Assembly (NCBI GenBank): GCA_009702045.1
Contig: WLIV01000003.1
Coordinates: 67,591-131,590, forward strand
Length of the DNA stretch: 64,000 nucleotides
Direction of reading: 5' to 3'
Source of the DNA: Actinomycetota bacterium
Lineage (GTDB): Bacteria; Actinomycetota; Acidimicrobiia; Acidimicrobiales; Ilumatobacteraceae
Below, piece after piece: positions 1 through 64,000 of this stretch. The position numbers were made by a program, and so were the translations under genes. Each line of letters begins with the position of its first letter. The first letter of the stretch is position 1. A model generated the notes under the pieces. That model saw nothing but the letters and a program-made list of their open reading frames with translations. It was not told the DNA's origin and searched no databases.

Positions 1-610
1 TCTGCGCCATCGACACGTCGACGCGCTCACCGACACCGGTGCGTTCGCGCTGGAACAGCGCGGCCAGCACAGCGCTCGCGCATTCGAGCGCGGTGTACAC
101 GTCGGCGTGGCTGTGGCGGTCGTTGCTGTAGTCATCAGTGCCGCGGCCGTCACCCTGTGAGCGGGTGATCCCGGTCTCGGCCTGAACGACGCTTGCGTAG
201 GCGCGCCGCTGTGCCCACGGGCCATCCTGGCCGTAGCCGCTGATCGAGGCGACGATCAGCCGCGGGTTGCGGGCGCGCAGCACGTCGGCGCCGAGGCCCA
301 AGCGGTGCATCACGCCGGGCCGGAAGTTCTCCACCAGCACATCGCACGTGTCGGCGAGCCGTGCCAGCAGGTCGCGTCCCTCGGGCACACCGAGGTCGAG
401 GCTGATGCACCGCTTGCCCGCATTCTGCTGCGCGAAGTAGCTGGCGATGCTGTTGATTCGTGGCGACGTGGCGCGGGTGATGTCGCCTTCCGGTGGCTCC
501 ACCTTGATCACCTCGGCGCCCATGTCGAGCAACATGCGTGTGCAGTGCGGCCCGGCGAGCACACGGGTGAGGTCGAGCACGCGGATGCCGGTGAGCGGGG
601 CTGCGTTCAT
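1..610 (-). CDS. Family III CoA-transferase (CaiB/BaiF-like), N-terminal part only; gene runs off the left edge
   Basis: Not in the ORF track because there is no stop inside the window. Reverse-strand translation from the ATG at 610 gives MNAAPLTGIRVLDLTRVLAGPHCTRMLLDMGAEVIKVEPPEGD..., the typical N-terminal signature of this family. Confidence 0.8.
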   Translation of the reverse strand, partial: MNAAPLTGIRVLDLTRVLAGPHCTRMLLDMGAEVIKVEPPEGDITRATSPRINSIASYFAQQNAGKRCISLDLGVPEGRDLLARLADTCDVLVENFRPGVMHRLGLGADVLRARNPRLIVASISGYGQDGPWAQRRAYASVVQAETGITRSQGDGRGTDDYSNDRHSHADVYTALECASAVLAALFQRERTGVGERVDVSMAQ

Positions 611-659
611 CCGGCTGACGGTACTGCGTGGGCCCGGCCCGGTCACTTAGCCTCGCGGT

Positions 660-3600
660 ATGCACGACGACTCGGTCTTGGTGGAGCGACGCATCCGACG
701 AGAGTTGGGTGAGCGCATCATGCCGGCGATGTACCGGGCACGAGTGCCGATGCAGGTCGAGGCATGGGACGCACCCGGCGAGCCGGTGTCGTACACCGAG
801 GCGATGGCCGGGCTGGCCGCTGATGCGCGGCCGTTCGTGATCGGCGATCGCTGGGGCCGACCGTGGGGCACGACGTGGTTCCGCTTCACGGTCGATGTGC
901 CGGCGGAGTGGGTGGGTGCGTCGGTGGAGGCCGTCATCGATCTCGGCTTCCACCCCGACAGCGCCGGGTTCCAGTCCGAAGGATTGGTGTGGGTGCCCGG
1001 CGAAGATGGCAACGGCGAACCGGTGCAGGGCATCCATCCCCGCCGCACGGCCGTGCCGCTCGAGGTCGCCGCTGGCACGCTGACCCTGGTGGTGGAGGCC
1101 GCCGCCAACCCTGCGTTCCCGATGGTCGGCACGCAGAAGGGGCATCTCGGCTCGCTGGCCACCGCCGGTGACCAGCCGATCTACCACCTGCGCGAGGCGA
1201 CGCTGGCCGTCCGCGACAACGAGGTGTTTCACCTGCTGCTCGATATCGAGGTGCTGCTGGGGGTGATGGCTGCGCTGCCCGCCGCCGAGAAGCGACGCCA
1301 GCGCCTGTTGCGCCAATTGGAAACCGCGTTCAACGCGCTCGACCTGTACAACGTGTCGGGCACGGCTGCACACGCCCGGCGACTGCTCGCTCCGGCCCTG
1401 GCCCAGCCAGCGGTCGCCAGCGCACATCAGGTGGTGGCCGTCGGGCACGCGCACATCGACACCGCCTGGCTGTGGCCGCTCCGAGAGACGGTTCGCAAAT
1501 GCGCCCGCACGTTCGCGTCGGCGACGCAGATGATGGATCTCTATCCCGAGTACCGGTTCGTGTGTTCGCAGGCCGCGCAGTACGACTGGATCGAGCGCCA
1601 GTATCCGGCGCTGTTCGAACGAATCCGCGAGCGCGTGGCGCTGGGGCAGTGGCAGCCCGTGGGCGGTATGTGGGTGGAAGCCGACATGAACCTGCCCAGC
1701 GGCGAGAGCCTTGTACGTCAGTTGGTGTTTGGCCAGCGCTACTTCGAGTCGCGGTTCGGTGCACGCAGCACCGAGGTCTGGATTCCGGATGTGTTCGGCT
1801 ACCCGGCATCGCTACCGCAGATCTTCCGCGCTGGTGGGTGCGAGCGGTTCGTCACCCAGAAGCTCAGCTGGAACAAACAGAACCGCTTCCCGCACAACAC
1901 CTTCCGTTGGCAGGGCCTCGACGGCTCAGAGGTGCTCACCCACTTCCCGCCGGTCGACACCTACAACGCCACGATCGTCGGCGAGGAACTGCTGCACGCC
2001 GAACGCAACTTCAAGGAGCACGGCTGGAGCGAGGTGTCGCTGATGCCGTTCGGCCACGGCAACGGCGGCGGCGGGCCCACGCGCGAGATGATCGAGCGCG
2101 CCCGCCGCTTCGCCGATCTCGACGGCGCACCGCGCGTACGTCAGGGCACTCCCGACGAGTTCTTCACCCAGGTCGAGGCCGAGATCTCTGCCGGGGCACC
2201 CGTGCCGGTGTGGAGCGGCGAGCTGTACTTCGAGATGCACCGCGGCACGCTCACCAGCCAGTCGCGCACCAAGGTCGGCAACCGGCGTTGTGAAGGGTTG
2301 CTGCGCGAGGCCGAACTGTGGTGGGCCACGGCGTGCGGCGAGGTGCCGTTGGAGGTCGACCTCGAGTTGGAGGAGCTATGGAAGGAAGTGTTGCTGCAGC
2401 AGTTCCACGACATCATCCCCGGCTCGTCGATCACCTGGGTCTACGAGGACGCCGAGGCCGCGCACGCACGTGTCGCCGCTCGCCTCGAAGCTCTGATCGC
2501 CGACGCGCTGTCTCGCATTGCTCCATCGACACTGTCGCTGGCGAATGCGGCCGGTGGGGGCGTACGTCGTGAGGTTGTTGCAACTGCAACGGAACCCGCT
2601 GCTGGCGGCCCGACGCAGATCCTCGCTGATGGCTCGCACGCCTTCCTTGCCGAGGTGCCTGCGCTCGGGTTGGCGGCACTGGCGGCTCACCCGATCGACG
2701 ATGTGGTCACCGTCACCGAGCACTCGTTCGCGAACGCATCGCTCGCCGTGAACTGGGATCTCGACGGCACGATCACATCGATCATCGATCTGCGGGCCGC
2801 ACGCGAATTGCTGCCGGTGGGCAAGCAGGTGTCGCTGGAACTGGCACCCGACCACCCGGTGGAGTACGACGCGTGGGACGTCGAGGAATGGACCCGCGGC
2901 CTGGGCGCCGAGGTCGGCGGGGTGCAGTCGGTGGACATCGTCGACGCCGGACCGTTGGTGGCGACGCTGCGTGTGTGTCGGGCGTTCGGCCGCAGCACGA
3001 TCGTGCAGACGATGACGCTGCGTGCGGGGAGCCCGCGCCTGGATCTCAGCTTCGATATCGACTGGCACGAGGACGAGCAGTTGCTGTCGCTGATGGTGCC
3101 GCTCGATGTGCACGCCCGCGAGGCAGCGTGCGAGATCCAGTTCGGTCACGTCATGCGTCCCACGCACGCCAGCACGTCATGGGATGCCGCCAAGTTCGAG
3201 GTGTGTGCACATCGGTATGCCGACCTCAGCGAACCCGGCTTCGGTGTCGCTGTGTTGAACGACGGTCGCTATGGCCACGGTGTGCAGGACGGCGGCATAC
3301 GCGTGTCGTTGCTGCGGGCGGCGAAGTACCCGTCACCCGTGCAGGACCATGGGCGGCACCGCGTCACCCTGGCGATCCTGCCCCACGGTCCGGGTCTGCA
3401 CGAGGTGCTGCGCGAGGCAGAGGCGCTGAACACGCCACTCCGTGTGGTGGGGACCGGCATTGCCGAGTCGGCTCCATTGCCGGTCGTGCGTCTCGACCAC
3501 CCCGGTGTGCAGGTCAGCGCGATCAAGCGCGCGGACGACGGCAGCGGCGACCTGATCGTGCGTGTGTACGAGGCATGCGGTGCACGCACGGCCTGCACTG

Positions 3601-3740
3601 TTGCGCTCGGTGCCGGTCGTGTCTCCGAGGCGGCCACCTGCAACCTGCTGGAGGAGCCGCAGCACGCGTTCGAGGTGGGAGACGGCATCGTTGCCCTCAC
3701 CCTGCGACCCTTCGAACTGATGACCCTGCGCCTCAGCTAG
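660..3740 (+). CDS. Alpha-mannosidase, glycoside hydrolase family 38
   Basis: 1026-aa ORF with HAHIDTAWLWPLRET, GGMWVEADMNLPSGESLVRQ and QKLSWN motifs typical of the GH38 catalytic domain. Confidence 0.9.
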   Translation: MHDDSVLVERRIRRELGERIMPAMYRARVPMQVEAWDAPGEPVSYTEAMAGLAADARPFVIGDRWGRPWGTTWFRFTVDVPAEWVGASVEAVIDLGFHPDSAGFQSEGLVWVPGEDGNGEPVQGIHPRRTAVPLEVAAGTLTLVVEAAANPAFPMVGTQKGHLGSLATAGDQPIYHLREATLAVRDNEVFHLLLDIEVLLGVMAALPAAEKRRQRLLRQLETAFNALDLYNVSGTAAHARRLLAPALAQPAVASAHQVVAVGHAHIDTAWLWPLRETVRKCARTFASATQMMDLYPEYRFVCSQAAQYDWIERQYPALFERIRERVALGQWQPVGGMWVEADMNLPSGESLVRQLVFGQRYFESRFGARSTEVWIPDVFGYPASLPQIFRAGGCERFVTQKLSWNKQNRFPHNTFRWQGLDGSEVLTHFPPVDTYNATIVGEELLHAERNFKEHGWSEVSLMPFGHGNGGGGPTREMIERARRFADLDGAPRVRQGTPDEFFTQVEAEISAGAPVPVWSGELYFEMHRGTLTSQSRTKVGNRRCEGLLREAELWWATACGEVPLEVDLELEELWKEVLLQQFHDIIPGSSITWVYEDAEAAHARVAARLEALIADALSRIAPSTLSLANAAGGGVRREVVATATEPAAGGPTQILADGSHAFLAEVPALGLAALAAHPIDDVVTVTEHSFANASLAVNWDLDGTITSIIDLRAARELLPVGKQVSLELAPDHPVEYDAWDVEEWTRGLGAEVGGVQSVDIVDAGPLVATLRVCRAFGRSTIVQTMTLRAGSPRLDLSFDIDWHEDEQLLSLMVPLDVHAREAACEIQFGHVMRPTHASTSWDAAKFEVCAHRYADLSEPGFGVAVLNDGRYGHGVQDGGIRVSLLRAAKYPSPVQDHGRHRVTLAILPHGPGLHEVLREAEALNTPLRVVGTGIAESAPLPVVRLDHPGVQVSAIKRADDGSGDLIVRVYEACGARTACTVALGAGRVSEAATCNLLEEPQHAFEVGDGIVALTLRPFELMTLRLS

Positions 3741-3755
3741 CACCGCGCAGCCACC

Positions 3756-3802
3756 GCGTTTGAAGCCTCACCCGCACTCCGTGCGGTTTCGGCTTCAAAC
3801 GC
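3756..3802. terminator. Nested hairpin between convergent genes (possible bidirectional terminator)
   Basis: GCGTTTGAAGCC (3756-3767) pairs with GGCTTCAAACGC (3791-3802). There is an inner CCGCAC/GTGCGG hairpin. No strong T-tract. Confidence 0.4.
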
Positions 3803-3806
3803 TGCG

Positions 3807-5045
3807 TCAGGTGGGGGCGCCGGCGAGGTGGCGCAGGGCCATCGCGCTGTAGACGGCGATGCCGTTCTGCATCGCCCCTTCGTCGAACCTCACCCGATTC
3901 GAGTGGTTCGGCGCAGCGTTCGCCGGGTTCTTGTCGTCGGGCGTGCCGCCCAGGAACATCATTGCGCCCGGGATGCGCTGAAGGACGTAGCTGAAGTCTT
4001 CGGCGCCCATCACCGGGTTCGGCAGCGTGACGGCCGCATGGCGCCCGACGATCTCGCCGGCGACATCGAGCGCGAACTCGGCCGAGCCCGGGTGATTCAC
4101 CGTGACGGGGTAGCCGTCGTGGAACTGGATGCTGACCTGCGCGTCGTGTGCAGCACTGACACCCTCGGCCACGCGCCGAATACCGTCGCGCACCTTCGAA
4201 CGGGTGCGTTCACTGATCGCGCGGATGGTGCCCTCGATGACAGCAGTCTCGGGGATCACGTTGTTGGTCGTGCCGGCGCTGATGCGCCCAACGGTGACCA
4301 CAGTGGGGTCGAACACATCGATCGTGCGCGTCACCATCGTCTGCAGTGCCTGCACGATCTCGCACGCGATCGGGATCGGGTCGAGTGCCGAATGCGGCTG
4401 GCTGGCGTGACCACCGCGACCGGTCACGGTGATCAGCATCTGGTCGGAGGATGCCATGATCGGACCCTGGCGGGTGGCGATCCAACCGCTGGGCAGGTTG
4501 GCCGTCATGTGCAGCGCGTACGCGCCGGTGACGGGCGATTCGCTCCCGTCGGACCGCGCCGGAAGCTCGAGCAGTCCTTCGTTCAACATGAACTCGGCGC
4601 CGCCAAACCCTTCTTCGCCGGGCTGGAACATGAACAGCACGCGCCCGGTGATCTCCGCGCGTCGGGCGCTCAGCACCTTGGCCGCACCGACCAGCATCGC
4701 GGTGTGCGTGTCGTGACCGCAGGCGTGCATTGCCCCGTCGATCGCGCTGGTGAAGTCGAGGTCGGTGTCCTCGTGCAGTGGCAGCGCGTCCATGTCGCCG
4801 CGCAGCAGCACCGTGGGGCCAGGTCGCCCGCCATCGAGTAGTGCGGCCAACCCGCTGGTGGTGGAGTGCTGGGTGACGGTGAGTGGCAGCCCTTCCAACG
4901 CTGACAGCACGTGCTCACGCGTGACGGGTAGGTCGTTGCCCAGCTCGGGCCAGCGATGCAGGGCACGACGGAGTGCGATCGTCTCGTCGAGCACTTCGCG
5001 AGCCTCCTCGCGCAAGCTTCCCGTGAGTGCAGGGTCGAGTTCCAT
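3807..5045 (-). CDS. M20D-family amidohydrolase (N-acyl-L-amino acid amidohydrolase / hippurate hydrolase-like)
   Basis: 412-aa ORF with MHACGHDTHTAMLVGAAKVL, FQPGEE and GAEDFSY motifs. Confidence 0.85.
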   Translation of the reverse strand: MELDPALTGSLREEAREVLDETIALRRALHRWPELGNDLPVTREHVLSALEGLPLTVTQHSTTSGLAALLDGGRPGPTVLLRGDMDALPLHEDTDLDFTSAIDGAMHACGHDTHTAMLVGAAKVLSARRAEITGRVLFMFQPGEEGFGGAEFMLNEGLLELPARSDGSESPVTGAYALHMTANLPSGWIATRQGPIMASSDQMLITVTGRGGHASQPHSALDPIPIACEIVQALQTMVTRTIDVFDPTVVTVGRISAGTTNNVIPETAVIEGTIRAISERTRSKVRDGIRRVAEGVSAAHDAQVSIQFHDGYPVTVNHPGSAEFALDVAGEIVGRHAAVTLPNPVMGAEDFSYVLQRIPGAMMFLGGTPDDKNPANAAPNHSNRVRFDEGAMQNGIAVYSAMALRHLAGAPT

Positions 5046-5051
5046 GCGCGC

Positions 5052-5570
5052 ATGCTAGGCATCGTGGAAGTGGAACTCGGGATGGAGCTCGTGGATGTCG
5101 TCGACGACGACGATCATGTGATCGCCACAGTCACCCGGCGCGAGATGCGCGCTGGGCGACTGCAGCACCGTGCGGTCTCGATCGCGGTGCTCGGCAACGA
5201 CGGCCGTCTGCTCGTGCACCGGCGGGCCGACACCAAAGATGTGTGGCCCGGTATGTGGGACATCGCTGCCGGCGGAGTGGTGTGTGCGGGTGAGGACTAC
5301 GACACTGCGGCTCGGCGGGAACTGGCCGAGGAGTTGGGGGTGCGGGCGAGCAATCTGGTGCACCTCGGCGCCGGTCGTTATGTGGACGAGTCGGTGGCGC
5401 TGTGGGGCCGTGGCTACGTCACCATCCACGATGGGCCGTTCACGTTCACCGACGGCGAGATCGCCGAGGTGCGCTGGGTCGACCGTGTGGGTCTTGAGCA
5501 CCTGATCGCGACCGAGCGGTTCGTACCCGACAACCTCGCCCTGTTGCTGCCGCTGCTCGACCTGCCCTGA
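5052..5570 (+). CDS. NUDIX hydrolase
   Basis: Nudix box GVVCAGEDYDTAARRELAEELGV (Gx5Ex7REUxEExGU). Start chosen at the first ATG that does not overlap the convergent M20 gene; 5082 is an alternative. Confidence 0.75.
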   Translation: MLGIVEVELGMELVDVVDDDDHVIATVTRREMRAGRLQHRAVSIAVLGNDGRLLVHRRADTKDVWPGMWDIAAGGVVCAGEDYDTAARRELAEELGVRASNLVHLGAGRYVDESVALWGRGYVTIHDGPFTFTDGEIAEVRWVDRVGLEHLIATERFVPDNLALLLPLLDLP

Positions 5571-5644
5571 CCTCGCCTGCCGGATCGGGCCGGTCGCCGT
5601 ACCCAGTGGGGGCGACACGCTGCACCCGCGGCGTCACGAAGGAG

Positions 5645-5920
5645 ATGGTCATGACCATGTACGGCGCCAACCCGGAACAACTCGCCTCGCTGGGGCGCAC
5701 GTTGCGCCAGCAGATCACCACCATCGAGGGGGTGATGAGCACCGTCTCGTCGATGATGGCCGGCACCACCTGGGTCGGGCCGGCACGCGACCGGTTCGAG
5801 AACGACTGGAACACATCGTTCCGCGCGGCACTCGGGAAACTGAACCAGGCGTTCGACGCCGCGGGTGGCGATTGCATCGCCCGCAGCAACGATCTGATGC
5901 GGGTGATGGGCGTTCGTTAA
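5645..5920 (+). CDS. WXG100-family (ESAT-6-like) small protein
   Basis: About 90 aa with a central W-V-G (TTWVGPARDRF) between two predicted helices. AAGGAG RBS at 5639-5644. The start could be ATG 5645, 5651 or 5657. Confidence 0.7.
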   Translation: MVMTMYGANPEQLASLGRTLRQQITTIEGVMSTVSSMMAGTTWVGPARDRFENDWNTSFRAALGKLNQAFDAAGGDCIARSNDLMRVMGVR

Positions 5921-6083
5921 GTCTGTACGGATCGGCAGCCGGCGAACCCGTGACGGGCGTGCCGGTTTCTGGGCAGGATCCGTCCCACATCGGCTTCTGG
6001 ACAGGATCCGTCCCGGAAACCGGAACGGATCCTTCCCAGAGCGTCGCTCTGAGCGGCTTCGACCTGCGGGTGATGGGCGTCCG

Positions 6084-6782
6084 TTACGCCTGCGGCGCAA
6101 CCGGCGCCTCGGCACCCAGCCGACCGTCGACGATCTCCACCGTGCGATCGGCGTACTGCGTCATGCGCCGGTCGTGAGTGACGATGATGGCGGCGGTGTC
6201 GCGAGCCTTCATCTCGTTGCGAATCAGCTCCATCACCTGGGCGCCGATCTTTGTGTCGAGCGCGGATGTCGGCTCGTCGAACAGCACCAGCTTCGGGTTG
6301 TTGAACAGTGCACGGCCGATGGCCACGCGCTGGCGCTCGCCGCCGCTGAGCTGCGCCGGCATGTTGCGTGAGCGGGCGCCGAGGCCCAACTCGTCGAGCA
6401 GTTCGCGGGCGCGGCCCTTGGCGGTCTTGCCACCCTTGCCTCCGCCGAGCTCGTCGACCACGAGCAAGTTCTCCTCGGCGTTCAAGAACGGCACGAGGTT
6501 GACTGCCTGGAAGACGAAACCGATGTTCTCGCGACGAAACTTGGTGAGCTCCTTCGCGTCGTGCCCGGTGATGTCGATGCCATTGACCGTGACGGTTCCC
6601 TCGGTGGGCGTCAGCAGGCCACCGGCGATCGACAACAGGGTGGTCTTGCCCGAGCCCGACGGCCCGAGCAGGGCGACGATCTCGCCGTGGTCGACCTGCA
6701 GCGTTGCATGGTCGAGCGCGACGATGTCGGCGTCGCCGCTGCGGTACACCTTGCGGACGTCGCGCATGTCGAGCACGGTCAT
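6084..6782 (-). CDS. ABC transporter ATP-binding protein (MacB/LolD-type)
   Basis: Walker A GPSGSGKTT, signature LSGGERQR, Walker B LVLFDEPTSALD. Confidence 0.9.
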   Translation of the reverse strand: MTVLDMRDVRKVYRSGDADIVALDHATLQVDHGEIVALLGPSGSGKTTLLSIAGGLLTPTEGTVTVNGIDITGHDAKELTKFRRENIGFVFQAVNLVPFLNAEENLLVVDELGGGKGGKTAKGRARELLDELGLGARSRNMPAQLSGGERQRVAIGRALFNNPKLVLFDEPTSALDTKIGAQVMELIRNEMKARDTAAIIVTHDRRMTQYADRTVEIVDGRLGAEAPVAPQA

Positions 6783-6798
6783 TGCGGGGTCCCTCCTG

Positions 6799-7911
6799 TC
6801 ATGACACTGATCCGATCGCGGACGCGGGTTCGACCTTGGTGACTCGGCGCAGCGAGATCGCGCTGCCGAGTATGGCGGCCACGAGCAGGCCGATGAACGT
6901 GGAGATGAAGCGACTGGGGATCAGCTGCAACGGCACCTTGGCCGGAAGCGCGGCCGCCGCCGCCATGGCCAGCCCGGAGCCGATGATGAACGAGATGGTC
7001 GCGATGATCAGCGCTTGCAGCAGCACCCCGATGAACAACCGTTTGGTGGTGGCGCCGATGGCCTTCAGGACGCCATAGAGACCGATCCGTTCGAGTGTGA
7101 GCAGGCTGAAGAACAAGCCGACCACTGCCAGCACCACGGCGAGCGTGGTGTAGATGATCTGGTTGAACGTGTCGCGCTGTTGCTTCACGCCAGGGAGTGC
7201 CAGCACGGCCTCGTCGAGGGTCAGCGACTTGGTGGCGCCACTGGACGCGGCATCGATCGCGCCGGCCAATGCTGCGTGGGTGCCAGCACCGCGCACGACG
7301 AGTGCCTGCACGACACCATCGGTGACGGCACTATCGGGGCGGTTCGCGTTCTGCACCATGCGCCAGGTGGACAGGTTGACCCACACCGAACCCTGCAGCA
7401 GATAGCCGGTGTCGTCGACGAACCCGGTGATCGTGATCGGGGTGGCGGCGGGGCCGACGAGGATGGTGTCACCCTTCGACACGCCCTGGTCCTGCAAGCG
7501 GCTGTCGGCCACGCCCTGCCCATCAAGGGCCGTTGCAGGCACTCCCTTGGGCGCCAGCTCGTAACCCGCCACGGCAACATCGGCGAGTTCGGTCTGGCCG
7601 GGTACCTGGGCGCCGAGCAGCACGAACCCGAGGCCACCGACTTCGGTGACGCCCGGAACGGCCTCCACCTGTGTGCGCAGCTCGGGGGTGATGCGGCTGC
7701 GCAGGAACGAGTCGCGCGCGCTGGACGAGAACACGAGCACATCGGCCTGCTGGGAGCGGATGGCGCCGGTGGAGCCGAGGTACAACCCGTCGAGCAGGCC
7801 GCCGAGGAACAGCAGCAGCGTGGAGAGGAAGGCGAGCACGACCGTGGCGACGACGAAGCGGTTGGGCGTGCGACGCAGTTCGCGCAGCGGCAGCCGGGGT
7901 AGCAGGTTCAC
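6799..7911 (-). CDS. ABC transporter permease, FtsX-like
   Basis: N-terminal LRELRRTPNRF plus a TM segment, a large extracytoplasmic domain and a C-terminal 3-TM FtsX module. 4-nt overlap with the upstream permease gene. Confidence 0.85.
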   Translation of the reverse strand: MNLLPRLPLRELRRTPNRFVVATVVLAFLSTLLLFLGGLLDGLYLGSTGAIRSQQADVLVFSSSARDSFLRSRITPELRTQVEAVPGVTEVGGLGFVLLGAQVPGQTELADVAVAGYELAPKGVPATALDGQGVADSRLQDQGVSKGDTILVGPAATPITITGFVDDTGYLLQGSVWVNLSTWRMVQNANRPDSAVTDGVVQALVVRGAGTHAALAGAIDAASSGATKSLTLDEAVLALPGVKQQRDTFNQIIYTTLAVVLAVVGLFFSLLTLERIGLYGVLKAIGATTKRLFIGVLLQALIIATISFIIGSGLAMAAAAALPAKVPLQLIPSRFISTFIGLLVAAILGSAISLRRVTKVEPASAIGSVS

Positions 7912-9026
7912 AGGGTGACCCCCGCTCCGGTGGTGGCCGCGATGGGGTCGATGCGCAAGACGCGACGGATGGCCACCAGCGAGGTTGCCAGCGCCAACGC
8001 CAGCACCACCAACGAGGTCTGCACCGCCGGCATGACCTCTACGTGTACGCCGAGGTTCTTCACACCCTGCAGGGCGCCGGCGTAGAGACCGAAGGCCACC
8101 ACCGACCCGGCCAGCGTGATGACGACCACCTGTACGAGCAGCGAGCGCACGAGGACCTTGGCCGGCGCGCCGATTGCTCGTAGCAGCGTGAGCGCCGAGG
8201 CTTTCTGGAACGTGACGATGAGGAAGAACAGACCCGTGACCAACGGGACCACGAGATAGAACAAGGCGAGGATCACCGCGAAGCTGGACCGCACGCTGCT
8301 GACACCCGGTGATCCATCGATGGCTTGCTGACGTGTCATCGCTTCCACACCAGCGACCGTGGCGTTGATGCGCTCGACGACCTGGTTGGCCGAAGCGCCA
8401 GCGACCACGTGGATCGCGACCGCCGACGGCAGGATGCGCTCCGCGTCGGGGTTGCGGGTGCGCTTGGCCGACTCGTAGGTGGCGAAGTCGACGAACAACA
8501 CCGGCGACACCGAGTAGTTGATATCGCGGGCGATACCGACCACCGTGATCTGCGCACCGTCGGGTTGTACTCGAATGACGTCGCCGAGGCCATAGCCGTC
8601 AGCAGTGTCCTTCTCGCTGGCGACCGCTTGGTCGTCCGCCGTCGGCAACCGACCCGTGATGAGCGTGGTGGGTGCACCGGCTCGACCAAGTTCGTAGCCA
8701 ATAATCACGGTGTCGCGTTCCTGACCGCCGGCCGTGACGGTGAACGTTGCTTCGCCGAGCGGTGCGGCGTCGGCGACACCCTCGACCAGTTGGATTTGCG
8801 CCAGTTGCTCGGGAAGGATGATCGAGCCTTCGAGGTTCTTGCGGGCCTGGTCGTTGTACACCAGCACCTCGCCCGACTGATTTTTCAAGGCACCGATGAA
8901 CTGGTTGACCAGTCCGCTCAGCAGCGTCTGCTGGAACAGGATGAGGAACACCAGCAGCCCGACCGCACCGGTGAGCAGACCAAAGCGAACCTTGGCTCGC
9001 TTCATCTCGTGGAATGCCAAGAACAT
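7908..9026 (-). CDS. ABC transporter permease, FtsX-like (second subunit)
   Basis: Same architecture as 6799-7911. Start moved to the internal Met (MFLAFHEMKRAKVRFGLLTGAV) because the upstream extension crosses a terminator. Confidence 0.8.
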   Translation of the reverse strand: MFLAFHEMKRAKVRFGLLTGAVGLLVFLILFQQTLLSGLVNQFIGALKNQSGEVLVYNDQARKNLEGSIILPEQLAQIQLVEGVADAAPLGEATFTVTAGGQERDTVIIGYELGRAGAPTTLITGRLPTADDQAVASEKDTADGYGLGDVIRVQPDGAQITVVGIARDINYSVSPVLFVDFATYESAKRTRNPDAERILPSAVAIHVVAGASANQVVERINATVAGVEAMTRQQAIDGSPGVSSVRSSFAVILALFYLVVPLVTGLFFLIVTFQKASALTLLRAIGAPAKVLVRSLLVQVVVITLAGSVVAFGLYAGALQGVKNLGVHVEVMPAVQTSLVVLALALATSLVAIRRVLRIDPIAATTGAGVTL

Positions 9027-9053
9027 GCACCGCCCAGTCAATCTGGGTTGGTG

Positions 9054-9089
9054 GAAAAATGACGGTGCCCCGGGCGAACCCGGGGCACC
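9054..9089 (-). terminator. Rho-independent terminator after the sigma/anti-sigma pair
   Basis: On the minus strand: GGTGCCCCGGG, a 4-nt loop, CCCGGGGCACC, then GTCATTTTTCC. Confidence 0.55.
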
Positions 9090-9108
9090 GTGACAGGAGT
9101 TGTGTTGC

Positions 9109-9843
9109 TCAGCCCTGGGGCTGTGAACCCTTGCCGGAGTTCGAATGGTCAGTGGTGGTCGGGCCACCCTTGCCACTTCCGCCAGCCTCGGTGGGCAGTG
9201 TGGCGTGCGGGTCGGCCTGCTCGGGCAGCGTCACTGACGAGCCCGCATGATCCTCCGGGGTGCTGCTGGAACTGGCCGAGTCGTCGTGGGCGTGGGCTGC
9301 CTCATGGGAGGTGTGCACATCGGTGCAGTACTCGTCGACTGACTCGGTGTTGGCCGTGGCGGCATCGTCGAGGGCGGAGAACGCCGGGTTATCGGCCTTC
9401 TTGTCGCCACCGTTGGTCCACGCCTGGCACAGGCCGAAGTCTGCCTCGTCAGCAGCATCCGTGCCCTCTGCCGAGTTGTCAGTGCCGTCAGTCGTGGTGG
9501 ACGGATCGATACTCGTGCTGACATCCGAGGTGGTGGTGTCGATACCCAGGACTTCGGCTGCGTGATGCGATCCGCTGAACGGGCTAGGGATGTGGGTCAG
9601 GGCGCCACCGGCGGCGGCGGCGGTGCCGGCGGCGAGCAGGGTGATGGCGACCATCGCAGTGGCGCGACGAGTAATACGACCGGCGAACATGGAATGGCTC
9701 CTAGAGGTGAGAGTGGGGGCGGTGACCTCAGCAGTGAATGCCTGGACGAAGGCCGACATACCGGCCAGTTCCTCCTCGGTGCCGGGCTGAGCCGCGGCGT
9801 TGAGCAGTGCATCCATGTCGAGCGGGGAGTGTTGCTCGGTCAC
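9109..9843 (-). CDS. Putative membrane-anchored anti-sigma factor (single TM, acidic His/Asp/Thr-rich extracytoplasmic domain)
   Basis: Lies 31 nt downstream of the ECF sigma gene. Single TM (ATAMVAITLLAAGTAAAAGGAL). No recognisable zf-HC2 motif, so the function is inferred from position only. Confidence 0.45.
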   Translation of the reverse strand: MTEQHSPLDMDALLNAAAQPGTEEELAGMSAFVQAFTAEVTAPTLTSRSHSMFAGRITRRATAMVAITLLAAGTAAAAGGALTHIPSPFSGSHHAAEVLGIDTTTSDVSTSIDPSTTTDGTDNSAEGTDAADEADFGLCQAWTNGGDKKADNPAFSALDDAATANTESVDEYCTDVHTSHEAAHAHDDSASSSSTPEDHAGSSVTLPEQADPHATLPTEAGGSGKGGPTTTDHSNSGKGSQPQG

Positions 9844-9874
9844 GGCTGACAGATCGCCAGGGCCGGGGTCAGAA

Positions 9875-10465
9875 TTACACGATCTCGAAGAATTCTTCCG
9901 GGTTGGCCTGTAACTGCTCGGCCAAGCGTCGTAGCGCCCGGTGCTGGTTCACGCGCACCCAGTTCGCAGAGCGGCCCATCACCTCAGCAACGTGGTTGAC
10001 GTCCAGCTCGGCGACCACCCGGAGCACCAGCACTTCGGCCTGTTCCGGTGGGAGCGACCGCGTGATGAAGTCGACCGCTTGCTGACCGGAGAAACCGTCG
10101 ATGACGGTGTCGGCAGGGTCGGCACCGCCAGCCAGCTCTGCGAAACGGTCGGTATCGGTGGGGTCGGTGGCCCGCCGGGCCCCAGTACGACGGTGATCTG
10201 CCAAGCGCCGTCGGGCGATGGAGAACACCCAGGCCCGGAAGTCGGCGAGTTCACCCACGAAGGTGCCGATGCCACGCGCCATCGCCAGCCAGACTTCGCT
10301 GCTGATGTCGTCGGCCGCACGCGGCTCGGTGCTGCGCAGGAAGCGCAGGACGCGCGGCTGCAGATCGCAGAACAGCACCTCCGCAGCCCAGGCCGCACCC
10401 TCTTGGGCGGCGGTGAGCACCTCAGGGAACGATGTCTCGTCAAGCGGAGTCGGCGGGTGCTGCAT
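9875..10465 (-). CDS. ECF-type RNA polymerase sigma-70 factor
   Basis: Region 2 (DISSEVWLAMARGIGTF...FRAWVFSIARRRLADHRR) and a region 4 HTH (EVLVLRVVAELDVNHVAEVMGRSANWVRVNQHRALRRL). Confidence 0.85.
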   Translation of the reverse strand: MQHPPTPLDETSFPEVLTAAQEGAAWAAEVLFCDLQPRVLRFLRSTEPRAADDISSEVWLAMARGIGTFVGELADFRAWVFSIARRRLADHRRTGARRATDPTDTDRFAELAGGADPADTVIDGFSGQQAVDFITRSLPPEQAEVLVLRVVAELDVNHVAEVMGRSANWVRVNQHRALRRLAEQLQANPEEFFEIV

Positions 10466-10596
10466 AGCTCTTGAAGTATCGACGGTTCATCCCGTGATCG
10501 CAGCCAAGGTTTGGCCAATTCTCGGCCAGGCTTCGCGGTCGCATCCGGTGTGGGCACGGTGACGAATGGGCGCTGCGGCTGGAATAGCCTGCGCGC

Positions 10597-12054
10597 ATGG
10601 ACTACATCGTCACCCCCCTTGCCGAGATCGCTCCCAAGGTCGCTGCGGCACGAGCGGCCTACGACACTGGCGGCACCAAGCCGTTGGCATGGCGCAAGGC
10701 AACACTTGAGCGCATGCGCGGGCTGCTGGAAGCGCGTGAGGAGCGTCTCCTCGACGCGCTCGCCGCGGACTTCGCCAAGCCGCGTTTCGAGGCGTGGTTC
10801 ACCGAGGTCGGGTTCACCGTCGGCGACATCAACCACACCCTTGCGCATCTTCCTGGTTGGATGCAGCCCGAGAAAGTGCCGACGCCGGTGTCGTTCAAGC
10901 CCGGTTCGTCGTACATCGTGCCCGAGCCCGTAGGCGTCACCTGTGTCATCGCTCCCTGGAACTACCCGGTGCAACTACTACTCGGACCGGTGACCGCCGC
11001 AATTGCTGCTGGCAACGCCGTGGTCGCCAAGCCCAGCGAGTTGGCGCCGCACATCGCCGCCGAACTGGTGTCGCTGATCGAGGCGCTCAACGATCCAGCA
11101 GTGGTCGCTGTCCAGGGTGGCGTGACCGAGACCACCGAACTACTGGCCCAGCGTTTCGACCACATCCTCTACACCGGGAACAGTCGGGTCGCGCGCATCG
11201 TCATGCGCGCCGCCGCCGAGCACCTCACGCCGGTCACGCTCGAACTGGGCGGGAAGAGCCCGGCCATCGTCAGTCGCAACGCGAACATCGACCTTGCCGC
11301 ACGCCGCATCGCGTGGGGCAAGTTCATGAACGCCGGACAGACCTGCATCGCCCCTGATTACGTGCTCGTCGAGCAACCGGTGCACGACCAACTGGTCGCC
11401 GCGCTCGGTCAGCACATCAGCAAGTTCTATGGCGCCGACCCGCAGAAGAGCACCGACTTCACTCGCATCGTCAACGTGCCGCACTTCCAGCGTCTGGAGA
11501 AGTTGCTCGACAGCGGCACGGTGGCCCACGGTGGAGTCACCGACGCCGAGACGCGCTACATCGCGCCCACCGTGCTCACCGGTGTGCAGCCCACCGATCC
11601 GGTGATGGGCGAGGAGATCTTCGGGCCGATCCTGCCGGTGCTGGCGGTCGGCTCGATCGACGAGGCGATCGCGTTCGTCAACGAGCGCTCCGCCGCCGGT
11701 GATCGGCCACTCGCGCTCTATTCGTTCAGCGATGACGACACCGAGAACGATCGGGTGCTCGGCGGCGCCACCAGCGGTGGTGCCTGCGTCAATGGCACGT
11801 TGTTCCATATCTCCAACCCGAACCTGCCGTTCGGCGGCACTGGCGAGAGCGGGATGGGCGCATACCACGGCAAGTTCGGCTTCGACACGTTCAGCCATCA
11901 GCGCGCGGTGTTCACCCGCAGTACGAAAATCGACCCTTCGATGCTGTACCCGCCGTATTCGGCAAAGAAGCAGAAGTTGCTGCGCCGCGGGATGACGATG
12001 ACCGACCCGCGCGACGCGCTCAGCACGCTGCGCAACAAGTTTCGCCGCGGCTGA
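10597..12054 (+). CDS. NAD(P)-dependent aldehyde dehydrogenase (class 3-like)
   Basis: LELGGKSP, FMNAGQTCIAPDYVLV (catalytic Cys) and EEIFGPILPV motifs. Confidence 0.9.
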   Translation: MDYIVTPLAEIAPKVAAARAAYDTGGTKPLAWRKATLERMRGLLEAREERLLDALAADFAKPRFEAWFTEVGFTVGDINHTLAHLPGWMQPEKVPTPVSFKPGSSYIVPEPVGVTCVIAPWNYPVQLLLGPVTAAIAAGNAVVAKPSELAPHIAAELVSLIEALNDPAVVAVQGGVTETTELLAQRFDHILYTGNSRVARIVMRAAAEHLTPVTLELGGKSPAIVSRNANIDLAARRIAWGKFMNAGQTCIAPDYVLVEQPVHDQLVAALGQHISKFYGADPQKSTDFTRIVNVPHFQRLEKLLDSGTVAHGGVTDAETRYIAPTVLTGVQPTDPVMGEEIFGPILPVLAVGSIDEAIAFVNERSAAGDRPLALYSFSDDDTENDRVLGGATSGGACVNGTLFHISNPNLPFGGTGESGMGAYHGKFGFDTFSHQRAVFTRSTKIDPSMLYPPYSAKKQKLLRRGMTMTDPRDALSTLRNKFRRG

Positions 12055-12077
12055 GGGCACCTGCCGGCTTGCGCCCG

Positions 12078-12656
12078 TCAGGGTGTGAGCAACGACTCGA
12101 CGTGCTTCTGCAGCTGCTCGATGCCCGTGCCCTTCGACGCGCTGACCCAGATGATGTCGCCGATCTCCAGCCCACATCCGGCCGCCAGATCGCGCTTGCG
12201 TGTGTCGCGTTTGGACGACCTCACCTTGTCGAGTTTCGTAGCGACGATGGTGTGCGGCACCACGCTTGCGCTCAACCAGTTGAGCATCTGCACGTCGAGT
12301 TTCGTCGGCCCGATCTCACCGTCGACGAGTACGAACACCACCTCGAGCCCTTCGCGTTCAAGTAGGTAGCCCTCGATCATCGCCTGCCATGTGGCGCGTT
12401 CGCGTCCGGGCACCTTGGCGTAGCCGTAGCCGGGTAGGTCGACGATCGTGCCGCCGCCGGGCAGTGTGAACAGGTTGATCAGTTGCGTGCGGCCCGGTGT
12501 GTTCGACACGCGTGCCAACTGTCGTTGGTTGGCGAGCGCGTTGATCAACGATGACTTACCGACGTTGCTGCGGCCGACGAATGCGACCTCGCACGGCGTG
12601 GGGGGAAGGTCGCTATGGCGTTTGGCCGAAGTGACGAAGCGGATCTGGAGCGGCAC
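12078..12656 (-). CDS. engB: Ribosome-biogenesis GTPase YihA/YsxC
   Basis: G1 GRSNVGKSSLINAL, G3 DLPGYG, G4 ATKLDK. GTG start at 12656 immediately after the stop of the upstream lipoprotein gene. The longer track ORF is an Arg-rich extension. Confidence 0.85.
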   Translation of the reverse strand: MPLQIRFVTSAKRHSDLPPTPCEVAFVGRSNVGKSSLINALANQRQLARVSNTPGRTQLINLFTLPGGGTIVDLPGYGYAKVPGRERATWQAMIEGYLLEREGLEVVFVLVDGEIGPTKLDVQMLNWLSASVVPHTIVATKLDKVRSSKRDTRKRDLAAGCGLEIGDIIWVSASKGTGIEQLQKHVESLLTP

Positions 12657-12658
12657 GA

Positions 12659-13642
12659 TTACTTCGGAAGACTGGCCCAGAGGCCGGTGATGCCGACGAC
12701 GAGGCCGTCGTGGGAGGGCGAAAGCGCATACATCACGTAGCCAGCGTCGCCGGTCGTCTGAGCGCCAACGAAGGCAGCGACGCCGCTCTCGGTGGTCCAG
12801 CTGAGCCCGGGGAACCCGTTGACCGTGTCGTCGGCGACGGTGGCCTGTGTGAGGAAATTGGCCAGCTCGAAGATGCTGGTGGATTTCACGGTGTCCGTGG
12901 GCAGGAAGATGTACACGTTGGCGATCAGTGTGCCGTCTTTGCTCACCTCGACGCCGGCCACCCGACCGGGACTCGCGGCCGTGATCGGAGAGTTGTCCAG
13001 CACGGTGGTCCATGCGGTCAGCAGGTTGTCGGCAACGTCGGTGAACGTGAGGCCGTCGACCGGCACGAGCTCAGCGGCCAAGGCCAGGGTGGTCTTGTTG
13101 CTGTCAGTGCTGGCAGTGATCGGGGTGGTGGTTGCCGGGTCGGTGACCGGCGGGTCGGTGACCGGCGGGGCGAGTTCGTCGAACAGTGGGTCGAGGTCGC
13201 AGTGTTTGGCGTCGAGGCTGTCGGCGAGATCGGCGTCCTGAGCACGTACTGACTCGAACTCAGTGGTGCGGTCGTCGATCGTGGCCTGATCGGCGGTCCT
13301 GGAGGCAGTGGCGATGTCGTCGAGCACGTCGACGAGGTGGTCGAAGTTGCTGACGAGCGTCTTCGCGTCGGAGGTAGCTGCGGACGATCCGCTGGGCACC
13401 TGCAGCTTCTTCAGCGCTGTGACCGCGGATGCGAACAAATGGGACGCGTCGTCGGCGAAGCCCTTCAGGTCGTCGACCGTGCTGGGCTTGCTGAGGTCGC
13501 CGAGGCCGGTGCCAAGCGCGCGGCAAATACCGTCGACGTTGTTGGCGAACTGGCTGCTGCTGGGCGCGCTGTTGCTGCAGGCGACCATTGTGACCAGTGC
13601 TGCCATGGTGGCCGCGAGTGCCACTGCCTTTCGAACCGCCAT
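12659..13642 (-). CDS. Hypothetical secreted lipoprotein
   Basis: Signal peptide plus lipobox (AALVTMVAC-S) and a PVTDPPVTDP linker. No recognised domain. Confidence 0.6.
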   Translation of the reverse strand: MAVRKAVALAATMAALVTMVACSNSAPSSSQFANNVDGICRALGTGLGDLSKPSTVDDLKGFADDASHLFASAVTALKKLQVPSGSSAATSDAKTLVSNFDHLVDVLDDIATASRTADQATIDDRTTEFESVRAQDADLADSLDAKHCDLDPLFDELAPPVTDPPVTDPATTTPITASTDSNKTTLALAAELVPVDGLTFTDVADNLLTAWTTVLDNSPITAASPGRVAGVEVSKDGTLIANVYIFLPTDTVKSTSIFELANFLTQATVADDTVNGFPGLSWTTESGVAAFVGAQTTGDAGYVMYALSPSHDGLVVGITGLWASLPK

Positions 13643-13706
13643 GTCCCGTTTCCCTTTCCGCGTCTCCCCCACCGTATAGCGCTGCGACGCAGATGGAGGA
13701 CAAGCG

Positions 13707-14474
13707 TCAGTGGGCGATGTACCGGTTGAACTCCTCGTTGCTGAACACCTGCAGATCGTGAGTGATCACACATCCGCTGTAGCCGGGGCGTTCGGCGAGC
13801 CATTGCAGGCCGTCGATACCCATCACATAGACGGTCGTGGCGAATGCGTCTGCTTCGGCGATGTCAGGTCCGACTACCGTTGCACTGGCCAACTCGGTCT
13901 TCGGGCTGTTGTGGCGTGGGTCGAAGATGTGGGCGCCGCGCTCGTAGCTGCCACTCGTGGCGATGCCCAGCGGCCCTTCCACCTCGAGGATCATCGCCAG
14001 GCCCATTGGATCGGCGGGGTGGCGAATACCCACGCGCCATTTCTGGCCGCCTTGATCGAGGCCCTCCACCGCGACGTCGCCGCCGGCGTTGATCAGGAAG
14101 TCTCGTATGCCGTTGGTACGGAGGTAGCGGGCGGCGCGCTCGACCGACCAGCCCTTGACATACCCGCACGGGTCGAAGCGGGTGCCATTGGGCGACGGCA
14201 ACGACCAGACGTCGAACACGCCGTCGCTCTCCTCGTTGAGTTCACCGCAGCGCTGCAGCACTTCGCGCACATCGTCGCTGACGTCGTCGTCAGTGGGGGC
14301 CAACTCGCCCCGCCCGATGAGCGTAATGGTGCTGTCGTCCTTGTACGGGCTGAACTCTGCGTCCACTTGGTGGAACCAGCGCACCAGCTCATCGATCAAC
14401 CCTCGGTCGTGCGAATCGATCACGTCGATGCTGATCTGGGTGCCCATCACCGCTTCGACGTGGTGCAGGCTCAT
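13707..14474 (-). CDS. apbE: FAD:protein FMN transferase (ApbE family)
   Basis: AMGT start motif, GIATSGSYERG, and Mg/FAD site residues typical of ApbE. Confidence 0.85.
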   Translation of the reverse strand: MSLHHVEAVMGTQISIDVIDSHDRGLIDELVRWFHQVDAEFSPYKDDSTITLIGRGELAPTDDDVSDDVREVLQRCGELNEESDGVFDVWSLPSPNGTRFDPCGYVKGWSVERAARYLRTNGIRDFLINAGGDVAVEGLDQGGQKWRVGIRHPADPMGLAMILEVEGPLGIATSGSYERGAHIFDPRHNSPKTELASATVVGPDIAEADAFATTVYVMGIDGLQWLAERPGYSGCVITHDLQVFSNEEFNRYIAH

Positions 14475-14488
14475 GTGCGAAGTATGGG

Positions 14489-15382
14489 TCAGGCGACGCC
14501 CGACGCAGCCTTCGCCGCATCGATTGCCGATTGCAACGTCTTCTTGTAGCTCTTCGAGGTGTATGTCGCGCCCGAGACCGTGCGGACGCTGGCGCTCTGC
14601 GCCGAGATTGTCTCCGAGATCAGTTGCGGCAGTGCGATTTGGCTGATGCGGTAACTGCGGCTGTCGCCGTTCGGGTACGACAGCATCTGCACATCAGTGA
14701 TCTGCCCGCCCGCGTACACGACCTGCACCTGGACTGTGCCGAAGCGGTTGGAGCTTCCGGCACCTGCGTAGGTGCCGTCCTTGACGCCAGCAGCAGTGAC
14801 GGGGGCCGCGGTGACTGGAGCGGCAGTGACGGGTGCCGCGGTGGCAGCCGTGTTGCTCGCGGCCGCGGTGGTGGCCGTGCTGTCGGCGGTGGTGGCAACC
14901 GTGGTCGGCGTGGTGGCGAGCGTTCCCTGCGTGAGCACGATCGCGTCGGTCTGTCCGTTCTGCTGAGAGAACATCCCAGCCAGGCCGATGGTGGTGACTG
15001 CGCTGAGCGCCAGCGAGGCCATCTTGGCGGCCTTGGCCGGCTTGGCGCGCTTCCCGGCCGGCTTGGCGCCGGGGCGACTACCCGGGCCACCCTTGACCGG
15101 ACCATTCGCCGCACCGCGTGCAGCGGCGAGTGCCGCGATGCGAGCGGCGGCCTGGGCCGAGGGCTTCACGCCGGGGGTGACGGTGCCCGTGGTCGGTACC
15201 GTCGGGCGGGCGACAGGGCGGTTGACGGTTCCGGGCTTCGGGGGCGGCAACTGCTGCGAACGCTGTTGGGGCTGGCCCTGCGCAGGACGGGCTGCGGCCT
15301 TCGCTGGGCGGCGGTCTTCGAGTTGCTGCAGACGCATCAGCGGATCAATCGGGCCCTGCTGGCGGGGGTTACGTGCGTTCAT
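14489..15382 (-). CDS. Membrane-anchored FMN-binding domain protein (predicted ApbE substrate)
   Basis: C-terminal FMN_bind domain with the flavinylation-type motif RTVSGATYTS. One TM. Long Pro/Ala/Gln-rich N-terminus. TAAPV x3 tandem repeat. Confidence 0.8.
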   Translation of the reverse strand: MNARNPRQQGPIDPLMRLQQLEDRRPAKAAARPAQGQPQQRSQQLPPPKPGTVNRPVARPTVPTTGTVTPGVKPSAQAAARIAALAAARGAANGPVKGGPGSRPGAKPAGKRAKPAKAAKMASLALSAVTTIGLAGMFSQQNGQTDAIVLTQGTLATTPTTVATTADSTATTAAASNTAATAAPVTAAPVTAAPVTAAGVKDGTYAGAGSSNRFGTVQVQVVYAGGQITDVQMLSYPNGDSRSYRISQIALPQLISETISAQSASVRTVSGATYTSKSYKKTLQSAIDAAKAASGVA

Positions 15383-15425
15383 GTCGAGGAGTCCTTCGGT
15401 GGGGGAAACCGGTAAGGGTTCGGGT

Positions 15426-15995
15426 TCAGGCCAGAGCCCGGCGTCGCTGGGCGATGCCGATCAGACGGATGGAGACGGGATAGACAGCGACGCCCATAAG
15501 GATCGCCAGGAAGCGCATGAAGTTCGTCGAGCCGGAGATTGAGTCGCTGCCGGCCTGGTAGGAATGGACGACGGTGAGCACGGTGGCGGGGATGGCGAGC
15601 AGGTGCACCACGTGCCACGCCCTGCGCGGCAGGCGTCGACGAATCTTGGCCATCGACGGCAGCACCACGATGACGAACATCCAGAACGACACGACGCCCC
15701 ACCCGATCGCCCAGCCGACAGTGTTGCTGGGTACGAACAGGTCGACGAAGCGCAGCCCCGTGCGGGTGTTGGCGAATGCGACGAGCATATGAATGCCAAT
15801 GAACACCAGGGTGAGGCCACCGAGCCAGTTGTGCAGGGCGAGCCACCAGTTGGGCTTCATCCGCGTGCCGGTGTTGCGAGCCGAGAAGAACAGACCCCAC
15901 ACCAAGGCGGCCACGGCGAGCACGGCGGCGACGATGCCGGTGCTACGACTGAGGTACCAGAGCCAGTTGTCCATGGGTGCCAGTGTGAGGCTCAT
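15426..15995 (-). CDS. Ferric-reductase-like (MsrQ/FRD-type) heme-b transmembrane protein
   Basis: 189 aa, multi-TM, with conserved His pairs (LHNWLG...IGIHML; WHVVHLL...VVHSY). Confidence 0.7.
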   Translation of the reverse strand: MSLTLAPMDNWLWYLSRSTGIVAAVLAVAALVWGLFFSARNTGTRMKPNWWLALHNWLGGLTLVFIGIHMLVAFANTRTGLRFVDLFVPSNTVGWAIGWGVVSFWMFVIVVLPSMAKIRRRLPRRAWHVVHLLAIPATVLTVVHSYQAGSDSISGSTNFMRFLAILMGVAVYPVSIRLIGIAQRRRALA

Positions 15996-16063
15996 TCGTG
16001 AAGCGGGGGTCGCGCGGAGGTGAGAGTTGCGTAAGAACCAGAGTTCCTGCTTCTTGGTCAGTC

Positions 16064-18220
16064 CTACCCCAGCAACGTGTCGACAGCAGCTTCGATCTCG
16101 GCTTCACTCAGCAACATCAGCTTGGCCGCGTCGCCCAGGGGGATGAAGCTGTCCTTGCTGGTCACGCGGGCCATCCGGCCGGTGAACCCCGCGTCGATGA
16201 GCGCTGCGAGGATCCCTTCAGACACGCCGCCGGAGCGTCGGGTCTCGTCCACCACCAGCACCGTGCCGGTGGCCAGTGCCTCGCGCACCAGGTCGTCGAC
16301 GGGCAAGGGCGAGATCCAGCGCAGGTCGACCACCCGTGCGTGGACACCCCTCGCGGCCAGACGATGCTGCACTCGCAAGGACATGAACAGGCCGTTACCG
16401 AAGGTGACGATGGTGAGGTCGTCGCCGTCGCCGTCGCCGTCTCGCGCCGAACGGTACGTGCGGGCGGTACCGATGGGCACATGCCTCGACGTGTCGGGGG
16501 TGCCCAGCCATCGGCGGTCGCCGGGTTCCAGCAGATCGCTGGTGTGATAGCGGGCGATGGGTTCCACCAACACGCTCACCGTGCCGTCCACCTGGGCCGC
16601 CGCCACCATCGTGCGCAACATCGCCGCCGCATCCTCGGGGCGGGAGGGCACACCCACCACCACGCCGGGCAGGTCGCGCAGCACGGTCAGCGAATCGTCG
16701 TTGTGGAAGTGGCCGCCGAAACCTTCCTGGTAACCGAGTCCGGCGATGCGCACGACCATGCCGTTGCGGTACTGGCCGTTGGAGAAGAACTGCAGCGTGG
16801 CGGCCTCACCACGCAACTGATCCTCGGCGTTGTGCAGGTAGGCGAGGTACTCGATCTCGGCGATCGGTAGGAAGCCGCTGATCGCAGTGCCGTTGGCGAG
16901 CCCGAGGATGCTGGTCTCGTCGAGCAGTGTGTCGAACACTCGGGCGGCGCCAGCCTGTGTGAGCAGGCCCTTGGTGACGCCGTACACGCCACCCTTGGCG
17001 GCGACGTCCTCGCCGAACACGAGCAGGTTGGGGTGCTCGCTCAGCAGCGAACTCAGGGTGGAGTTGAGCGCTTGCGCCAGGGTCAGCGGAGTGTCGTCGG
17101 CAGGTGAGGTTGCGGAGCGCACCACCCCGGCGACGGCAGCGGGTGCCCGTGGTGCCAGTGGGGCGACCACGGCCGCAGCGGTGGAGAGTTGCGGCCACTC
17201 GGCGACGGTGGCGGCCACGTCGTACACGTGACTGCGCAGCGCGTCGTGCCGTTCGACGAGCGAGGCAGGTGTGTGCCCTGCGGCGACCAAGCGCCTGGCT
17301 GTCGCCACGATGGGATCGCGCTCGAGGTCGGCACGCATCTCGGCCGGCGTGCGGTAGGAGCTCTCGACATCGGTACCTGCGTGGCCACCGAAGCGCACGG
17401 TGCGCACGTGCAGGAACGCCGGCCGACGTTGTGTGCGCACCCGTTCGCCCAACTCGGCGGTGACTGCGAGCACGCCTTCAGGGTCGGTGCCGTCCACCTG
17501 CGCGTAGCGCAGATGAGGGCGACTGCCGTACGCCGACTCGATCCAGCCGTCGGGTGTGCGCACGCTGATGCCCAGGCCGTTGTCCTCGCAGACGAACAGC
17601 AACGGCAGCGGGAGTCGTTGGTGCGCGCAGTGCAGTGCGGCGTTCACGGTGCCAGTGGTGACGTTGTGGTTGGCCGAGGCATCACCGAACGACGTGATCG
17701 CCAACGCGTCGGCTGGCCACGGTGACTCGATACCCAGTCGGTCGGCGCGGCCAATGGCGAAGGCCACGCCGAGTGCACGCGGCAGATGAGAGGCGATGGT
17801 CGACGTCTGCGGGATGATCGCCAGGTCGTGGCGGCCGAACACTTTGTGGCGTCCGCCGGAGATGGGTTCTTCGGTGGAGGCGACGACACCGGCGAGGATG
17901 TCGCGCACACCCTCGAACCCTGCACGGGCCAGATAGAAACCGCCGCTGCGATAGTGCAGTAGGGCAGGGTCGGTGGGGTGTAGCGCCATCGCCACGGCGG
18001 CGTTGCTCTCGTGGCCCGAGGAGCCGATGGTGTAGTAACCCTTGCCCTGGCCGCGCAACCAGCGGGCGGCGAGGTCGCAGTGGCGGCTGGCCACCTGCAC
18101 GTCGAACAGTTCCTGCAGCGTGGCCAGCGTGTCTGCGCCGGGTGCCGGTCCGATGGCGGTCAGCGCGCCCAGCGCGTTGACCAGTGAGGTCTCGAGCGGA
18201 CCACGATCAGGAGCAGCCAC
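16064..18220 (-). CDS. TPP-dependent 2-oxoacid dehydrogenase E1 component, fused alpha-beta subunits
   Basis: 718 aa. The N-terminal half resembles E1-alpha (GDASANH..., TPP fold). The C-terminal half resembles E1-beta/transketolase (FGEDV, YGVTKGL, IAEIEYLAY). Confidence 0.85.
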   Translation of the reverse strand: MAAPDRGPLETSLVNALGALTAIGPAPGADTLATLQELFDVQVASRHCDLAARWLRGQGKGYYTIGSSGHESNAAVAMALHPTDPALLHYRSGGFYLARAGFEGVRDILAGVVASTEEPISGGRHKVFGRHDLAIIPQTSTIASHLPRALGVAFAIGRADRLGIESPWPADALAITSFGDASANHNVTTGTVNAALHCAHQRLPLPLLFVCEDNGLGISVRTPDGWIESAYGSRPHLRYAQVDGTDPEGVLAVTAELGERVRTQRRPAFLHVRTVRFGGHAGTDVESSYRTPAEMRADLERDPIVATARRLVAAGHTPASLVERHDALRSHVYDVAATVAEWPQLSTAAAVVAPLAPRAPAAVAGVVRSATSPADDTPLTLAQALNSTLSSLLSEHPNLLVFGEDVAAKGGVYGVTKGLLTQAGAARVFDTLLDETSILGLANGTAISGFLPIAEIEYLAYLHNAEDQLRGEAATLQFFSNGQYRNGMVVRIAGLGYQEGFGGHFHNDDSLTVLRDLPGVVVGVPSRPEDAAAMLRTMVAAAQVDGTVSVLVEPIARYHTSDLLEPGDRRWLGTPDTSRHVPIGTARTYRSARDGDGDGDDLTIVTFGNGLFMSLRVQHRLAARGVHARVVDLRWISPLPVDDLVREALATGTVLVVDETRRSGGVSEGILAALIDAGFTGRMARVTSKDSFIPLGDAAKLMLLSEAEIEAAVDTLLG

Positions 18221-18317
18221 GCCTCCAGTTTGCCAGGTACCCGCAACCCCCTGCTCACGTCGCGGGCCTGACGTCGATTTCTGCGGTCACGGCCGCGACA
18301 TGAACGGGTGGGCGCGG

Positions 18318-18890
18318 TCAGATGTCGACGCGGTAGCGGACGATGCGCGGGTCGCCGCTGGGTTGCACGACGGCGCGGTAGCGGTTGATCAGCGCACGCA
18401 TCGGCACGTTTTCCCGCAGTACATCGGCGATCAGTCGGCGGATGCCCCGCTTGCGGGCGAGTACGAGCATGGCGTCCATCATGCGCGACCCGACACCGGT
18501 GCCCTGGTACTCGTCGATGACCGTGACCGACAACTCGGCCGGACCGGTCTGACTTCCCATCCAGCGCGCCACGCCGACGGGGCGGCCCTCGGGGTGGCGG
18601 TCGTCATCGCGCAACGCTGCGTCGAACGCGATGACGGCCCCGTTGTAGGTGCCGTCTACGTCGGCCAAACGTTTCAGCACGGGTTCGGGCAGCTCGTGCA
18701 CTGGGGTGAAGAAGCGCATGTGCCGAGACTCGGGACTCAGCGCGTCGAATCCCTCTTGGAAGTACCGGTCGAAGTCGGCAGGGACGGCTTCGCGGGTGAC
18801 GATGAGCGGGGAGTGGTCAATGTGCCCATGATGCCTGAGTCGGGGACCCTCGTGGTTGCGATTGATGGCACATGTGACGACGGGCGACAC
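18318..18890 (-). CDS. GNAT-family N-acetyltransferase (Pat-like GNAT domain)
   Basis: SPESRHMRFF motif and acetyl-CoA site QGTGVGSRMM. The start is uncertain. Confidence 0.7.
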   Translation of the reverse strand: MSPVVTCAINRNHEGPRLRHHGHIDHSPLIVTREAVPADFDRYFQEGFDALSPESRHMRFFTPVHELPEPVLKRLADVDGTYNGAVIAFDAALRDDDRHPEGRPVGVARWMGSQTGPAELSVTVIDEYQGTGVGSRMMDAMLVLARKRGIRRLIADVLRENVPMRALINRYRAVVQPSGDPRIVRYRVDI

Positions 18891-18903
18891 ACCTGGTCGA
18901 CGG

Positions 18904-19383
18904 TCAGGTGGCTGGTCTGATCGGCCGACGACGCAGCATCAGCAGCGCGACCGCGGCGACCGCGATGGAGATGACTCCACCGATGGCATCCCGGCCGGTC
19001 TGGGAGACGGCCTTCAACACGAACAGGTACACGAGCGACGCGAGCAACAACAGCATCCATGTGCTGCGCCGTTTGCCGGTCAGCGATGCGTGGCCGATGA
19101 ACAGCACGTTCCACAACACGTGGCCGGAGAACGGCCAGTTCAACCCCAGCGCCACAGCACTCAGCACGGCGCTCGCACCGAAGGTGAGTCGCCAGCGCAG
19201 GGGCAACTGCACTCGGAACTGCAGCAGATAGGCGCCGCCCAGGCCGAACAACGGGAAGATGTACCAGTACAACCCCGTGCGCGGTGAGGCCGCGAAGGCA
19301 AACAACACGGCAGCAAGAACAGTGAATGCGATGAGCGACCGCCAGTGCGGGGTGCTGTCGGTCGGCGGACTCATCGCCGACAC
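18904..19383 (-). CDS. Hypothetical integral membrane protein
   Basis: 159 aa with 4-5 hydrophobic segments. Codon usage is consistent with coding. No motif recognised. Confidence 0.5.
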   Translation of the reverse strand: MSAMSPPTDSTPHWRSLIAFTVLAAVLFAFAASPRTGLYWYIFPLFGLGGAYLLQFRVQLPLRWRLTFGASAVLSAVALGLNWPFSGHVLWNVLFIGHASLTGKRRSTWMLLLLASLVYLFVLKAVSQTGRDAIGGVISIAVAAVALLMLRRRPIRPAT

Positions 19384-19464
19384 CGTACGGCGACGTCGCC
19401 TGCTCGGCGCTGCGCCAGACCCGAAAAACCGAACGACCCCCTGCCGTTGCGGGCGGGGGCCGTG

Positions 19465-19540
19465 TGGTGGTCGAGACCGGCGTCGATCCGGTGACCCTAC
19501 GCTTTTCAGGCGTATGCTCTGCCGACTGAGCTACTCGACC
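19465..19540 (-). tRNA. tRNA-Phe (GAA), CCA encoded
   Basis: Reverse complement GGTCGAGTAGCTCAGTCGG...CTGAAAA...GGATCGA...CTCGACCACCA folds as a cloverleaf with anticodon GAA. Confidence 0.9.
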
Positions 19541-19614
19541 GGGGGTGCCGGCCATTCGCATGGCCTGCTGTTGGTTACCACTTGCGTAGCTTCCGTTCGG
19601 GTGGGTAACCCGAG

Positions 19615-19687
19615 CGGTCCCGACGGGGTTCGAACCCGCGACCTCCGGCTTGACAGGCCGGCGTGAACTCCACTTCACCACGGGACC
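19615..19687 (-). tRNA. tRNA-Asp (GTC)
   Basis: Reverse complement GGTCCCGTGGTGAAGTGG...CTGTCAA...GGTTCGAACCCC...CGGGACCG, anticodon GTC. Confidence 0.9.
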
Positions 19688-19714
19688 AGATGAAATCTGA
19701 TCTGCATTGCTGTC

Positions 19715-19807
19715 GGTCGAATCACTCGACCTGCTTCACTTTTCGGCCGATTTCTCGACTGAGTTCTTGGTCGATTTCTCGACCCTTCATCTGGCCGATT
19801 TCTCGAC
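19715..19807. repeat. Periodic 15-16-nt motif GGYCGA(A)TYTCTCGAC, four copies (three at an exact 24-nt period) in the tRNA-Glu/tRNA-Asp spacer
   Basis: Copies at 19715-19730 (degenerate), 19745-19759, 19769-19783 and 19793-19807. Confidence 0.8.
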
Positions 19808-19811
19808 CTTG

Positions 19812-19884
19812 CACCCCCAACGGGATTCGAACCCGTGCCGCCACCTTGAAAGGGTGGTGTCCTAGGCCACTAGACGATGGGGGC
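19812..19884 (-). tRNA. tRNA-Glu (TTC)
   Basis: Reverse complement GCCCCCATCGTCTAGTGG...CTTTCAA...GGTTCGAATCCCGT..., anticodon TTC. Confidence 0.85.
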
Positions 19885-20003
19885 TAGGTGTCCTCCGGTT
19901 GAGAGCGTGGAAACGATATCAGCGACCCCCCGGTTTCGCGCCAGTCGATACGCGATCTTCGCAGGCCCGAGGGCCTACGGCCAGTACCGTGCCGGTCGTG
20001 CGT

Positions 20004-20423
20004 ATGAACCTGGAGCCCTCGCTCGACCCCACCTCGTATCGGTATTCGCACACCATTCGGGTGAGGTTCTCCGAGACCGACGCAATGGGCATCGTGCACC
20101 ACAGTCGCTACCTGCCGTATCTGGAAGAGGCTCGTGTCGAATACCTGCGCGAGATCGACCACCCGTACACCAGTCTGCGCGACGAGGGGTTCGACATCGC
20201 GGTGCTCGAGGTGGCGGTGCGCTATCGGCAACCGTTGCGCTTCGACGAGCAGGTCACGGTGCATGTGGCCTTCGGTGGAGCCACCCGAACCACGTTCCAG
20301 ATGGGTTACCTGCTGACAGTGAACGGCGAGGTTCGGGCCACGGCTGTGACGGTGCATGGCTGCGTCACGGCGGCGGGGCGACCCGTCCGACTGCCCAACT
20401 GGTTGGCGGAACTGGGCCGCTGA
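20004..20423 (+). CDS. Acyl-CoA thioesterase, hotdog fold (YbgC/4HBT-type)
   Basis: HTIRVRFSETDAMGIVHHSRYLPYLEEAR signature. Start taken at the internal Met (MNLEPS). Confidence 0.8.
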   Translation: MNLEPSLDPTSYRYSHTIRVRFSETDAMGIVHHSRYLPYLEEARVEYLREIDHPYTSLRDEGFDIAVLEVAVRYRQPLRFDEQVTVHVAFGGATRTTFQMGYLLTVNGEVRATAVTVHGCVTAAGRPVRLPNWLAELGR

Positions 20424-20512
20424 TGTTGTTCGCGTCGCATCGCAATGGTCGCGGAACGTCAACACTTCGACTCGCGATCGCAACGCGTCCCTGATGCGCG
20501 ATCAATACTGTC

Positions 20513-21337
20513 TTGACCCATGAACTCCCGGGTGGCCGCGTGATTGGTCTCTGCACCGATTCGAACGCGCTCTTGCCGCCCGACCTCATCGCTGCGTTCG
20601 GAGTGGAGGTCGTCCCGCTCACCGTCACGATGGACGATGTCGACCACTTGGAAGGTGTCGACTTGGACGTCGACTCGTTCTACGCGGCCTATGGCGCTGA
20701 GCGGTGGCCGCAAGTGCATGTTGCCGCCCCCAGCGCCGGTCAGTTCGCTGCCGCCTACGACGACTTGCTGGCGCGCGGGTGCACCGAGATCCTGTCGATC
20801 CATGTGTGCTCGAAGACGTCAGCCACGATCAACGCTGCCCGCCTGGCAGCACGCGGTCTGCCGGTGCCTGTCCGTGTGGTCGACTCCGGGACGGCAGGCT
20901 TCGGCGTCGGCTGTTGTGTGTGGCAGGCGGCGTCGGCCATTGCCGCTGGCGCCACGTTGGAGCAAGCGGCCGCCGTCGCTGAGGCACTCACCCCCACCAT
21001 CGGGAACGTGTTCGTGATCGATGCCCCCGGCCGCGACGAGGACGCAGGTCTCGACGTCTGCTCGTGGCGTCCCGGTGCGGTCGACACCGTCGGCCACGTG
21101 GACGGTCTGCTCCGCGCTGTGAACTGGATGGCGTCGTGGACCCTTGGCCGCGGTGCCGATCTGCGCGTGGGTGTGGGCCACAGCAGCGCCGATTCTGCAG
21201 GTCTCGCTGTCGCCCTGGAAGCCGCGTTGTCCGGGGCGGCCAACGTCGTGGAGGTGGTGCGGTTCCGCATCACCCCCAGCGTTGGAGCCTTCAGCGGTCC
21301 GGGAGCAGCTGGGCTGTTCGCGTTTCCTACTCGCTGA
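20513..21337 (+). CDS. DegV-family fatty-acid-binding protein
   Basis: IGLCTDSNALLPPDL...VVPLTV N-terminus and overall length typical of DegV. Confidence 0.75.
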   Translation: MTHELPGGRVIGLCTDSNALLPPDLIAAFGVEVVPLTVTMDDVDHLEGVDLDVDSFYAAYGAERWPQVHVAAPSAGQFAAAYDDLLARGCTEILSIHVCSKTSATINAARLAARGLPVPVRVVDSGTAGFGVGCCVWQAASAIAAGATLEQAAAVAEALTPTIGNVFVIDAPGRDEDAGLDVCSWRPGAVDTVGHVDGLLRAVNWMASWTLGRGADLRVGVGHSSADSAGLAVALEAALSGAANVVEVVRFRITPSVGAFSGPGAAGLFAFPTR

Positions 21338-21821
21338 GCGCCTGGATCGAGACCTCCAGCAGGTACGACAGGAAGTGGTAGAGGTGGTGCTCACCCACCA
21401 TCGGGTGGTCATCGTCGATCTCGTTCGGGTCTTCCATCTCGCCCACGTCGAGCAATGTGCCCAGCACCAGACGCACACCATTGAGCGCCTGCAGGAATGC
21501 CTGCATCGCCTCGTCGTTCATCACCTCGCCGTTGGCCAGCAGGGATTCCACCTGGTTCACGGCACTGAGTCGTGATGCCACCAGGTCGTCGCGCATCAGC
21601 CGTTGGTACTCGGTCTCGGCCTCAGCATCGTCGGCCAGGTGGTAGGCGGGCGGGAACAGCCGACGCATGATCGCGTCGTGCCGCGGATCCTGGTCGACGA
21701 TGAGTGCCCGCAGCTCGCCCAGCAAGCGCACGAGCAGTTCGATCTCTTCGCGGTCGAGGTTGACCACGAAACCCTTGGGTGTGCGTTCGATGACCGGCCG
21801 TGAGGCCTTGCGGCGCGCCAT
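21327..21821 (-). CDS. Conserved actinobacterial hypothetical protein (DUF2017-like)
   Basis: 164 aa, acidic. The layout (FVVNLDREEIELL...RLFPPAY...LNGVRLVLG...HLYHFLSYL) resembles DUF2017 as I remember it. Confidence 0.55.
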   Translation of the reverse strand: MARRKASRPVIERTPKGFVVNLDREEIELLVRLLGELRALIVDQDPRHDAIMRRLFPPAYHLADDAEAETEYQRLMRDDLVASRLSAVNQVESLLANGEVMNDEAMQAFLQALNGVRLVLGTLLDVGEMEDPNEIDDDHPMVGEHHLYHFLSYLLEVSIQALSE

Positions 21822-21822
21822 G

Positions 21823-22446
21823 TCAGTCGCGACCCACGGTACCGGCCTCGGTGGCGGCGTCCAGGCGGGCCAGTGCAGCGGCCCACACCTCGGGTAGCGC
21901 CGGTTCCACGTGCGGGCCGTTGCGGGCGATCACCCGGTTGCGGGTGATGCCGTGCTCGCGCCACGTGCTGCCACCCTCGGCCAGGTTCAGCAGCATCGGC
22001 GCCACACGGTCGACGGCCATCACATAGCGGGCTTCGGGCGTGTCACCCAGTTCGTACTCGTCCCACAACTCGCGGAAACGAGCGCCCATCGCCGCGGGCA
22101 ACAGACCGAACAGGCGGTCAGCGGCGGCCACTTCGCGCTCGCGTTTGTCGTCGTGGGCACCACCCTGGTCATAGGCGAAGGTGTCGCCGGCGTCGATCTC
22201 GACGATGTCGTGCACCAGCGCCATGCACACCGCGGTGCCGAGGTCGAACTGCTCGGTGGCGTACGGGGCCATGATCATCGCCGCAATACCGAGGTGCCAC
22301 GAGTGTTCGGCGGTGTTCTCGCGCCGAGACCCATCGGCCAGCCAGTTGCGGCGCTCGACACCCTTCAGACGGTCGGCCTCCATGAAGAAGGCCAGCGTCG
22401 CGGCCACATCGTTGGCGGCGGTTTGCGGACCGGGAACATCACTCAT
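21823..22446 (-). CDS. HD-domain phosphohydrolase (YfbR-like 5'-nucleotidase family)
   Basis: ENTAEHSWHL ... LVHDIVEIDAGD (H...HD...D metal site). Confidence 0.8.
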   Translation of the reverse strand: MSDVPGPQTAANDVAATLAFFMEADRLKGVERRNWLADGSRRENTAEHSWHLGIAAMIMAPYATEQFDLGTAVCMALVHDIVEIDAGDTFAYDQGGAHDDKREREVAAADRLFGLLPAAMGARFRELWDEYELGDTPEARYVMAVDRVAPMLLNLAEGGSTWREHGITRNRVIARNGPHVEPALPEVWAAALARLDAATEAGTVGRD

Positions 22447-22502
22447 GACGGCGAACGTACTCGCTTCGTTGAAGTTACCGACGGGTAGGTATTCTTGCGA
22501 GC

Positions 22503-23354
22503 ATGACGGACATCCAGCGTGTGGGCATTCTCGGGTCGGGCATCATGGGTTCGGGGTTGGCCGAAGTGGCCGCCCGCGCCGGGTACGACGTGGTCGTGAG
22601 GTCGCGGTCGTTGTCGGCGGCCAATGCGATGGTGGCCGCCATCGACAAGGGTTTCGCGAAGGCGATCGAGCGCGGCAAGTCCACCGAGGATGAGCGCGCT
22701 GCCGTCTTGGCGCGCATCACCGCCACCGATCACCTCGGCGCGCTGGCCGACTGCGACCTGGTCATCGAGTCGGTTGTGGAAGATCTGGCGATCAAGAAGG
22801 CGCTGTTCATCGAACTCGAGCAGATCGTGAAGCCGGGCGGCATCCTCGCCACGAACACCAGCACCTTGCCGGTGGTGGAGATGGCGATGGTCACACAGCG
22901 CCCCGACCGTGTGTGCGGTATCCACTTCTTCAACCCAGCCCCGATGATGAAGTTGGTGGAAGTGGTGCGCCCGATCACCGCCTCCGACGACACGATCGCC
23001 GCGGCGTTGGCGTTCGCCGCTCGCTGTGGCAAGGACGGCGTCGAAGTGAAGGACCGCGCCGGCTTCATCGTCAACGCGCTCCTGTTCCCGTACCTCAACA
23101 ACGCAGTGCGCATGCTGGAGCAGGGCACGGCGGCGATGGAGAGCATCGACACTGCGATGAAGGGTGGCTGCAACTTCCCGATGGGTCCGTTCGCGCTGCT
23201 CGATCTCGTTGGCCTCGACACTTCGCTGGCCATCCTCGATGCGCTCTACAACGAGTTCCGCGATCCGAACTACGCAGCCATGCCCACACTTCGCCGGATG
23301 GTCGCTGCCGGCCACCTCGGCCGCAAGTCCAAGCGCGGCTTCTACACCTACTGA
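22503..23354 (+). CDS. hbd: 3-hydroxybutyryl-CoA dehydrogenase
   Basis: Rossmann GILGSGIMGSGLA, NTSTLPV, HFFNPAPMMKLVE and GFIVNALLFPYLN motifs. Confidence 0.9.
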   Translation: MTDIQRVGILGSGIMGSGLAEVAARAGYDVVVRSRSLSAANAMVAAIDKGFAKAIERGKSTEDERAAVLARITATDHLGALADCDLVIESVVEDLAIKKALFIELEQIVKPGGILATNTSTLPVVEMAMVTQRPDRVCGIHFFNPAPMMKLVEVVRPITASDDTIAAALAFAARCGKDGVEVKDRAGFIVNALLFPYLNNAVRMLEQGTAAMESIDTAMKGGCNFPMGPFALLDLVGLDTSLAILDALYNEFRDPNYAAMPTLRRMVAAGHLGRKSKRGFYTY

Positions 23355-23367
23355 CCCCCGGCCGGTC

Positions 23368-23467
23368 GGGCGCGATTCGTGCCGCAGTGGGCGCGCTTCG
23401 CGCCGCTCCTGACATGGTTGCGCGCACGTGGGGGCTGGGCCGGTCAGATCCGGCACGAATCGCGCCC
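23368..23467. repeat. Inverted-repeat element: perfect 17-bp arms GGGCGCGATTCGTGCCG / CGGCACGAATCGCGCCC separated by 66 nt
   Basis: Arms at 23368-23384 and 23451-23467. The same arm sequences recur at 56158-56293. Confidence 0.8.
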
Positions 23468-23523
23468 AACGGATTTCGGGGTTGGGCGGGACACCCCGAG
23501 GGGTTAGCCTTTGACTTCCACTC

Positions 23524-23609
23524 GGGCGAGTGGCGAAATGGCAGACGCGCTGGCTTCAGGTGCCAGTATTCGAAAGGATGTGGGGGTTCAAGTCCCCCCT
23601 CGCCCACCA
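23524..23609 (+). tRNA. tRNA-Leu (CAG), long variable arm, CCA encoded
   Basis: GGGCGAGTGGCGAAATGG...CTGGC TTCAGGT GCCAG...GGGGGTTCAAGTCCCCC CTCGCCC A CCA. Confidence 0.9.
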
Positions 23610-23612
23610 CGA

Positions 23613-23638
23613 GGCCCCAGCTCACGCTGGGGCCTTTT
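23613..23638 (+). terminator. Rho-independent terminator after tRNA-Leu
   Basis: GGCCCCAGC tcac GCTGGGGCC followed by TTTT. Confidence 0.7.
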
Positions 23639-23680
23639 GCGTGTCGAGGGTCAGGCGCCGTCGTGACGCCGAGAACTCGA

Positions 23681-24487
23681 TCACTTGGCCAGCGAGCCGC
23701 CGTAGATCTGCCAGGCGAGCAGCGACTTCGCCGCGAGACTGAGCACGAGGTAGGTCTTCTCGCCGTAGGCGTAGTCGCGCCAGCGGCCGATCCCTCGGTA
23801 TTGCAGCCACTGGTTCAGCCCGAAGCTGAAGAAGAAGACCAGCTCGGCAATCACGATGCCGTACACAAAGCCGGGCACCTGAGGTGCGCCGATCACGTTG
23901 ACCCAGATCGCCACCCACGGCGCAACACCGGCGACCGTGCCGAACCAGAAGGGCATCATCGTCGTCGATGTGCGCCCGGGTGGGTTCATGCGCTCTTGCA
24001 GCCAGCCGAACAGGATCATGGCGACGTTCGCTCCGGCGATGGCGAGCACGGTGGTGATGTCGGTGATGCCGCTGTAGAACGCGATCAACACCACCATCAG
24101 CGTCGCGCTCAGCGAGTACTCCACCCATCGGAACCGGTTGATGCCCCGGCCCAGGTCACGCTCGTAGGTGCGGCGGGCGAAGGTGGCGGTGGCGAAGTGG
24201 TCGAACGCGGCCAGGAACAGGAACACCGCGATGGCCGGACCGATGGCGACGTCGAACAACCCCTCCGGTGTGGTCAACCTCGTCCCGGGAGGTCCTTGCG
24301 GGAACGTGGACGTCACGGTGATCGCGAAGTTGCCCGCCATCACGAGGATCAGCACGGCCTGCGCGGCGTGCAGCACGCTGAGGCCGAGGTTCCACACGCG
24401 TAGACCCGCGAGGCGCTCCGGTGTGACTCCGGAGGCCAGGGTCGACCCGCTCTGGGTGTTCTGGTCCTGTACCGACGGTTCGGTCAT
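23681..24487 (-). CDS. Heliorhodopsin (7-TM retinal protein, HeR family)
   Basis: Full-length similarity, from memory, to prototype HeR 48C12: NRFRWVEYSLSATLMVVLIA, AMILFGWLQE, PFWFGTVAGVAPW, VPGFVYGIVI and YLVLSLAAKSLLAWQIYGGSL (Schiff-base Lys in SLAAKS; Glu in RWVEYS). Confidence 0.92.
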   Translation of the reverse strand: MTEPSVQDQNTQSGSTLASGVTPERLAGLRVWNLGLSVLHAAQAVLILVMAGNFAITVTSTFPQGPPGTRLTTPEGLFDVAIGPAIAVFLFLAAFDHFATATFARRTYERDLGRGINRFRWVEYSLSATLMVVLIAFYSGITDITTVLAIAGANVAMILFGWLQERMNPPGRTSTTMMPFWFGTVAGVAPWVAIWVNVIGAPQVPGFVYGIVIAELVFFFSFGLNQWLQYRGIGRWRDYAYGEKTYLVLSLAAKSLLAWQIYGGSLAK

Positions 24488-26082
24488 GCGTAGCTCCCTT
24501 GTTCGCGGGCCGGGGCGGATGGTTGCAGATCAGTGGGTCGTTCGAACATGTCGCGGTCCGGCGTGTGGACGAACGAGTGCAGCCGCTCGCCATCAGCACA
24601 GATGCCGGCGAGGAGCCCGGGGAAGATCCATCGGTGGAACGGCGCGACCGCAACCCAATAGAGGCGGCCGAGCAGACCACGCGGGTGGAATCGTGCTGTC
24701 TGGGTGATGGTTGCGCCGGTGTCGTCGGCTTCCATCTGCCACTGCAGCCAAGCATCTCCCGGAAGGCGCATCTCGGCGCGCAGCCGAAGCAGGCTGCCCG
24801 GGACGAGCGCCTCCACGCGCCAGAAGTCGAGCGGATCCCCGACGGACAACCGACGCGAATGAATGCGGCCACGACGCATTCCAACTCCACCGATCAACGA
24901 GTCGAAGATCCCGCGCAGGCTCCACAGCCAGTCGCCCGTGTACCAACCGTGGCGACCACCGATCGAGCTGACCACCTGGAACAGCTCGGCCGGTGATGCC
25001 GCCACGTGCCGCTCACGTCGATCGAGGTTGACCGTGCCGCCGGACCAGGCCGGGTCGGTGGGCTGTGGCTCGGCCGGTGGGCGCCCACCCAGTTCAGCAT
25101 GCGCCCAGCTCGTCGGTACGTCGCCGCTGATCGACCGGCCCAACGCCAGTTTCACCGCCTCGCGATAGCCGAGCTGCTCGATGGGCATCGCGTCGGCTGC
25201 GGCAGCGCCGGTCACGATCACATCGTTGACGAGGCTCTGGATGAGCGGGCGGGCGAGCATCGGCGGGATCGGTGTGACAAGGCCGATCCATCGCGACGAC
25301 AGCCCGGGCGTGAGGAACGGCACCGGCACGACGAGTCGGCGTCGTAGGCCGGCCACCTCCGCGTACTGGGCCATCATCTGCCGATATGTGAGTACCTCCG
25401 GCCCGCCAACGTCTAGGACCTGGCCGGTGACCTCGGCGGTCAAAGACTCGACGAGGAAGTGCAACACGTCGCGAACCGCAACCGGCTGGCACTTCGTGTC
25501 GACCCAACGCGGTGTCACCATCGCCGGGAGGACCTCGACGAGATAGCGCAACATCTCGAAGCTCGCCGACCCCGAGCCGATGACGACGGCGGCCCGCAAT
25601 TCGACCACCGGCACCGAGCCCTTGGCGAGCTCCGCGCCCACCTCCTGGCGACTGGCCAGATGTTCGCTGAGGTTCCCCGACGAATGGTCGCCGAGCCCGC
25701 CCAGGTAGACGATGCGTTGCAGTGCCGCACTCTCGGCAGCGCGCCGGAAGTTCTCGGCGACGGCACGGTCGTGCTCGGCCCACTCGGCCGACGAGCCGAT
25801 CGAGTGCACCAGGTAGAACGCAGCGTCCACCCCGGTCATCGCCTCGCTGAGGTCACCCCCGACGTCACCCTGCACGATCTCGACGGATGTGCGCCATGGC
25901 GCGGACAGCACCTTCGCCGGTGTGCGCACCAGGCACCGCACCCGGTACCCGCGCTCGAGCAGCACTGTCACCAACCGGCCACCGACGTAGCCGCTGGCCC
26001 CCGTCACCAGCACCAGCGCTCCCGGCAGCACACCCGGCGACTCGGCCTTGTTCGCCTTCGTCATGATGTCATCGCTGGACAC
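24484..26082 (-). CDS. NAD(P)-binding Rossmann (atypical SDR/NmrA-like) domain fused to a DUF2867-like C-terminal domain
   Basis: VLVTGASGYVGGRLV Rossmann motif at the N-terminus. The C-terminal half has WYTGDWLWSLRGIFDSLIGGVGMRRGR, typical of DUF2867 as I recall it. Its stop overlaps the heliorhodopsin start (ATGA). Confidence 0.75.
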   Translation of the reverse strand: MSSDDIMTKANKAESPGVLPGALVLVTGASGYVGGRLVTVLLERGYRVRCLVRTPAKVLSAPWRTSVEIVQGDVGGDLSEAMTGVDAAFYLVHSIGSSAEWAEHDRAVAENFRRAAESAALQRIVYLGGLGDHSSGNLSEHLASRQEVGAELAKGSVPVVELRAAVVIGSGSASFEMLRYLVEVLPAMVTPRWVDTKCQPVAVRDVLHFLVESLTAEVTGQVLDVGGPEVLTYRQMMAQYAEVAGLRRRLVVPVPFLTPGLSSRWIGLVTPIPPMLARPLIQSLVNDVIVTGAAAADAMPIEQLGYREAVKLALGRSISGDVPTSWAHAELGGRPPAEPQPTDPAWSGGTVNLDRRERHVAASPAELFQVVSSIGGRHGWYTGDWLWSLRGIFDSLIGGVGMRRGRIHSRRLSVGDPLDFWRVEALVPGSLLRLRAEMRLPGDAWLQWQMEADDTGATITQTARFHPRGLLGRLYWVAVAPFHRWIFPGLLAGICADGERLHSFVHTPDRDMFERPTDLQPSAPAREQGSYA

Positions 26083-26152
26083 GTCAAAATTCGCACGGTT
26101 AGAGCCAACTGTCAGCGCAACTGGCGTATTCCCCGGATGAAGTCGGCGCTGG

Positions 26153-27121
26153 TCAGGCCTTCGGGTGCGCCAGCAAGAACTCGACCATGGCCACGATCAT
26201 CGGGTGGCTTCCGTCGGGGAAGTTCACCGACGGAATGTGCGGGCCACCCGTCACGGTGAGCAACTGCACGTCGACGCCGGCCGGGCAACCCGCATACGCG
26301 GTCAACTGTGATTCGGAACCGTCGACAGTGGGCTCCAGGTCGAGCGCCGACCCTGATGCGGCGATGGCACCGGCGCAGCCGTCGTACGTCGCCCACGTAG
26401 CGACACTCTGCTCAGCACCGGGGTAGCTGACGCCGATACCTTCGGTGGCGCCACCGGCGTACGCGATTGTTCCGTCGGCGGTGCCGTGCACTTGCAACAC
26501 GCTGACCGGCTCCGACGGGTTGCACTTGGCTGCGTCGAGGAACGTGGCGCCAGCCAGGCTGGCGATCGCGGCGACCCGGCCACTCAACTCGCAGGCCATG
26601 CGGTACGACATGAAACCGCCGTTCGAGTGACCCATGAAGTAGATGCGCTTGGGGTCGACGTCGTACTGCGCGCTGACCGAATCGAGGATGCCCGTGAGAT
26701 AGGCGACATCGTCGACCGTGGTCTGGTACCCGCAGCACGCATCGGTGGCATTCCAGAATGCCTTCCCGAGCGAGTTCGTGGTGCCGGTGGGATGCACGTA
26801 GAGAAAGCCTTCGCTCTCCGCCAACGCTTGCACGCCGAAGTACGCCTCTTGAATCGGGCCAGTGGCGCCGTAGCCGTGCAGCAGCACCACGAGCGGCATT
26901 GCCGTGCCCTTGGTGTACGAGGAGGGTACGAACACGTCGAACGGGCGTGTCGGGTCGGGCACCACCGGGCTGGTGTCCACCACCGGAGTGGTGTCGGGGG
27001 CGACGGTGTCGGGGGCGACGATTGTCGTGGTGGGTGCCGTGGCGGCGGTGTCAGCACCTGAGGAGGTGCTGCAGCCGGCAGCGAAGGTGAAAGCGACCGC
27101 GAGGAGAAGAGCCTTGTGCAT
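26153..27121 (-). CDS. Secreted esterase, PHB-depolymerase (LpqC-like) family lipoprotein
   Basis: Lipobox AAGC-S, LLHGYG and the nucleophile elbow GHSNGG. Family-typical FWNATDACCG. Confidence 0.8.
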   Translation of the reverse strand: MHKALLLAVAFTFAAGCSTSSGADTAATAPTTTIVAPDTVAPDTTPVVDTSPVVPDPTRPFDVFVPSSYTKGTAMPLVVLLHGYGATGPIQEAYFGVQALAESEGFLYVHPTGTTNSLGKAFWNATDACCGYQTTVDDVAYLTGILDSVSAQYDVDPKRIYFMGHSNGGFMSYRMACELSGRVAAIASLAGATFLDAAKCNPSEPVSVLQVHGTADGTIAYAGGATEGIGVSYPGAEQSVATWATYDGCAGAIAASGSALDLEPTVDGSESQLTAYAGCPAGVDVQLLTVTGGPHIPSVNFPDGSHPMIVAMVEFLLAHPKA

Positions 27122-27225
27122 CAGGGCAAGGTAGCGGCATCTGACCCAGGTTGTGGTGCTGGCAGCCCGCAGGCAGAGCGTGGAGACCAGGACCGGACTG
27201 GTGGGCGCCGGTGCCGGGCGCCTAG

Positions 27226-28551
27226 TTAGGCGTTCTTGGGTAGATCGCGGAACGCAGTCACCTTGTCGCTGTTCGGTTCCTTCGGCAGACCGAGCACGCG
27301 CTCGCCGATGATGTTGCGCTGCACCTGGTCGGTGCCGCCGTAGATCGAGGGGCTGGGCGACACGAGTGCTGCCTCGGTGACCTGTCGGTTGAACGGGGTG
27401 CCGGTGGCGGCATCGAGCGCTTCAGCCTGTTCTGCGGTGTATGCGTGCAGCATTCCGGTGGCGCCGAGGATCCGCAGCGAGATCTCGCGGCTGAGGCGAG
27501 CCATCGCCGACATGGAGAGCTTGGCGATGTTGCCGATACCGGGCACATCGTTGCGCCCGGTGACCGCTGCGGCCTTGGCGCGCAGGCTGCCGTACCGGCC
27601 GATCTCGTCCATCGAGTACAGGCGGGTGATGTCCTGGCGCAGGATCGGGTCGTCGCCGAGTCCGTACTCGCGGGCGAGCCGGGACAGGATCGTCGCCGAC
27701 GCACCCGTCAGCGACATTGCGTTGGTCGCTGAAGCAGTGACGCCCACGAAGTCGCCGGCGCGGCGAGCGAGGTCGCCGAACACTGTGCCTGGGACGGCCG
27801 CCGAGAGTGCCGAGTGCCCACCGCCGGCACCGAGGCTGCTGCGCTCGAAGCCGAGCGTTGCATTGGCCACGGCCCAGCCACCGTTGAGTTCGCCGATCAG
27901 CGAGTCGTGGTTGACGCGCGCTTCGGTGAGGAACACCTCGTTGAACACAGCGTGGCCGGTCATCTCGCGCAATGGGCGAATGTCGACCACGTCGCGCTGG
28001 TGCATGGGGAATGCGAAGTAGCTGATGCCCTGGTGCTTGGGCACATCGGCGTCGGTGCGCGCGAGCAGCATGCCCATGTCGGCCACCTGACCGCCCGAGG
28101 TCCACACTTTCTGACCAGTGACGATCCACTCCTCACCGTCGCGCTCGGCCTTGGTCTGCAGCCCGGCGAGATCGCTGCCCGCACCGGGTTCGCTGAACAA
28201 CTGACACCACGCCTGCTGGCCGGTGACGATCGGGCGCACGAAGCGGTCGATCTGCGCCTGCGTGCCATAGGTGGCAATGGTGGGAGCGGCGAGCATCAGT
28301 CCCAATCCGCCCGGTGCGGGCAACGCACCGTGTTCGGCGATGGCGCGCTCGACGCGGACGGCGTCGTTGCGGGTGAGACCTCGTCCGTACGCATTGGCGG
28401 GCAGGATCGGCGACGACCACCCAGCCGAACCCAACCGCTCCCACCAGTCGCCGACAGTGAGGTCGGGGTTCCAGTTGTCCGCCAACCAGGTGCGAACTTC
28501 ATCGACCGGGTCGACACCGGTTCGGGACGCGGTGCTGCTCTGCTCGCTCAT
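27226..28551 (-). CDS. Acyl-CoA dehydrogenase family protein
   Basis: Three-domain ACAD layout (WCQLFSEPGAGSDLAG, TGQKVWTSG, C-terminal IYGGTDQVQRNIIGERVL). Start taken at MSEQSS. Confidence 0.85.
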   Translation of the reverse strand: MSEQSSTASRTGVDPVDEVRTWLADNWNPDLTVGDWWERLGSAGWSSPILPANAYGRGLTRNDAVRVERAIAEHGALPAPGGLGLMLAAPTIATYGTQAQIDRFVRPIVTGQQAWCQLFSEPGAGSDLAGLQTKAERDGEEWIVTGQKVWTSGGQVADMGMLLARTDADVPKHQGISYFAFPMHQRDVVDIRPLREMTGHAVFNEVFLTEARVNHDSLIGELNGGWAVANATLGFERSSLGAGGGHSALSAAVPGTVFGDLARRAGDFVGVTASATNAMSLTGASATILSRLAREYGLGDDPILRQDITRLYSMDEIGRYGSLRAKAAAVTGRNDVPGIGNIAKLSMSAMARLSREISLRILGATGMLHAYTAEQAEALDAATGTPFNRQVTEAALVSPSPSIYGGTDQVQRNIIGERVLGLPKEPNSDKVTAFRDLPKNA

Positions 28552-28567
28552 GAGACAGAGTGTGCCA

Positions 28568-29386
28568 TTACTTGGCGATCGGCTCCGAAGTGGACACCCA
28601 GACATCGACCGTCGCTGATGCGGATGCCTCAACATGTGCGTCGGCGACTCGGGCACCCGACTGCCAGCGAATGGGAGTCATCAGGAACAGATCGCGTGCG
28701 TCGCCGTCGGAGAGTTCGAGTGTGAACTCGACGTGCACGGCACTGCTGGCCTCGGGGGGCGGTTCACTGCGGCGGGCGAGCCGTTCTGCGGTCTTCAGCG
28801 CCGACTCGCCCTGCGGGACGGGTCGCATCTCTTGCAGGTGCCGTGGTCCGGGTGTGGCCGTCACCCACCGGCCGCCTGGTCGCAGCACACGGGCGAACTC
28901 GTCGAACGGGTGCGGAGCGAACACCGAGATCACCGCGCCCACCGAATGGTCGAGCACCGGCAGGCGGTACGCAGTGCCCACGACGTACTGGGTGTCGGGG
29001 TGTGCTCGGGCGGCCATTTGCACGGCGGCCTTGGACACGTCGAGTCCGAATCGTTCGCCGGGCGCGGCCTGCTCGTGACTCAGTTGCGCGAGGTACCAAC
29101 CCTCACCGCAGCCGACGTCGAGGACCGGACCGGGGGGTATGCCGACCGCCTCGGCCAGAGCACGGGCGATGGGTGCGTAGTGGCCCGCTGTCAGGAAGCG
29201 CCGGCGTGCCGCGAGCGCATCGGGGGTGTCGCCAGAGGTGACCGTGGGGCTGAGGCGCCCGCCGACCAGTAGGTGCAGGTACCCACCGCGGCCGCGGTCG
29301 AACGAGTGGCCGTTCGCGCACGTTGCACCGGCGTCGGTGAGGTCGAGCGCACGCGAGCAGTGCGGGCAGGCGAGCACTTGGTTCAC
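28568..29386 (-). CDS. SAM-dependent methyltransferase, RlmA (23S rRNA m1G)-like with N-terminal zinc ribbon
   Basis: CPHC...CANGH zinc site and VLDVGCGEGWY SAM motif. The GTG start at 29386 overlaps the upstream stop (GTGA). Confidence 0.7.
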   Translation of the reverse strand: MNQVLACPHCSRALDLTDAGATCANGHSFDRGRGGYLHLLVGGRLSPTVTSGDTPDALAARRRFLTAGHYAPIARALAEAVGIPPGPVLDVGCGEGWYLAQLSHEQAAPGERFGLDVSKAAVQMAARAHPDTQYVVGTAYRLPVLDHSVGAVISVFAPHPFDEFARVLRPGGRWVTATPGPRHLQEMRPVPQGESALKTAERLARRSEPPPEASSAVHVEFTLELSDGDARDLFLMTPIRWQSGARVADAHVEASASATVDVWVSTSEPIAK

Positions 29387-30378
29387 GGCTGCACGCCGGC
29401 CGCGTGCTCGCACCATTCCCATAGCTCGAGGCGACGCTCGGGTGTGTCGGTACGTCGCGTGCCGGGCACCTTGTGCAGCCCGCGGCGGGCCCGGTCGAGC
29501 CAGAACCCGCCGCTGGTGTGCAGCGGTTCACCGTCGTCGGCTGCGAGCCACACGAGCGTGTCGGCACCTTGTTCGGGGCTGCGCAGCAGTGGACCCATCA
29601 CCTTGGCGAACATCGGCAGCGACGCGGCGACGCCGGGTGTGTCGGCCCAGCCAGGGTGCATTGCGTGGAACACCACGTCAGTGGGGTCGATGTGCTGTGC
29701 CCACATCTCGTTCAGCGTCACCTGCGCCCGCTTGGCGCGGGCGTATTGCTCAGTGCCCTTGTAGTCGTCGCCCATCTCCAACTGCTGCACCGTCAGCCCG
29801 GTGGCGTACATGCCGCCCGACGACATCGTGAGCACGCGACCTGGCGCAGCGACTCGCAGGATGGGGAGCAACAGGGTGGTCAGCAGGAACGGCCCGACCA
29901 CTTGGCTGGCCACCGTGAGCTCGATGCCCCCCGGCGCAGTTCGGCGATCGGTGGTGAGAGCGCCGGCGTTGTGGATCAGCACGTCGAGACGCGGGTGGCG
30001 GGACAGCACCTCCGCAGCCCCGCCGCGCACCGCGTCGAGGTCGCCCATGTCGGCGACCACTGACTCGACGTGTTCGTTGCCGCTGGCCATCGCGATGCCC
30101 TGGCGTACACGTTCGGTCTTGTCCGGGTCGCGGCCCCACAGGATGACGGTGGCGCCGCAGCGGGCCAGTGTCTCCGCAGCCGAGCGCCCGAGGCCCGACG
30201 TCGCTCCGGTGATCAGCACACTTCGACCGGTGAGGTCGTAGTCGGCCAACGGCGTCCAATGATCGATACGCGAGCGCACGTCGTAACCGAGTCGCGTAAA
30301 ACTTGTCACCACTGGTGCTTCGAGCACCTTGTCGACCACCCGTTTCCACTGCACCATCGCATCAGTCTGGCCCGCCAC
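29383..30378 (-). CDS. Short-chain dehydrogenase/reductase (SDR)
   Basis: ITGATSGLGRS (TGxxxGxG), NNAG-like HNAG, and catalytic YARAK (YxxxK). Confidence 0.85.
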   Translation of the reverse strand: MAGQTDAMVQWKRVVDKVLEAPVVTSFTRLGYDVRSRIDHWTPLADYDLTGRSVLITGATSGLGRSAAETLARCGATVILWGRDPDKTERVRQGIAMASGNEHVESVVADMGDLDAVRGGAAEVLSRHPRLDVLIHNAGALTTDRRTAPGGIELTVASQVVGPFLLTTLLLPILRVAAPGRVLTMSSGGMYATGLTVQQLEMGDDYKGTEQYARAKRAQVTLNEMWAQHIDPTDVVFHAMHPGWADTPGVAASLPMFAKVMGPLLRSPEQGADTLVWLAADDGEPLHTSGGFWLDRARRGLHKVPGTRRTDTPERRLELWEWCEHAAGVQP

Positions 30379-30444
30379 CAGCGTGTGCGGCCACGCGGCC
30401 TTGGGCGATGGGGTCGGCGGCGGTGTGGGCCAGCGTGCGGAGAC

Positions 30445-31251
30445 TCAGGCCCCTGGAGTGTCGATCCGCTGGTAGGAGTTCTTGAAGTCGTCCTGCAGCA
30501 CCATCGCGATGCCCTTGGTGTCGTAGACGTCGAGTTGCTCCGTGAGCGTCGTGGTCGTGTACGTCCATCCGGTCGGGAGCTTCAGCGAGGTGCCGAGCGT
30601 GGCCAGCCGGTCGATCGACATCGTGGGGTCGACGATCTGCGCGTACGACTGCATCACGTACTGCACACCGTCGGTGTCGGCGAGCAGGTAGATCTCGGTG
30701 CCGGCGTTGAACGTGAACACGGTGTCGCGGACGACGGGCTTGGCGTGGTACGGCGACTGATCGGGGACACCGGGGCCGAGGTTCACGGTGGCCAACTCCA
30801 TCATCTCGATGTTGCCGAACGTGCTGATGTCGCCGGTTGTCTTGATGTTGGCCGTGATCGAGTCCAGCGTCCAGTGGCGCGGCCCGTTCAGCAGCGCCAA
30901 CAGCGCGCCGCGTTCGGTGGCGATGGCCGCGGCGTCGAGCGCCTCCCAGTCGGCTTGTGGGCACTCGTTCTGCCCCTGGGAACCCCACACATGGGCGATG
31001 AACTCGTCGTCCACCTTGGTCAACAGCAGCACCTCGCAGTAGCGCACGTCGCGCAGGCCGTTCGGGTACATCGCCGACATCCGGCTGGTGGTGGGGGTCT
31101 CGGTCGCCGCCGGCGCCTCGGTGGCGGTCGGGGTGCTCGTCTGCTCGACCGTGGTCGTCGTGCTGGCGGTGTCGTCGCCACATGCGGCGGCGAGCAGTGC
31201 CGCGCCGATCACCAGGGCAGCCATCTTCTGTCGGTACATCTGACAAAACAT
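30445..31251 (-). CDS. Hypothetical secreted lipoprotein
   Basis: Lipobox LAAAC-G and a Thr-rich linker. No recognised domain. The start could be 31251, 31239 or 31224. Confidence 0.6.
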   Translation of the reverse strand: MFCQMYRQKMAALVIGAALLAAACGDDTASTTTTVEQTSTPTATEAPAATETPTTSRMSAMYPNGLRDVRYCEVLLLTKVDDEFIAHVWGSQGQNECPQADWEALDAAAIATERGALLALLNGPRHWTLDSITANIKTTGDISTFGNIEMMELATVNLGPGVPDQSPYHAKPVVRDTVFTFNAGTEIYLLADTDGVQYVMQSYAQIVDPTMSIDRLATLGTSLKLPTGWTYTTTTLTEQLDVYDTKGIAMVLQDDFKNSYQRIDTPGA

Positions 31252-31292
31252 AGCGCACCACGAGTGACAACCGGACGCGTCGACGGAATACG

Positions 31293-32567
31293 GTGCTCCG
31301 CATGGCCATGAACTGCAAGCCGGTGCCCACGCTCGACGAGCGGATCAACGACATTCGCGGGCGTACTGCCGAGATCATCAACAACGACATCCTCCCCAAT
31401 GAGGGCACGCTCTGGGCCGCTCGCCGCCACGACGAGACGGTGAGCGAGCGTGCCGAGGTGTTGGAGTTGCGGGCGTCGATCCAACAGAAGGTGAAGCAGG
31501 CTGGCCTGTGGGCACCGCACCTGCCGACCGAGTACGGCGGGATGGGACTCGACTTCCTGGCGCACGCCTACATGAACGAGGTGCTCTCGTACGCGATCGG
31601 CGCAGCGAAGTTGTTCGGTGTGGTTGCGCCGAACTCGGGCAACCAGAAGATCCTCGTGAAGTACGGCACCGAGCAACAGAAGCAGGACTGGTTGTTGCCC
31701 ACCATCGAGGGCACGATGGAGTCCGGGTTCTCGATGACCGAACCGCACAACCCCGGTAGCGACCCGCGGGCCATCGATACGACGGCCGTGCTCGACGGCG
31801 ACCACTACGTGATCAATGGCCACAAGTGGTTCACCAGCAACGGCATCGAAGCCGACTTCTTCATCGTCATGTGCCGTGTCGTCGACAAGTCGGCGATGGA
31901 ACCGGGCGGCGATCGCAAGACCGGTCCGATGGTGCAGATCATCGTGCCCACCGCCACCAAGGGCGTGAACATCGTGCGTGGTATCGGCGTGTGGGGCAAG
32001 CGCAGCACCGACCACTGCGAGGTGAAGTACGAGGATGTGCGCGTCCCCGTGGCCAACGCACTCGGCCGCGTGGGCGACGGCCACCAGGCTGCGCAGGACC
32101 GCCTCGGCGCCGGGCGCATCTATCACTGCATGAACTGCATCGGTCAGATGTGGCGGGCCTTCGACCTGATGGTGCAGCGGGCCGCGACTCGCCAGGTGCA
32201 TGGCGGGCTGCTGGCCGACCAGCAGTTCACCCAGGGCGCCATAGCCGACAGCTACATCGACATCCAGACCGCCCGACTGTTCACGATCCATGCCGCCGAG
32301 AAGATCGACCAGGGTCTCTCAGCGGCTCGCACCGACATCTCGGCGATCAAGGTCTACGTGCCCTCGGCGTACACCCGCGTCGTCGACCGTGCCATCCAGA
32401 TCTGGGGCGCCGCTGGTGTGTCGAACGATCTGCCGCTGTTCGGCATGTACCAGGGCGCGCGCACGCTACGTATCGCCGATGGGCCCGACGAGGTGCACAA
32501 GATCCTCATCGCCAAGAACGTCCTTGGCCGCTACGCCAAGGGTGAAGGCTGGGACTTCGGCAACTGA
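31293..32567 (+). CDS. Acyl-CoA dehydrogenase
   Basis: SGFSMTEPHNPGSDP, INGHKWFTSNG and C-terminal IADGPDEVHK motifs. Confidence 0.9.
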   Translation: MLRMAMNCKPVPTLDERINDIRGRTAEIINNDILPNEGTLWAARRHDETVSERAEVLELRASIQQKVKQAGLWAPHLPTEYGGMGLDFLAHAYMNEVLSYAIGAAKLFGVVAPNSGNQKILVKYGTEQQKQDWLLPTIEGTMESGFSMTEPHNPGSDPRAIDTTAVLDGDHYVINGHKWFTSNGIEADFFIVMCRVVDKSAMEPGGDRKTGPMVQIIVPTATKGVNIVRGIGVWGKRSTDHCEVKYEDVRVPVANALGRVGDGHQAAQDRLGAGRIYHCMNCIGQMWRAFDLMVQRAATRQVHGGLLADQQFTQGAIADSYIDIQTARLFTIHAAEKIDQGLSAARTDISAIKVYVPSAYTRVVDRAIQIWGAAGVSNDLPLFGMYQGARTLRIADGPDEVHKILIAKNVLGRYAKGEGWDFGN

Positions 32568-32570
32568 CCG

Positions 32571-33044
32571 TCAGCCGGCCAAGGCCGACTTGACCATCGT
32601 CGCGATTTGGGCGCCGTCGGCGGTTGGACCGGCCTTCGCGCGTACGGCACTGACCACCTTGCCCATCGCCTTCATCCCGGTGGCGCCACCGGCGGCGGCC
32701 GCGGCGATCTCTTCAGCGATGATCGCCTGTAGGTCGTCAGCGCTGAGCGCGGCGGGCAGGTAGACCTCGAGCACTGCGGCCTCGGCGCGAGCACGCTCGA
32801 CACGTTCGGGGCGGCCGGCGGCGACGAACGCGTCGGCGGTCTCGTGGTGCTTGCGCACCTCGACGGCGATGATCGGCAGCACCTGAGCATCGGTCAGTAC
32901 GGCCACCTCGACACCCGCAGTCTCGGCAACCGAGATGGCCGACAGGGCTTGGCGCAGCGCCGACAACGCGATCTCGTCGCGGGCCCGCATCGCTGCGGTC
33001 AGCGCGGTCTGCAACTGGGACTTGATGGTCTGCTGCTCGGTCAT
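32571..33044 (-). CDS. GatB/YqeY domain protein
   Basis: IKSQLQTALTAAMRARDE...LSALRQALSAI and a C-terminal MGKVVSAV motif. Confidence 0.8.
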   Translation of the reverse strand: MTEQQTIKSQLQTALTAAMRARDEIALSALRQALSAISVAETAGVEVAVLTDAQVLPIIAVEVRKHHETADAFVAAGRPERVERARAEAAVLEVYLPAALSADDLQAIIAEEIAAAAAGGATGMKAMGKVVSAVRAKAGPTADGAQIATMVKSALAG

Positions 33045-33081
33045 GGTGCCTCCGACGGACGTTCGCCCCCAGGGTAGGGCC

Positions 33082-33161
33082 GCTTCTGGGAAGCCGCAGT
33101 CCCGGATCCCGGGACGGGGACTTCCTAGAAGCCGGGTTGGGACGGTTCCTTCCCAGAAACC
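33082..33161. repeat. Cluster of TTCTGGGAAG...GTCCC motifs arranged as nested palindromes around a GGATCC core
   Basis: GCTTCTGGGAAGCCGCAGTCCC (33082-33103), palindrome GTCCCGGATCCCGGGAC (33099-33115), and GGGACGGTTCCTTCCCAGAAACC (33139-33161). Related to 5964-6040. Confidence 0.75.
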
Positions 33162-33178
33162 GACGTATCGTCAGCGGC

Positions 33179-34039
33179 ATGCTGGGTGCTGTCGGAGATC
33201 TGCTGGAAGATGTGGTGGTTCGATTACACGAGACGGTGAACCACGCCAGCGATACACAGGCCACGGTGTTGCGTCGCCGTGGAGGCAGCGCTGCCAACGT
33301 GGTCGAGGCTGCCGTGCGCGCGGGGGCGCCGGCGCGGTTCATCGGTCAGGTGGGTGGCGACGGGGTGGGTCAGTGGCTCACCGATCAACTCGTGGCGTTG
33401 GGCGCCGAGGTCGTGGTTCGCCGCGAGGGGCGCACCGGCACGATCATCGTGTTGTTGGATGTGAACGGTGAGCGCACGATGCTGGCCGACCGGGCCACCG
33501 CCACTGAGTTGAGCCCGCCCGATCCGGTATGGCTGGACGGTCTGCACACATTGCACCTTCCGTTCTACTCACTGGAGATCGAACCGTTGGCGAGCACCTC
33601 GATGACGTTGGCCGCGATGGCCAAACAGCGCGGCCTCACAGTGTCGATCGATATGTCGTCGGCTGCGGTGCTCGAGCGCTACGGCGTGCCGCGCGCACTG
33701 TCGGTGATCCGCTTCTTACAGCCGACCGTCGTGCTGGCCAACGAACTTGAAGCACAGGTGCTGGGTGAGGGTTTGCGACCGGAACGGCTCGGCGGTGCGA
33801 TGGTGATCGTGAAACGGGGTGCCGAGCCGGCGATCGTCCATCGTGCCGGCGGGGCGTCGGTCGAGGTACCGGCGGTGCTGGTCCCCGGCGTGTCGGACAC
33901 CACCGGAGCCGGTGATGCATTCGCCGCTGGATTGTTGATCGCGCTCGCCCGCGGCGATGACGCCATCGCCGCCGTGCACAACGGTCATGTAGTCGCCGCG
34001 GCCGCTGTGCGGCGCGCCTCGCTGCTGCCCGAGGCTTGA
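33179..34039 (+). CDS. PfkB-family carbohydrate/nucleoside kinase
   Basis: GGSAANV N-terminal motif and C-terminal DTTGAGDAFAAG ATP-site motif. Confidence 0.8.
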   Translation: MLGAVGDLLEDVVVRLHETVNHASDTQATVLRRRGGSAANVVEAAVRAGAPARFIGQVGGDGVGQWLTDQLVALGAEVVVRREGRTGTIIVLLDVNGERTMLADRATATELSPPDPVWLDGLHTLHLPFYSLEIEPLASTSMTLAAMAKQRGLTVSIDMSSAAVLERYGVPRALSVIRFLQPTVVLANELEAQVLGEGLRPERLGGAMVIVKRGAEPAIVHRAGGASVEVPAVLVPGVSDTTGAGDAFAAGLLIALARGDDAIAAVHNGHVVAAAAVRRASLLPEA

Positions 34040-34122
34040 CACTTCACCGCATCAGCAACGCAATGAGCCGCCGCAGAATCGGGCGCCGACCTGCACCCGC
34101 ATTCCGCACGAACCACCGATGT

Positions 34123-35424
34123 TCATGCCCGACGTTGGTGGGCAGCGATCAGGGCGCCGAGGGCGGCCAGCAGCATCACCACGATGCCGACGGTGGTGAC
34201 GAGATGGGGAGTGTCGCCGTAGTTGCTGCCGTAGTTTCCGCCAGCGATCCCGAAGGGCAGATCGCCCGACTGGCTGATGGATGTGGCCCACTGCCACACG
34301 GCGATGCTGAGTGCGCCGAGCGCGAGGCCCACACCCCACCGGCGATTGCTGAGAAACCCGGTTAGCCCGCCGACGGCGATCAGCAGCAACACCAGCAACC
34401 GCAGCAGCAACGTGGCGGGCGGGACGGCGTCGTTGCTGAACTGATCGGCGAACGAGGCACCATGCATCGGTATGAGCGTGCCGCCCACTACGAGCAGCGT
34501 CCCGAGGGCACCGACGAACCCGAACGCCGCGGCGATCGGCGGCTGGCCGTCATTGCCAGCAGACGTGAGCGCGAGCACGAAGGCCACGACGCCGAACGCA
34601 GCAGCGATGGCCCCCAGCCAGAACCCGACCTCCTGAGTGGTGGTGAGCGTGAATGATCCGCCGCCCTTCAGTAACGCCACCTCGCTGCTGTCGAACAGGC
34701 CGGTGACGGAGCCGATCGTCATCGCCATCATCCCGGCGAGCGCAAGTCCGGCACCGCCGGCGAGGCCGCTGCCAACCCGGCGGCCGGTGGCACCGAGCCC
34801 CGCGCCGACCACCAGCAGCACGGCCGCGATGATCGCCCCGACCACGTTGTTCGATGCAAAGTCGTTCAGCGCGTAGGTGGTCTTGGAAATCTGGTCGCCG
34901 GTGATCTCAACGGTGGCGATGTGCGTGACCGCAGCTGCCACCGCCAGCACCGCCCCGACCGAGGAGACGGCCAGGAGCGGGGTGATGCGGAACTGTTCGG
35001 GCTGCTCAACTACGGGTTGCTCACCCGTCTCGTCACCCTGAACGGGCCAGGCGGCGGTGGCGTACGGGTCGTGCCCGTGGCCGACGTGGGCGGTCTGCTC
35101 GACGACCGTCAGCGCAGCGGTGGCGTCCAGAGCTATGTCGTTGAGAGCTATGTCGTTGAGGGTTGTGTCGTTGAGGGTTGTGTCGTTGAGGGTTGTGTCG
35201 TTCGCCACCGTCGGCGTCGCGGCCGCGATCTGCAGGGCCGCAGCGCTGGGCGGAGGCAGGGGTGCACCGAAGGCAGGACCCGTCGCCGAGGATGTTGCCG
35301 GTCCGGGTGTTGCGGGTACGGCAGTGGTGGTGGTGTGTACCGAGGTGTCCACCAGGGCCACGCCGCAGGTGGCACAGAATCGCTGGCCCGGCTGAATCTC
35401 CGTGCCGCATGCCGGACAGAACAT
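34123..35424 (-). CDS. Zinc-ribbon domain membrane protein with pentapeptide repeats
   Basis: N-terminal CPACGTEIQPGQRFCATCG, NDTTL x3 plus NDIAL x2 repeats, then about 7 hydrophobic segments. Confidence 0.65.
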   Translation of the reverse strand: MFCPACGTEIQPGQRFCATCGVALVDTSVHTTTTAVPATPGPATSSATGPAFGAPLPPPSAAALQIAAATPTVANDTTLNDTTLNDTTLNDIALNDIALDATAALTVVEQTAHVGHGHDPYATAAWPVQGDETGEQPVVEQPEQFRITPLLAVSSVGAVLAVAAAVTHIATVEITGDQISKTTYALNDFASNNVVGAIIAAVLLVVGAGLGATGRRVGSGLAGGAGLALAGMMAMTIGSVTGLFDSSEVALLKGGGSFTLTTTQEVGFWLGAIAAAFGVVAFVLALTSAGNDGQPPIAAAFGFVGALGTLLVVGGTLIPMHGASFADQFSNDAVPPATLLLRLLVLLLIAVGGLTGFLSNRRWGVGLALGALSIAVWQWATSISQSGDLPFGIAGGNYGSNYGDTPHLVTTVGIVVMLLAALGALIAAHQRRA

Positions 35425-35465
35425 TGGTCACCCCTTCAACGCCGCACTCTTCGTCGCCGATGAGA

Positions 35466-37511
35466 CTATGTCAGATCGTCGGTCTGCCAGATCGGCAACG
35501 GCGACACACTTTGCGCGTAGCGCTCGGCCGTGCGCATTACCAGGAAGTGCTCGAACTCGGCGGCGGGCAGGGCGGGTGCGTACAGGTGGCCTTGTTGGCG
35601 CACACAGCCGAGCGCGATCAGCGAGTCGGCTTGGATACCAGTCTCTACACCGTCGGCCGTGACGGCGATACCGATCTCGCGTACGAGGGCGATGATCGAG
35701 CGAACGATCGCCCGGTCGTGTGGGTGAGCGTTGAGGCTGTCGATCGACAGCTGGTCGATGCGCACCTCATCGAGCGGAAGGCGGCGCAGCAGGTTCAGGG
35801 ATGACACGCCGTGGGCGAAATCGTCGAGGCATACCCGACCACCACGTGCGCGAAAGGCCGCAAGGTTGGCGGCGGCTGCGGGCAGGTCGCCGGTCACCGC
35901 ACTCTCCATCACATCGATGGTGATCATCGAGGGCTCGAGACCGTGCAGCATGCGATCGATCGGATCGTCTCGCCGACCGCGCTCGGTGGCCTCCGGGGCC
36001 ATGTTGACTCGGAAGCGGAACCCATCGGGCAGGCCGAGCATCGACAGGCGGCGCATGTGTGGCCGGGCGCTGAGCAGCACCTTCTCGGTGATGCGCTCGA
36101 GCAGGCTGGCTGACATCGCGACCTCGAGGAAGTCCTGCGCCGCAATCACCCGGCCGTCGCGCCGCACCCAGCGGGCCAACAGTTCGGCACCGACGACGTG
36201 GCCGTTGCTGGCATCGATCTCGGGTTGGAAGAAGGCGACGATTTCGCCGTCATCGATCGCTCGCCGCAGCGCCTGCTCACCTTCGAGGCGGTCAATCATC
36301 TCCTGCTGCATGGTCCCGTCGAACATCTCGACGCGGTTGCGGCCGCCAGCCTTGGCTCGGTACAGCGCAGCGTTGGCGTTGCGCAGCAGTTCGCTGGCTG
36401 CATTGCCGTGCAGCGGCGCGGCGGCAACTCCGACGCTGACCGACGAGGGCATCTCGCGACCCTCGGCGTACACCGGCTGGGCCAGCACGCTGACGAGCCG
36501 CTCGGCAACGGCGCGCGCTCCAGCCATGTCGAGGCCGGGCATGACCACCACGAACTCGTCGCCGCCCATGCGGCCGACGATCGAAGTGGCGTCGCTACTG
36601 TGCTGCAGACGGTCGGCAATGATGGTGATGAAGCGGTCGCCACCTCGGTGGCCGAGCGCGTCGTTGACGGCCTTGAAGCGGTCGAGGTCGCAGAACAACA
36701 AGCCGACCGGATGCTGCTCGTCGGCACCCGCCAGGAGTGCGTCCAGCAACTCGAGCGTGCCGCGCCGGTTGTACAGCCCGGTGAGCGGATCGTGCGTGGC
36801 TTGGTGGGCGAGGTGGATGTTGATCCCGGCCAGCTGCTCATTGACGACGGTCAGCTCGCCCCGCTCATGATCGAGTTCGCGCAGGAGGCGGTCGCTGCGC
36901 CATTGCAGCCGGATGCCGTCGACGCTGTTGCGGCTGAGCACATGGTGCAGGACGACGAGCGCGACTCCGAACAGTGCACTGAGGTAGCCGAGGCTGTGGA
37001 GGTAGTCCTCGCCGGCTGAGAGCAGCGACCACGACGTCCAGGTGAGCATTGGCACAGTCATTGCCAGGAAGAGGTCGCGACGGCCGGAAGTGACGATGCA
37101 TGCGACGGCCGCCGCTGTTGCCGGGAACAGCGTGAACAGCAGCACCACCTCGACTGGGGCGCCGTCGGCAACCCAGGTCGACATACCGAACACCACACCA
37201 ATCGAGGCGAACGACACGCCGATCATCAGTTGGTTGAACACCGAGGTGGAGTTGGTGACCGAGAGCATGTAGTAGCGGTAGAGCGCGAACAACGTGATGG
37301 CTGTGCATGCGACCGCTGCCAGGAGCCACCACCCGAGGTGTACCGACGACACGTCCTTGTGCATCATCGTGCTCACCAACAGTGTGAACGGCAGGACTAC
37401 GAACGGGGCGGGTGCCAGGTTGGCAGTGACCATCGCGAGGGCTCGTTCGCGGACGAACGCAGCGGGGGTCCGCTCGGTGAGGTCTGCGCCCTGCTCGCTC
37501 TCCTCCGTCAC
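35466..37511 (-). CDS. Membrane-bound GGDEF/EAL (diguanylate cyclase/phosphodiesterase) signalling protein
   Basis: Multi-TM N-terminus, GGDEF (RMGGDEFVVV), and an EAL domain (FFQPEID, AELLARW, DDFAHG, QGHLY). Confidence 0.85.
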   Translation of the reverse strand: MTEESEQGADLTERTPAAFVRERALAMVTANLAPAPFVVLPFTLLVSTMMHKDVSSVHLGWWLLAAVACTAITLFALYRYYMLSVTNSTSVFNQLMIGVSFASIGVVFGMSTWVADGAPVEVVLLFTLFPATAAAVACIVTSGRRDLFLAMTVPMLTWTSWSLLSAGEDYLHSLGYLSALFGVALVVLHHVLSRNSVDGIRLQWRSDRLLRELDHERGELTVVNEQLAGINIHLAHQATHDPLTGLYNRRGTLELLDALLAGADEQHPVGLLFCDLDRFKAVNDALGHRGGDRFITIIADRLQHSSDATSIVGRMGGDEFVVVMPGLDMAGARAVAERLVSVLAQPVYAEGREMPSSVSVGVAAAPLHGNAASELLRNANAALYRAKAGGRNRVEMFDGTMQQEMIDRLEGEQALRRAIDDGEIVAFFQPEIDASNGHVVGAELLARWVRRDGRVIAAQDFLEVAMSASLLERITEKVLLSARPHMRRLSMLGLPDGFRFRVNMAPEATERGRRDDPIDRMLHGLEPSMITIDVMESAVTGDLPAAAANLAAFRARGGRVCLDDFAHGVSSLNLLRRLPLDEVRIDQLSIDSLNAHPHDRAIVRSIIALVREIGIAVTADGVETGIQADSLIALGCVRQQGHLYAPALPAAEFEHFLVMRTAERYAQSVSPLPIWQTDDLT

Positions 37512-37612
37512 GTCGCCGCTTCCTTCCTCAGATGTGTCACGACACGCGTGTGTCGTTGCTCAAAGCTTCATCGGCACGTCATGACACGTTCTTGACCTGG
37601 GATACTCCTGCG

Positions 37613-38521
37613 ATGCGTGGTCGCTTTGCTCCCTCTCCCACTGGTGCGCTGCACCTGGGGAACCTGCGCACCGCGCTGGTGTCATGGCTGCAGGCCCGCT
37701 CAGGCGGCGGCGAGTGGCTGGTGCGGATGGAAGACCTCGACCGGGTGACGTCGTCGCGCCACCATGAGGCCGAGCAACTGCGTGATCTGGCGGCGTTGGG
37801 GATGGTGCCTGATGGTGAGGTGGTCCGCCAGTCCGAGCGTTTCGACCTCTATCGCCAGGCGATTGCTGCACTGCGTGCCATCGACCGGGTGTACGACTGC
37901 TTCTGTTCCCGACGCGAGATTCGCGAGGCGGCGCAGGCACCACACGGCGAGTTACCCGACGGCGCCTATCCCGGCACCTGCCGCACGCTCACCGCGACGG
38001 TGCGTTCCCAGTACCTCGCCGAGGGGCGCCGGCCGGCACTTCGACTTCGCACCGAGGGGGAGCGTTTCGAGGTGCACGATCTGATCGCGGGTCGCTTCGA
38101 GGGCGGCGTCGACGATGTCGTGTTGCAACGCAACGACGGTGTGCCTGCGTACAACCTGGCCGTCGTGATCGACGACGCGGCGCAGGACGTCACCGACGTC
38201 GTGCGCGGCGACGACCTGCTGTCCAGCACGCCACGCCAGATGTTGTTGCAACAGTTGCTCGGGCTGCCGCATCCTCGCCATGCACACGTGCCACTGGTGC
38301 TGGCCCCCGATGGCACTCGCTTGGCGAAACGCCATGGAGCGGTCACTCTGGGCGATCTGGCACAACGCAACATCACCCCGGCGCAGGTGGTGGCGCGGCT
38401 GGGTGAGAGTCTCGGTTTGTGTGGTCGCGACGACGTGGTGACGGCGCACGACCTCCTCGTGTCGTTTCGCATCGAAGCCGTGCCGACGGCGCCGTGGTGG
38501 CTCGCGACGACGGATCTCTGA
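37613..38521 (+). CDS. gluQ: Glutamyl-Q tRNA(Asp) synthetase
   Basis: RFAPSPTGALHLGNLRTAL, RMEDLD, the short (about 300 aa) GluRS catalytic-domain-only architecture, and a RLAKRHG KMSKS-like motif. Confidence 0.85.
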   Translation: MRGRFAPSPTGALHLGNLRTALVSWLQARSGGGEWLVRMEDLDRVTSSRHHEAEQLRDLAALGMVPDGEVVRQSERFDLYRQAIAALRAIDRVYDCFCSRREIREAAQAPHGELPDGAYPGTCRTLTATVRSQYLAEGRRPALRLRTEGERFEVHDLIAGRFEGGVDDVVLQRNDGVPAYNLAVVIDDAAQDVTDVVRGDDLLSSTPRQMLLQQLLGLPHPRHAHVPLVLAPDGTRLAKRHGAVTLGDLAQRNITPAQVVARLGESLGLCGRDDVVTAHDLLVSFRIEAVPTAPWWLATTDL

Positions 38522-38533
38522 CACGATCGGTAC

Positions 38534-39121
38534 ATGGCTGAGCAATACGACGACCTGCAACAGATCCTCGGGTACAAGGGCGCGGGCGACGGTCGCCACG
38601 GACTGACCGAACTCGGCCCGGAGATCTTCTCTGTTCCGTTCTGGAGCCCCGCATACTGCGCCACGGTCATCCGTGCCGCAGAGGCAATCGGCGCGTTCGA
38701 AGAGCAGCCGCATGATCCGGTTCCTGGGCACGAGATCTCGCTGGCGGTCATCAGCCCGAAGTTGTTTCAGGCCGTCGAGATCGATCTCGGCGTGCGCATC
38801 TGGCCGCAGCTGCAGACCGTATGGCCCTACGTCGACTACCACGGGCTACGCGATGTGTTCGTCATCAAGTACGAGATGGGCGTGCAGGAGAACCTGCGCA
38901 TGCATCACGACGTGGCCCAGGTGTCAGCGTCGCTGAAGCTGAACGAGGGTTACGAGGGTGCGATGCTCGACTTCCCGCGTCAAGGTGTTTCCAACGAGTC
39001 GACCGCAGTTGGCGACCTTGTCGTGTTCCCCTCGTTGGTGACCCATCCGCACCAAGCAACCCCACTTCGCCGCGGGGTCAAATATGGCCTGGTGGTCTGG
39101 TTCGAGCTGCCGACATTCTGA
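38534..39121 (+). CDS. 2OG-Fe(II) oxygenase superfamily protein (prolyl/lysyl-hydroxylase-like)
   Basis: HxD (MHHDVA), distal His (VTHPHQATP) and a basic 2OG-binding residue (RRGVKYGLVVWF). Starts 13 nt after gluQ. Confidence 0.7.
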   Translation: MAEQYDDLQQILGYKGAGDGRHGLTELGPEIFSVPFWSPAYCATVIRAAEAIGAFEEQPHDPVPGHEISLAVISPKLFQAVEIDLGVRIWPQLQTVWPYVDYHGLRDVFVIKYEMGVQENLRMHHDVAQVSASLKLNEGYEGAMLDFPRQGVSNESTAVGDLVVFPSLVTHPHQATPLRRGVKYGLVVWFELPTF

Positions 39122-39176
39122 GTGGAGCCTTCACTACTGTGGAGTTTCGTTGGCCCGCGCCACCGAACCCCCCGCC

Positions 39177-40058
39177 ATGACGCACCGTCACACCACTGCC
39201 CTGTTGCTGTTGACCCCGCTCGTGATCAGCGCGCTCGCGTCGTGCACGCGCACGGTGTCCAGCGAGGCACCCGCCAGCACCGCAGCGTCCACAGAGGTCG
39301 CCACGACCACGACGCTCGCGCCTGCCACCACGCTCGAGGCCACCACCACGACCCAGGCACCCACTACTACTGAGGGTTCCACCACCACGACGCTGGCACC
39401 AAACGTGCAGATCGTGGGCGGGGCGTTCATACCGGTAATGGCCGTCGGCAAGCGCAGTGGGCCCGACACGCAGGTGCTGCAGGACCGGCTCAACACACTT
39501 GGGTTCTGGGCCGGCAACAATGACGGTCGCTACGGGTTTGCCACCACGCAAGCAGTCATGGCATTCCAGAAGTATCTGCTGCTGCCCGCCACCGGCAAGG
39601 TGGATCAGGCCACAGCCGACCAGCTGAACGTGTTCACCGAGCGCGGTCACGGTCGCTCCGACAACGGCACGCTCGTCGAGGTCGACAAGCAGCGCCAACT
39701 GCTGTTCATCGTGGTCGACGGCCAAACGGTGTGGACGCTGAACACCTCCACGGGCAGCGAGAAGCCCTACGAAGGTCCCAACGCGAACGACCCGACGAAG
39801 ATCGAGACGGGTGATGCGGTCACACCCGCTGGTCTGTGGAAGGTGAGCCGTGAGCGTCCCGATGGCTGGTGGGAGGGCGACCTCGGCAAGATCTACCGCC
39901 CGAAGTACTTCCACGGTGGAATCGCCATCCACGGCATGACCTCGGTGCCGAACTACCCGGCGTCGCACGGGTGCGTACGCGTCAGCGTCCCGGCGATGGA
40001 CTTCATTTGGGACAGCGGGTTGCTGCCGATCGGCACACCTGTCTGGGTGCACGTGTAG
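39177..40058 (+). CDS. L,D-transpeptidase lipoprotein with peptidoglycan-binding domain
   Basis: Lipobox ALASC-T, a PG_binding_1-like segment (LQDRLNTLGFWAG...AVMAFQKY), and the YkuD catalytic motif HG...SHGCVRV. Confidence 0.85.
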   Translation: MTHRHTTALLLLTPLVISALASCTRTVSSEAPASTAASTEVATTTTLAPATTLEATTTTQAPTTTEGSTTTTLAPNVQIVGGAFIPVMAVGKRSGPDTQVLQDRLNTLGFWAGNNDGRYGFATTQAVMAFQKYLLLPATGKVDQATADQLNVFTERGHGRSDNGTLVEVDKQRQLLFIVVDGQTVWTLNTSTGSEKPYEGPNANDPTKIETGDAVTPAGLWKVSRERPDGWWEGDLGKIYRPKYFHGGIAIHGMTSVPNYPASHGCVRVSVPAMDFIWDSGLLPIGTPVWVHV

Positions 40059-40061
40059 CTC

Positions 40062-42974
40062 GTGTTGCCCCACCTCGGCGATGTGGCCCCGTGGGCTGAT
40101 CCGGAAGTGGTGTCGTTGCATCGTCTGCCGATGCATGTGCCGTTGCCCGCCGGACCGGGCCGCGAGCGACTGCTGTTGAACGGGCAATGGCACTTCCGGC
40201 TGTATGACCACCCGGATGCCGTCCCGGCGCGGGCGCTCACCGTCTCGTGCGATACCTGGCAGCGGGTCACCGTTCCCGGCAACTGGACGATGCAGGGTGT
40301 GGGTGACCATCCGCACTACACGAACATCGTGATGCCATTCCCCGGTCCGCCACCGCGGCTACCCGAACGCAACCCGACCGGCGTGTACCGCCGTTCGTTG
40401 CACATACCGCACGGTTGGACGGATCGGCAGGTGGTGCTGCACATCGGCGGTGCTGAGAGCGTCCACGCGGTATGGGTCAACGGCGAGTTCGTCGGCTACG
40501 GCACCGACAGTTGTCTGGCCAGCGAGTACGACCTCACGGGCGTGGTGCAGCCTGGGCACAACGAACTGGCGATCGTGGTGCTGCGCTACAGCGCCCACTC
40601 CTACGTGGAGGACCAGGATCAGTGGTGGATGGCAGGCCTCCATCGGGAGGTGTTCGTCGAGGCCCGTACTGCCGCGCACGTCGCGGATGTGAACTGCGCG
40701 GCCGACCTGCTGCCCGACGGCTCGGGCCATCTGCAGGTGGCGGTCGCCGTGGGTGGCACCGACACCATCGTGCCGGGCCATCGCGTGCGTGTCACGTTGG
40801 TGTCACCCGAGGGTCGTCGAATCGGTCGACCCGACGTGCAACTAGTGCCGTACGAGTTCAATCGCATGTACCTGTTCGAAGGGCACGTCACTCAGCACCG
40901 GTTCGAGGTGCCCGCCGTACGACCGTGGTCGGCGGAGTCACCTACCCGCTACCGCGTCGACGTCGAGTTGATCGGACCCGATCAACGACCTGCGCACTCA
41001 CCCCTGGACGCCACCCACCAGCACACCGGATTTCGTCACGTGGAGATTCGTGGACGAGACCTGTTGGTGAATGGTCAGCGGGTGTGGATCTTCGGCGTCA
41101 ACCGCCACGACCACCATCCCGACCGCGGCAAAGCCGTCACCGCCGACGACATGCGCACCGATCTGGTGGCGATGCGCCGGCACAACATCACGGCCGTGCG
41201 CACATCGCACTATCCCAACGACCCGGTGTTCTACGACCTGTGCGACGAACTCGGCATGTACGTGGTCGACGAGGCGAACATCGAGAGCCACGCCTACAAC
41301 ACCAGCCTGTGTCACGACCCGCGGTGGCGCAGTACGTGGCTGGCTCGCGGCAGTCGGATGGTGCAGCGCGACCGCAACCACCCCAGCGTGATCATGTGGA
41401 GCCTCGGCAATGAGAGCGGCTACGGCGCGCACCACGATGCACTGGCCGGATGGATCCGTCGTGCCGACCCGAGCCGGCTGCTGCACTACGAAGGTGCGAT
41501 CTTTCACGCCAGTTGGATCGACGGTGGGCTGAGCGCGACCGATGTCGTGTGCCCGATGTATGCGTCGCTCGAGGCCATCCGTCGGTACGGCGAATCGGGT
41601 CTCGGCACGCGGCCGCTGATCCTGTGCGAGTACAGCCACGCGATGGGCAACAGCAACGGTTCCCTGGCCGACTACTGGTCAACGATCGCCACTACGCCCG
41701 GTCTGCAGGGTGGGTTCCTCTGGGAATGGAAGGACCACGGCCTGCGTCAGACGTTGCCCGATGGCACCGTGCGTCTGGCCCACGGTGGTCAGTTCGGCGA
41801 CACCCCGAACGATGGCAACTTTGTCGCCGATGGCCTGGTGGACAGCGATGGTTTCCCACATCCGGCGATGCGCGAGGTGGCGTGGGTCTACCGCCCGGTC
41901 ACCGTCTCGCCGGGGCGTCGTGGAACGGTGCGTGTCCACAACCGGCAATCGTTCACAGAACTCGACTGGCTGCAGGCCCGGTGGGAGTTGGAGGTCGACG
42001 GCGAGATCGTCGCCAGCGGCCCGTTGTCGGTTCCCGCGGTCGCACCGCACACCACGGTCGACGTGCCGCTTCCGTGCGCGGTGCCGGCCGGTGACGGCGA
42101 GGTGCACCTGACCGTGTGTTGGCTGACCCGCCACGACCTGCGGTGGGCGCCCAAGGGCCACCTCGTCGGCTGGGACCAGGTCGAGCTGCGCGCCGCGCCA
42201 CGGCGGGCGATGCAGCCGCCGCTCGTCGGCGCGGCGCAGGGTGTCGAGCGACTGTTGGGCACGCCGCCCGCGCTGACGCTGTGGCGCGCACCGGTCGACA
42301 ACGACGGCTTCAAGCTGATGCCTGAACTCGCCGAGCGGATCAAGGTCGGTGGCCTGGCGCTGTTGCGTTGGCAGCAGCAGGGCCTCGACCGCCTGTCCGC
42401 CGACGAGCTCGTGGGCCACACGCGTACGATCCACGAGACCCACCACGGCATCGTCTTCGATCACACGGTCGTGGTGCCCGAGGAACTGGCCGACCTGCCG
42501 CGGATCGGTGTGCAGTTCACACTGCCCGGCAGGTTCGGATACCTGAGCTGGTTCGGTCGCGGCCCGCACGAGAACTACCCCGACCGCAACGCCTCGGCCG
42601 TGCTCGGCGTCTGGGAGGGTGCGCCGGACGACCCGCCGTACCTGGTGCCGCAGGAGTTCGGCCTGCGCACCGACTGCCGCTGGTTCGAGTTCATCGACCC
42701 GCGCTCGGGTGATGTGCTGCGGATGGACGTGCTGCAGCCCACCTCGCGTCATGCGCGGGTGCTGCACTGCTCGGCCACACACTTCACCGCCGAAGATCTG
42801 TACACCGCGGCACACGAGGCCGACCTCGTACCACGCCGCCCATTGGTGGTGCACCTCGATGTCGCCCATCGCGGTCTCGGCACAGCGAGTTGCGGCCCAG
42901 ACGTGCTGCCGCAGTACCGCATCGCGCCCGGCACCTACCGCTTCGCCTACCGCCTCGGCCTGCGTCGCGGCTGA
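40062..42974 (+). CDS. lacZ: Beta-galactosidase, glycoside hydrolase family 2
   Basis: NHPSVIMWSLGNES (acid/base Glu) and ILCEYSHAMGNSNG (nucleophile Glu). C-terminal small-chain domain with WRAPVDND. Confidence 0.9.
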   Translation: MLPHLGDVAPWADPEVVSLHRLPMHVPLPAGPGRERLLLNGQWHFRLYDHPDAVPARALTVSCDTWQRVTVPGNWTMQGVGDHPHYTNIVMPFPGPPPRLPERNPTGVYRRSLHIPHGWTDRQVVLHIGGAESVHAVWVNGEFVGYGTDSCLASEYDLTGVVQPGHNELAIVVLRYSAHSYVEDQDQWWMAGLHREVFVEARTAAHVADVNCAADLLPDGSGHLQVAVAVGGTDTIVPGHRVRVTLVSPEGRRIGRPDVQLVPYEFNRMYLFEGHVTQHRFEVPAVRPWSAESPTRYRVDVELIGPDQRPAHSPLDATHQHTGFRHVEIRGRDLLVNGQRVWIFGVNRHDHHPDRGKAVTADDMRTDLVAMRRHNITAVRTSHYPNDPVFYDLCDELGMYVVDEANIESHAYNTSLCHDPRWRSTWLARGSRMVQRDRNHPSVIMWSLGNESGYGAHHDALAGWIRRADPSRLLHYEGAIFHASWIDGGLSATDVVCPMYASLEAIRRYGESGLGTRPLILCEYSHAMGNSNGSLADYWSTIATTPGLQGGFLWEWKDHGLRQTLPDGTVRLAHGGQFGDTPNDGNFVADGLVDSDGFPHPAMREVAWVYRPVTVSPGRRGTVRVHNRQSFTELDWLQARWELEVDGEIVASGPLSVPAVAPHTTVDVPLPCAVPAGDGEVHLTVCWLTRHDLRWAPKGHLVGWDQVELRAAPRRAMQPPLVGAAQGVERLLGTPPALTLWRAPVDNDGFKLMPELAERIKVGGLALLRWQQQGLDRLSADELVGHTRTIHETHHGIVFDHTVVVPEELADLPRIGVQFTLPGRFGYLSWFGRGPHENYPDRNASAVLGVWEGAPDDPPYLVPQEFGLRTDCRWFEFIDPRSGDVLRMDVLQPTSRHARVLHCSATHFTAEDLYTAAHEADLVPRRPLVVHLDVAHRGLGTASCGPDVLPQYRIAPGTYRFAYRLGLRRG

Positions 42975-42998
42975 TCGACACCGCTCACGGCAGGGCCC

Positions 42999-43397
42999 TC
43001 AGATGACCTCGATCGTGCATCGACTGCCCGGGGCGTTGGCCAGGCGGCGGTCAGCGGTGACGAGCGTGCACTCGAGCGTCTCCGCCAGCGTGACGTAGGA
43101 CGCGTCGTAGACGGTGAGGTTGCCGCGCAACGACCAGATGCGACGGAGCAGCGATTCAACGGGGAACACGACGAGCGGGAGGTCGAGCAAGTCATCGATC
43201 GCTCGTTCTGCTTGCGGCTGACTCAGCAGCCCTGCCGCCGTCTGGCGGCGAAGCACGGACAGGACCTCCAGACGCAGAAGGTCCGGCCCGGCCAGTTGCT
43301 CACCGCGGAGTCGTGCGCGGAAACGCTCGCCGTCCGCCCCGCTGTCGCCAACGGCCGGCGCGAGAACTGACGCGTCAACGACCAGCACGCTCAGCAT
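42999..43397 (-). CDS. vapC: PIN-domain toxin
   Basis: VVDASVL (first acidic residue), LEV, VYDASYVTLAE and TADRRL motifs. Overlaps the upstream antitoxin gene. Confidence 0.8.
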   Translation of the reverse strand: MLSVLVVDASVLAPAVGDSGADGERFRARLRGEQLAGPDLLRLEVLSVLRRQTAAGLLSQPQAERAIDDLLDLPLVVFPVESLLRRIWSLRGNLTVYDASYVTLAETLECTLVTADRRLANAPGSRCTIEVI

Positions 43398-43605
43398 CCA
43401 AGGCCGCGAGCGCGTCGGCGGCGGGAAGGCGCCCCTTCGTTCTGCGCTCGATTCGGTCGAGGACGTCGTCCAGCGATGGCGTGGTGGCGATCAGCGTCAG
43501 CTGGGTCGCCAGGTACTGCTGCAGCGACTGGCCGGCGAGATGGGCGCGCCGGACCAGTTCCTCATGGATGTCGTCGGGGACGTCTCGAACCTGAACGTTC
43601 GGCAT
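43375..43605 (-). CDS. vapB: Ribbon-helix-helix (FitA/Arc-like) antitoxin
   Basis: MPNVQVRDVPDDIHEELVRRAHLAGQSLQQYL is a typical RHH antitoxin N-terminus. 23-nt overlap with vapC. Confidence 0.75.
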   Translation of the reverse strand: MPNVQVRDVPDDIHEELVRRAHLAGQSLQQYLATQLTLIATTPSLDDVLDRIERRTKGRLPAADALAALDAERAGR

Positions 43606-43629
43606 GCATGCAGAATACATGCATGCCGA
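43599..43629. promoter_or_regulatory. Perfect 12-bp inverted repeat (TCGGCATGCATG n7 CATGCATGCCGA) overlapping the vapB start codon; probable autoregulatory operator
   Basis: Read directly. Arms at 43599-43610 and 43618-43629. The vapB ATG is at 43605-43603. Confidence 0.5.
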
Positions 43630-43653
43630 ACAGGCCACAAGGGCTGAACCCGG

Positions 43654-45225
43654 TCAGGCCGGCTTGGGGGTACCGGCGCGACGGACGCGCAGGTGGTGAT
43701 CGGCGGCATTGCGGCACGTGCCGGTGCCGAGGTCGAAGCGCCAGCCGTGCAGCGTGCACACGAAGTCGTCACCGTCGATCTCGCCGAACACTTTCAGGTC
43801 GGCCTGACGGTGCGGGCAGGTGCGCTCGATGATCCAGCCGTCGAGTTCGAACTCTTCTTCGGCGAGCCCATCGCGGTCGGGGTCGTGCTTGCGCAGCGCC
43901 TCGGCCTCGGCTCGCACCATGCGCTCCTCGTCGAGCGACTTGAAGAAGTTGTAGAGGTACTCGTTGTACTGACCCTTGCGCCAGGCACTGAAGCGACACG
44001 AGAGAAACAGCGCGTTGCTCCAGTCGTTGGCGCGATCGGCCACCACGTTCTCGACCAGCTCGCGTTGCACGCGGAAGCGGAAGTCGTGATCTTCGCCCTT
44101 CCATTCGCGCACCTCGCGATTGGGGAAGTCGATCGCGATCGCCAAATCGCCGGCGTGGAACACGCAGATCGCGCCGATCGAGTTGCACAGCGTGGGGGCC
44201 ATGCGCATGAGCGGCTCCCACCAGTCCTTCAGCGTCTGCAGCAGGTTCGGCGTGGCGGGCAGCCACTTCGACTTCATCTCGGCCAGCCAGGGCATGTAGT
44301 CGGCCTGGTAGTTGCGCAGGTACTGCTCTTTGTCGTCGAAGATTGCCTGCACCTCGGCCTCGGGCATCGGGTGCGTCACCGTGAGCTCGCCGCTGGTGCC
44401 GAACTCGATCTCGGTGCCGGGGATAGCCAGCAGACCGAGTCGACCGTCGGCCTGGAGGCGGGCCATGAACGCGCGCTGGTCGGGGAAGATGCTGAGCTCG
44501 TCGCCGGTGATGATGTTGACGCTGAACAGGTCGGGGTCGAGGAACGCCGGTGGTCCGGCGCTGGGCACCACGGCACGCGAGTCGATGGCCTTGACGTAGT
44601 GCATCGCGCGCGTGAACTGCGCGTCCACCTTCGCATCGACCAACTCGCGCATCTTCTCCGGCGTCTCCTCGTAGACGATCGGGTACCAGATCGCGCCGCT
44701 GTACTGCAGCCAGTGCAAGTCCACCTGACCATGCGCGGCCAAGGTTTCGAGATGGCTGGTACGACAGTCGTTCTGGTTCACCAGCCGGGCCGTGCCGTCG
44801 CTGATGACCAGCGCGCTGTCGCCACCCGGGCCGTCGGTGATGCTGACCTCGCAGTGGATCGTGACACGCAGGTTCGGGCCGAGCGCCATCTCCTCACGGT
44901 CGACCGTGCGGAGGATGTTGTTGAACCCGAGACCGCGCAGGATGCGCTCGAGTTCTCGGGTGGGGTAGCCCGGGATGAGCACCTTGGTGTTCTTGTTCAT
45001 GTTCGCGACCAGCCACTCGGGATCGAGATGATCCGCGTGAATGTGCGAGATGTACAAGTAGTCCGGGTTGCAGATCCTGTGCATCAGTTCGGCGGAGAGT
45101 TGATCGTTCCTGGGGAAGACGAACCAGCTACCGAAGAACTGCGGAAGGAACCAAGGGTCGCAGCAGATCGACCCATCGACGGTGTCGACGAGGATCCCTG
45201 CGTGGCCGATCGAGGTGGCACGCAT
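43654..45225 (-). CDS. Metallo-beta-lactamase-fold domain fused to a C-terminal Rieske [2Fe-2S] domain
   Basis: N-terminal HIHADHLD (HxHxDH). C-terminal CPHRQADL...CTLHGWRF (CxH...CxxH). Confidence 0.8.
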   Translation of the reverse strand: MRATSIGHAGILVDTVDGSICCDPWFLPQFFGSWFVFPRNDQLSAELMHRICNPDYLYISHIHADHLDPEWLVANMNKNTKVLIPGYPTRELERILRGLGFNNILRTVDREEMALGPNLRVTIHCEVSITDGPGGDSALVISDGTARLVNQNDCRTSHLETLAAHGQVDLHWLQYSGAIWYPIVYEETPEKMRELVDAKVDAQFTRAMHYVKAIDSRAVVPSAGPPAFLDPDLFSVNIITGDELSIFPDQRAFMARLQADGRLGLLAIPGTEIEFGTSGELTVTHPMPEAEVQAIFDDKEQYLRNYQADYMPWLAEMKSKWLPATPNLLQTLKDWWEPLMRMAPTLCNSIGAICVFHAGDLAIAIDFPNREVREWKGEDHDFRFRVQRELVENVVADRANDWSNALFLSCRFSAWRKGQYNEYLYNFFKSLDEERMVRAEAEALRKHDPDRDGLAEEEFELDGWIIERTCPHRQADLKVFGEIDGDDFVCTLHGWRFDLGTGTCRNAADHHLRVRRAGTPKPA

Positions 45226-45317
45226 AGGGCGAGGCTAGTCACATGTCCACGCGCAATCCCGGGTGCGCCGCGAGTTGTGACGAAGGTCCTTGCTGGGGCT
45301 GGCGCCGGCCTACGGCC

Positions 45318-45818
45318 TCAGGCGACCGGCGGGTCGGTGAACTGCTGGCCGGCGCGCGACACGTGCTCGGTCCAGGTGCCACCGTCCCAGTAGCGCAGTT
45401 CGAAGCGACCGGCCGGATCGGCGTACCAACCAGCGGGTACGGCCGGGCTGGCGGCAGCGACCGGCTGGTAGGCGGGTGCGGGCTGGGCGGCGGGTGCCGG
45501 CTGGTAGCTGACGGCCGGACTGGGGTCGACGATCGGCGCCATCGGGGCGGCGGCAGGCGCTGGCTCGGGGGCCACTGCCCAGCCAGTGGGCTCGGCAGCC
45601 ACAGGCGCCGGCTGGGCTGCTGGCGCTGGCGTGGCCTCCACTGCGGTGACAGCGGCAGCGGCGGACTGGCCAGTCGAGCGGCTGAGGAAGGCGGTGATGT
45701 CGCCACCGGTGGGCACGATGCTGACGATTGCCCAGCCCTCGGCTGACTTTTCGGTGAGCGTGGTGGCCAGAGCGGCGGGGTCGAACGAGGAGGCACTGAT
45801 GGTGGTGAATTCCTGCAT
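45318..45818 (-). CDS. DUF2510-domain protein with small N-terminal alpha/beta domain and Pro/Ala-rich linker
   Basis: C-terminal GWYADPAGRFELRYWDGGTWTEHV. Start taken at MQEFTT. Confidence 0.65.
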   Translation of the reverse strand: MQEFTTISASSFDPAALATTLTEKSAEGWAIVSIVPTGGDITAFLSRSTGQSAAAAVTAVEATPAPAAQPAPVAAEPTGWAVAPEPAPAAAPMAPIVDPSPAVSYQPAPAAQPAPAYQPVAAASPAVPAGWYADPAGRFELRYWDGGTWTEHVSRAGQQFTDPPVA

Positions 45819-45894
45819 GTGCCGCAGAGTAGCGCGCCGAACTGGCCCGGTCGATCGGGAAGCCCGGTCAGGTGTCACGGGGCAGGTACTCAGT

Positions 45895-46575
45895 TCAGGA
45901 GGGCAGAACGAGCGCGTGCACATCCACATCCGCAGGCGCACCGTCGTACACCAACTCGCCGTCGCGCAGCGCAAGCAATCGCTGCACCCGGCTGACGAAC
46001 GCCAACTCGTGGGTGGCGACAATCAACGTGGCCCCACCCGCGGCGGCCTCATCGAGCAACGTCAACAGCGCTTCCTTGCCTGACTGATCGAGTCCGACGA
46101 ACGGTTCGTCGACGAGCATCAGCTGGAACGGGCGGATCATCGCCAGGCTGATCGCTGCCTTCTGGCGAAGGCCGCGGCTGAACGTGGTGGGGATGTCGTC
46201 GCGCCGATCGCTGAGGTGCAGCGCACCCAGCAGGTGCTCGGCACGCGGCTCCCAGTCCTCGACGCCGTGCACGCGGGCGACGAACTCGAGGTGCTCCCAC
46301 AGCGAAAGATCGTCGTAGAACGTGGGGGTGTCGCTGAGCCAACTGAGCGACTGGCGAGCCTCACGAGTTCCGGACTTGTGGCCGACGATGCGCGCCTCAC
46401 CGGCGGTGGGGTCGAGCAGACCGGCGGCCATGCGCAACAGCGTGGTTTTGCCGCTGCCATTGTGGCCCACGAGCGCGACGTGCTGACCCAGTGGCACTTC
46501 GAGGTCGAGCGGCACGAGGGCCGGACGATCGCCGTAGTCCTTGCCGAGACCGTGTGTGCTGAACGCGATGGTCAT
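45895..46575 (-). CDS. ABC transporter ATP-binding protein (ABC-2/CcmA-like, degenerate signature)
   Basis: Walker A GHNGSGKTT, signature FSRGLRQK, Walker B LMLVDEPFVGLD. Start at MTIAFS. Confidence 0.85.
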   Translation of the reverse strand: MTIAFSTHGLGKDYGDRPALVPLDLEVPLGQHVALVGHNGSGKTTLLRMAAGLLDPTAGEARIVGHKSGTREARQSLSWLSDTPTFYDDLSLWEHLEFVARVHGVEDWEPRAEHLLGALHLSDRRDDIPTTFSRGLRQKAAISLAMIRPFQLMLVDEPFVGLDQSGKEALLTLLDEAAAGGATLIVATHELAFVSRVQRLLALRDGELVYDGAPADVDVHALVLPS

Positions 46576-46585
46576 GACGTGCTCC

Positions 46586-48232
46586 TCAACTGCTGCTCCG
46601 CGATCGCTGCGCCGATGTCTGTGCGCGGCCTTCGTCCATGAACGCGCGGATGCGGATGCGAATTGGGTCGCGCACCTTGGTCCAGTACGCCACCAGGCCG
46701 GCGACCAGTAGCGACCCGACCGTGCCGCGGACGGCGGCACCGATGGTGGAATCGCCGTGGCGCACAGCCAAGCGCACGATGAGCACGGTGCACGTACCGA
46801 GGGCGCTGATGACGATCGGCCACAGCAGCCGCAGGGTGGTGGTGAACCCGGCCATCTCCGGCGGGATGAACGCTTGCTGATTGGACGAACTGAACGGATC
46901 GGGCGCGTCGCGCACGATGCTGATGACGCCACCAGCAGCGCCGCCGAGCAGCGTCGGCAGCGCCAGGATCGCAGCTGGGATGATGGCCTCGGTGGTGCCC
47001 ATCGCGAGCACCGCGGCGGCGGCGGCGATGACGGCGAAGGGGATCAGCGCGACGCTGGGTGCGGCCAGGTGGCGCACCATCAACTCGCCGCGCGCGACGG
47101 GCAGTCCGTCGGTGTAGTCGGGTTGATCGACCTCTTGTGAGAGGGGCTCGAACACCTCGAGGCCGAGCACGAAGGCCAACAGTGCCGAGCCCAACACCGC
47201 GGGGGTGGTGCCGCGCACGGCGGCGGCCTGCAGCACACCGATACCTGCGGCCAGTGCCGCCAGGCGCACGATGCGCGTGGCCGGAAAGCGCAGCAAACCG
47301 TGCCAGCCGCGGCGCCACACGCTGCGGGTGAAGGTGCGCGTGCGGGTCGGGCCGAGCCTGTGCCACGGGTGACGGCGAGTGCTCTCCTGGTTGAGTTGGC
47401 GACGCAGCAGGATGACGGTGCGCAGATCTTGCATGGTGACCGCGAACCGCAACTGGGCGACGAGGGCGCTGCGGCGGGCGAGTGCCTCCAACGAGATACG
47501 GCTCAGTTGGGTGAGACCAACGATGACGGCAATGAGCCCCACGGCAACCGGCAGCAGGTCGATCGGGTGCTGGCGCCAGCCCCACAGACCGAGGCTGCCG
47601 GTGGTGGTGGCTGGCCCGGGCACGTGCCAGGTGATGGCCGCGGCCTGCCAGCAGAACACGGCGAGTCCTGCCGACGTTGCCGCCCAGCGCGGCAGGCGCA
47701 TGGTGTGGGCGAGCAGGGCGGCGCCGGCCCACATCGCCGCGACGGTGCCGCCGTAGAGCGCACCACCGGCCGCCCACGCGAGGAGTGAGCCGGGGAGTCG
47801 GCGGCCAGCCAACTGCCCGACGATGGCGCCAGCCGTGGCGCCGGCGAACACTGCACCGCGGGCGCGTTGCACCGCCGGCCGCAGCAGCGCTCGGCGACGA
47901 TCGACCGGAGCGAGCATCACGTGCACGACGTCGGCTGCTTCCAACGCAATCGGCCCACCCTGTGAACCGCCGCGCAGACCGGCCAGCAACGCCATCGCCG
48001 CGATCAGGCCGAGCACGGCCGGGGCATGACTGGCGAAGCTGGCCGAGGTGGACGCAGCCACCGTGCCGTCCTTCACCGAACTGCTGATCCACAGGATCGT
48101 GCCGCCGCCGAAGAAGCCGAGCAGATACACGCGATAGGCCGCGTCGAACCACTCGATGTTGCCCAGGCGGTGCAGTTGCCGCTTGCGCCGCAGGTCGCGC
48201 AGCGCGCGGTAGGCGGGGTCGGTCTCGGCCAC
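46586..48232 (-). CDS. Uncharacterised polytopic membrane protein (probable permease partner of the ABC ATPase)
   Basis: About 548 aa with many hydrophobic segments. GTG start 2 nt after the rhodanese stop. 10 nt upstream of the ATPase start. Confidence 0.65.
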   Translation of the reverse strand: MAETDPAYRALRDLRRKRQLHRLGNIEWFDAAYRVYLLGFFGGGTILWISSSVKDGTVAASTSASFASHAPAVLGLIAAMALLAGLRGGSQGGPIALEAADVVHVMLAPVDRRRALLRPAVQRARGAVFAGATAGAIVGQLAGRRLPGSLLAWAAGGALYGGTVAAMWAGAALLAHTMRLPRWAATSAGLAVFCWQAAAITWHVPGPATTTGSLGLWGWRQHPIDLLPVAVGLIAVIVGLTQLSRISLEALARRSALVAQLRFAVTMQDLRTVILLRRQLNQESTRRHPWHRLGPTRTRTFTRSVWRRGWHGLLRFPATRIVRLAALAAGIGVLQAAAVRGTTPAVLGSALLAFVLGLEVFEPLSQEVDQPDYTDGLPVARGELMVRHLAAPSVALIPFAVIAAAAAVLAMGTTEAIIPAAILALPTLLGGAAGGVISIVRDAPDPFSSSNQQAFIPPEMAGFTTTLRLLWPIVISALGTCTVLIVRLAVRHGDSTIGAAVRGTVGSLLVAGLVAYWTKVRDPIRIRIRAFMDEGRAQTSAQRSRSSS

Positions 48233-48233
48233 G

Positions 48234-49106
48234 TCAGGCAACCTGTCCGCCGGGGCCGGTCTCGACGGCGTGTGCAGGGTCGGCCGACCATCCCGAGAAA
48301 CTGGCGACGTACATCCGCGGCGGGGTGAGCCCGGCATGCTCCATCGCGATGGCGTTCATACAGGCGCTGACACCCGAGCCGCAGTACGCGATCGGGGCAG
48401 CCTCGGGAACCGTGGCCCCGAGCTGCGTGTAGTGCGCGAGCAACTCCTGTGTGGGCAGCATGCGGCCGTCGGCACCCAGCACGGCCGCCCAGGGTGCGTT
48501 GCGTGCGCCGGGGATGTGGCCGGGGCGTGGGTCGATCTGGGTGACCTCGCCGGTGAACCGTTCTGCCGCGCGGGCATCCAGTACGACGCCACCGGCCGCG
48601 GCGTGGGCGGCAGTCTCGTCGGCGGACACCAGTCGCTCGCTGGGCCAGGCGGCGGCGGTGAACGTGGCGGGTGTGGGCGCTCGGCCGGGGCCGGTCTCGA
48701 TCGCGCGACCCTCGGCGACCCATGTGTTCAGCCCACCGTTCAACACGGCAGCGTCACGGCCGAGCATGCGCAGCATCACGACGAGGCGACCAGCCGTCAG
48801 ACCACCGGTGTCGTCGTAGGCGACGACGATGGTGTCGTCGCCGATGCCCGCGACGGCCATCGCGGCAGCGAAGTCGGCGGGTGTCGGGAGCGGGTGGCGA
48901 CCCTCGGTGGCGGGCAAACCGTGGCCCGCCAGGTCGCGATCGAGATCGATCCACACGGCGCCCGGGAGGTGCGCAGTCTCGTAGGCCTCACGCCCGTCGC
49001 GCCCGTCGAGGTACCAGCGCACATCGGTGATGGTGACGGGCCGACCGGTGTGCAACCAGGTCTCGAGAGAGGCGGCATCGACGACCGGGGCGATCACGTG
49101 GTGCAT
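48234..49106 (-). CDS. Thiosulfate/3-mercaptopyruvate sulfurtransferase (tandem rhodanese domains)
   Basis: Two rhodanese domains. Active-site loop YCGSGVSAC in the second. Confidence 0.85.
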   Translation of the reverse strand: MHHVIAPVVDAASLETWLHTGRPVTITDVRWYLDGRDGREAYETAHLPGAVWIDLDRDLAGHGLPATEGRHPLPTPADFAAAMAVAGIGDDTIVVAYDDTGGLTAGRLVVMLRMLGRDAAVLNGGLNTWVAEGRAIETGPGRAPTPATFTAAAWPSERLVSADETAAHAAAGGVVLDARAAERFTGEVTQIDPRPGHIPGARNAPWAAVLGADGRMLPTQELLAHYTQLGATVPEAAPIAYCGSGVSACMNAIAMEHAGLTPPRMYVASFSGWSADPAHAVETGPGGQVA

Positions 49107-49147
49107 CCTGCCAGCACGGAATGCCGATCGTGCGGCACAATGGGGGA

Positions 49148-49786
49148 ATGTCGCCCAACGACCTCCAAGACTTCCTCGCCGTGCTCGCCCTCGTCGCGGC
49201 CGGTGGGGTGGTGCTGATGCTCGCCGCGAAGGTCATCCCGTCGGTCGCGTCGGTGCGCTTCCTCGACGTGCTGCACAGGTGGCAGTTGTGGCTGGCCGCC
49301 CTCGTGGCCACCACGGCCAGCCTCGGCAGCATCTGGTTCAGCGAGTACGGCAACCACTGGGTCCCGTGCCGATTCTGCTGGTTCCAGCGCATCTTCATGT
49401 ACTCGTTGGCGATCATCCTGATCATCGCCGCGATTCGCAAGGACCGCAGCGTGAAGTGGTACGTCGTGCCGCTCGCCTCGATCGGTCTGGTGTTCAGTTT
49501 CTGGCACAACCTGATTGAGCACCGTGTGATCGAAGAGTCGAAACTGTGCATTTCGGTCACCAGTTGTGCGAACCCGTGGCACGTGTCGTTCGGCAAGCTG
49601 GGCTTCAACCGCGACGGCGTGTTCGAGTGGTCAGGTATGCCGATGACCCTCGCTGTGATGGCGTTCTGCGGTTTTGCTGCCATCCTTGCTCTGCTCCTCA
49701 CCCCCGAAGCGTTGGACACCCCTGACCAGGCGTCCGCCCCCGAAGCTGTAAAGGAAGAACACAATGGCGAACCGGCAGCGGGCTGA
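49148..49786 (+). CDS. Disulfide bond formation protein B (BdbC/DsbB family)
   Basis: CRFCWFQRIFMY (CxxC in the first periplasmic loop), a second Cys pair CISVTSC, and 4 TM segments. Confidence 0.75.
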   Translation: MSPNDLQDFLAVLALVAAGGVVLMLAAKVIPSVASVRFLDVLHRWQLWLAALVATTASLGSIWFSEYGNHWVPCRFCWFQRIFMYSLAIILIIAAIRKDRSVKWYVVPLASIGLVFSFWHNLIEHRVIEESKLCISVTSCANPWHVSFGKLGFNRDGVFEWSGMPMTLAVMAFCGFAAILALLLTPEALDTPDQASAPEAVKEEHNGEPAAG

Positions 49787-50501
49787 GGCCCGACGTAAGG
49801 CACAGGCCAAGGCTGCGCATCAGCCCGGCGGAGGCGGCAACAGCCGCGGAGTGATGTGGATCGCCATCGCGGTGGTCGTCGTGGTGGCGGCGGGAATCGC
49901 GATCTTCGCCGCCAGCGGCGACGACGCCAAGAGCACGGCACCGGTCACCTCCGATTCGGTATCCGGCAGCAACCTGCCCGATACGCAGCCGGTGACGGTG
50001 ACCGGCGCGGCGTTGCCGGCCTTCGACAACGCGGCCGCCCCCGACCCTGCGGTCGGCACGCTGGCACCGGTGCTGGCCGGCAAGGACTTCCAGGGCGATG
50101 CCGTCACCATCGACGGCACCAAGGGTGGTCCGTACATGGTGGTGTTCCTGGCGCACTGGTGCCCGCACTGCAACAGGGAAGTGCCCCTGCTGCTCGACTG
50201 GAAGGCAACGGGCGGAGTTCCGGCCAGCCTGCATGTCGTCGGCGTGGCCACGGCGGTGTCGCCGTCGTCGGCGAACTATCCGCCCGCCGACTGGTTCTCG
50301 AACAAGGGCTGGAGCTGGCCGGTGATGGTCGATCAGTCCCAGGGTGAGGGCGTCGCTGGTTCGGCTGCTCAGGCCTTCGGGGCGTCGGGTTGGCCGTACT
50401 TCGTCATCGTTGGCGCTGATGGCAAAGTGAAGTTCCGCGGGTCGGGCGAAATCACCATCGACGAGCTGCAGAGGGTCGTCGACGCCGCGATCGCGGCCTG
50501 A
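49764..50501 (+). CDS. TlpA/ResA-like membrane-anchored thiol-disulfide oxidoreductase
   Basis: N-terminal TM. Thioredoxin fold with FLAHWCPHCNRE active site. Confidence 0.85.
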   Translation: MANRQRAEARRKAQAKAAHQPGGGGNSRGVMWIAIAVVVVVAAGIAIFAASGDDAKSTAPVTSDSVSGSNLPDTQPVTVTGAALPAFDNAAAPDPAVGTLAPVLAGKDFQGDAVTIDGTKGGPYMVVFLAHWCPHCNREVPLLLDWKATGGVPASLHVVGVATAVSPSSANYPPADWFSNKGWSWPVMVDQSQGEGVAGSAAQAFGASGWPYFVIVGADGKVKFRGSGEITIDELQRVVDAAIAA

Positions 50502-51301
50502 TGAACATGTCGGATCCGGGTGCCGGTCCGCCACCTGGGTTTGGTCCGCCATCCGGGTTCGGTCCGCCATCCGGATTTGGCCGTACGCCGATCATCCCTG
50601 AGGCGCCGCCCGCGCCGAAGCGTTCGAGCATGGGTGTCGTCATTGCCACAGTGGTAGCTGTCGTCGCGCTCATCGCCGTGGGTGTTGTCCTCGCCACTCG
50701 CGACTCCGACAACGGTGTCACGCTGGGCAACACCACAACGCCGACCTCGACCGCGGACACCGGTGGATCCATCGGTGACCCTACGAACCGACCGGTCACC
50801 GTGGATGGCGACGTCCTACCGCCACAGCCCGAAAGTGGTGGCGACCCAGCCGTAGGTACGAAGGCGCCCGTGCTCCACGGGTATGACGCCGCCGGCGCCC
50901 CGATCACCATCGACGCCGCGGCCGACGGCCCGTACATGGTGGTGTTCCTGGCGCACTGGTGCCCGCATTGCAACCGCGAGATTCCCCGCCTCATCCAGTG
51001 GATGCAGGACGGCGGAGTCCCGGCGCAGTTGAAGATCATCGCCGTGGCTACCGCCGTGTCGCCGTCGTCGGCGAACTACCCACCAGCGGACTGGCTGGTC
51101 GCCAAGGAGTGGCCGTGGCCGGCGATGATCGACGAGTCCACCGGTGACGGCACAGCCGGTGTTGCCGCAGCGGCATACGGGGCCACCGGGTGGCCGTTCT
51201 TCGTGATCGTCGGCGCCGATGGCAAAGTGAAGGACCGCACCTCGGGCGAGGTCGAGATCTTCGACCTTCAACTGATCGTCGATACCGCTCTGGCCAGCTG
51301 A
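50501..51301 (+). CDS. TlpA/ResA-like thiol-disulfide oxidoreductase (tandem paralog)
   Basis: The same FLAHWCPHCNRE site and the same C-terminal layout as the preceding gene. TGATG junction. Confidence 0.85.
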   Translation: MNMSDPGAGPPPGFGPPSGFGPPSGFGRTPIIPEAPPAPKRSSMGVVIATVVAVVALIAVGVVLATRDSDNGVTLGNTTTPTSTADTGGSIGDPTNRPVTVDGDVLPPQPESGGDPAVGTKAPVLHGYDAAGAPITIDAAADGPYMVVFLAHWCPHCNREIPRLIQWMQDGGVPAQLKIIAVATAVSPSSANYPPADWLVAKEWPWPAMIDESTGDGTAGVAAAAYGATGWPFFVIVGADGKVKDRTSGEVEIFDLQLIVDTALAS

Positions 51302-52611
51302 GCCGCCTCGGCCAGCACCTCGCGCAGCGATAGTCCCAATGCCTTCGCGGCGGCGGCGGCATCGTCGTGCTCGACCTTGGCGCGTGACGGCGCCAACTTC
51401 ACGCGGATGGGGTGACCACCCAGGTGCACCACCACTTCGTCGCGGCGCTGTGGCCAGCGCACGATGGTGGAGCCGCGCATCCCCAGCGAACCGGTCTCGT
51501 GCAACAGCACGGCACCCACCTCGGCAGCCAATGCCGGATCGCACAGCGCGTGCACGGTGTGCGCGGGGCGACCCTTCTTCATCACGATCGGCGTCGCCCA
51601 GGCATCGTGCGCGCCGGCCAGCAGCAGTGCAGTGATGGTGTGGGCGATGACCTCGCCGGTGGCATCGTCGACATTCACTTCCAGTAGTTGCGCAGGCTGC
51701 CCCGGCTCGGGTACCAGCGTTGCCGGTTGCTCGTGGCCGATCACCACCTGCACCACGTTCGGGCGGCCGTCGATATCCGCCGTACCTGCGCCGTAGCCGA
51801 CGCTGTGCACCTGCATCGCCGGCATCGGGCCGAACTCGTCGGCGAGTGCGGTCATCAACGCCACACCGGTGGGGGTGGCCAGTTCCTTGCGGTCGGCGAT
51901 GCCGCGGCTGGGTGCATTGCGGCGGGCGAGCAGTTCGACGACTGCTGGCGCGGGGTTCGGGATTTCGCCGTGTGCGGCGTGCACCGTGCCCTGGCCGACG
52001 GTGATCGGGCTGCACACGATGCGATCGATGCCAAGAGATTCGAGCGCCGCGCAGGCGCCGACGATGTCGACGATGGCGTCCACTGAACCGACCTCGTGGA
52101 ACTCCACGTCGTCGGCTGGCATACCGTGCATCTGCCCCTCGACCTCGGCCAGCAGGCGGAACGTGCGCTGCGCTCGGTCGAGCACGCGAGTTGGCAGCTC
52201 GGCAGCGTTCAGCAGGTCGCGGATCTCACGGTACGGACGGTGCGGCCCTTGGTCGTGGTGATGGTGCCCGTGGTCGCGGTCGTGCCCGTGGTCGTGGTCG
52301 TGGTCGTGCCCGTGGTCGTGCCCGTGCCCGTGGTCGTGGTCGTGCGAGTGGTCGTGGTCGTGGTCGTGCGAGTGGCTGTCGTGTTCGTCGTGCTCATCGT
52401 GCACGGCGACGACGGCATGCAGCGCCGCCAACCCGCAGCGCAGCACGGGCTCGAACGAGAGGGCGTACCCGTCGATCGGCAACTGGCCGACGATGGCCAT
52501 GACCTGCAACGGGTCGGCGCCGGCGTGCACCAGCGAGGCCATGGTCATATCGCCCGCCGTACCGGCGAAGCAGTGGAACCATGCTGTCGTCGTGTGAGTG
52601 TCGGTGTTCAT
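51268..52611 (-). CDS. larC: Nickel-pincer cofactor biosynthesis protein LarC (nickel insertion)
   Basis: FHCFAGTAGDM N-terminus, a long His/Asp-rich tract, EVGSVDAIVDIVG, and a C-terminal domain. Start at MNTDTH; the upstream part of the track ORF is an artefact. Confidence 0.85.
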   Translation of the reverse strand: MNTDTHTTTAWFHCFAGTAGDMTMASLVHAGADPLQVMAIVGQLPIDGYALSFEPVLRCGLAALHAVVAVHDEHDEHDSHSHDHDHDHSHDHDHGHGHDHGHDHDHDHGHDRDHGHHHHDQGPHRPYREIRDLLNAAELPTRVLDRAQRTFRLLAEVEGQMHGMPADDVEFHEVGSVDAIVDIVGACAALESLGIDRIVCSPITVGQGTVHAAHGEIPNPAPAVVELLARRNAPSRGIADRKELATPTGVALMTALADEFGPMPAMQVHSVGYGAGTADIDGRPNVVQVVIGHEQPATLVPEPGQPAQLLEVNVDDATGEVIAHTITALLLAGAHDAWATPIVMKKGRPAHTVHALCDPALAAEVGAVLLHETGSLGMRGSTIVRWPQRRDEVVVHLGGHPIRVKLAPSRAKVEHDDAAAAAKALGLSLREVLAEAAQLARAVSTIS

Positions 52612-53345
52612 TTGCACATCCTCGTCACTGCGCAGGCAGCGCCGAATCCATTGTCGATCCCGACGACCGTGACACCGCTGGCGCACGACGCGTGCATCGC
52701 CAACAGTGCGGTCACTCCGTCGAGCGCGGCGCCGTAGCCAACGCTGGTGGGCACTGCCACCACGGGGGCGGCGGTGAGGCCGCCGATCACGCTGGCGAGA
52801 GCACCCTCCATGCCGGCAACCACGACCACAGCATCGGCAGCGGTGACTCGGTCGAGATGAGCGAGCAAGCGGTGCAGACCGGCCACGCCAACATCGGTCA
52901 GCCGGTCGGGGGTGAAGCCGTGGGCCTGCAGCGTGAGGACGCATTCGTCGACGACCGGTACATCGCTGGTGCCAGCACTCACCACCAGCACCTTGGAGGT
53001 GCGGGTGGGTTCGGGTCGGCGCCACAGCACACACCCGGCCATCGACTCGCCACCTGGGTGTCGGTCCAGTACGTCGGCGGCCGTCGCGGCGCTCACGCGA
53101 GTCAGCAACACCGGGCCGGTGCCGTGCTCCAACCGCTCGCCGACGATCTCGATGCACTGCGCCACGGTCTTGCCCTGGCCGTAGATCGCCTCGGGCATGC
53201 CTTGGCGGATGGCGCGATGGTGGTCGACGAGCGTGTCGCCCACGCGAGTGAAGGGCAGTCGGCTGAGCTGGGCGACCGCGTCGTCGGGTGCCACCGTTCC
53301 GGCGCGCACCCCCTCCACCAGTTGCTGCAACTCCTGCGCGTCCAT
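52608..53345 (-). CDS. larB: Nickel-pincer cofactor biosynthesis protein LarB (PurE-like carboxylase/hydrolase)
   Basis: DHHRAIRQGMPEAIYGQGKT, VVSAGTSDVPV, and VVAGMEGALASVIGG...VPTSVGYG. 4-nt overlap with larC. Confidence 0.85.
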   Translation of the reverse strand: MDAQELQQLVEGVRAGTVAPDDAVAQLSRLPFTRVGDTLVDHHRAIRQGMPEAIYGQGKTVAQCIEIVGERLEHGTGPVLLTRVSAATAADVLDRHPGGESMAGCVLWRRPEPTRTSKVLVVSAGTSDVPVVDECVLTLQAHGFTPDRLTDVGVAGLHRLLAHLDRVTAADAVVVVAGMEGALASVIGGLTAAPVVAVPTSVGYGAALDGVTALLAMHASCASGVTVVGIDNGFGAACAVTRMCK

Positions 53346-53358
53346 TCCGACCATTCTG

Positions 53359-53426
53359 CCCGCCCCACACCCCCGCCCCACCCCTCACCCCCGCCCCGCC
53401 CCTCACCCCCGCCCCGCCCCTCACCG
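53359..53426. repeat. C-rich (G-rich on the larB strand) 18-nt tandem repeat CCGCCCCRCCCCTCACCC, about 3.7 copies
   Basis: Units at 53373-53390, 53391-53408 and 53409-53426, plus a partial unit at 53359-53372. Begins 14 nt upstream of the larB start. Confidence 0.85.
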
Positions 53427-53430
53427 GTTT

Positions 53431-53582
53431 CAGCGTCTGTGTCGCGGCTCTGACCACCGGCGGTGGCGCGCACCCCCGCGACACAGACGGGGGGCCAGCG
53501 CACCCGGGGATCTCGCCCTCAGCGTCTGTGTCGCGGCCGTGACCACCGGCGGCGGCGCGCATCCCCGCGACACAGACGGGGG
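53431..53582. repeat. Two tandem copies (89-nt period) of an approximately 63-nt palindromic element with 14-bp arms CGTCTGTGTCGCGG / CCGCGACACAGACG
   Basis: Arms at 53434-53447/53476-53489 and 53523-53536/53565-53578. The loops are near-identical (CTCTGACCACCGGCGGTGGCGCGCACC versus CCGTGACCACCGGCGGCGGCGCGCATC). Confidence 0.85.
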
Positions 53583-53627
53583 AAAGGCGGGTGGTCGGGG
53601 GGTCGGGTGCGAATAGCCTGGGCGGTC

Positions 53628-54563
53628 ATGACCGCACCCCGCCTTCGCGTCGGCTTCTTGGGGCCGCTGGGCACGTTCACCGAACAGGCCCTCAAGACCC
53701 AATCCGACCTGGCCGCGGCCGAGCACGTGTTGTTCCGCACGATGCCCGATGTGCTCGATGCCGTCGAGGCCGGTGACGTCGACCTCGGGTTCGTCGCCAT
53801 CGAGAACTCGATCGAGGGCACGGTGAACCTCTCGCAGGACGAGTTGGCGTTCAACCACGAACTGCTCATCCAACGTGAGGTGGTGCTGGACATCGAGCAC
53901 TGCCTGATGGCGAAGGCCGGTACGCCACTGGCCGATGTCAAGGTGGTGCTGTCCATCCCGGTGGCCATCGCCCAGTGTCACGCCTACTTGCGCAACCATG
54001 TCGGTCAGGCCGATGTGCGCGCCACCAATTCGACCGCCGAGGCTGCGCGCATGGTGGCGCAGGAGCTCGGCGAGGGTGCTGCGGCCGTCGCCCCGCGGGC
54101 CAGTGCCGAGCTCTATGGCCTGGACATCCTGGCGCACGACATCGCCGACCATCCGGGCAACCAGACGCGGTTCGTCGTCGTTGCACGCGAAGGGGTGCCC
54201 GCGCCCACAGGTCACGACCGCACGGCACTGGTGATCTACCAGCGTGCCGATGAGCCCGGCAGCCTGATCTCGATCCTGCAGGAGTTCGCCGCGCGGCGGA
54301 TCAACCTGATCAACCTGCTCTCGCGGCCGACGAAGGACGGTGGTCTCGGCGACTACTGCTTCGTGATCTACGCCGAGGGCCACGTGGCCGACGAGTTGCT
54401 GGCCGACGCGCTGCGGGCGCTGCACGCCAAACAGGGCAACGTCAAGTTCCTGGGCAGCTACCCGGCCGCCGGCGAGCACGCCCACTCTGCCCGCGAGCAT
54501 GCCGACGCCCGCTGGCGCGAGGCTGACGAATGGGTGCAGCACCTGCGGGCGGCGATTCGCTGA
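53628..54563 (+). CDS. pheA: Prephenate dehydratase
   Basis: VGFLGPLGTFTEQA, TRFVVV, and an ACT domain with LSRPTK (ESRP-type) motif. Start at MTAPRL. Confidence 0.9.
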   Translation: MTAPRLRVGFLGPLGTFTEQALKTQSDLAAAEHVLFRTMPDVLDAVEAGDVDLGFVAIENSIEGTVNLSQDELAFNHELLIQREVVLDIEHCLMAKAGTPLADVKVVLSIPVAIAQCHAYLRNHVGQADVRATNSTAEAARMVAQELGEGAAAVAPRASAELYGLDILAHDIADHPGNQTRFVVVAREGVPAPTGHDRTALVIYQRADEPGSLISILQEFAARRINLINLLSRPTKDGGLGDYCFVIYAEGHVADELLADALRALHAKQGNVKFLGSYPAAGEHAHSAREHADARWREADEWVQHLRAAIR

Positions 54564-54633
54564 CCGAGTTGGTCGAAAAGTGATGGACTGGCGACACCGC
54601 CGGCTCTGTATGTGCACCAACAAGGGAGCACCT

Positions 54634-55284
54634 ATGAAATCCACACGTATCGCCTTGGCCGCCTTGGTCGTCGCTTCGTCCGGGCTCGCCGCCTGCAACA
54701 GCAACGTCAAGCAGTCCGCTTCCAGCAGCACGACTGCCGTTTCGGTGGCTGACACCACGCGCTCCACCGATGTGAGCACCACGGCGCCGTCGCCGGCAGC
54801 CGAGACCACCTTGCCGAACCATGCGTTGTGGGACCAGGTGGCCTTCCCCGAAGGGGTCGGCCCGGATGGCACGCACACCGCACCGGTACCCGAGACGGGC
54901 GTGCTGCCCGACGGTGTGTACTGGACGATCTACAACGGTGGCGGGCAGCAGACGCCTGACAGCACCGTGATGCAGGCGTTCTTCGGCGCTGAGTGCGAGT
55001 CGCAGGCCGCGGCCAGCGGCGATGAATGTCTCAACGGCATCTTCGTGCCCACCGCGCCAGCCCGGAACATCACCGACCTGCCGTTCCACGACAACGTGTA
55101 CATCACGGTCTCCGACGTCACCACGCAGCTGAGCTACTGGATCACCCCAGCCGAGTTGGTCGCGATCCGTTCGGGCGGCACGAGCGCCGGTGCGCCCAGC
55201 TCGTTCGACTTCACGCCGTTGGCCTGGTTCATGACAGTGAAGGACGGTCAGATCACCAAGTTCGAGCAGGTCTGGACGCCCTGA
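54634..55284 (+). CDS. Hypothetical secreted lipoprotein
   Basis: AAGGGAG RBS, lipobox LAAC-N, and a Ser/Thr-rich linker. No recognised domain. Confidence 0.6.
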   Translation: MKSTRIALAALVVASSGLAACNSNVKQSASSSTTAVSVADTTRSTDVSTTAPSPAAETTLPNHALWDQVAFPEGVGPDGTHTAPVPETGVLPDGVYWTIYNGGGQQTPDSTVMQAFFGAECESQAAASGDECLNGIFVPTAPARNITDLPFHDNVYITVSDVTTQLSYWITPAELVAIRSGGTSAGAPSSFDFTPLAWFMTVKDGQITKFEQVWTP

Positions 55285-55314
55285 CCCGGTGCGGAGGCCG
55301 GTAGATTCGGCTCC

Positions 55315-55397
55315 GGAACGGTGGCAGAGTGGACAAATGCGCGCGCCTTGAAAGCGTGAGGGTGCAAGCCCCGGGGGTTCGAATCCCTCCCGTTCCG
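55315..55397 (+). tRNA. tRNA-Ser (TGA), long variable arm
   Basis: GGAACGGTGGCAGAGTGG...CGCGC CTTGAAA GCGTG...GGGGGTTCGAATCCCTC CCGTTCC G. Confidence 0.85.
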
Positions 55398-55420
55398 CGG
55401 ATGGTGCTCGTCGGTCGACG

Positions 55421-56035
55421 TCAGGGTTGGCCAGGGAGCAGCTGCAGGAACAGGCCTTCGGCGTCACTGCACAGCGTGTCGCCGTGCAGGAGGCGGCCGC
55501 TGAGGTAGCGCTTGCGGCCCTCCTCGCGTTCGATCCGCGCCTCGATCACCAGATCGGTGTCCACCGGCGTGATCGATCGGTAGTTCACGTGCAAGTACGC
55601 CGTGCGTGCCACCTTCCGCCCGCCGAGATTGCACAGGTGGCCCAGCACCTCGTCGAACAGCAGCGGCAGCGCGCCGCCGTGCACCGCGCCGTTCCCGCCG
55701 AGGTAGTACTGCGTGAACCGCACCCGCCCGACCAAGTAGTCGTCGCCAATCTCGGTGTAGATGGCGGGCGGCAGGAATGGGTGGCCGCGACCGGGCAGGT
55801 CGCGGCGTCGGCCGGGGATGAGGTCCAACTCGTTACACCGATACGGACGAAGGAATTCGCTCAGCTCGGCGACGCGCCGGCTCATCGCCTCGAGCACGTC
55901 TGCCGGTGGGTTGGTGCTGCCGATCAGGTCCTGCAACTCGCGCACCGCTTCGATGTACGGCCCGAACTCGGCGCCACCGTCCCAGCTCAACGGCGGCCGG
56001 GCGTGCCAAGGATCGGGTGTCGACGTGTCGGTCAT
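55421..56035 (-). CDS. PaaI-family hotdog thioesterase
   Basis: GGNGAVHGGALPLLFDEVLG motif. Start at MTDTST. Confidence 0.7.
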   Translation of the reverse strand: MTDTSTPDPWHARPPLSWDGGAEFGPYIEAVRELQDLIGSTNPPADVLEAMSRRVAELSEFLRPYRCNELDLIPGRRRDLPGRGHPFLPPAIYTEIGDDYLVGRVRFTQYYLGGNGAVHGGALPLLFDEVLGHLCNLGGRKVARTAYLHVNYRSITPVDTDLVIEARIEREEGRKRYLSGRLLHGDTLCSDAEGLFLQLLPGQP

Positions 56036-56157
56036 CCGCCCACGTTGTCGCGTCGCGGGCCTCCCGGGCAACACGCGGGTTGGACGCGGCGCTGACGTTG
56101 GTCACATCTGGAGCCGCCGCGTCGACATGCTGCCCGCCCCGCCCCACCTCCTCGAAC

Positions 56158-56293
56158 GGGCGCGATTCGTGCACCGGCTGACCGGCTTGCGCCCCCGTGG
56201 GAGTTGGGTCGGACAGCAGCGACATGAATCGCGCCCAACCGGGGAGGGGAGTGACAGCAGCGACATGAATCGCGCCCAACCGGGGATGGGAGC
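56158..56293. repeat. Second copy of the GGGCGCGATTCGTGC / GAATCGCGCCCAACCGG element, with the right arm inside a 41-nt tandem duplication
   Basis: Left arm 56158-56177. 41-nt units GACAGCAGCGACATGAATCGCGCCCAACCGGGGAKGGGAG at 56212-56252 and 56253-56293. Confidence 0.8.
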
Positions 56294-56359
56294 GAGGGCG
56301 GGGTGGCATGCTGGTCGGCGCAGTGCTGAGGGTCGGCGCTGGCCAGGAGGGTGACGACG

Positions 56360-57031
56360 ATGCGATTGCATGTGGTGCGTGCAGGGAGTGGCTCGCCGCC
56401 GATCGTGTTCGTGCACGGCATGGGCCTCTCCGGCTCGTCGTGGCAGGGGCTGATGGATCGCCTCGCCGCGAAGCATCAGGTGCTCGCGCTCGACCTGCTG
56501 GGCCACGGCAACTCTCCGGTCCCCGACGACCCGAACGAATACACCCGCGACCGCGCGCTCGACGACATCGACGTGCTGCTCGCGCAGTTGGGCGAACCGG
56601 CCGTGTTGGTGGGCCACTCGCTGGGCGGCTACCTGGCGCTGGCGCACGCGGCCACTCGCCCCGGCGTGGCCAAGGGCGTCGTGGTGATCAACACCGGCCC
56701 CGGATTCCGCGACCCGGACAAGCGTGAGGCGTGGAACGAGCGCTCACGACGCAACAGCCACCGCTTCGCGGTGCCCGAGATCGCGACCAACCTGAACCTG
56801 CAGCACGACTCGGTGGTGATGGACCACCTCGCCGAGATGCAGGTGCCGACACTGGTGCTGGTGGGCGACCAGGACCGACCGGAGTTCCTCGGCGCGGGAC
56901 AGCACCTCGAGCGCAAGATGCCCCACGCGACGTTGGTGGTGCTGGAGGGCGGCGACCACCTGATGCACGAGACGACCCACGTCGACCGGATCGCGGCGCT
57001 GATCGACGGCTTTGCTGCCGGCCTGGGCTGA
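56360..57031 (+). CDS. Alpha/beta-fold hydrolase
   Basis: HG oxyanion motif (IVFVHGMG), nucleophile elbow GHSLGG, and a C-terminal GDH. AGGAGG RBS upstream of ATG 56360. Confidence 0.8.
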   Translation: MRLHVVRAGSGSPPIVFVHGMGLSGSSWQGLMDRLAAKHQVLALDLLGHGNSPVPDDPNEYTRDRALDDIDVLLAQLGEPAVLVGHSLGGYLALAHAATRPGVAKGVVVINTGPGFRDPDKREAWNERSRRNSHRFAVPEIATNLNLQHDSVVMDHLAEMQVPTLVLVGDQDRPEFLGAGQHLERKMPHATLVVLEGGDHLMHETTHVDRIAALIDGFAAGLG

Positions 57032-57044
57032 GGCGTTCTGAGCT

Positions 57045-57335
57045 TCAGTCGTCGGTGGCGAGCAGGTCGGCGCTGACGGCGAGGGCCAGCGCGACCGCCG
57101 CGGCGCGTTCGACCACTGCGTTGAAGTAGTGGCCAGCAGCGGTGCCGTTGCCGACGGGCGGATCGCCGAGTGAGCGCAGCAATGCGCCGACGTCGGTGGG
57201 CGCGGGAATGCGCTGCACTTCCGGCAAGTCGCCGCCGGCGCGCCACACGTCGATCGCGTGCGACTTCTTGCCGTGCTGTTGCTGACGACGACGCTGGTTG
57301 CTGTTGCGCGACTTGCTCTGCGGTGGCTGGTTCAT
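57045..57335 (-). CDS. Small hypothetical protein (basic Gln/Arg-rich N-terminus), translationally coupled to the SNF2 helicase
   Basis: 96-aa ORF whose ATG overlaps the helicase stop (ATGA). No motif recognised. Confidence 0.5.
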   Translation of the reverse strand: MNQPPQSKSRNSNQRRRQQQHGKKSHAIDVWRAGGDLPEVQRIPAPTDVGALLRSLGDPPVGNGTAAGHYFNAVVERAAAVALALAVSADLLATDD

Positions 57336-60300
57336 GACATCACCCCGCTGACGAGTGCCATTGCGGCCGCCTCGCTGCCCGGTTCTTCGGCGAGCAGTTC
57401 GTCGGGACGCAGACCGAGTGCGATGCGCAACTGATCGGTGTTGAGATCCGAGATGGACGACGATTTCGGCAGCACGAGGTTGGCGATGTGGCGCTTGCCA
57501 GCGACGACCTCCTCGACCCGTTCGTCCACCGTGCCGGGGCACACCAGGCGGTGGGAGATGACGGTCTTGCCCTGTCCGATACGCCATGCACGGTCGCGTG
57601 CCTGGTCTTCAACTGCCGGGTTCCACCAGCGGTCGTAGAGCACCACGTGGTTGGCGGCGGTGAGGTTCAGGCCGGTGCCACCCGCCTTCAGCGACAACAC
57701 CATGGCGCCCTTGCCGGTGCCACTCTGGAAGTCGGCGACCATCTTGTCGCGCACACCGCGAGCGAGGCTGCCGTCGTAGCACGCGATCGGCTGGCCGAAG
57801 ACCTCGGTGAGATGAGTGGCCAGGCGACGACCCCACGACGCGAAGTGGGTGAACACGAGGATCCGTTCGTCGGCGGCGAACACCGACTCGATGATCTCCT
57901 CCAGGCGGGCGAGCTTGCCCGAACGGCCGGCCAATGGCTCGCCGTCCTCGCGGTACGCGGCCGGGTGGTTGCAGATCTGCTTGAGCGCGGTGATGGCGGC
58001 GAGGATTGCGCCCTGCTTCGGGTCGGCCCCTTCTTCACCCTCCACATTGGCCACGAGCGCATCGAGCACGGCCTGATACAGACCGATCTGCTCTTTGGTC
58101 ATCGTGCAGTGGTCGAGTTCGTCGATCTTGTCGGGCAACTCGCGGGCGACCTCGGGTTCGGTCTTCGTGCGCCGGAACAGCAGAATGCCGTTGAGTGCCT
58201 TCAGCGCGGCCTCGCCGTCGCCGGTCATCTGCGCCACGAACGCCGGCCGCGGCCCGACCAGGCCGGGGTTGGTGAAGTCCATGATCGCCCACAGGTCGCC
58301 GAGACCGTTCTCGATCGGAGTGCCGGTGAGGGCGATGCGCGTGCGAGCGTTCACTCGGCGTAGTTCCAACGACGTGTCGCTGGTGGGGTTCTTGATCGCC
58401 TGTGCCTCGTCGAGCACGAGACGTGACCACTCGATGGCCGCGATCGCATCCATGTCGCGCACCGCCGTGGCGTAGGTAGTGATGACGATGTCGGCACCGA
58501 TGATCTCGCCCGCGAACTCGTGCTCTTCGGCGCGGTCGGCACCGTGGTGCACGAGCACCTTGAGGCCGGGTGTGAAGCGTGCGGCCTCGGCGGCCCAGTT
58601 GCCCACGACGGCGGCAGGTGCCACCACCAGCACGGGGCCGTCACCGGCGTTACGTGCCAGGTGGGCCAACACGGTGGGCGTCTTCCCCAGACCCATGTCG
58701 AGTGCGAGGCAACCACCGAGTGATGATGCGTCGAGGAACCGCAACCAGCCGACAGCCTCGGCCTGGTAGGTGCGAAGCTCGCCGACGAACCCTTCGGGTT
58801 GCATGACGGCGGCGGCCGGCGCGTCGGCGGCGCGGCGGACGATGTCCATCGCCCAACTGCTGCCCTGCACCTGGACACCACCGGACAGACCCGACCCGTC
58901 GAGTCCGAGGCTCTGACGCAGGATCTCGGCACCGGTGAGTTGGCGGACGCCGGCCCGTTCCTCCAGCGCGGCGGCAGCCTTCTCCAGATCGACGCGGTCG
59001 ACCTCAATCCACTTGCCGCCCGACTGCACCAGCGGCCGGGCTTGGCGGGCCAGACGCTTGACCTCGTCGGCGGTGAGTTCGACATCGTCGAACAACACGG
59101 TCCAGGCGACGTTGCTGAGCTGGTGGGCGCCGACCACCGAACCGGTGGGTGTCTCGGCGAACAGGCGCAGTGACGGGGTGGCTTTGCGACGTGACATCGC
59201 AGGCACGCGCACATCGAAGCCGACGAGCGAGAGTGACGGACCGCGCAGGGTCATGAAGTCCCAGGCTTCGTCCTGGCTGAGTGCCAGTTGCCCGCGACGA
59301 CGCTGACCGACGCGGTCGAGCGTGGGGAACAGGCGGGCGAGGCGCGCCCATTCGGCGGCGATCTGGCGACCCGAGTGTTCGGTACGCAACGCGGCATCAA
59401 TCGGCAGCAGCTTGCCCTTGCCGAGGGGTGCATGCACGGATACCAACCACACGCCACCCGAGTCGGGCGGGTCGAGGCGCACCATCAGGCGCGGCCTGCT
59501 CGACGAGGTGATCGAACCGGCCCATTGGTCGAGGCGCCGCCCGAGGTCCAGCGCCATGGTTGCATCGGCCTTGAACATGCTGCCGCCCATGCGGGCGATC
59601 ACGCTGTCGGCGAGGTCGGTGTTCGTGTTGGCCGTGGGCGGCGGGGCCGGCAGTTCCATACGGCCGGCAGCGCTGCCGACGATGGTGTCGATCACGGCGC
59701 CGATGACGGCCAACGTGGTGGGCCGGCCGGCTGCGGCGTCGAGCGCGACGACTGGGCCGGGCATCGCAGTGGCCAGCGCCTCGACGGCAGGACTGTCGAC
59801 GAGCGCCGGCGCCCAGCGGACGTGTGCGTCGCCGGTGCGGCCCTGCGTCTTCTGGCCCACCTTGAGCGTGGGGACGATGCAACCGTTGGTGACCAACCGC
59901 ACACCTTCGACGGCGGCCAGGCCCAACCAGCGCACGCTGGCACCGATGCCATCTTGCATGGCGCCGCCGCCGACGGCGACGAGCCAGCCCAGCGCGTCCT
60001 GCATCGAGATCGTCAGTGCTTCCGCAATGACATTTCCGGGCAGCGGCACACCAGGGTGAACTTCCCAGCCGTGCGGCGGGCCGCCACTGGCCTCCAGGCG
60101 AGTGGCCAGACCCTCGTTGTCCTCCGGCAGGTTGCCGCGTCCGGCAGCCCACACGATCACGTGGCCGTCGGCCCACGTGGCCTGGAGTAGCACCGGTTCG
60201 GGAACGAGTTCCTCGTAGACGAGCGACTCATCCTCGGAGGCAGCCGCGCCCGCCGCTACCGGGAGCGGGCGGAGGCGCAGATACGCAGCCTTCAGGCTGG

Positions 60301-60550
60301 CGAGCGTGTCGGCGAAGTCGGCCATCACCAGTTCGCGTTCGGCGCCGGGGAGATGCCGGGCGCCGGCCAGATCATCCTCAGCGTCGCCGATCAACCGGTC
60401 GAGGATGTAGATCGAGGCCCGCTCGTCCTCATGAAGCAATGCGAGGTCGCCGTCGGTCGAGCGACCGTCGGCGATCCTCCAGATCGCAGTTTCCAGTTGT
60501 CGTGCGTCGACCATCGTTGTCCGTTCCGCCGCGTGACGCGGCCGCTGCAC
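57332..60550 (-). CDS. SNF2-family helicase/translocase with a long uncharacterised N-terminal region
   Basis: LRTYQAEAVGWL, LALDMGLGKT, DEAQAIKN, LTGTPIENGLGDLW, and helicase-C motifs (LKAGGTGLNLTAANHV, QARDRAWRIGQ). Confidence 0.9.
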   Translation of the reverse strand: MQRPRHAAERTTMVDARQLETAIWRIADGRSTDGDLALLHEDERASIYILDRLIGDAEDDLAGARHLPGAERELVMADFADTLASLKAAYLRLRPLPVAAGAAASEDESLVYEELVPEPVLLQATWADGHVIVWAAGRGNLPEDNEGLATRLEASGGPPHGWEVHPGVPLPGNVIAEALTISMQDALGWLVAVGGGAMQDGIGASVRWLGLAAVEGVRLVTNGCIVPTLKVGQKTQGRTGDAHVRWAPALVDSPAVEALATAMPGPVVALDAAAGRPTTLAVIGAVIDTIVGSAAGRMELPAPPPTANTNTDLADSVIARMGGSMFKADATMALDLGRRLDQWAGSITSSSRPRLMVRLDPPDSGGVWLVSVHAPLGKGKLLPIDAALRTEHSGRQIAAEWARLARLFPTLDRVGQRRRGQLALSQDEAWDFMTLRGPSLSLVGFDVRVPAMSRRKATPSLRLFAETPTGSVVGAHQLSNVAWTVLFDDVELTADEVKRLARQARPLVQSGGKWIEVDRVDLEKAAAALEERAGVRQLTGAEILRQSLGLDGSGLSGGVQVQGSSWAMDIVRRAADAPAAAVMQPEGFVGELRTYQAEAVGWLRFLDASSLGGCLALDMGLGKTPTVLAHLARNAGDGPVLVVAPAAVVGNWAAEAARFTPGLKVLVHHGADRAEEHEFAGEIIGADIVITTYATAVRDMDAIAAIEWSRLVLDEAQAIKNPTSDTSLELRRVNARTRIALTGTPIENGLGDLWAIMDFTNPGLVGPRPAFVAQMTGDGEAALKALNGILLFRRTKTEPEVARELPDKIDELDHCTMTKEQIGLYQAVLDALVANVEGEEGADPKQGAILAAITALKQICNHPAAYREDGEPLAGRSGKLARLEEIIESVFAADERILVFTHFASWGRRLATHLTEVFGQPIACYDGSLARGVRDKMVADFQSGTGKGAMVLSLKAGGTGLNLTAANHVVLYDRWWNPAVEDQARDRAWRIGQGKTVISHRLVCPGTVDERVEEVVAGKRHIANLVLPKSSSISDLNTDQLRIALGLRPDELLAEEPGSEAAAMALVSGVMS

Positions 60551-60669
60551 CGTGGACGAACCCCGCGAGTCGCCGTGTGCAGGCTGTCGGTGGCGGGCGG
60601 CGGATGCGCCCTCCCCTCGAGGCTTGGCTGGGCCGACGGTGAATGACCGGGCGACCGAGCAGTTCCACG

Positions 60670-61515
60670 TTATCCGGTTGTGGGCACGTATGCGTGGTCA
60701 GGGAGTGGACGGATCGTGTACGTGGCTGCGGCACCGTCGGCGCGGCCCCGATCGAGTGCCGCTTCGATTGGTTCGCCTGCCCAGTGCGCAACGAGGAAGC
60801 CGGCGATGAACGCATCACCACAGCCGACGGTGGTGCCATCCACAACGATGGCATGGACGGGGGTGAACTGCTCGTTGCGCGTTCGCCCGTCGAACACCAG
60901 CACACCACGCGATCCGAGGGTGACCACCACCATGCGGCCCAGTCGGTTCGCGACGTCGCGCACGCCGTCCAGCAGTGGATCGTCGACCACACCAGGCCAA
61001 CCGATGAACGCCAGCGACAGGTGCGCCATCGTGGCAGCGAAGCGGTCGAGCGTGAGGTGGCGGAAGTCGAGGAAGTCGCCACTCGCGTGCAGGTGGCCCA
61101 GCGCCCCGGTCGCCCCAAGCCGGTGTACCTCGGTGATCACCGGGTCGACGAGCACGGCGTGCAGGTGAGTCGCCTCGGCGACGGCGTTCTCCTCCTCGAC
61201 GGTGAGGCGGAACTCGCTCCACACCCCTTCGACGAAGTGGTCCATGAACGGTTGCCGATCGGAGCGCATCACGATGTCGATACTGCAGTCCGCGCCGTGG
61301 GCGACGATCGACGCGGGCAAGTAGGTGATGTGATGGCGGCGCAGAAAATCGAGCACGATCTCGGGCCGTTCGTCGCCGATGCGCGTGAGGAACGTGAATG
61401 GCTCACCGGCTTGCGCCCAGTGGTACGCCATGTTCAGCGCGCCGCCGCCAGGGAGTTCGAGCCCCTCGTCGAGGTACCTGTCGATGCTGGCGGGGCCGAG
61501 CAGCAGTCGGGTCAT
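60670..61515 (-). CDS. PfkB-family kinase
   Basis: LPGGGALNMAYH N-terminal motif and VGCGDAFIAGFL C-terminal motif. Confidence 0.75.
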   Translation of the reverse strand: MTRLLLGPASIDRYLDEGLELPGGGALNMAYHWAQAGEPFTFLTRIGDERPEIVLDFLRRHHITYLPASIVAHGADCSIDIVMRSDRQPFMDHFVEGVWSEFRLTVEEENAVAEATHLHAVLVDPVITEVHRLGATGALGHLHASGDFLDFRHLTLDRFAATMAHLSLAFIGWPGVVDDPLLDGVRDVANRLGRMVVVTLGSRGVLVFDGRTRNEQFTPVHAIVVDGTTVGCGDAFIAGFLVAHWAGEPIEAALDRGRADGAAATYTIRPLPDHAYVPTTG

Positions 61516-61525
61516 CGCCGACCCC

Positions 61526-62290
61526 TCACAGTCCGGCGAGCGGTTCGGAGCGGCCGGGGCCGAGGGCGAGGAAACGGTCGTAGCGCACCTCCACCACCTT
61601 GCTCATCTGCCAGAACGCCTCGATCGAGAGGTGCGCGCACCCTTCCACGTGGTACCAGTCGGTGCGGTTCGGCAGGGTGGTGATGAGCGCTGGGTCGTGG
61701 ACAGGCACGACTGCCGGGTTCAGCACGTAGCCGGGTGACAGCGGGTCGCGGATCTGCAACAGTCCGTCTCCGCGAAAGCCCCGGGCACGTGGCAGGTGGT
61801 GCGTCTCGCCCGTTCCGAGATCGATGAGGTCGACCGTTTCCGCAGGCGTGTCAGTGACGTCGGGCCATGCCGCGTCGTCCGCGAGTTCGCCGATGACGCG
61901 CCGCACGGAGATGTCCTGGTAATGGTTCATCGCCGTGTCGGGTTGTACGTAGTCGGCATCGTGCACGTTGGTGACGTTGTCGTCGTACACATTGCCGCAC
62001 CGGGTGACGAGGAACCGCACCAGCGCCGGCCGATCGCGCAGGAAGCATCGGTAGGCCTCCTCGTACTCCACGATCGCCTCCGTCATCGACACCACCCGGC
62101 CGCGCACGATGTGCGCGAATCGCCATCCGTCGGCGCCGAAGCGGTCGTCGAGCACCGCCTGACGATGTGCTTTCGAGGCACCGCTGTAGCCCGGGACACC
62201 AACCGGGATCCAGACGTCGGCCAGCTCCGGCCAGGGCGTGGGAGTGCTCACTCTGCCGACCGTAGTGGGTTCCCTGTGGCGCTGAGTCAC
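61526..62290 (-). CDS. Hypothetical protein, no recognisable domain
   Basis: 254-aa ORF with normal (non Arg/Pro-biased) composition, 10 nt upstream of the PfkB kinase gene. Confidence 0.55.
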   Translation of the reverse strand: MTQRHREPTTVGRVSTPTPWPELADVWIPVGVPGYSGASKAHRQAVLDDRFGADGWRFAHIVRGRVVSMTEAIVEYEEAYRCFLRDRPALVRFLVTRCGNVYDDNVTNVHDADYVQPDTAMNHYQDISVRRVIGELADDAAWPDVTDTPAETVDLIDLGTGETHHLPRARGFRGDGLLQIRDPLSPGYVLNPAVVPVHDPALITTLPNRTDWYHVEGCAHLSIEAFWQMSKVVEVRYDRFLALGPGRSEPLAGL

Positions 62291-62373
62291 ACGTCACCGA
62301 CGAAGTGCTTGCAAAAGCTAGCACCGCGGGCGGACGATGGTGTTGGGCCAAGAGAGCCCCAAGGAGGTCAACG

Positions 62374-62733
62374 GTGGACACGATGACGACTCTGAAGAAG
62401 TGGCAGGACGACTACGTCGCGATGATCAAGCGTGTCGAAGAGCCGGTGGTGCGCTACGCCGGCAAGGTGGCCGAGCCGGTGGCCCGCTACCTGCCCGAGC
62501 GGCCGCAGTTCATGGCGCAGATGCCTGCGGTGCGCGAGGTCGTGAGCGAGCAGTTGACGTTCCGTCGTCGCCTCGTTGACGAGCAGGCCGCCTTCGTCCG
62601 CAAGATGATGAAGGCGATGGAGCCGGTGCTCGCCAAGGTTGACGGCCCGGTCACGCAGCTGGCGACGGGCAATACACCCCAGCACGAGGAGCTTCGAATG
62701 CCTCAGCGCAAGGCGACTCGTAAGGTCGCCTGA
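62374..62733 (+). CDS. Small hypothetical helical protein
   Basis: AAGGAGG RBS at 62361-62367, followed by GTG 62374 (ATG 62383 is an alternative). Lys/Glu-rich, helical-looking. Confidence 0.5.
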   Translation: MDTMTTLKKWQDDYVAMIKRVEEPVVRYAGKVAEPVARYLPERPQFMAQMPAVREVVSEQLTFRRRLVDEQAAFVRKMMKAMEPVLAKVDGPVTQLATGNTPQHEELRMPQRKATRKVA

Positions 62734-62799
62734 CGGCCCAGCCGCGAGAAGAACGGGCAGGCGTGACGCCTGCCCGTTCTGCATGTGTACCGTGCGGGC

Positions 62800-63954
62800 A
62801 TGAGCCTGACGACACCTGGAACCCTGCCCACCACGATGCGCGAGATTCGTTCGCTGGTGACGGCCGATGGATATCTCGAACTGTCCATTGCCGAGGTGCC
62901 GGTGCCGGTGCCGGCGGCCTGGGAAGTGCTGGTGCGTATCCAGGGGGCGCCGATCAACCCCAGCGACCTCGGTCTGTTGCTCGCGATGGCCGATGTGTCG
63001 CAGGCCGTCGTCTCGGGCACCGCAGATTCGCCGGTGGTTCGCGCACCGCTCGCCGACCGCGTGCTCGCCGGGTTGGGGTCGCGCCTTGGCCAGTCGATGT
63101 CGGTCGGCAACGAAGGCTGTGGTGTTGTCGTTGCCGCCGGCGATGCGCCGGATGCGCAGGCACTGCTGGGGCGCACGGTGTCGTTGGTAGGTGGCGCCAC
63201 CTACGGCGAGTACCGCAATGTGCCCGCCGGTCTGTGCATGCTGCTGCCCGATGGCACCGACCCTGTGCATGGCGCGTCGTGTTTCGTCAATCCGCTGACA
63301 GCGCTCAGCATGGTGGAGACGATGCGCATGGAGGGTCACACCGCGCTCGTGCACACCGCTGCCGCATCGAACCTCGGCCAGATGCTGCAGCGCATCTGCC
63401 TCGCCGACGGCGTGCCGCTGGTGAACATCGTGCGCCGCCCCGAGCAGGAGGCCATCCTGCGCAGCCTGGGCGCCACCCATGTCTGCGACTCCAGCAAGGA
63501 CTCGTTCCGCGCTGATCTCACCGCGGCGCTCGTCGACACCGGCGCCACGCTCGCGTTCGATGCCATCGGTGGCGGTCGCCTGGCCGGCGACATCCTGTCG
63601 TGTATGGAGGTTGCGGTGAACACGAAAGCCACCGAGTACAGCCGCTACGGCTCGGACGTACACAAGCAGGTGTACATGTACGGCATGCTCGATTTTTCGC
63701 CCACCGAGATCGTGCGCGACTTCGGTCTGGCCTGGGGCCTGGGCGGTTGGCTGCTCACGCCGTTCTTGGGTCGTCTCGGACTCGAGGGGATGGCCCGTCT
63801 GCGCGACCGTGTGGTCGCCGAACTCACCACCACATTCGCCAGTCACTACACCCATGAGGTGTCGCTGGCCGGTGCGCTGTCGCTCGACGCGATTCACGAG
63901 TACTCCCGGATGGCCACCGGCCTGAAGTACCTCATCCGCCCGACAGAGGGCTGA
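62800..63954 (+). CDS. Medium-chain dehydrogenase/reductase (quinone-oxidoreductase-like, zinc-independent type)
   Basis: GAPINPSDLG, GNEGCGVVVAAGD, and the nucleotide-binding VHTAAASNLGQML. Confidence 0.75.
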   Translation: MSLTTPGTLPTTMREIRSLVTADGYLELSIAEVPVPVPAAWEVLVRIQGAPINPSDLGLLLAMADVSQAVVSGTADSPVVRAPLADRVLAGLGSRLGQSMSVGNEGCGVVVAAGDAPDAQALLGRTVSLVGGATYGEYRNVPAGLCMLLPDGTDPVHGASCFVNPLTALSMVETMRMEGHTALVHTAAASNLGQMLQRICLADGVPLVNIVRRPEQEAILRSLGATHVCDSSKDSFRADLTAALVDTGATLAFDAIGGGRLAGDILSCMEVAVNTKATEYSRYGSDVHKQVYMYGMLDFSPTEIVRDFGLAWGLGGWLLTPFLGRLGLEGMARLRDRVVAELTTTFASHYTHEVSLAGALSLDAIHEYSRMATGLKYLIRPTEG

Positions 63955-63962
63955 CCGCACCC

Positions 63963-64000
63963 ATGACGGATGTCCGCCTTTCCGTACTCGACCTGACCGT
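63963..64000 (+). CDS. Start of a gene running off the right edge; the N-terminus resembles LLM-class flavin-dependent oxidoreductases
   Basis: ATG at 63963 gives MTDVRLSVLDLT..., only 12 codons visible. Confidence 0.3.
   Translation, partial: MTDVRLSVLDLT

What the first reader, a model, noticed from the sequence alone, without database searches (positions are those of the whole stretch)
23681..26082. Heliorhodopsin translationally coupled to an NAD(P)-binding/DUF2867-like fusion protein
The 268-aa ORF is a heliorhodopsin: RWVEYSLS, ILFGWLQE, PFWFG, VPGFVYG and SLAAKSLLAWQI with the Schiff-base Lys. Its ATG overlaps the stop of the upstream 532-aa gene (ATGA at 24484-24487), so the two are almost certainly co-transcribed and co-translated. 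Heliorhodopsins have inverted topology, do not pump ions, and their physiological outputs are only partly understood. A fixed enzymatic partner in the same operon is therefore a concrete candidate for a light-regulated effector. The partner has a Rossmann NAD(P) domain plus a hydrophobic-pocket DUF2867-like domain. No crt/blh retinal-biosynthesis genes are present in the 64 kb. A DegV lipid-binding protein and several lipid/acyl-CoA genes lie within 5 kb.
Basis: partly seen in the sequence, partly recalled or inferred. Interest (0 to 1): 0.8.

Follow-up and report, generated by a model that had tools for sequence, protein, structure and literature searches.

The report
Heliorhodopsin in a lineage-specific stress operon
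A genuine light-sensing heliorhodopsin gene overlaps by four bases a gene for an uncharacterised NAD(P)-binding, lipid-pocket protein (YbjT family) behind an oxidative-stress-type promoter. The pairing is confined to one small clade of freshwater actinobacteria, so it is a good but local lead rather than a general heliorhodopsin effector.

Summary
A 268-aa heliorhodopsin (HeR; 23681-24487, minus strand) starts inside the stop codon of a 532-aa gene (24484-26082) that encodes an NAD(P)-binding Rossmann domain plus DUF2867.

- The partner belongs to the YbjT family of atypical SDRs. It has HxxxR where the catalytic YxxxK would sit, an NDUFA9/NmrA-like fold, and a C-terminal SRPBCC pocket. It is not evidently an enzyme.
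- In 80 species-level actinobacterial HeR loci, a YbjT-like gene lies next to HeR only in one small Ilumatobacteraceae clade, plus one odd locus with reversed gene order.
- Within that clade the pair, its ATGA junction and its Shine-Dalgarno site persist while the flanking genes change.
- Several close relatives have nevertheless lost HeR. One has lost YbjT and left a remnant.
- YbjT homologues at 78% identity or less never carry HeR.

New here is a sigmaH/sigmaR-type promoter (GGAATA-N17-GTT, 26107-26132) conserved upstream of the YbjT gene in five distinct loci. A DPRP photolyase-like gene is also a recurrent neighbour. The best reading is a lineage-specific photo-oxidative-stress operon.

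HeR-SDR operons are already catalogued (Kim et al. 2024). No crt or blh genes were found among about 51 predicted genes scanned.

The parts
26107..26132 (-). Predicted sigmaH/sigmaR-type (ECF) promoter, GGAATA-N17-GTT. The -35 element GGAAT is at 26132-26128 and the -10 element GTT is at 26109-26107. It lies in the 70-bp gap between the alpha/beta-hydrolase gene and the YbjT-like gene.
   Evidence: Read and matched. The same motif occurs 50-175 nt upstream of the orthologous gene in L005/L006, L007, L009, L015 and L095. The surrounding intergenic sequence does not align between them. The background rate is 0.024 per kb per strand. The consensus follows the C. glutamicum SigH study, PMC10012870. 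In silico only.
24484..26082 (-). YbjT-family gene: an atypical-SDR NAD(P)-binding domain (residues ~20-325), a disordered linker (326-350), a DUF2867/SRPBCC helix-grip domain (352-506) and a low-complexity tail (507-532). The probable true start is the ATG at 26064.
   Evidence: Pfam. JGI name 'uncharacterized protein YbjT (DUF2867 family)'. TGASGYVG motif. H141 and R145 are invariant in 50 homologues. AF2 model with pLDDT 81.6. Foldseek matches to NDUFA9, NmrA and HSCARG. C-domain matches to SRPBCC folds.
24494..24498 (-). Shine-Dalgarno sequence GGGAG for HeR. It lies inside the last codons of the YbjT-like gene, 6 nt before the ATG.
   Evidence: A GGAG, GAGAG or GGGAG sequence sits at the same place in 8 related loci.
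24484..24487 (-). ATGA start/stop overlap between the YbjT-like gene and HeR.
   Evidence: It is conserved in L005/6, L008, L009, L015, L017, L019 and L020. L007 has a 16-bp overlap instead.
23681..24487 (-). Heliorhodopsin gene (268 aa). Schiff-base Lys is K254, counterion is E123, and the conserved histidines are H40 and H97.
23597..23650 (.). G+C-rich inverted repeat between the convergent tRNA-Leu and HeR genes. It is the likely shared terminator and the point where synteny with the closest relative ends.
   Evidence: L015 carries the same hairpin flanked by A and T runs. Homology between the window and L015 stops at 23616.
23524..23609 (+). tRNA-Leu(CAG), convergent with HeR. It marks the downstream boundary of the unit.

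Best explanation
The locus is a two-gene transcription unit: YbjT-like gene, then heliorhodopsin. It is read from a sigmaH/sigmaR-type ECF promoter.

The unit arose once, in the ancestor of a small clade of freshwater Ilumatobacteraceae (Acidimicrobiia). Most descendants keep it as the only conserved block in an otherwise scrambled neighbourhood. Either gene has since been lost from it several times.

Shown here:
- the identity of both genes;
- the 4-bp overlap with its own Shine-Dalgarno site;
- conservation of the junction;
- the conserved promoter motif;
- the clade-limited distribution;
- recurrent linkage of the YbjT gene to a DPRP photolyase-like gene.

Inferred:
- Thiol-oxidative or photo-oxidative stress releases the sigmaH-like factor and induces both proteins together.
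- The YbjT-like protein is a peripheral NAD(P)(H)- and hydrophobic-ligand-binding protein. It acts as a redox or lipid sensor or carrier, not as a classical dehydrogenase.
- HeR supplies the light input to this response. It does so either by contacting the partner through its cytoplasmic loops, as shown for HeR with glutamine synthetase, photolyase and an ABC transporter, or simply by being co-expressed with it.
For: Gene identities.

Overlap and SD conserved in 8 distinct loci.

HeR tree: all HeRs with an upstream YbjT gene form one clade.

YbjT tree: the HeR-linked state is confined to the clade at 81% identity or more.

Flanking genes differ between pair-bearing loci, so the pair is the conserved unit.

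SigmaH-type promoter in five distinct loci, including the HeR-less L095, against a background of 0.024 per kb. It matches the published GGAAT(G/A)-N17-GTT consensus.

Stress- or light-related neighbours in relatives:
- DPRP photolyase-like gene in L006, L007, L016, L095, L096 and as a remnant in L017;
- katG in L019.

Published precedents for HeR regulating operon partners: PMC9529153, PMC9769723, PMC11109279.

Published inference that HeRs are linked to oxidative-stress genes: PMC8612252.
Against: - There are no transcript data. The promoter is a motif match only, and within the window alone it is not significant (3 matches against 1.5 expected).
- Four in-clade YbjT genes have no HeR, and one in-clade HeR has lost YbjT. 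Neither gene strictly needs the other in cis.
- A 4-bp overlap leaves no intergenic space for a rearrangement breakpoint. Persistence of the pair may therefore be partly mechanical.
- No test of physical interaction was possible.
- The sigmaH-type motif belongs to the YbjT gene, not to HeR in general. Only 2 of 78 other HeR loci have it.
Confidence: 0.55

Rival explanations
1. The YbjT-like protein is a dedicated, physically bound effector whose activity HeR switches with light. The translational coupling would ensure stoichiometric assembly.
For: Tight, conserved ATGA junction. The pair is retained while its flanks change. A second, independent juxtaposition with a different HeR lineage and reversed gene order exists in L023. 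HeR-partner binding is documented for three other operon partners.
Against: The partner lacks the SDR catalytic Tyr and Lys, having HxxxR instead, so there may be no enzymatic activity to switch. HeR or YbjT was lost from the pair in at least 5 close relatives. The closest relatives of the L023 HeR, at 95% and 88% identity, lack YbjT. HeR has its own SD, so coupling is not required. The association is absent from about 70 other HeR species.
Confidence: 0.25
2. Neutral hitch-hiking. HeR was inserted behind a stress-induced housekeeping gene and borrows its promoter. The adjacency persists by descent and because overlapping genes are hard to separate. There is no functional link between the two proteins.
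For: HeR neighbourhoods are extremely promiscuous: 276 neighbours fall into 238 clusters, and the same-strand neighbours have unrelated Pfam content. The distribution is limited to one clade. There are repeated losses. HeR-linked YbjT genes carry an extra 25-28 aa low-complexity tail that looks like translated former intergenic DNA. The HeR-less L011 copy ends at the domain border.
Against: The pair outlasts every other neighbour across loci that have diverged to 81-89% protein identity. There is a second, independent juxtaposition in L023. Light-related DPRP genes recur at the locus.
Confidence: 0.25
3. Chromophore supply. The SRPBCC pocket of the partner binds a retinoid or carotenoid, and the Rossmann domain interconverts retinol and retinal or delivers retinal to apo-HeR. 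This would compensate for missing blh/crt genes.
For: No retinal-synthesis genes were found among about 51 genes scanned in the 64-kb window. The C-domain has a Bet v1/START/PYR-PYL-type hydrophobic pocket. PYR/PYL proteins bind the apocarotenoid abscisic acid (my own knowledge). HeRs have been proposed to use exogenous carotenoids (bioRxiv 10.1101/2025.11.27.691015).
Against: The catalytic YxxxK is absent. The YbjT family is widespread in organisms without rhodopsins: 8000 or more homologues were found, and E. coli YbjT is a member. Most HeR genomes do not place it next to HeR. 64 kb says little about the rest of the genome.
Confidence: 0.08

Closest known systems
[quoted passage not shown] 2024, Nat Commun, PMC11109279)
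   Same: HeR and an SDR-superfamily gene lie on the same strand with a -4 overlap and are predicted to be co-transcribed. They were proposed as a candidate HeR-modulated pair.
   Different: The published members are mainly from Rhodococcus, plus Nocardioides, a Chloroflexi isolate and Thermococcus. Most have HeR upstream of the SDR, and they are annotated as ordinary SDRs. No Ilumatobacteraceae member and no SDR+DUF2867 (YbjT-type) partner is listed. The one DUF2867 entry, in an Anaerolineales genome, is separated from helR by a DUF2177 gene. I did not compare the sequences of those SDRs with this partner.
Experimentally shown HeR-partner systems: AbHeR-glutamine synthetase (PMC9529153), TfHeR-photolyase (PMC9769723), OcHeR-OmrDE ABC transporter (PMC11109279)
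   Same: A HeR is encoded in one operon with a cytoplasmic or membrane protein that it could bind and modulate in light.
   Different: The partner family here is different and has no known activity. No binding or activity data exist. Here the photolyase-like gene (DPRP/FeS-BCP type) is a divergent neighbour in relatives. It is not the operon partner, and it is absent from this window.
E. coli YbjT / atypical SDR subgroup with HxxxR (CDD 'SDR_a2', recalled from memory) plus DUF2867 (PF11066)
   Same: Same two-domain architecture. TGxxGxxG is present and HxxxR replaces YxxxK.
   Different: The family has no characterised member, and the literature search found nothing functional. Linkage to HeR, to a sigmaH-type promoter and to DPRP is specific to this actinobacterial clade.
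NDUFA9 (39-kDa subunit of complex I) and the NmrA/HSCARG NAD(P)H sensors
   Same: These are the best sequence and fold matches of the N-terminal domain. They are non-catalytic or regulatory NAD(P)(H)-binding Rossmann proteins. NDUFA9 sits at a membrane interface.
   Different: Identity is only 16-22%. None of them has a C-terminal SRPBCC domain. There is no evidence that this protein joins a respiratory complex.
SigH (Corynebacterium, Mycobacterium) / SigR (Streptomyces) thiol-oxidative stress regulon
   Same: The promoter matches GGAAT(A/G)-N17-GTT exactly, as at mshC, trxB1, mca and uvrD3.
   Different: The regulon has not been studied in Acidimicrobiia. No sigH-rshA pair lies in the window; the only ECF sigma there is ShbA/BldN-like. 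Neither HeR nor YbjT is a known regulon member in the papers I could search.

Membership tests
Heliorhodopsin (PF18761 / NF038020) | Full-length match to the family model above the curated cutoff | tested here: met
   Pfam E 6e-97, model positions 1-242 of 242. NCBIfam equivalog 270 bits against a cutoff of 100. Solved HeR 48C12, E 4e-66.
Heliorhodopsin (PF18761 / NF038020) | Schiff-base lysine in TM7, glutamate counterion in TM3 and the two conserved histidines | tested here: met
   K254, E123, H40 and H97 align with K241, E107, H23 and H80 of 48C12. K254, H40 and H97 are invariant in alignment A2 and E123 is conserved in at least 90% of its sequences.
Heliorhodopsin (PF18761 / NF038020) | Inverted topology (N-terminus in the cytoplasm), retinal binding and a slow photocycle without ion pumping | not testable with these tools
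   Requires expression and spectroscopy.
YbjT-type atypical SDR + DUF2867 | Glycine-rich TGxxGxxG NAD(P)-binding motif | tested here: met
   T27-G28-A-S-G31-Y-V-G34. G28, G31 and G34 are invariant in 50 homologues and T27 is conserved in at least 90% of them.
YbjT-type atypical SDR + DUF2867 | HxxxR in place of the SDR catalytic YxxxK (subgroup definition recalled from CDD) | tested here: met
   H141-L-A-S-R145 aligns with Y-A-A-S-K of 9g83_P. H141 and R145 are invariant.
YbjT-type atypical SDR + DUF2867 | C-terminal DUF2867 domain with an SRPBCC helix-grip fold | tested here: met
   PF11066, E 3e-36, model positions 1-141 of 142. Model with pLDDT 83 showing a beta sheet plus a long C-terminal helix. 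Foldseek hits to CoxG, START, Bet v1 and PYR/PYL with probability 1.0 and TM 0.4-0.6.
Catalytic classical or extended SDR dehydrogenase/epimerase | Catalytic Tyr and Lys (YxxxK) | tested here: not met
   Replaced by HxxxR. Matches to epimerase and reductase equivalog models are far below their cutoffs.
HeR-partner regulatory pair (as for GS, photolyase and the ABC transporter) | Partner gene on the same strand in one operon with HeR | tested here: met
   4-bp overlap, conserved in 8 loci.
HeR-partner regulatory pair (as for GS, photolyase and the ABC transporter) | Direct binding and light-dependent change of partner activity | not testable with these tools
   No multimer prediction or experiment was available.
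HeR-partner regulatory pair (as for GS, photolyase and the ABC transporter) | Association conserved beyond close relatives | tested here: not met
   Adjacency is found only in the clade with HeR at 81% identity or more, plus the single locus L023. About 70 other species lack it. YbjT homologues at 78% identity or less lack HeR.
SigH/SigR regulon member | GGAAT-N17-19-GTT promoter upstream | tested here: met
   Window 26107-26132. The orthologous position carries it in 4 further distinct loci.
SigH/SigR regulon member | SigH-dependent, stress-induced transcription | not testable with these tools
   Needs transcript mapping or in vitro transcription.

The most novel reading that the evidence does not exclude
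In this Ilumatobacteraceae clade, HeR is the light input of a sigmaH-controlled photo-oxidative-stress module. It binds and gates the YbjT-family protein, an NAD(P)H- and lipid/apocarotenoid-binding sensor. This would give the first function both for the widespread YbjT/DUF2867 family and for a redox-linked HeR output. The neighbouring DPRP photolyase-like gene would belong to the same light-response island.
Probability: 0.2. Interest if true: 0.7.

Novelty: new member of a known kind. Interest (0 to 1): 0.45.

Why it matters
The physiological outputs of heliorhodopsins are known for only three partners. The YbjT/DUF2867 family, which includes a protein in E. coli, has no known function.

This locus offers a concrete pair that can be expressed. 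It also offers something the earlier surveys did not report: a predicted regulatory handle. That handle is a sigmaH/sigmaR-type promoter, together with recurrent linkage to a photolyase-like gene. It ties a HeR to the thiol-oxidative and light-stress response, and it can be tested with simple transcript and binding assays.

The negative result matters as well. The partner is clade-specific and dispensable in cis. It should therefore not be generalised to 'the' HeR effector.

Tried and rejected
1. Broad HeR alignment (49 sequences, A1) for the genome scan. I redid the scan with 14 closer sequences (A2).
2. Metagenome scan with the partner. It returned only 10 loci.
3. Sigma-70 promoter and intrinsic-terminator scan of 23300-27400. 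Nothing was found.
4. Rfam scan of the whole window. Only the five tRNAs were found.
5. Genomic island at tRNA-Leu. There is no second copy of the tRNA 3' end and no integrase, so this was rejected. The breakpoint with L015 lies in the terminator hairpin.
6. The ECF sigma gene in the window (9875-10465) as the cognate sigmaH. It is ShbA/BldN-like, and no zinc-binding anti-sigma factor lies next to it, so this was rejected.
7. Reproducibility of the reversed HeR-then-YbjT order of L023. The closest HeR relatives lack YbjT, so L023 stands alone and could be a chimera.
8. Literature on DUF2867 or YbjT in relation to light or SigH. Nothing useful was found.
9. DegV and lipid genes as conserved context. 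They are not found in any related locus.
10. A general sigmaH-type promoter in front of HeRs. Only L040 and L060 have one.
Full report
**1. Observation**

On the minus strand a 532-aa ORF (24484-26082) is followed by a 268-aa ORF (23681-24487). The plus strand reads tcat at 24484-24487. The TGA stop of the first gene and the ATG of the second therefore overlap as ATGA. A GGGAG Shine-Dalgarno sequence lies 6 nt upstream of that ATG, at 24494-24498.

The 268-aa protein is a heliorhodopsin.
- Pfam PF18761, E 6e-97, over the whole model.
- NCBIfam HeR equivalog, 270 bits against a cutoff of 100.
- E 4e-66 to the solved HeR 48C12. K254, E123, H40 and H97 align with its Schiff-base K241, counterion E107, H23 and H80.

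The 532-aa protein has NAD_binding_10 and NmrA matches at residues 23-138 and a DUF2867 match at residues 346-489, E 3e-36.

Database names and close homologues place the organism in freshwater Ilumatobacteraceae / Acidimicrobiia.

**2. What the partner is**

JGI names its homologues 'uncharacterized protein YbjT (DUF2867 family)'.

It has the TGxxGxxG motif (TGASGYVG). Where SDRs carry the catalytic YxxxK it has H141-L-A-S-R145. This is seen in the alignment to chain 9g83_P, and both residues are invariant in 50 homologues. From memory, this is the defining trait of the atypical SDR subgroup that contains E. coli YbjT.

An AlphaFold2 model (pLDDT 81.6) shows three parts:
- a Rossmann domain;
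- a disordered linker at residues 326-350;
- a helix-grip domain.

Foldseek matches the N-terminal domain best to the NDUFA9 39-kDa subunit of complex I and to NmrA and HSCARG. A separate model of the C-terminal domain (pLDDT 83) matches SRPBCC proteins: CoxG, START, Bet v 1, PYR/PYL and norcoclaurine synthase. TM-scores are 0.4-0.6.

The partner is therefore better described as an NAD(P)(H)- and hydrophobic-ligand-binding protein of unknown function than as an enzyme. I found no functional literature on DUF2867.

**3. Is the partner fixed to HeR? The partner-centred view**

YbjT homologues at 78, 72, 71 and 63% identity, on contigs of 53 kb to 1.8 Mb, have no HeR nearby.

Among homologues at 83-89% identity from a metagenome scan:
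- five have HeR immediately downstream (L005-L009; L005 and L006 are the same sequence);
- two do not (L010, L011).

Two further close homologues, at 89% and 84% identity on contigs of 184 and 809 kb, also lack HeR.

**4. The HeR-centred view**

A scan of one genome per GTDB species returned 80 actinobacterial HeR loci at 61-99% identity. A YbjT-like gene is adjacent in only a few of them:
- L015, the same species as the window;
- L017;
- L019, where the YbjT gene carries a frameshift;
- L020;
- L023, where the gene order is reversed.

Everywhere else the neighbours are unrelated. The 276 flanking genes fall into 238 clusters. Close same-strand neighbours include Lhr helicase, NhaA, SMR, P450, thiolase, amidase, LysE, a HAD hydrolase and a PAS-GAF-SpoIIE protein, among others. 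This agrees with the published picture of HeR 'promiscuity' (PMC8612252).

**5. Inside the clade**

In a HeR tree, all HeRs with an upstream YbjT gene form one clade. In a YbjT tree, the HeR-linked state is confined to the clade at 81% identity or more, with HeR-less members nested inside it.

The junction is conserved. ATGA occurs in seven distinct loci and a 16-bp overlap in L007. A GGAG-type Shine-Dalgarno sequence sits 6-8 nt upstream in each.

The flanking genes differ from locus to locus, so the pair is the only conserved block.

L016 has a HeR 91% identical to the window's but no YbjT gene. It retains a 34-codon remnant of the YbjT tail that still abuts the HeR start. That is a secondary deletion.

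HeR-less YbjT genes either stop at the domain border (L011) or have a different tail (L095). The 25-28 aa low-complexity tail that carries the HeR ribosome-binding site exists only in linked copies.

L023 joins a HeR from a different HeR clade to the same YbjT orthologue group, in reversed order with a 14-nt gap. The closest relatives of that HeR, at 95% and 88% identity, lack YbjT. L023 is therefore a single, unconfirmed second juxtaposition.

**6. New regulatory evidence**

Upstream of the YbjT gene the window carries GGAATA-N17-GTT at 26132-26107, in the 70-bp gap after the preceding hydrolase gene.

The same GGAAT(G/A)-N17-18-GTT(G) motif lies 50-175 nt upstream of the orthologous gene in L005/6, L007, L009, L015 and the HeR-less L095. 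The surrounding intergenic DNA is otherwise unalignable between these loci. The background rate is 0.024 per kb per strand, so five distinct hits are far above chance.

The motif equals the experimentally defined SigH-specific consensus of Corynebacterium glutamicum (GGAATG/A-N17-GTT; PMC10012870). The same paper treats SigR of Streptomyces as the equivalent regulator. Within the window alone the motif count is not significant. The evidence lies in the conservation across loci.

Only 2 of 78 other HeR loci (L040, L060) carry such a motif before HeR. The promoter therefore belongs to the YbjT gene, and HeR was recruited behind it.

**7. Recurrent neighbours**

A DPRP gene (PF04244), a deoxyribodipyrimidine photolyase-related protein, recurs at the locus:
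- divergently upstream of YbjT in L006, L007 and L095;
- degraded in L017;
- near HeR in L016;
- convergent with YbjT in L096.

L019 has katG upstream.

A 331-aa classical SDR (window 29383-30378) recurs near YbjT in L002, L008 and L096. In L002 it forms part of a cluster of amine oxidase, DUF1365 and cyclopropane-fatty-acid-synthase-like genes.

These associations point to a light and oxidative-stress context for YbjT, independent of HeR. The window itself has no DPRP gene.

**8.

No carotenoid or blh family was detected among about 51 of the 62 predicted genes. This is consistent with the claim but not informative about the rest of the genome.

DegV, 3-hydroxyacyl-CoA dehydrogenase and the other genes downstream of HeR are not found in any related locus. 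The 97%-identical relative L015 loses synteny exactly at the hairpin between HeR and tRNA-Leu. The 'lipid neighbourhood' is therefore not conserved context.

DegV does occur next to helR in two unrelated genomes in a published table. I regard this as a weak lead only.

**9. Comparison with what is known**

HeRs that bind and modulate operon partners are established for three partners:
- glutamine synthetase (PMC9529153);
- photolyase (PMC9769723);
- an ABC transporter (PMC11109279).

The last paper sorted HeR operons into ten groups. [quoted passage not shown] Other groups include photolyase, MerR and alpha/beta hydrolase. Its supplement lists one Anaerolineales locus with a DUF2867 gene two genes away from helR.

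No paper in the library mentions heliorhodopsin together with DUF2867.

The present pair is thus a new member of an already catalogued kind. It has a distinct partner family (YbjT type) and a predicted sigmaH-type control that has not been reported.

**10. Verdict**

- Co-transcription is very likely.
- 'Fixed enzymatic partner' is not supported.
- 'Candidate light-regulated partner' remains possible, at roughly one chance in four or five.
- A clade-specific stress operon, with or without physical coupling between the proteins, is the best-supported reading.

Interest is moderate.

Noticed in passing
L006 303-1820, L007 382-1908, L016 2126-3655, L095 3277-4821, L096 6564-8091, L017 ~1935-2480: A DPRP (PF04244) photolyase-related gene is a recurrent neighbour of the YbjT-like gene in the clade, with or without HeR. 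It is frameshifted in L096 and fragmentary in L017. The window has none.
   Followed up: partly
L016 4899-5003: A 34-codon mini-ORF ends in TGATG at the HeR start. It is a remnant of the YbjT C-terminal tail. YbjT was deleted there and HeR was kept.
   Followed up: yes
L023 2242-4541: Reversed order: HeR, a 14-nt gap, then the YbjT-like gene. The HeR comes from a different HeR clade. The contig is only 5.1 kb, and close HeR relatives (L097-L100) lack YbjT. It may be a second independent juxtaposition or an assembly chimera.
   Followed up: partly
window 23609-23650 versus L015 5840-5880: The closest relative (97% nucleotide identity over window 23616-29481) loses synteny exactly at the terminator hairpin between HeR and tRNA-Leu. 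L015 has a clean A-run/stem/T-run bidirectional terminator there. No att-like repeat or integrase was found.
   Followed up: partly
L005 36-53, L006 2563-2580, L008 3438-3455, L095 4910-4927: An 18-nt AT-rich element, TAGTGMTAAATSYAACGG, lies just downstream of the sigmaH-type -10 element in three distinct loci and nowhere else in about 1 Mb of fetched DNA. It may be a leader or operator. It is absent from the window.
   Followed up: partly
L040 and L060, 41-53 nt upstream of HeR: Two marine Acidimicrobiaceae HeRs have a conserved GGAATR-N17-GTT motif directly upstream of HeR itself.
   Followed up: no
L099 2861-3661, L100 643-1416: A MerR-type HTH plus B12-binding regulator (LitR/CarH-like light-responsive type) lies next to HeR in relatives of the L023 HeR.
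   Followed up: no
window 29383-30378; L002 5009-5995; L008 1757-2731; L096 8783-9763: A 331-aa classical SDR (PRK06197-like) recurs near the YbjT-like gene. In L002 it sits with amine oxidase, DUF1365 and cyclopropane-fatty-acid-synthase-like genes. From my own knowledge, that cluster type is associated with singlet-oxygen responses in proteobacteria.
   Followed up: partly
L019 1100-3320 and 3410-4998: A katG-like peroxidase lies directly upstream of the pair. The YbjT gene in that MAG is split by a frameshift, which is either a pseudogene or an assembly error.
   Followed up: no
L008 ~3460-3680, L017 ~3100-3400, L016 ~4560-4900: A small ORF of about 85-100 aa, apparently hydrophobic, precedes and overlaps the YbjT start on the same strand in several relatives. 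L095 has a 21-codon remnant. It is absent from the window.
   Followed up: no
window 49121-51301: A DsbB-like gene is followed by two Redoxin/AhpC-TSA genes. This is a thiol-redox cluster elsewhere in the window.
   Followed up: no
window 35466-37511; 43654-45225; 42999-43638; 19465-19884: A GGDEF-EAL protein, an Rv3818-like SCP2-Rieske protein, a PIN-domain toxin with a small upstream ORF, and a cluster of tRNA-Phe, tRNA-Asp and tRNA-Glu.
   Followed up: no
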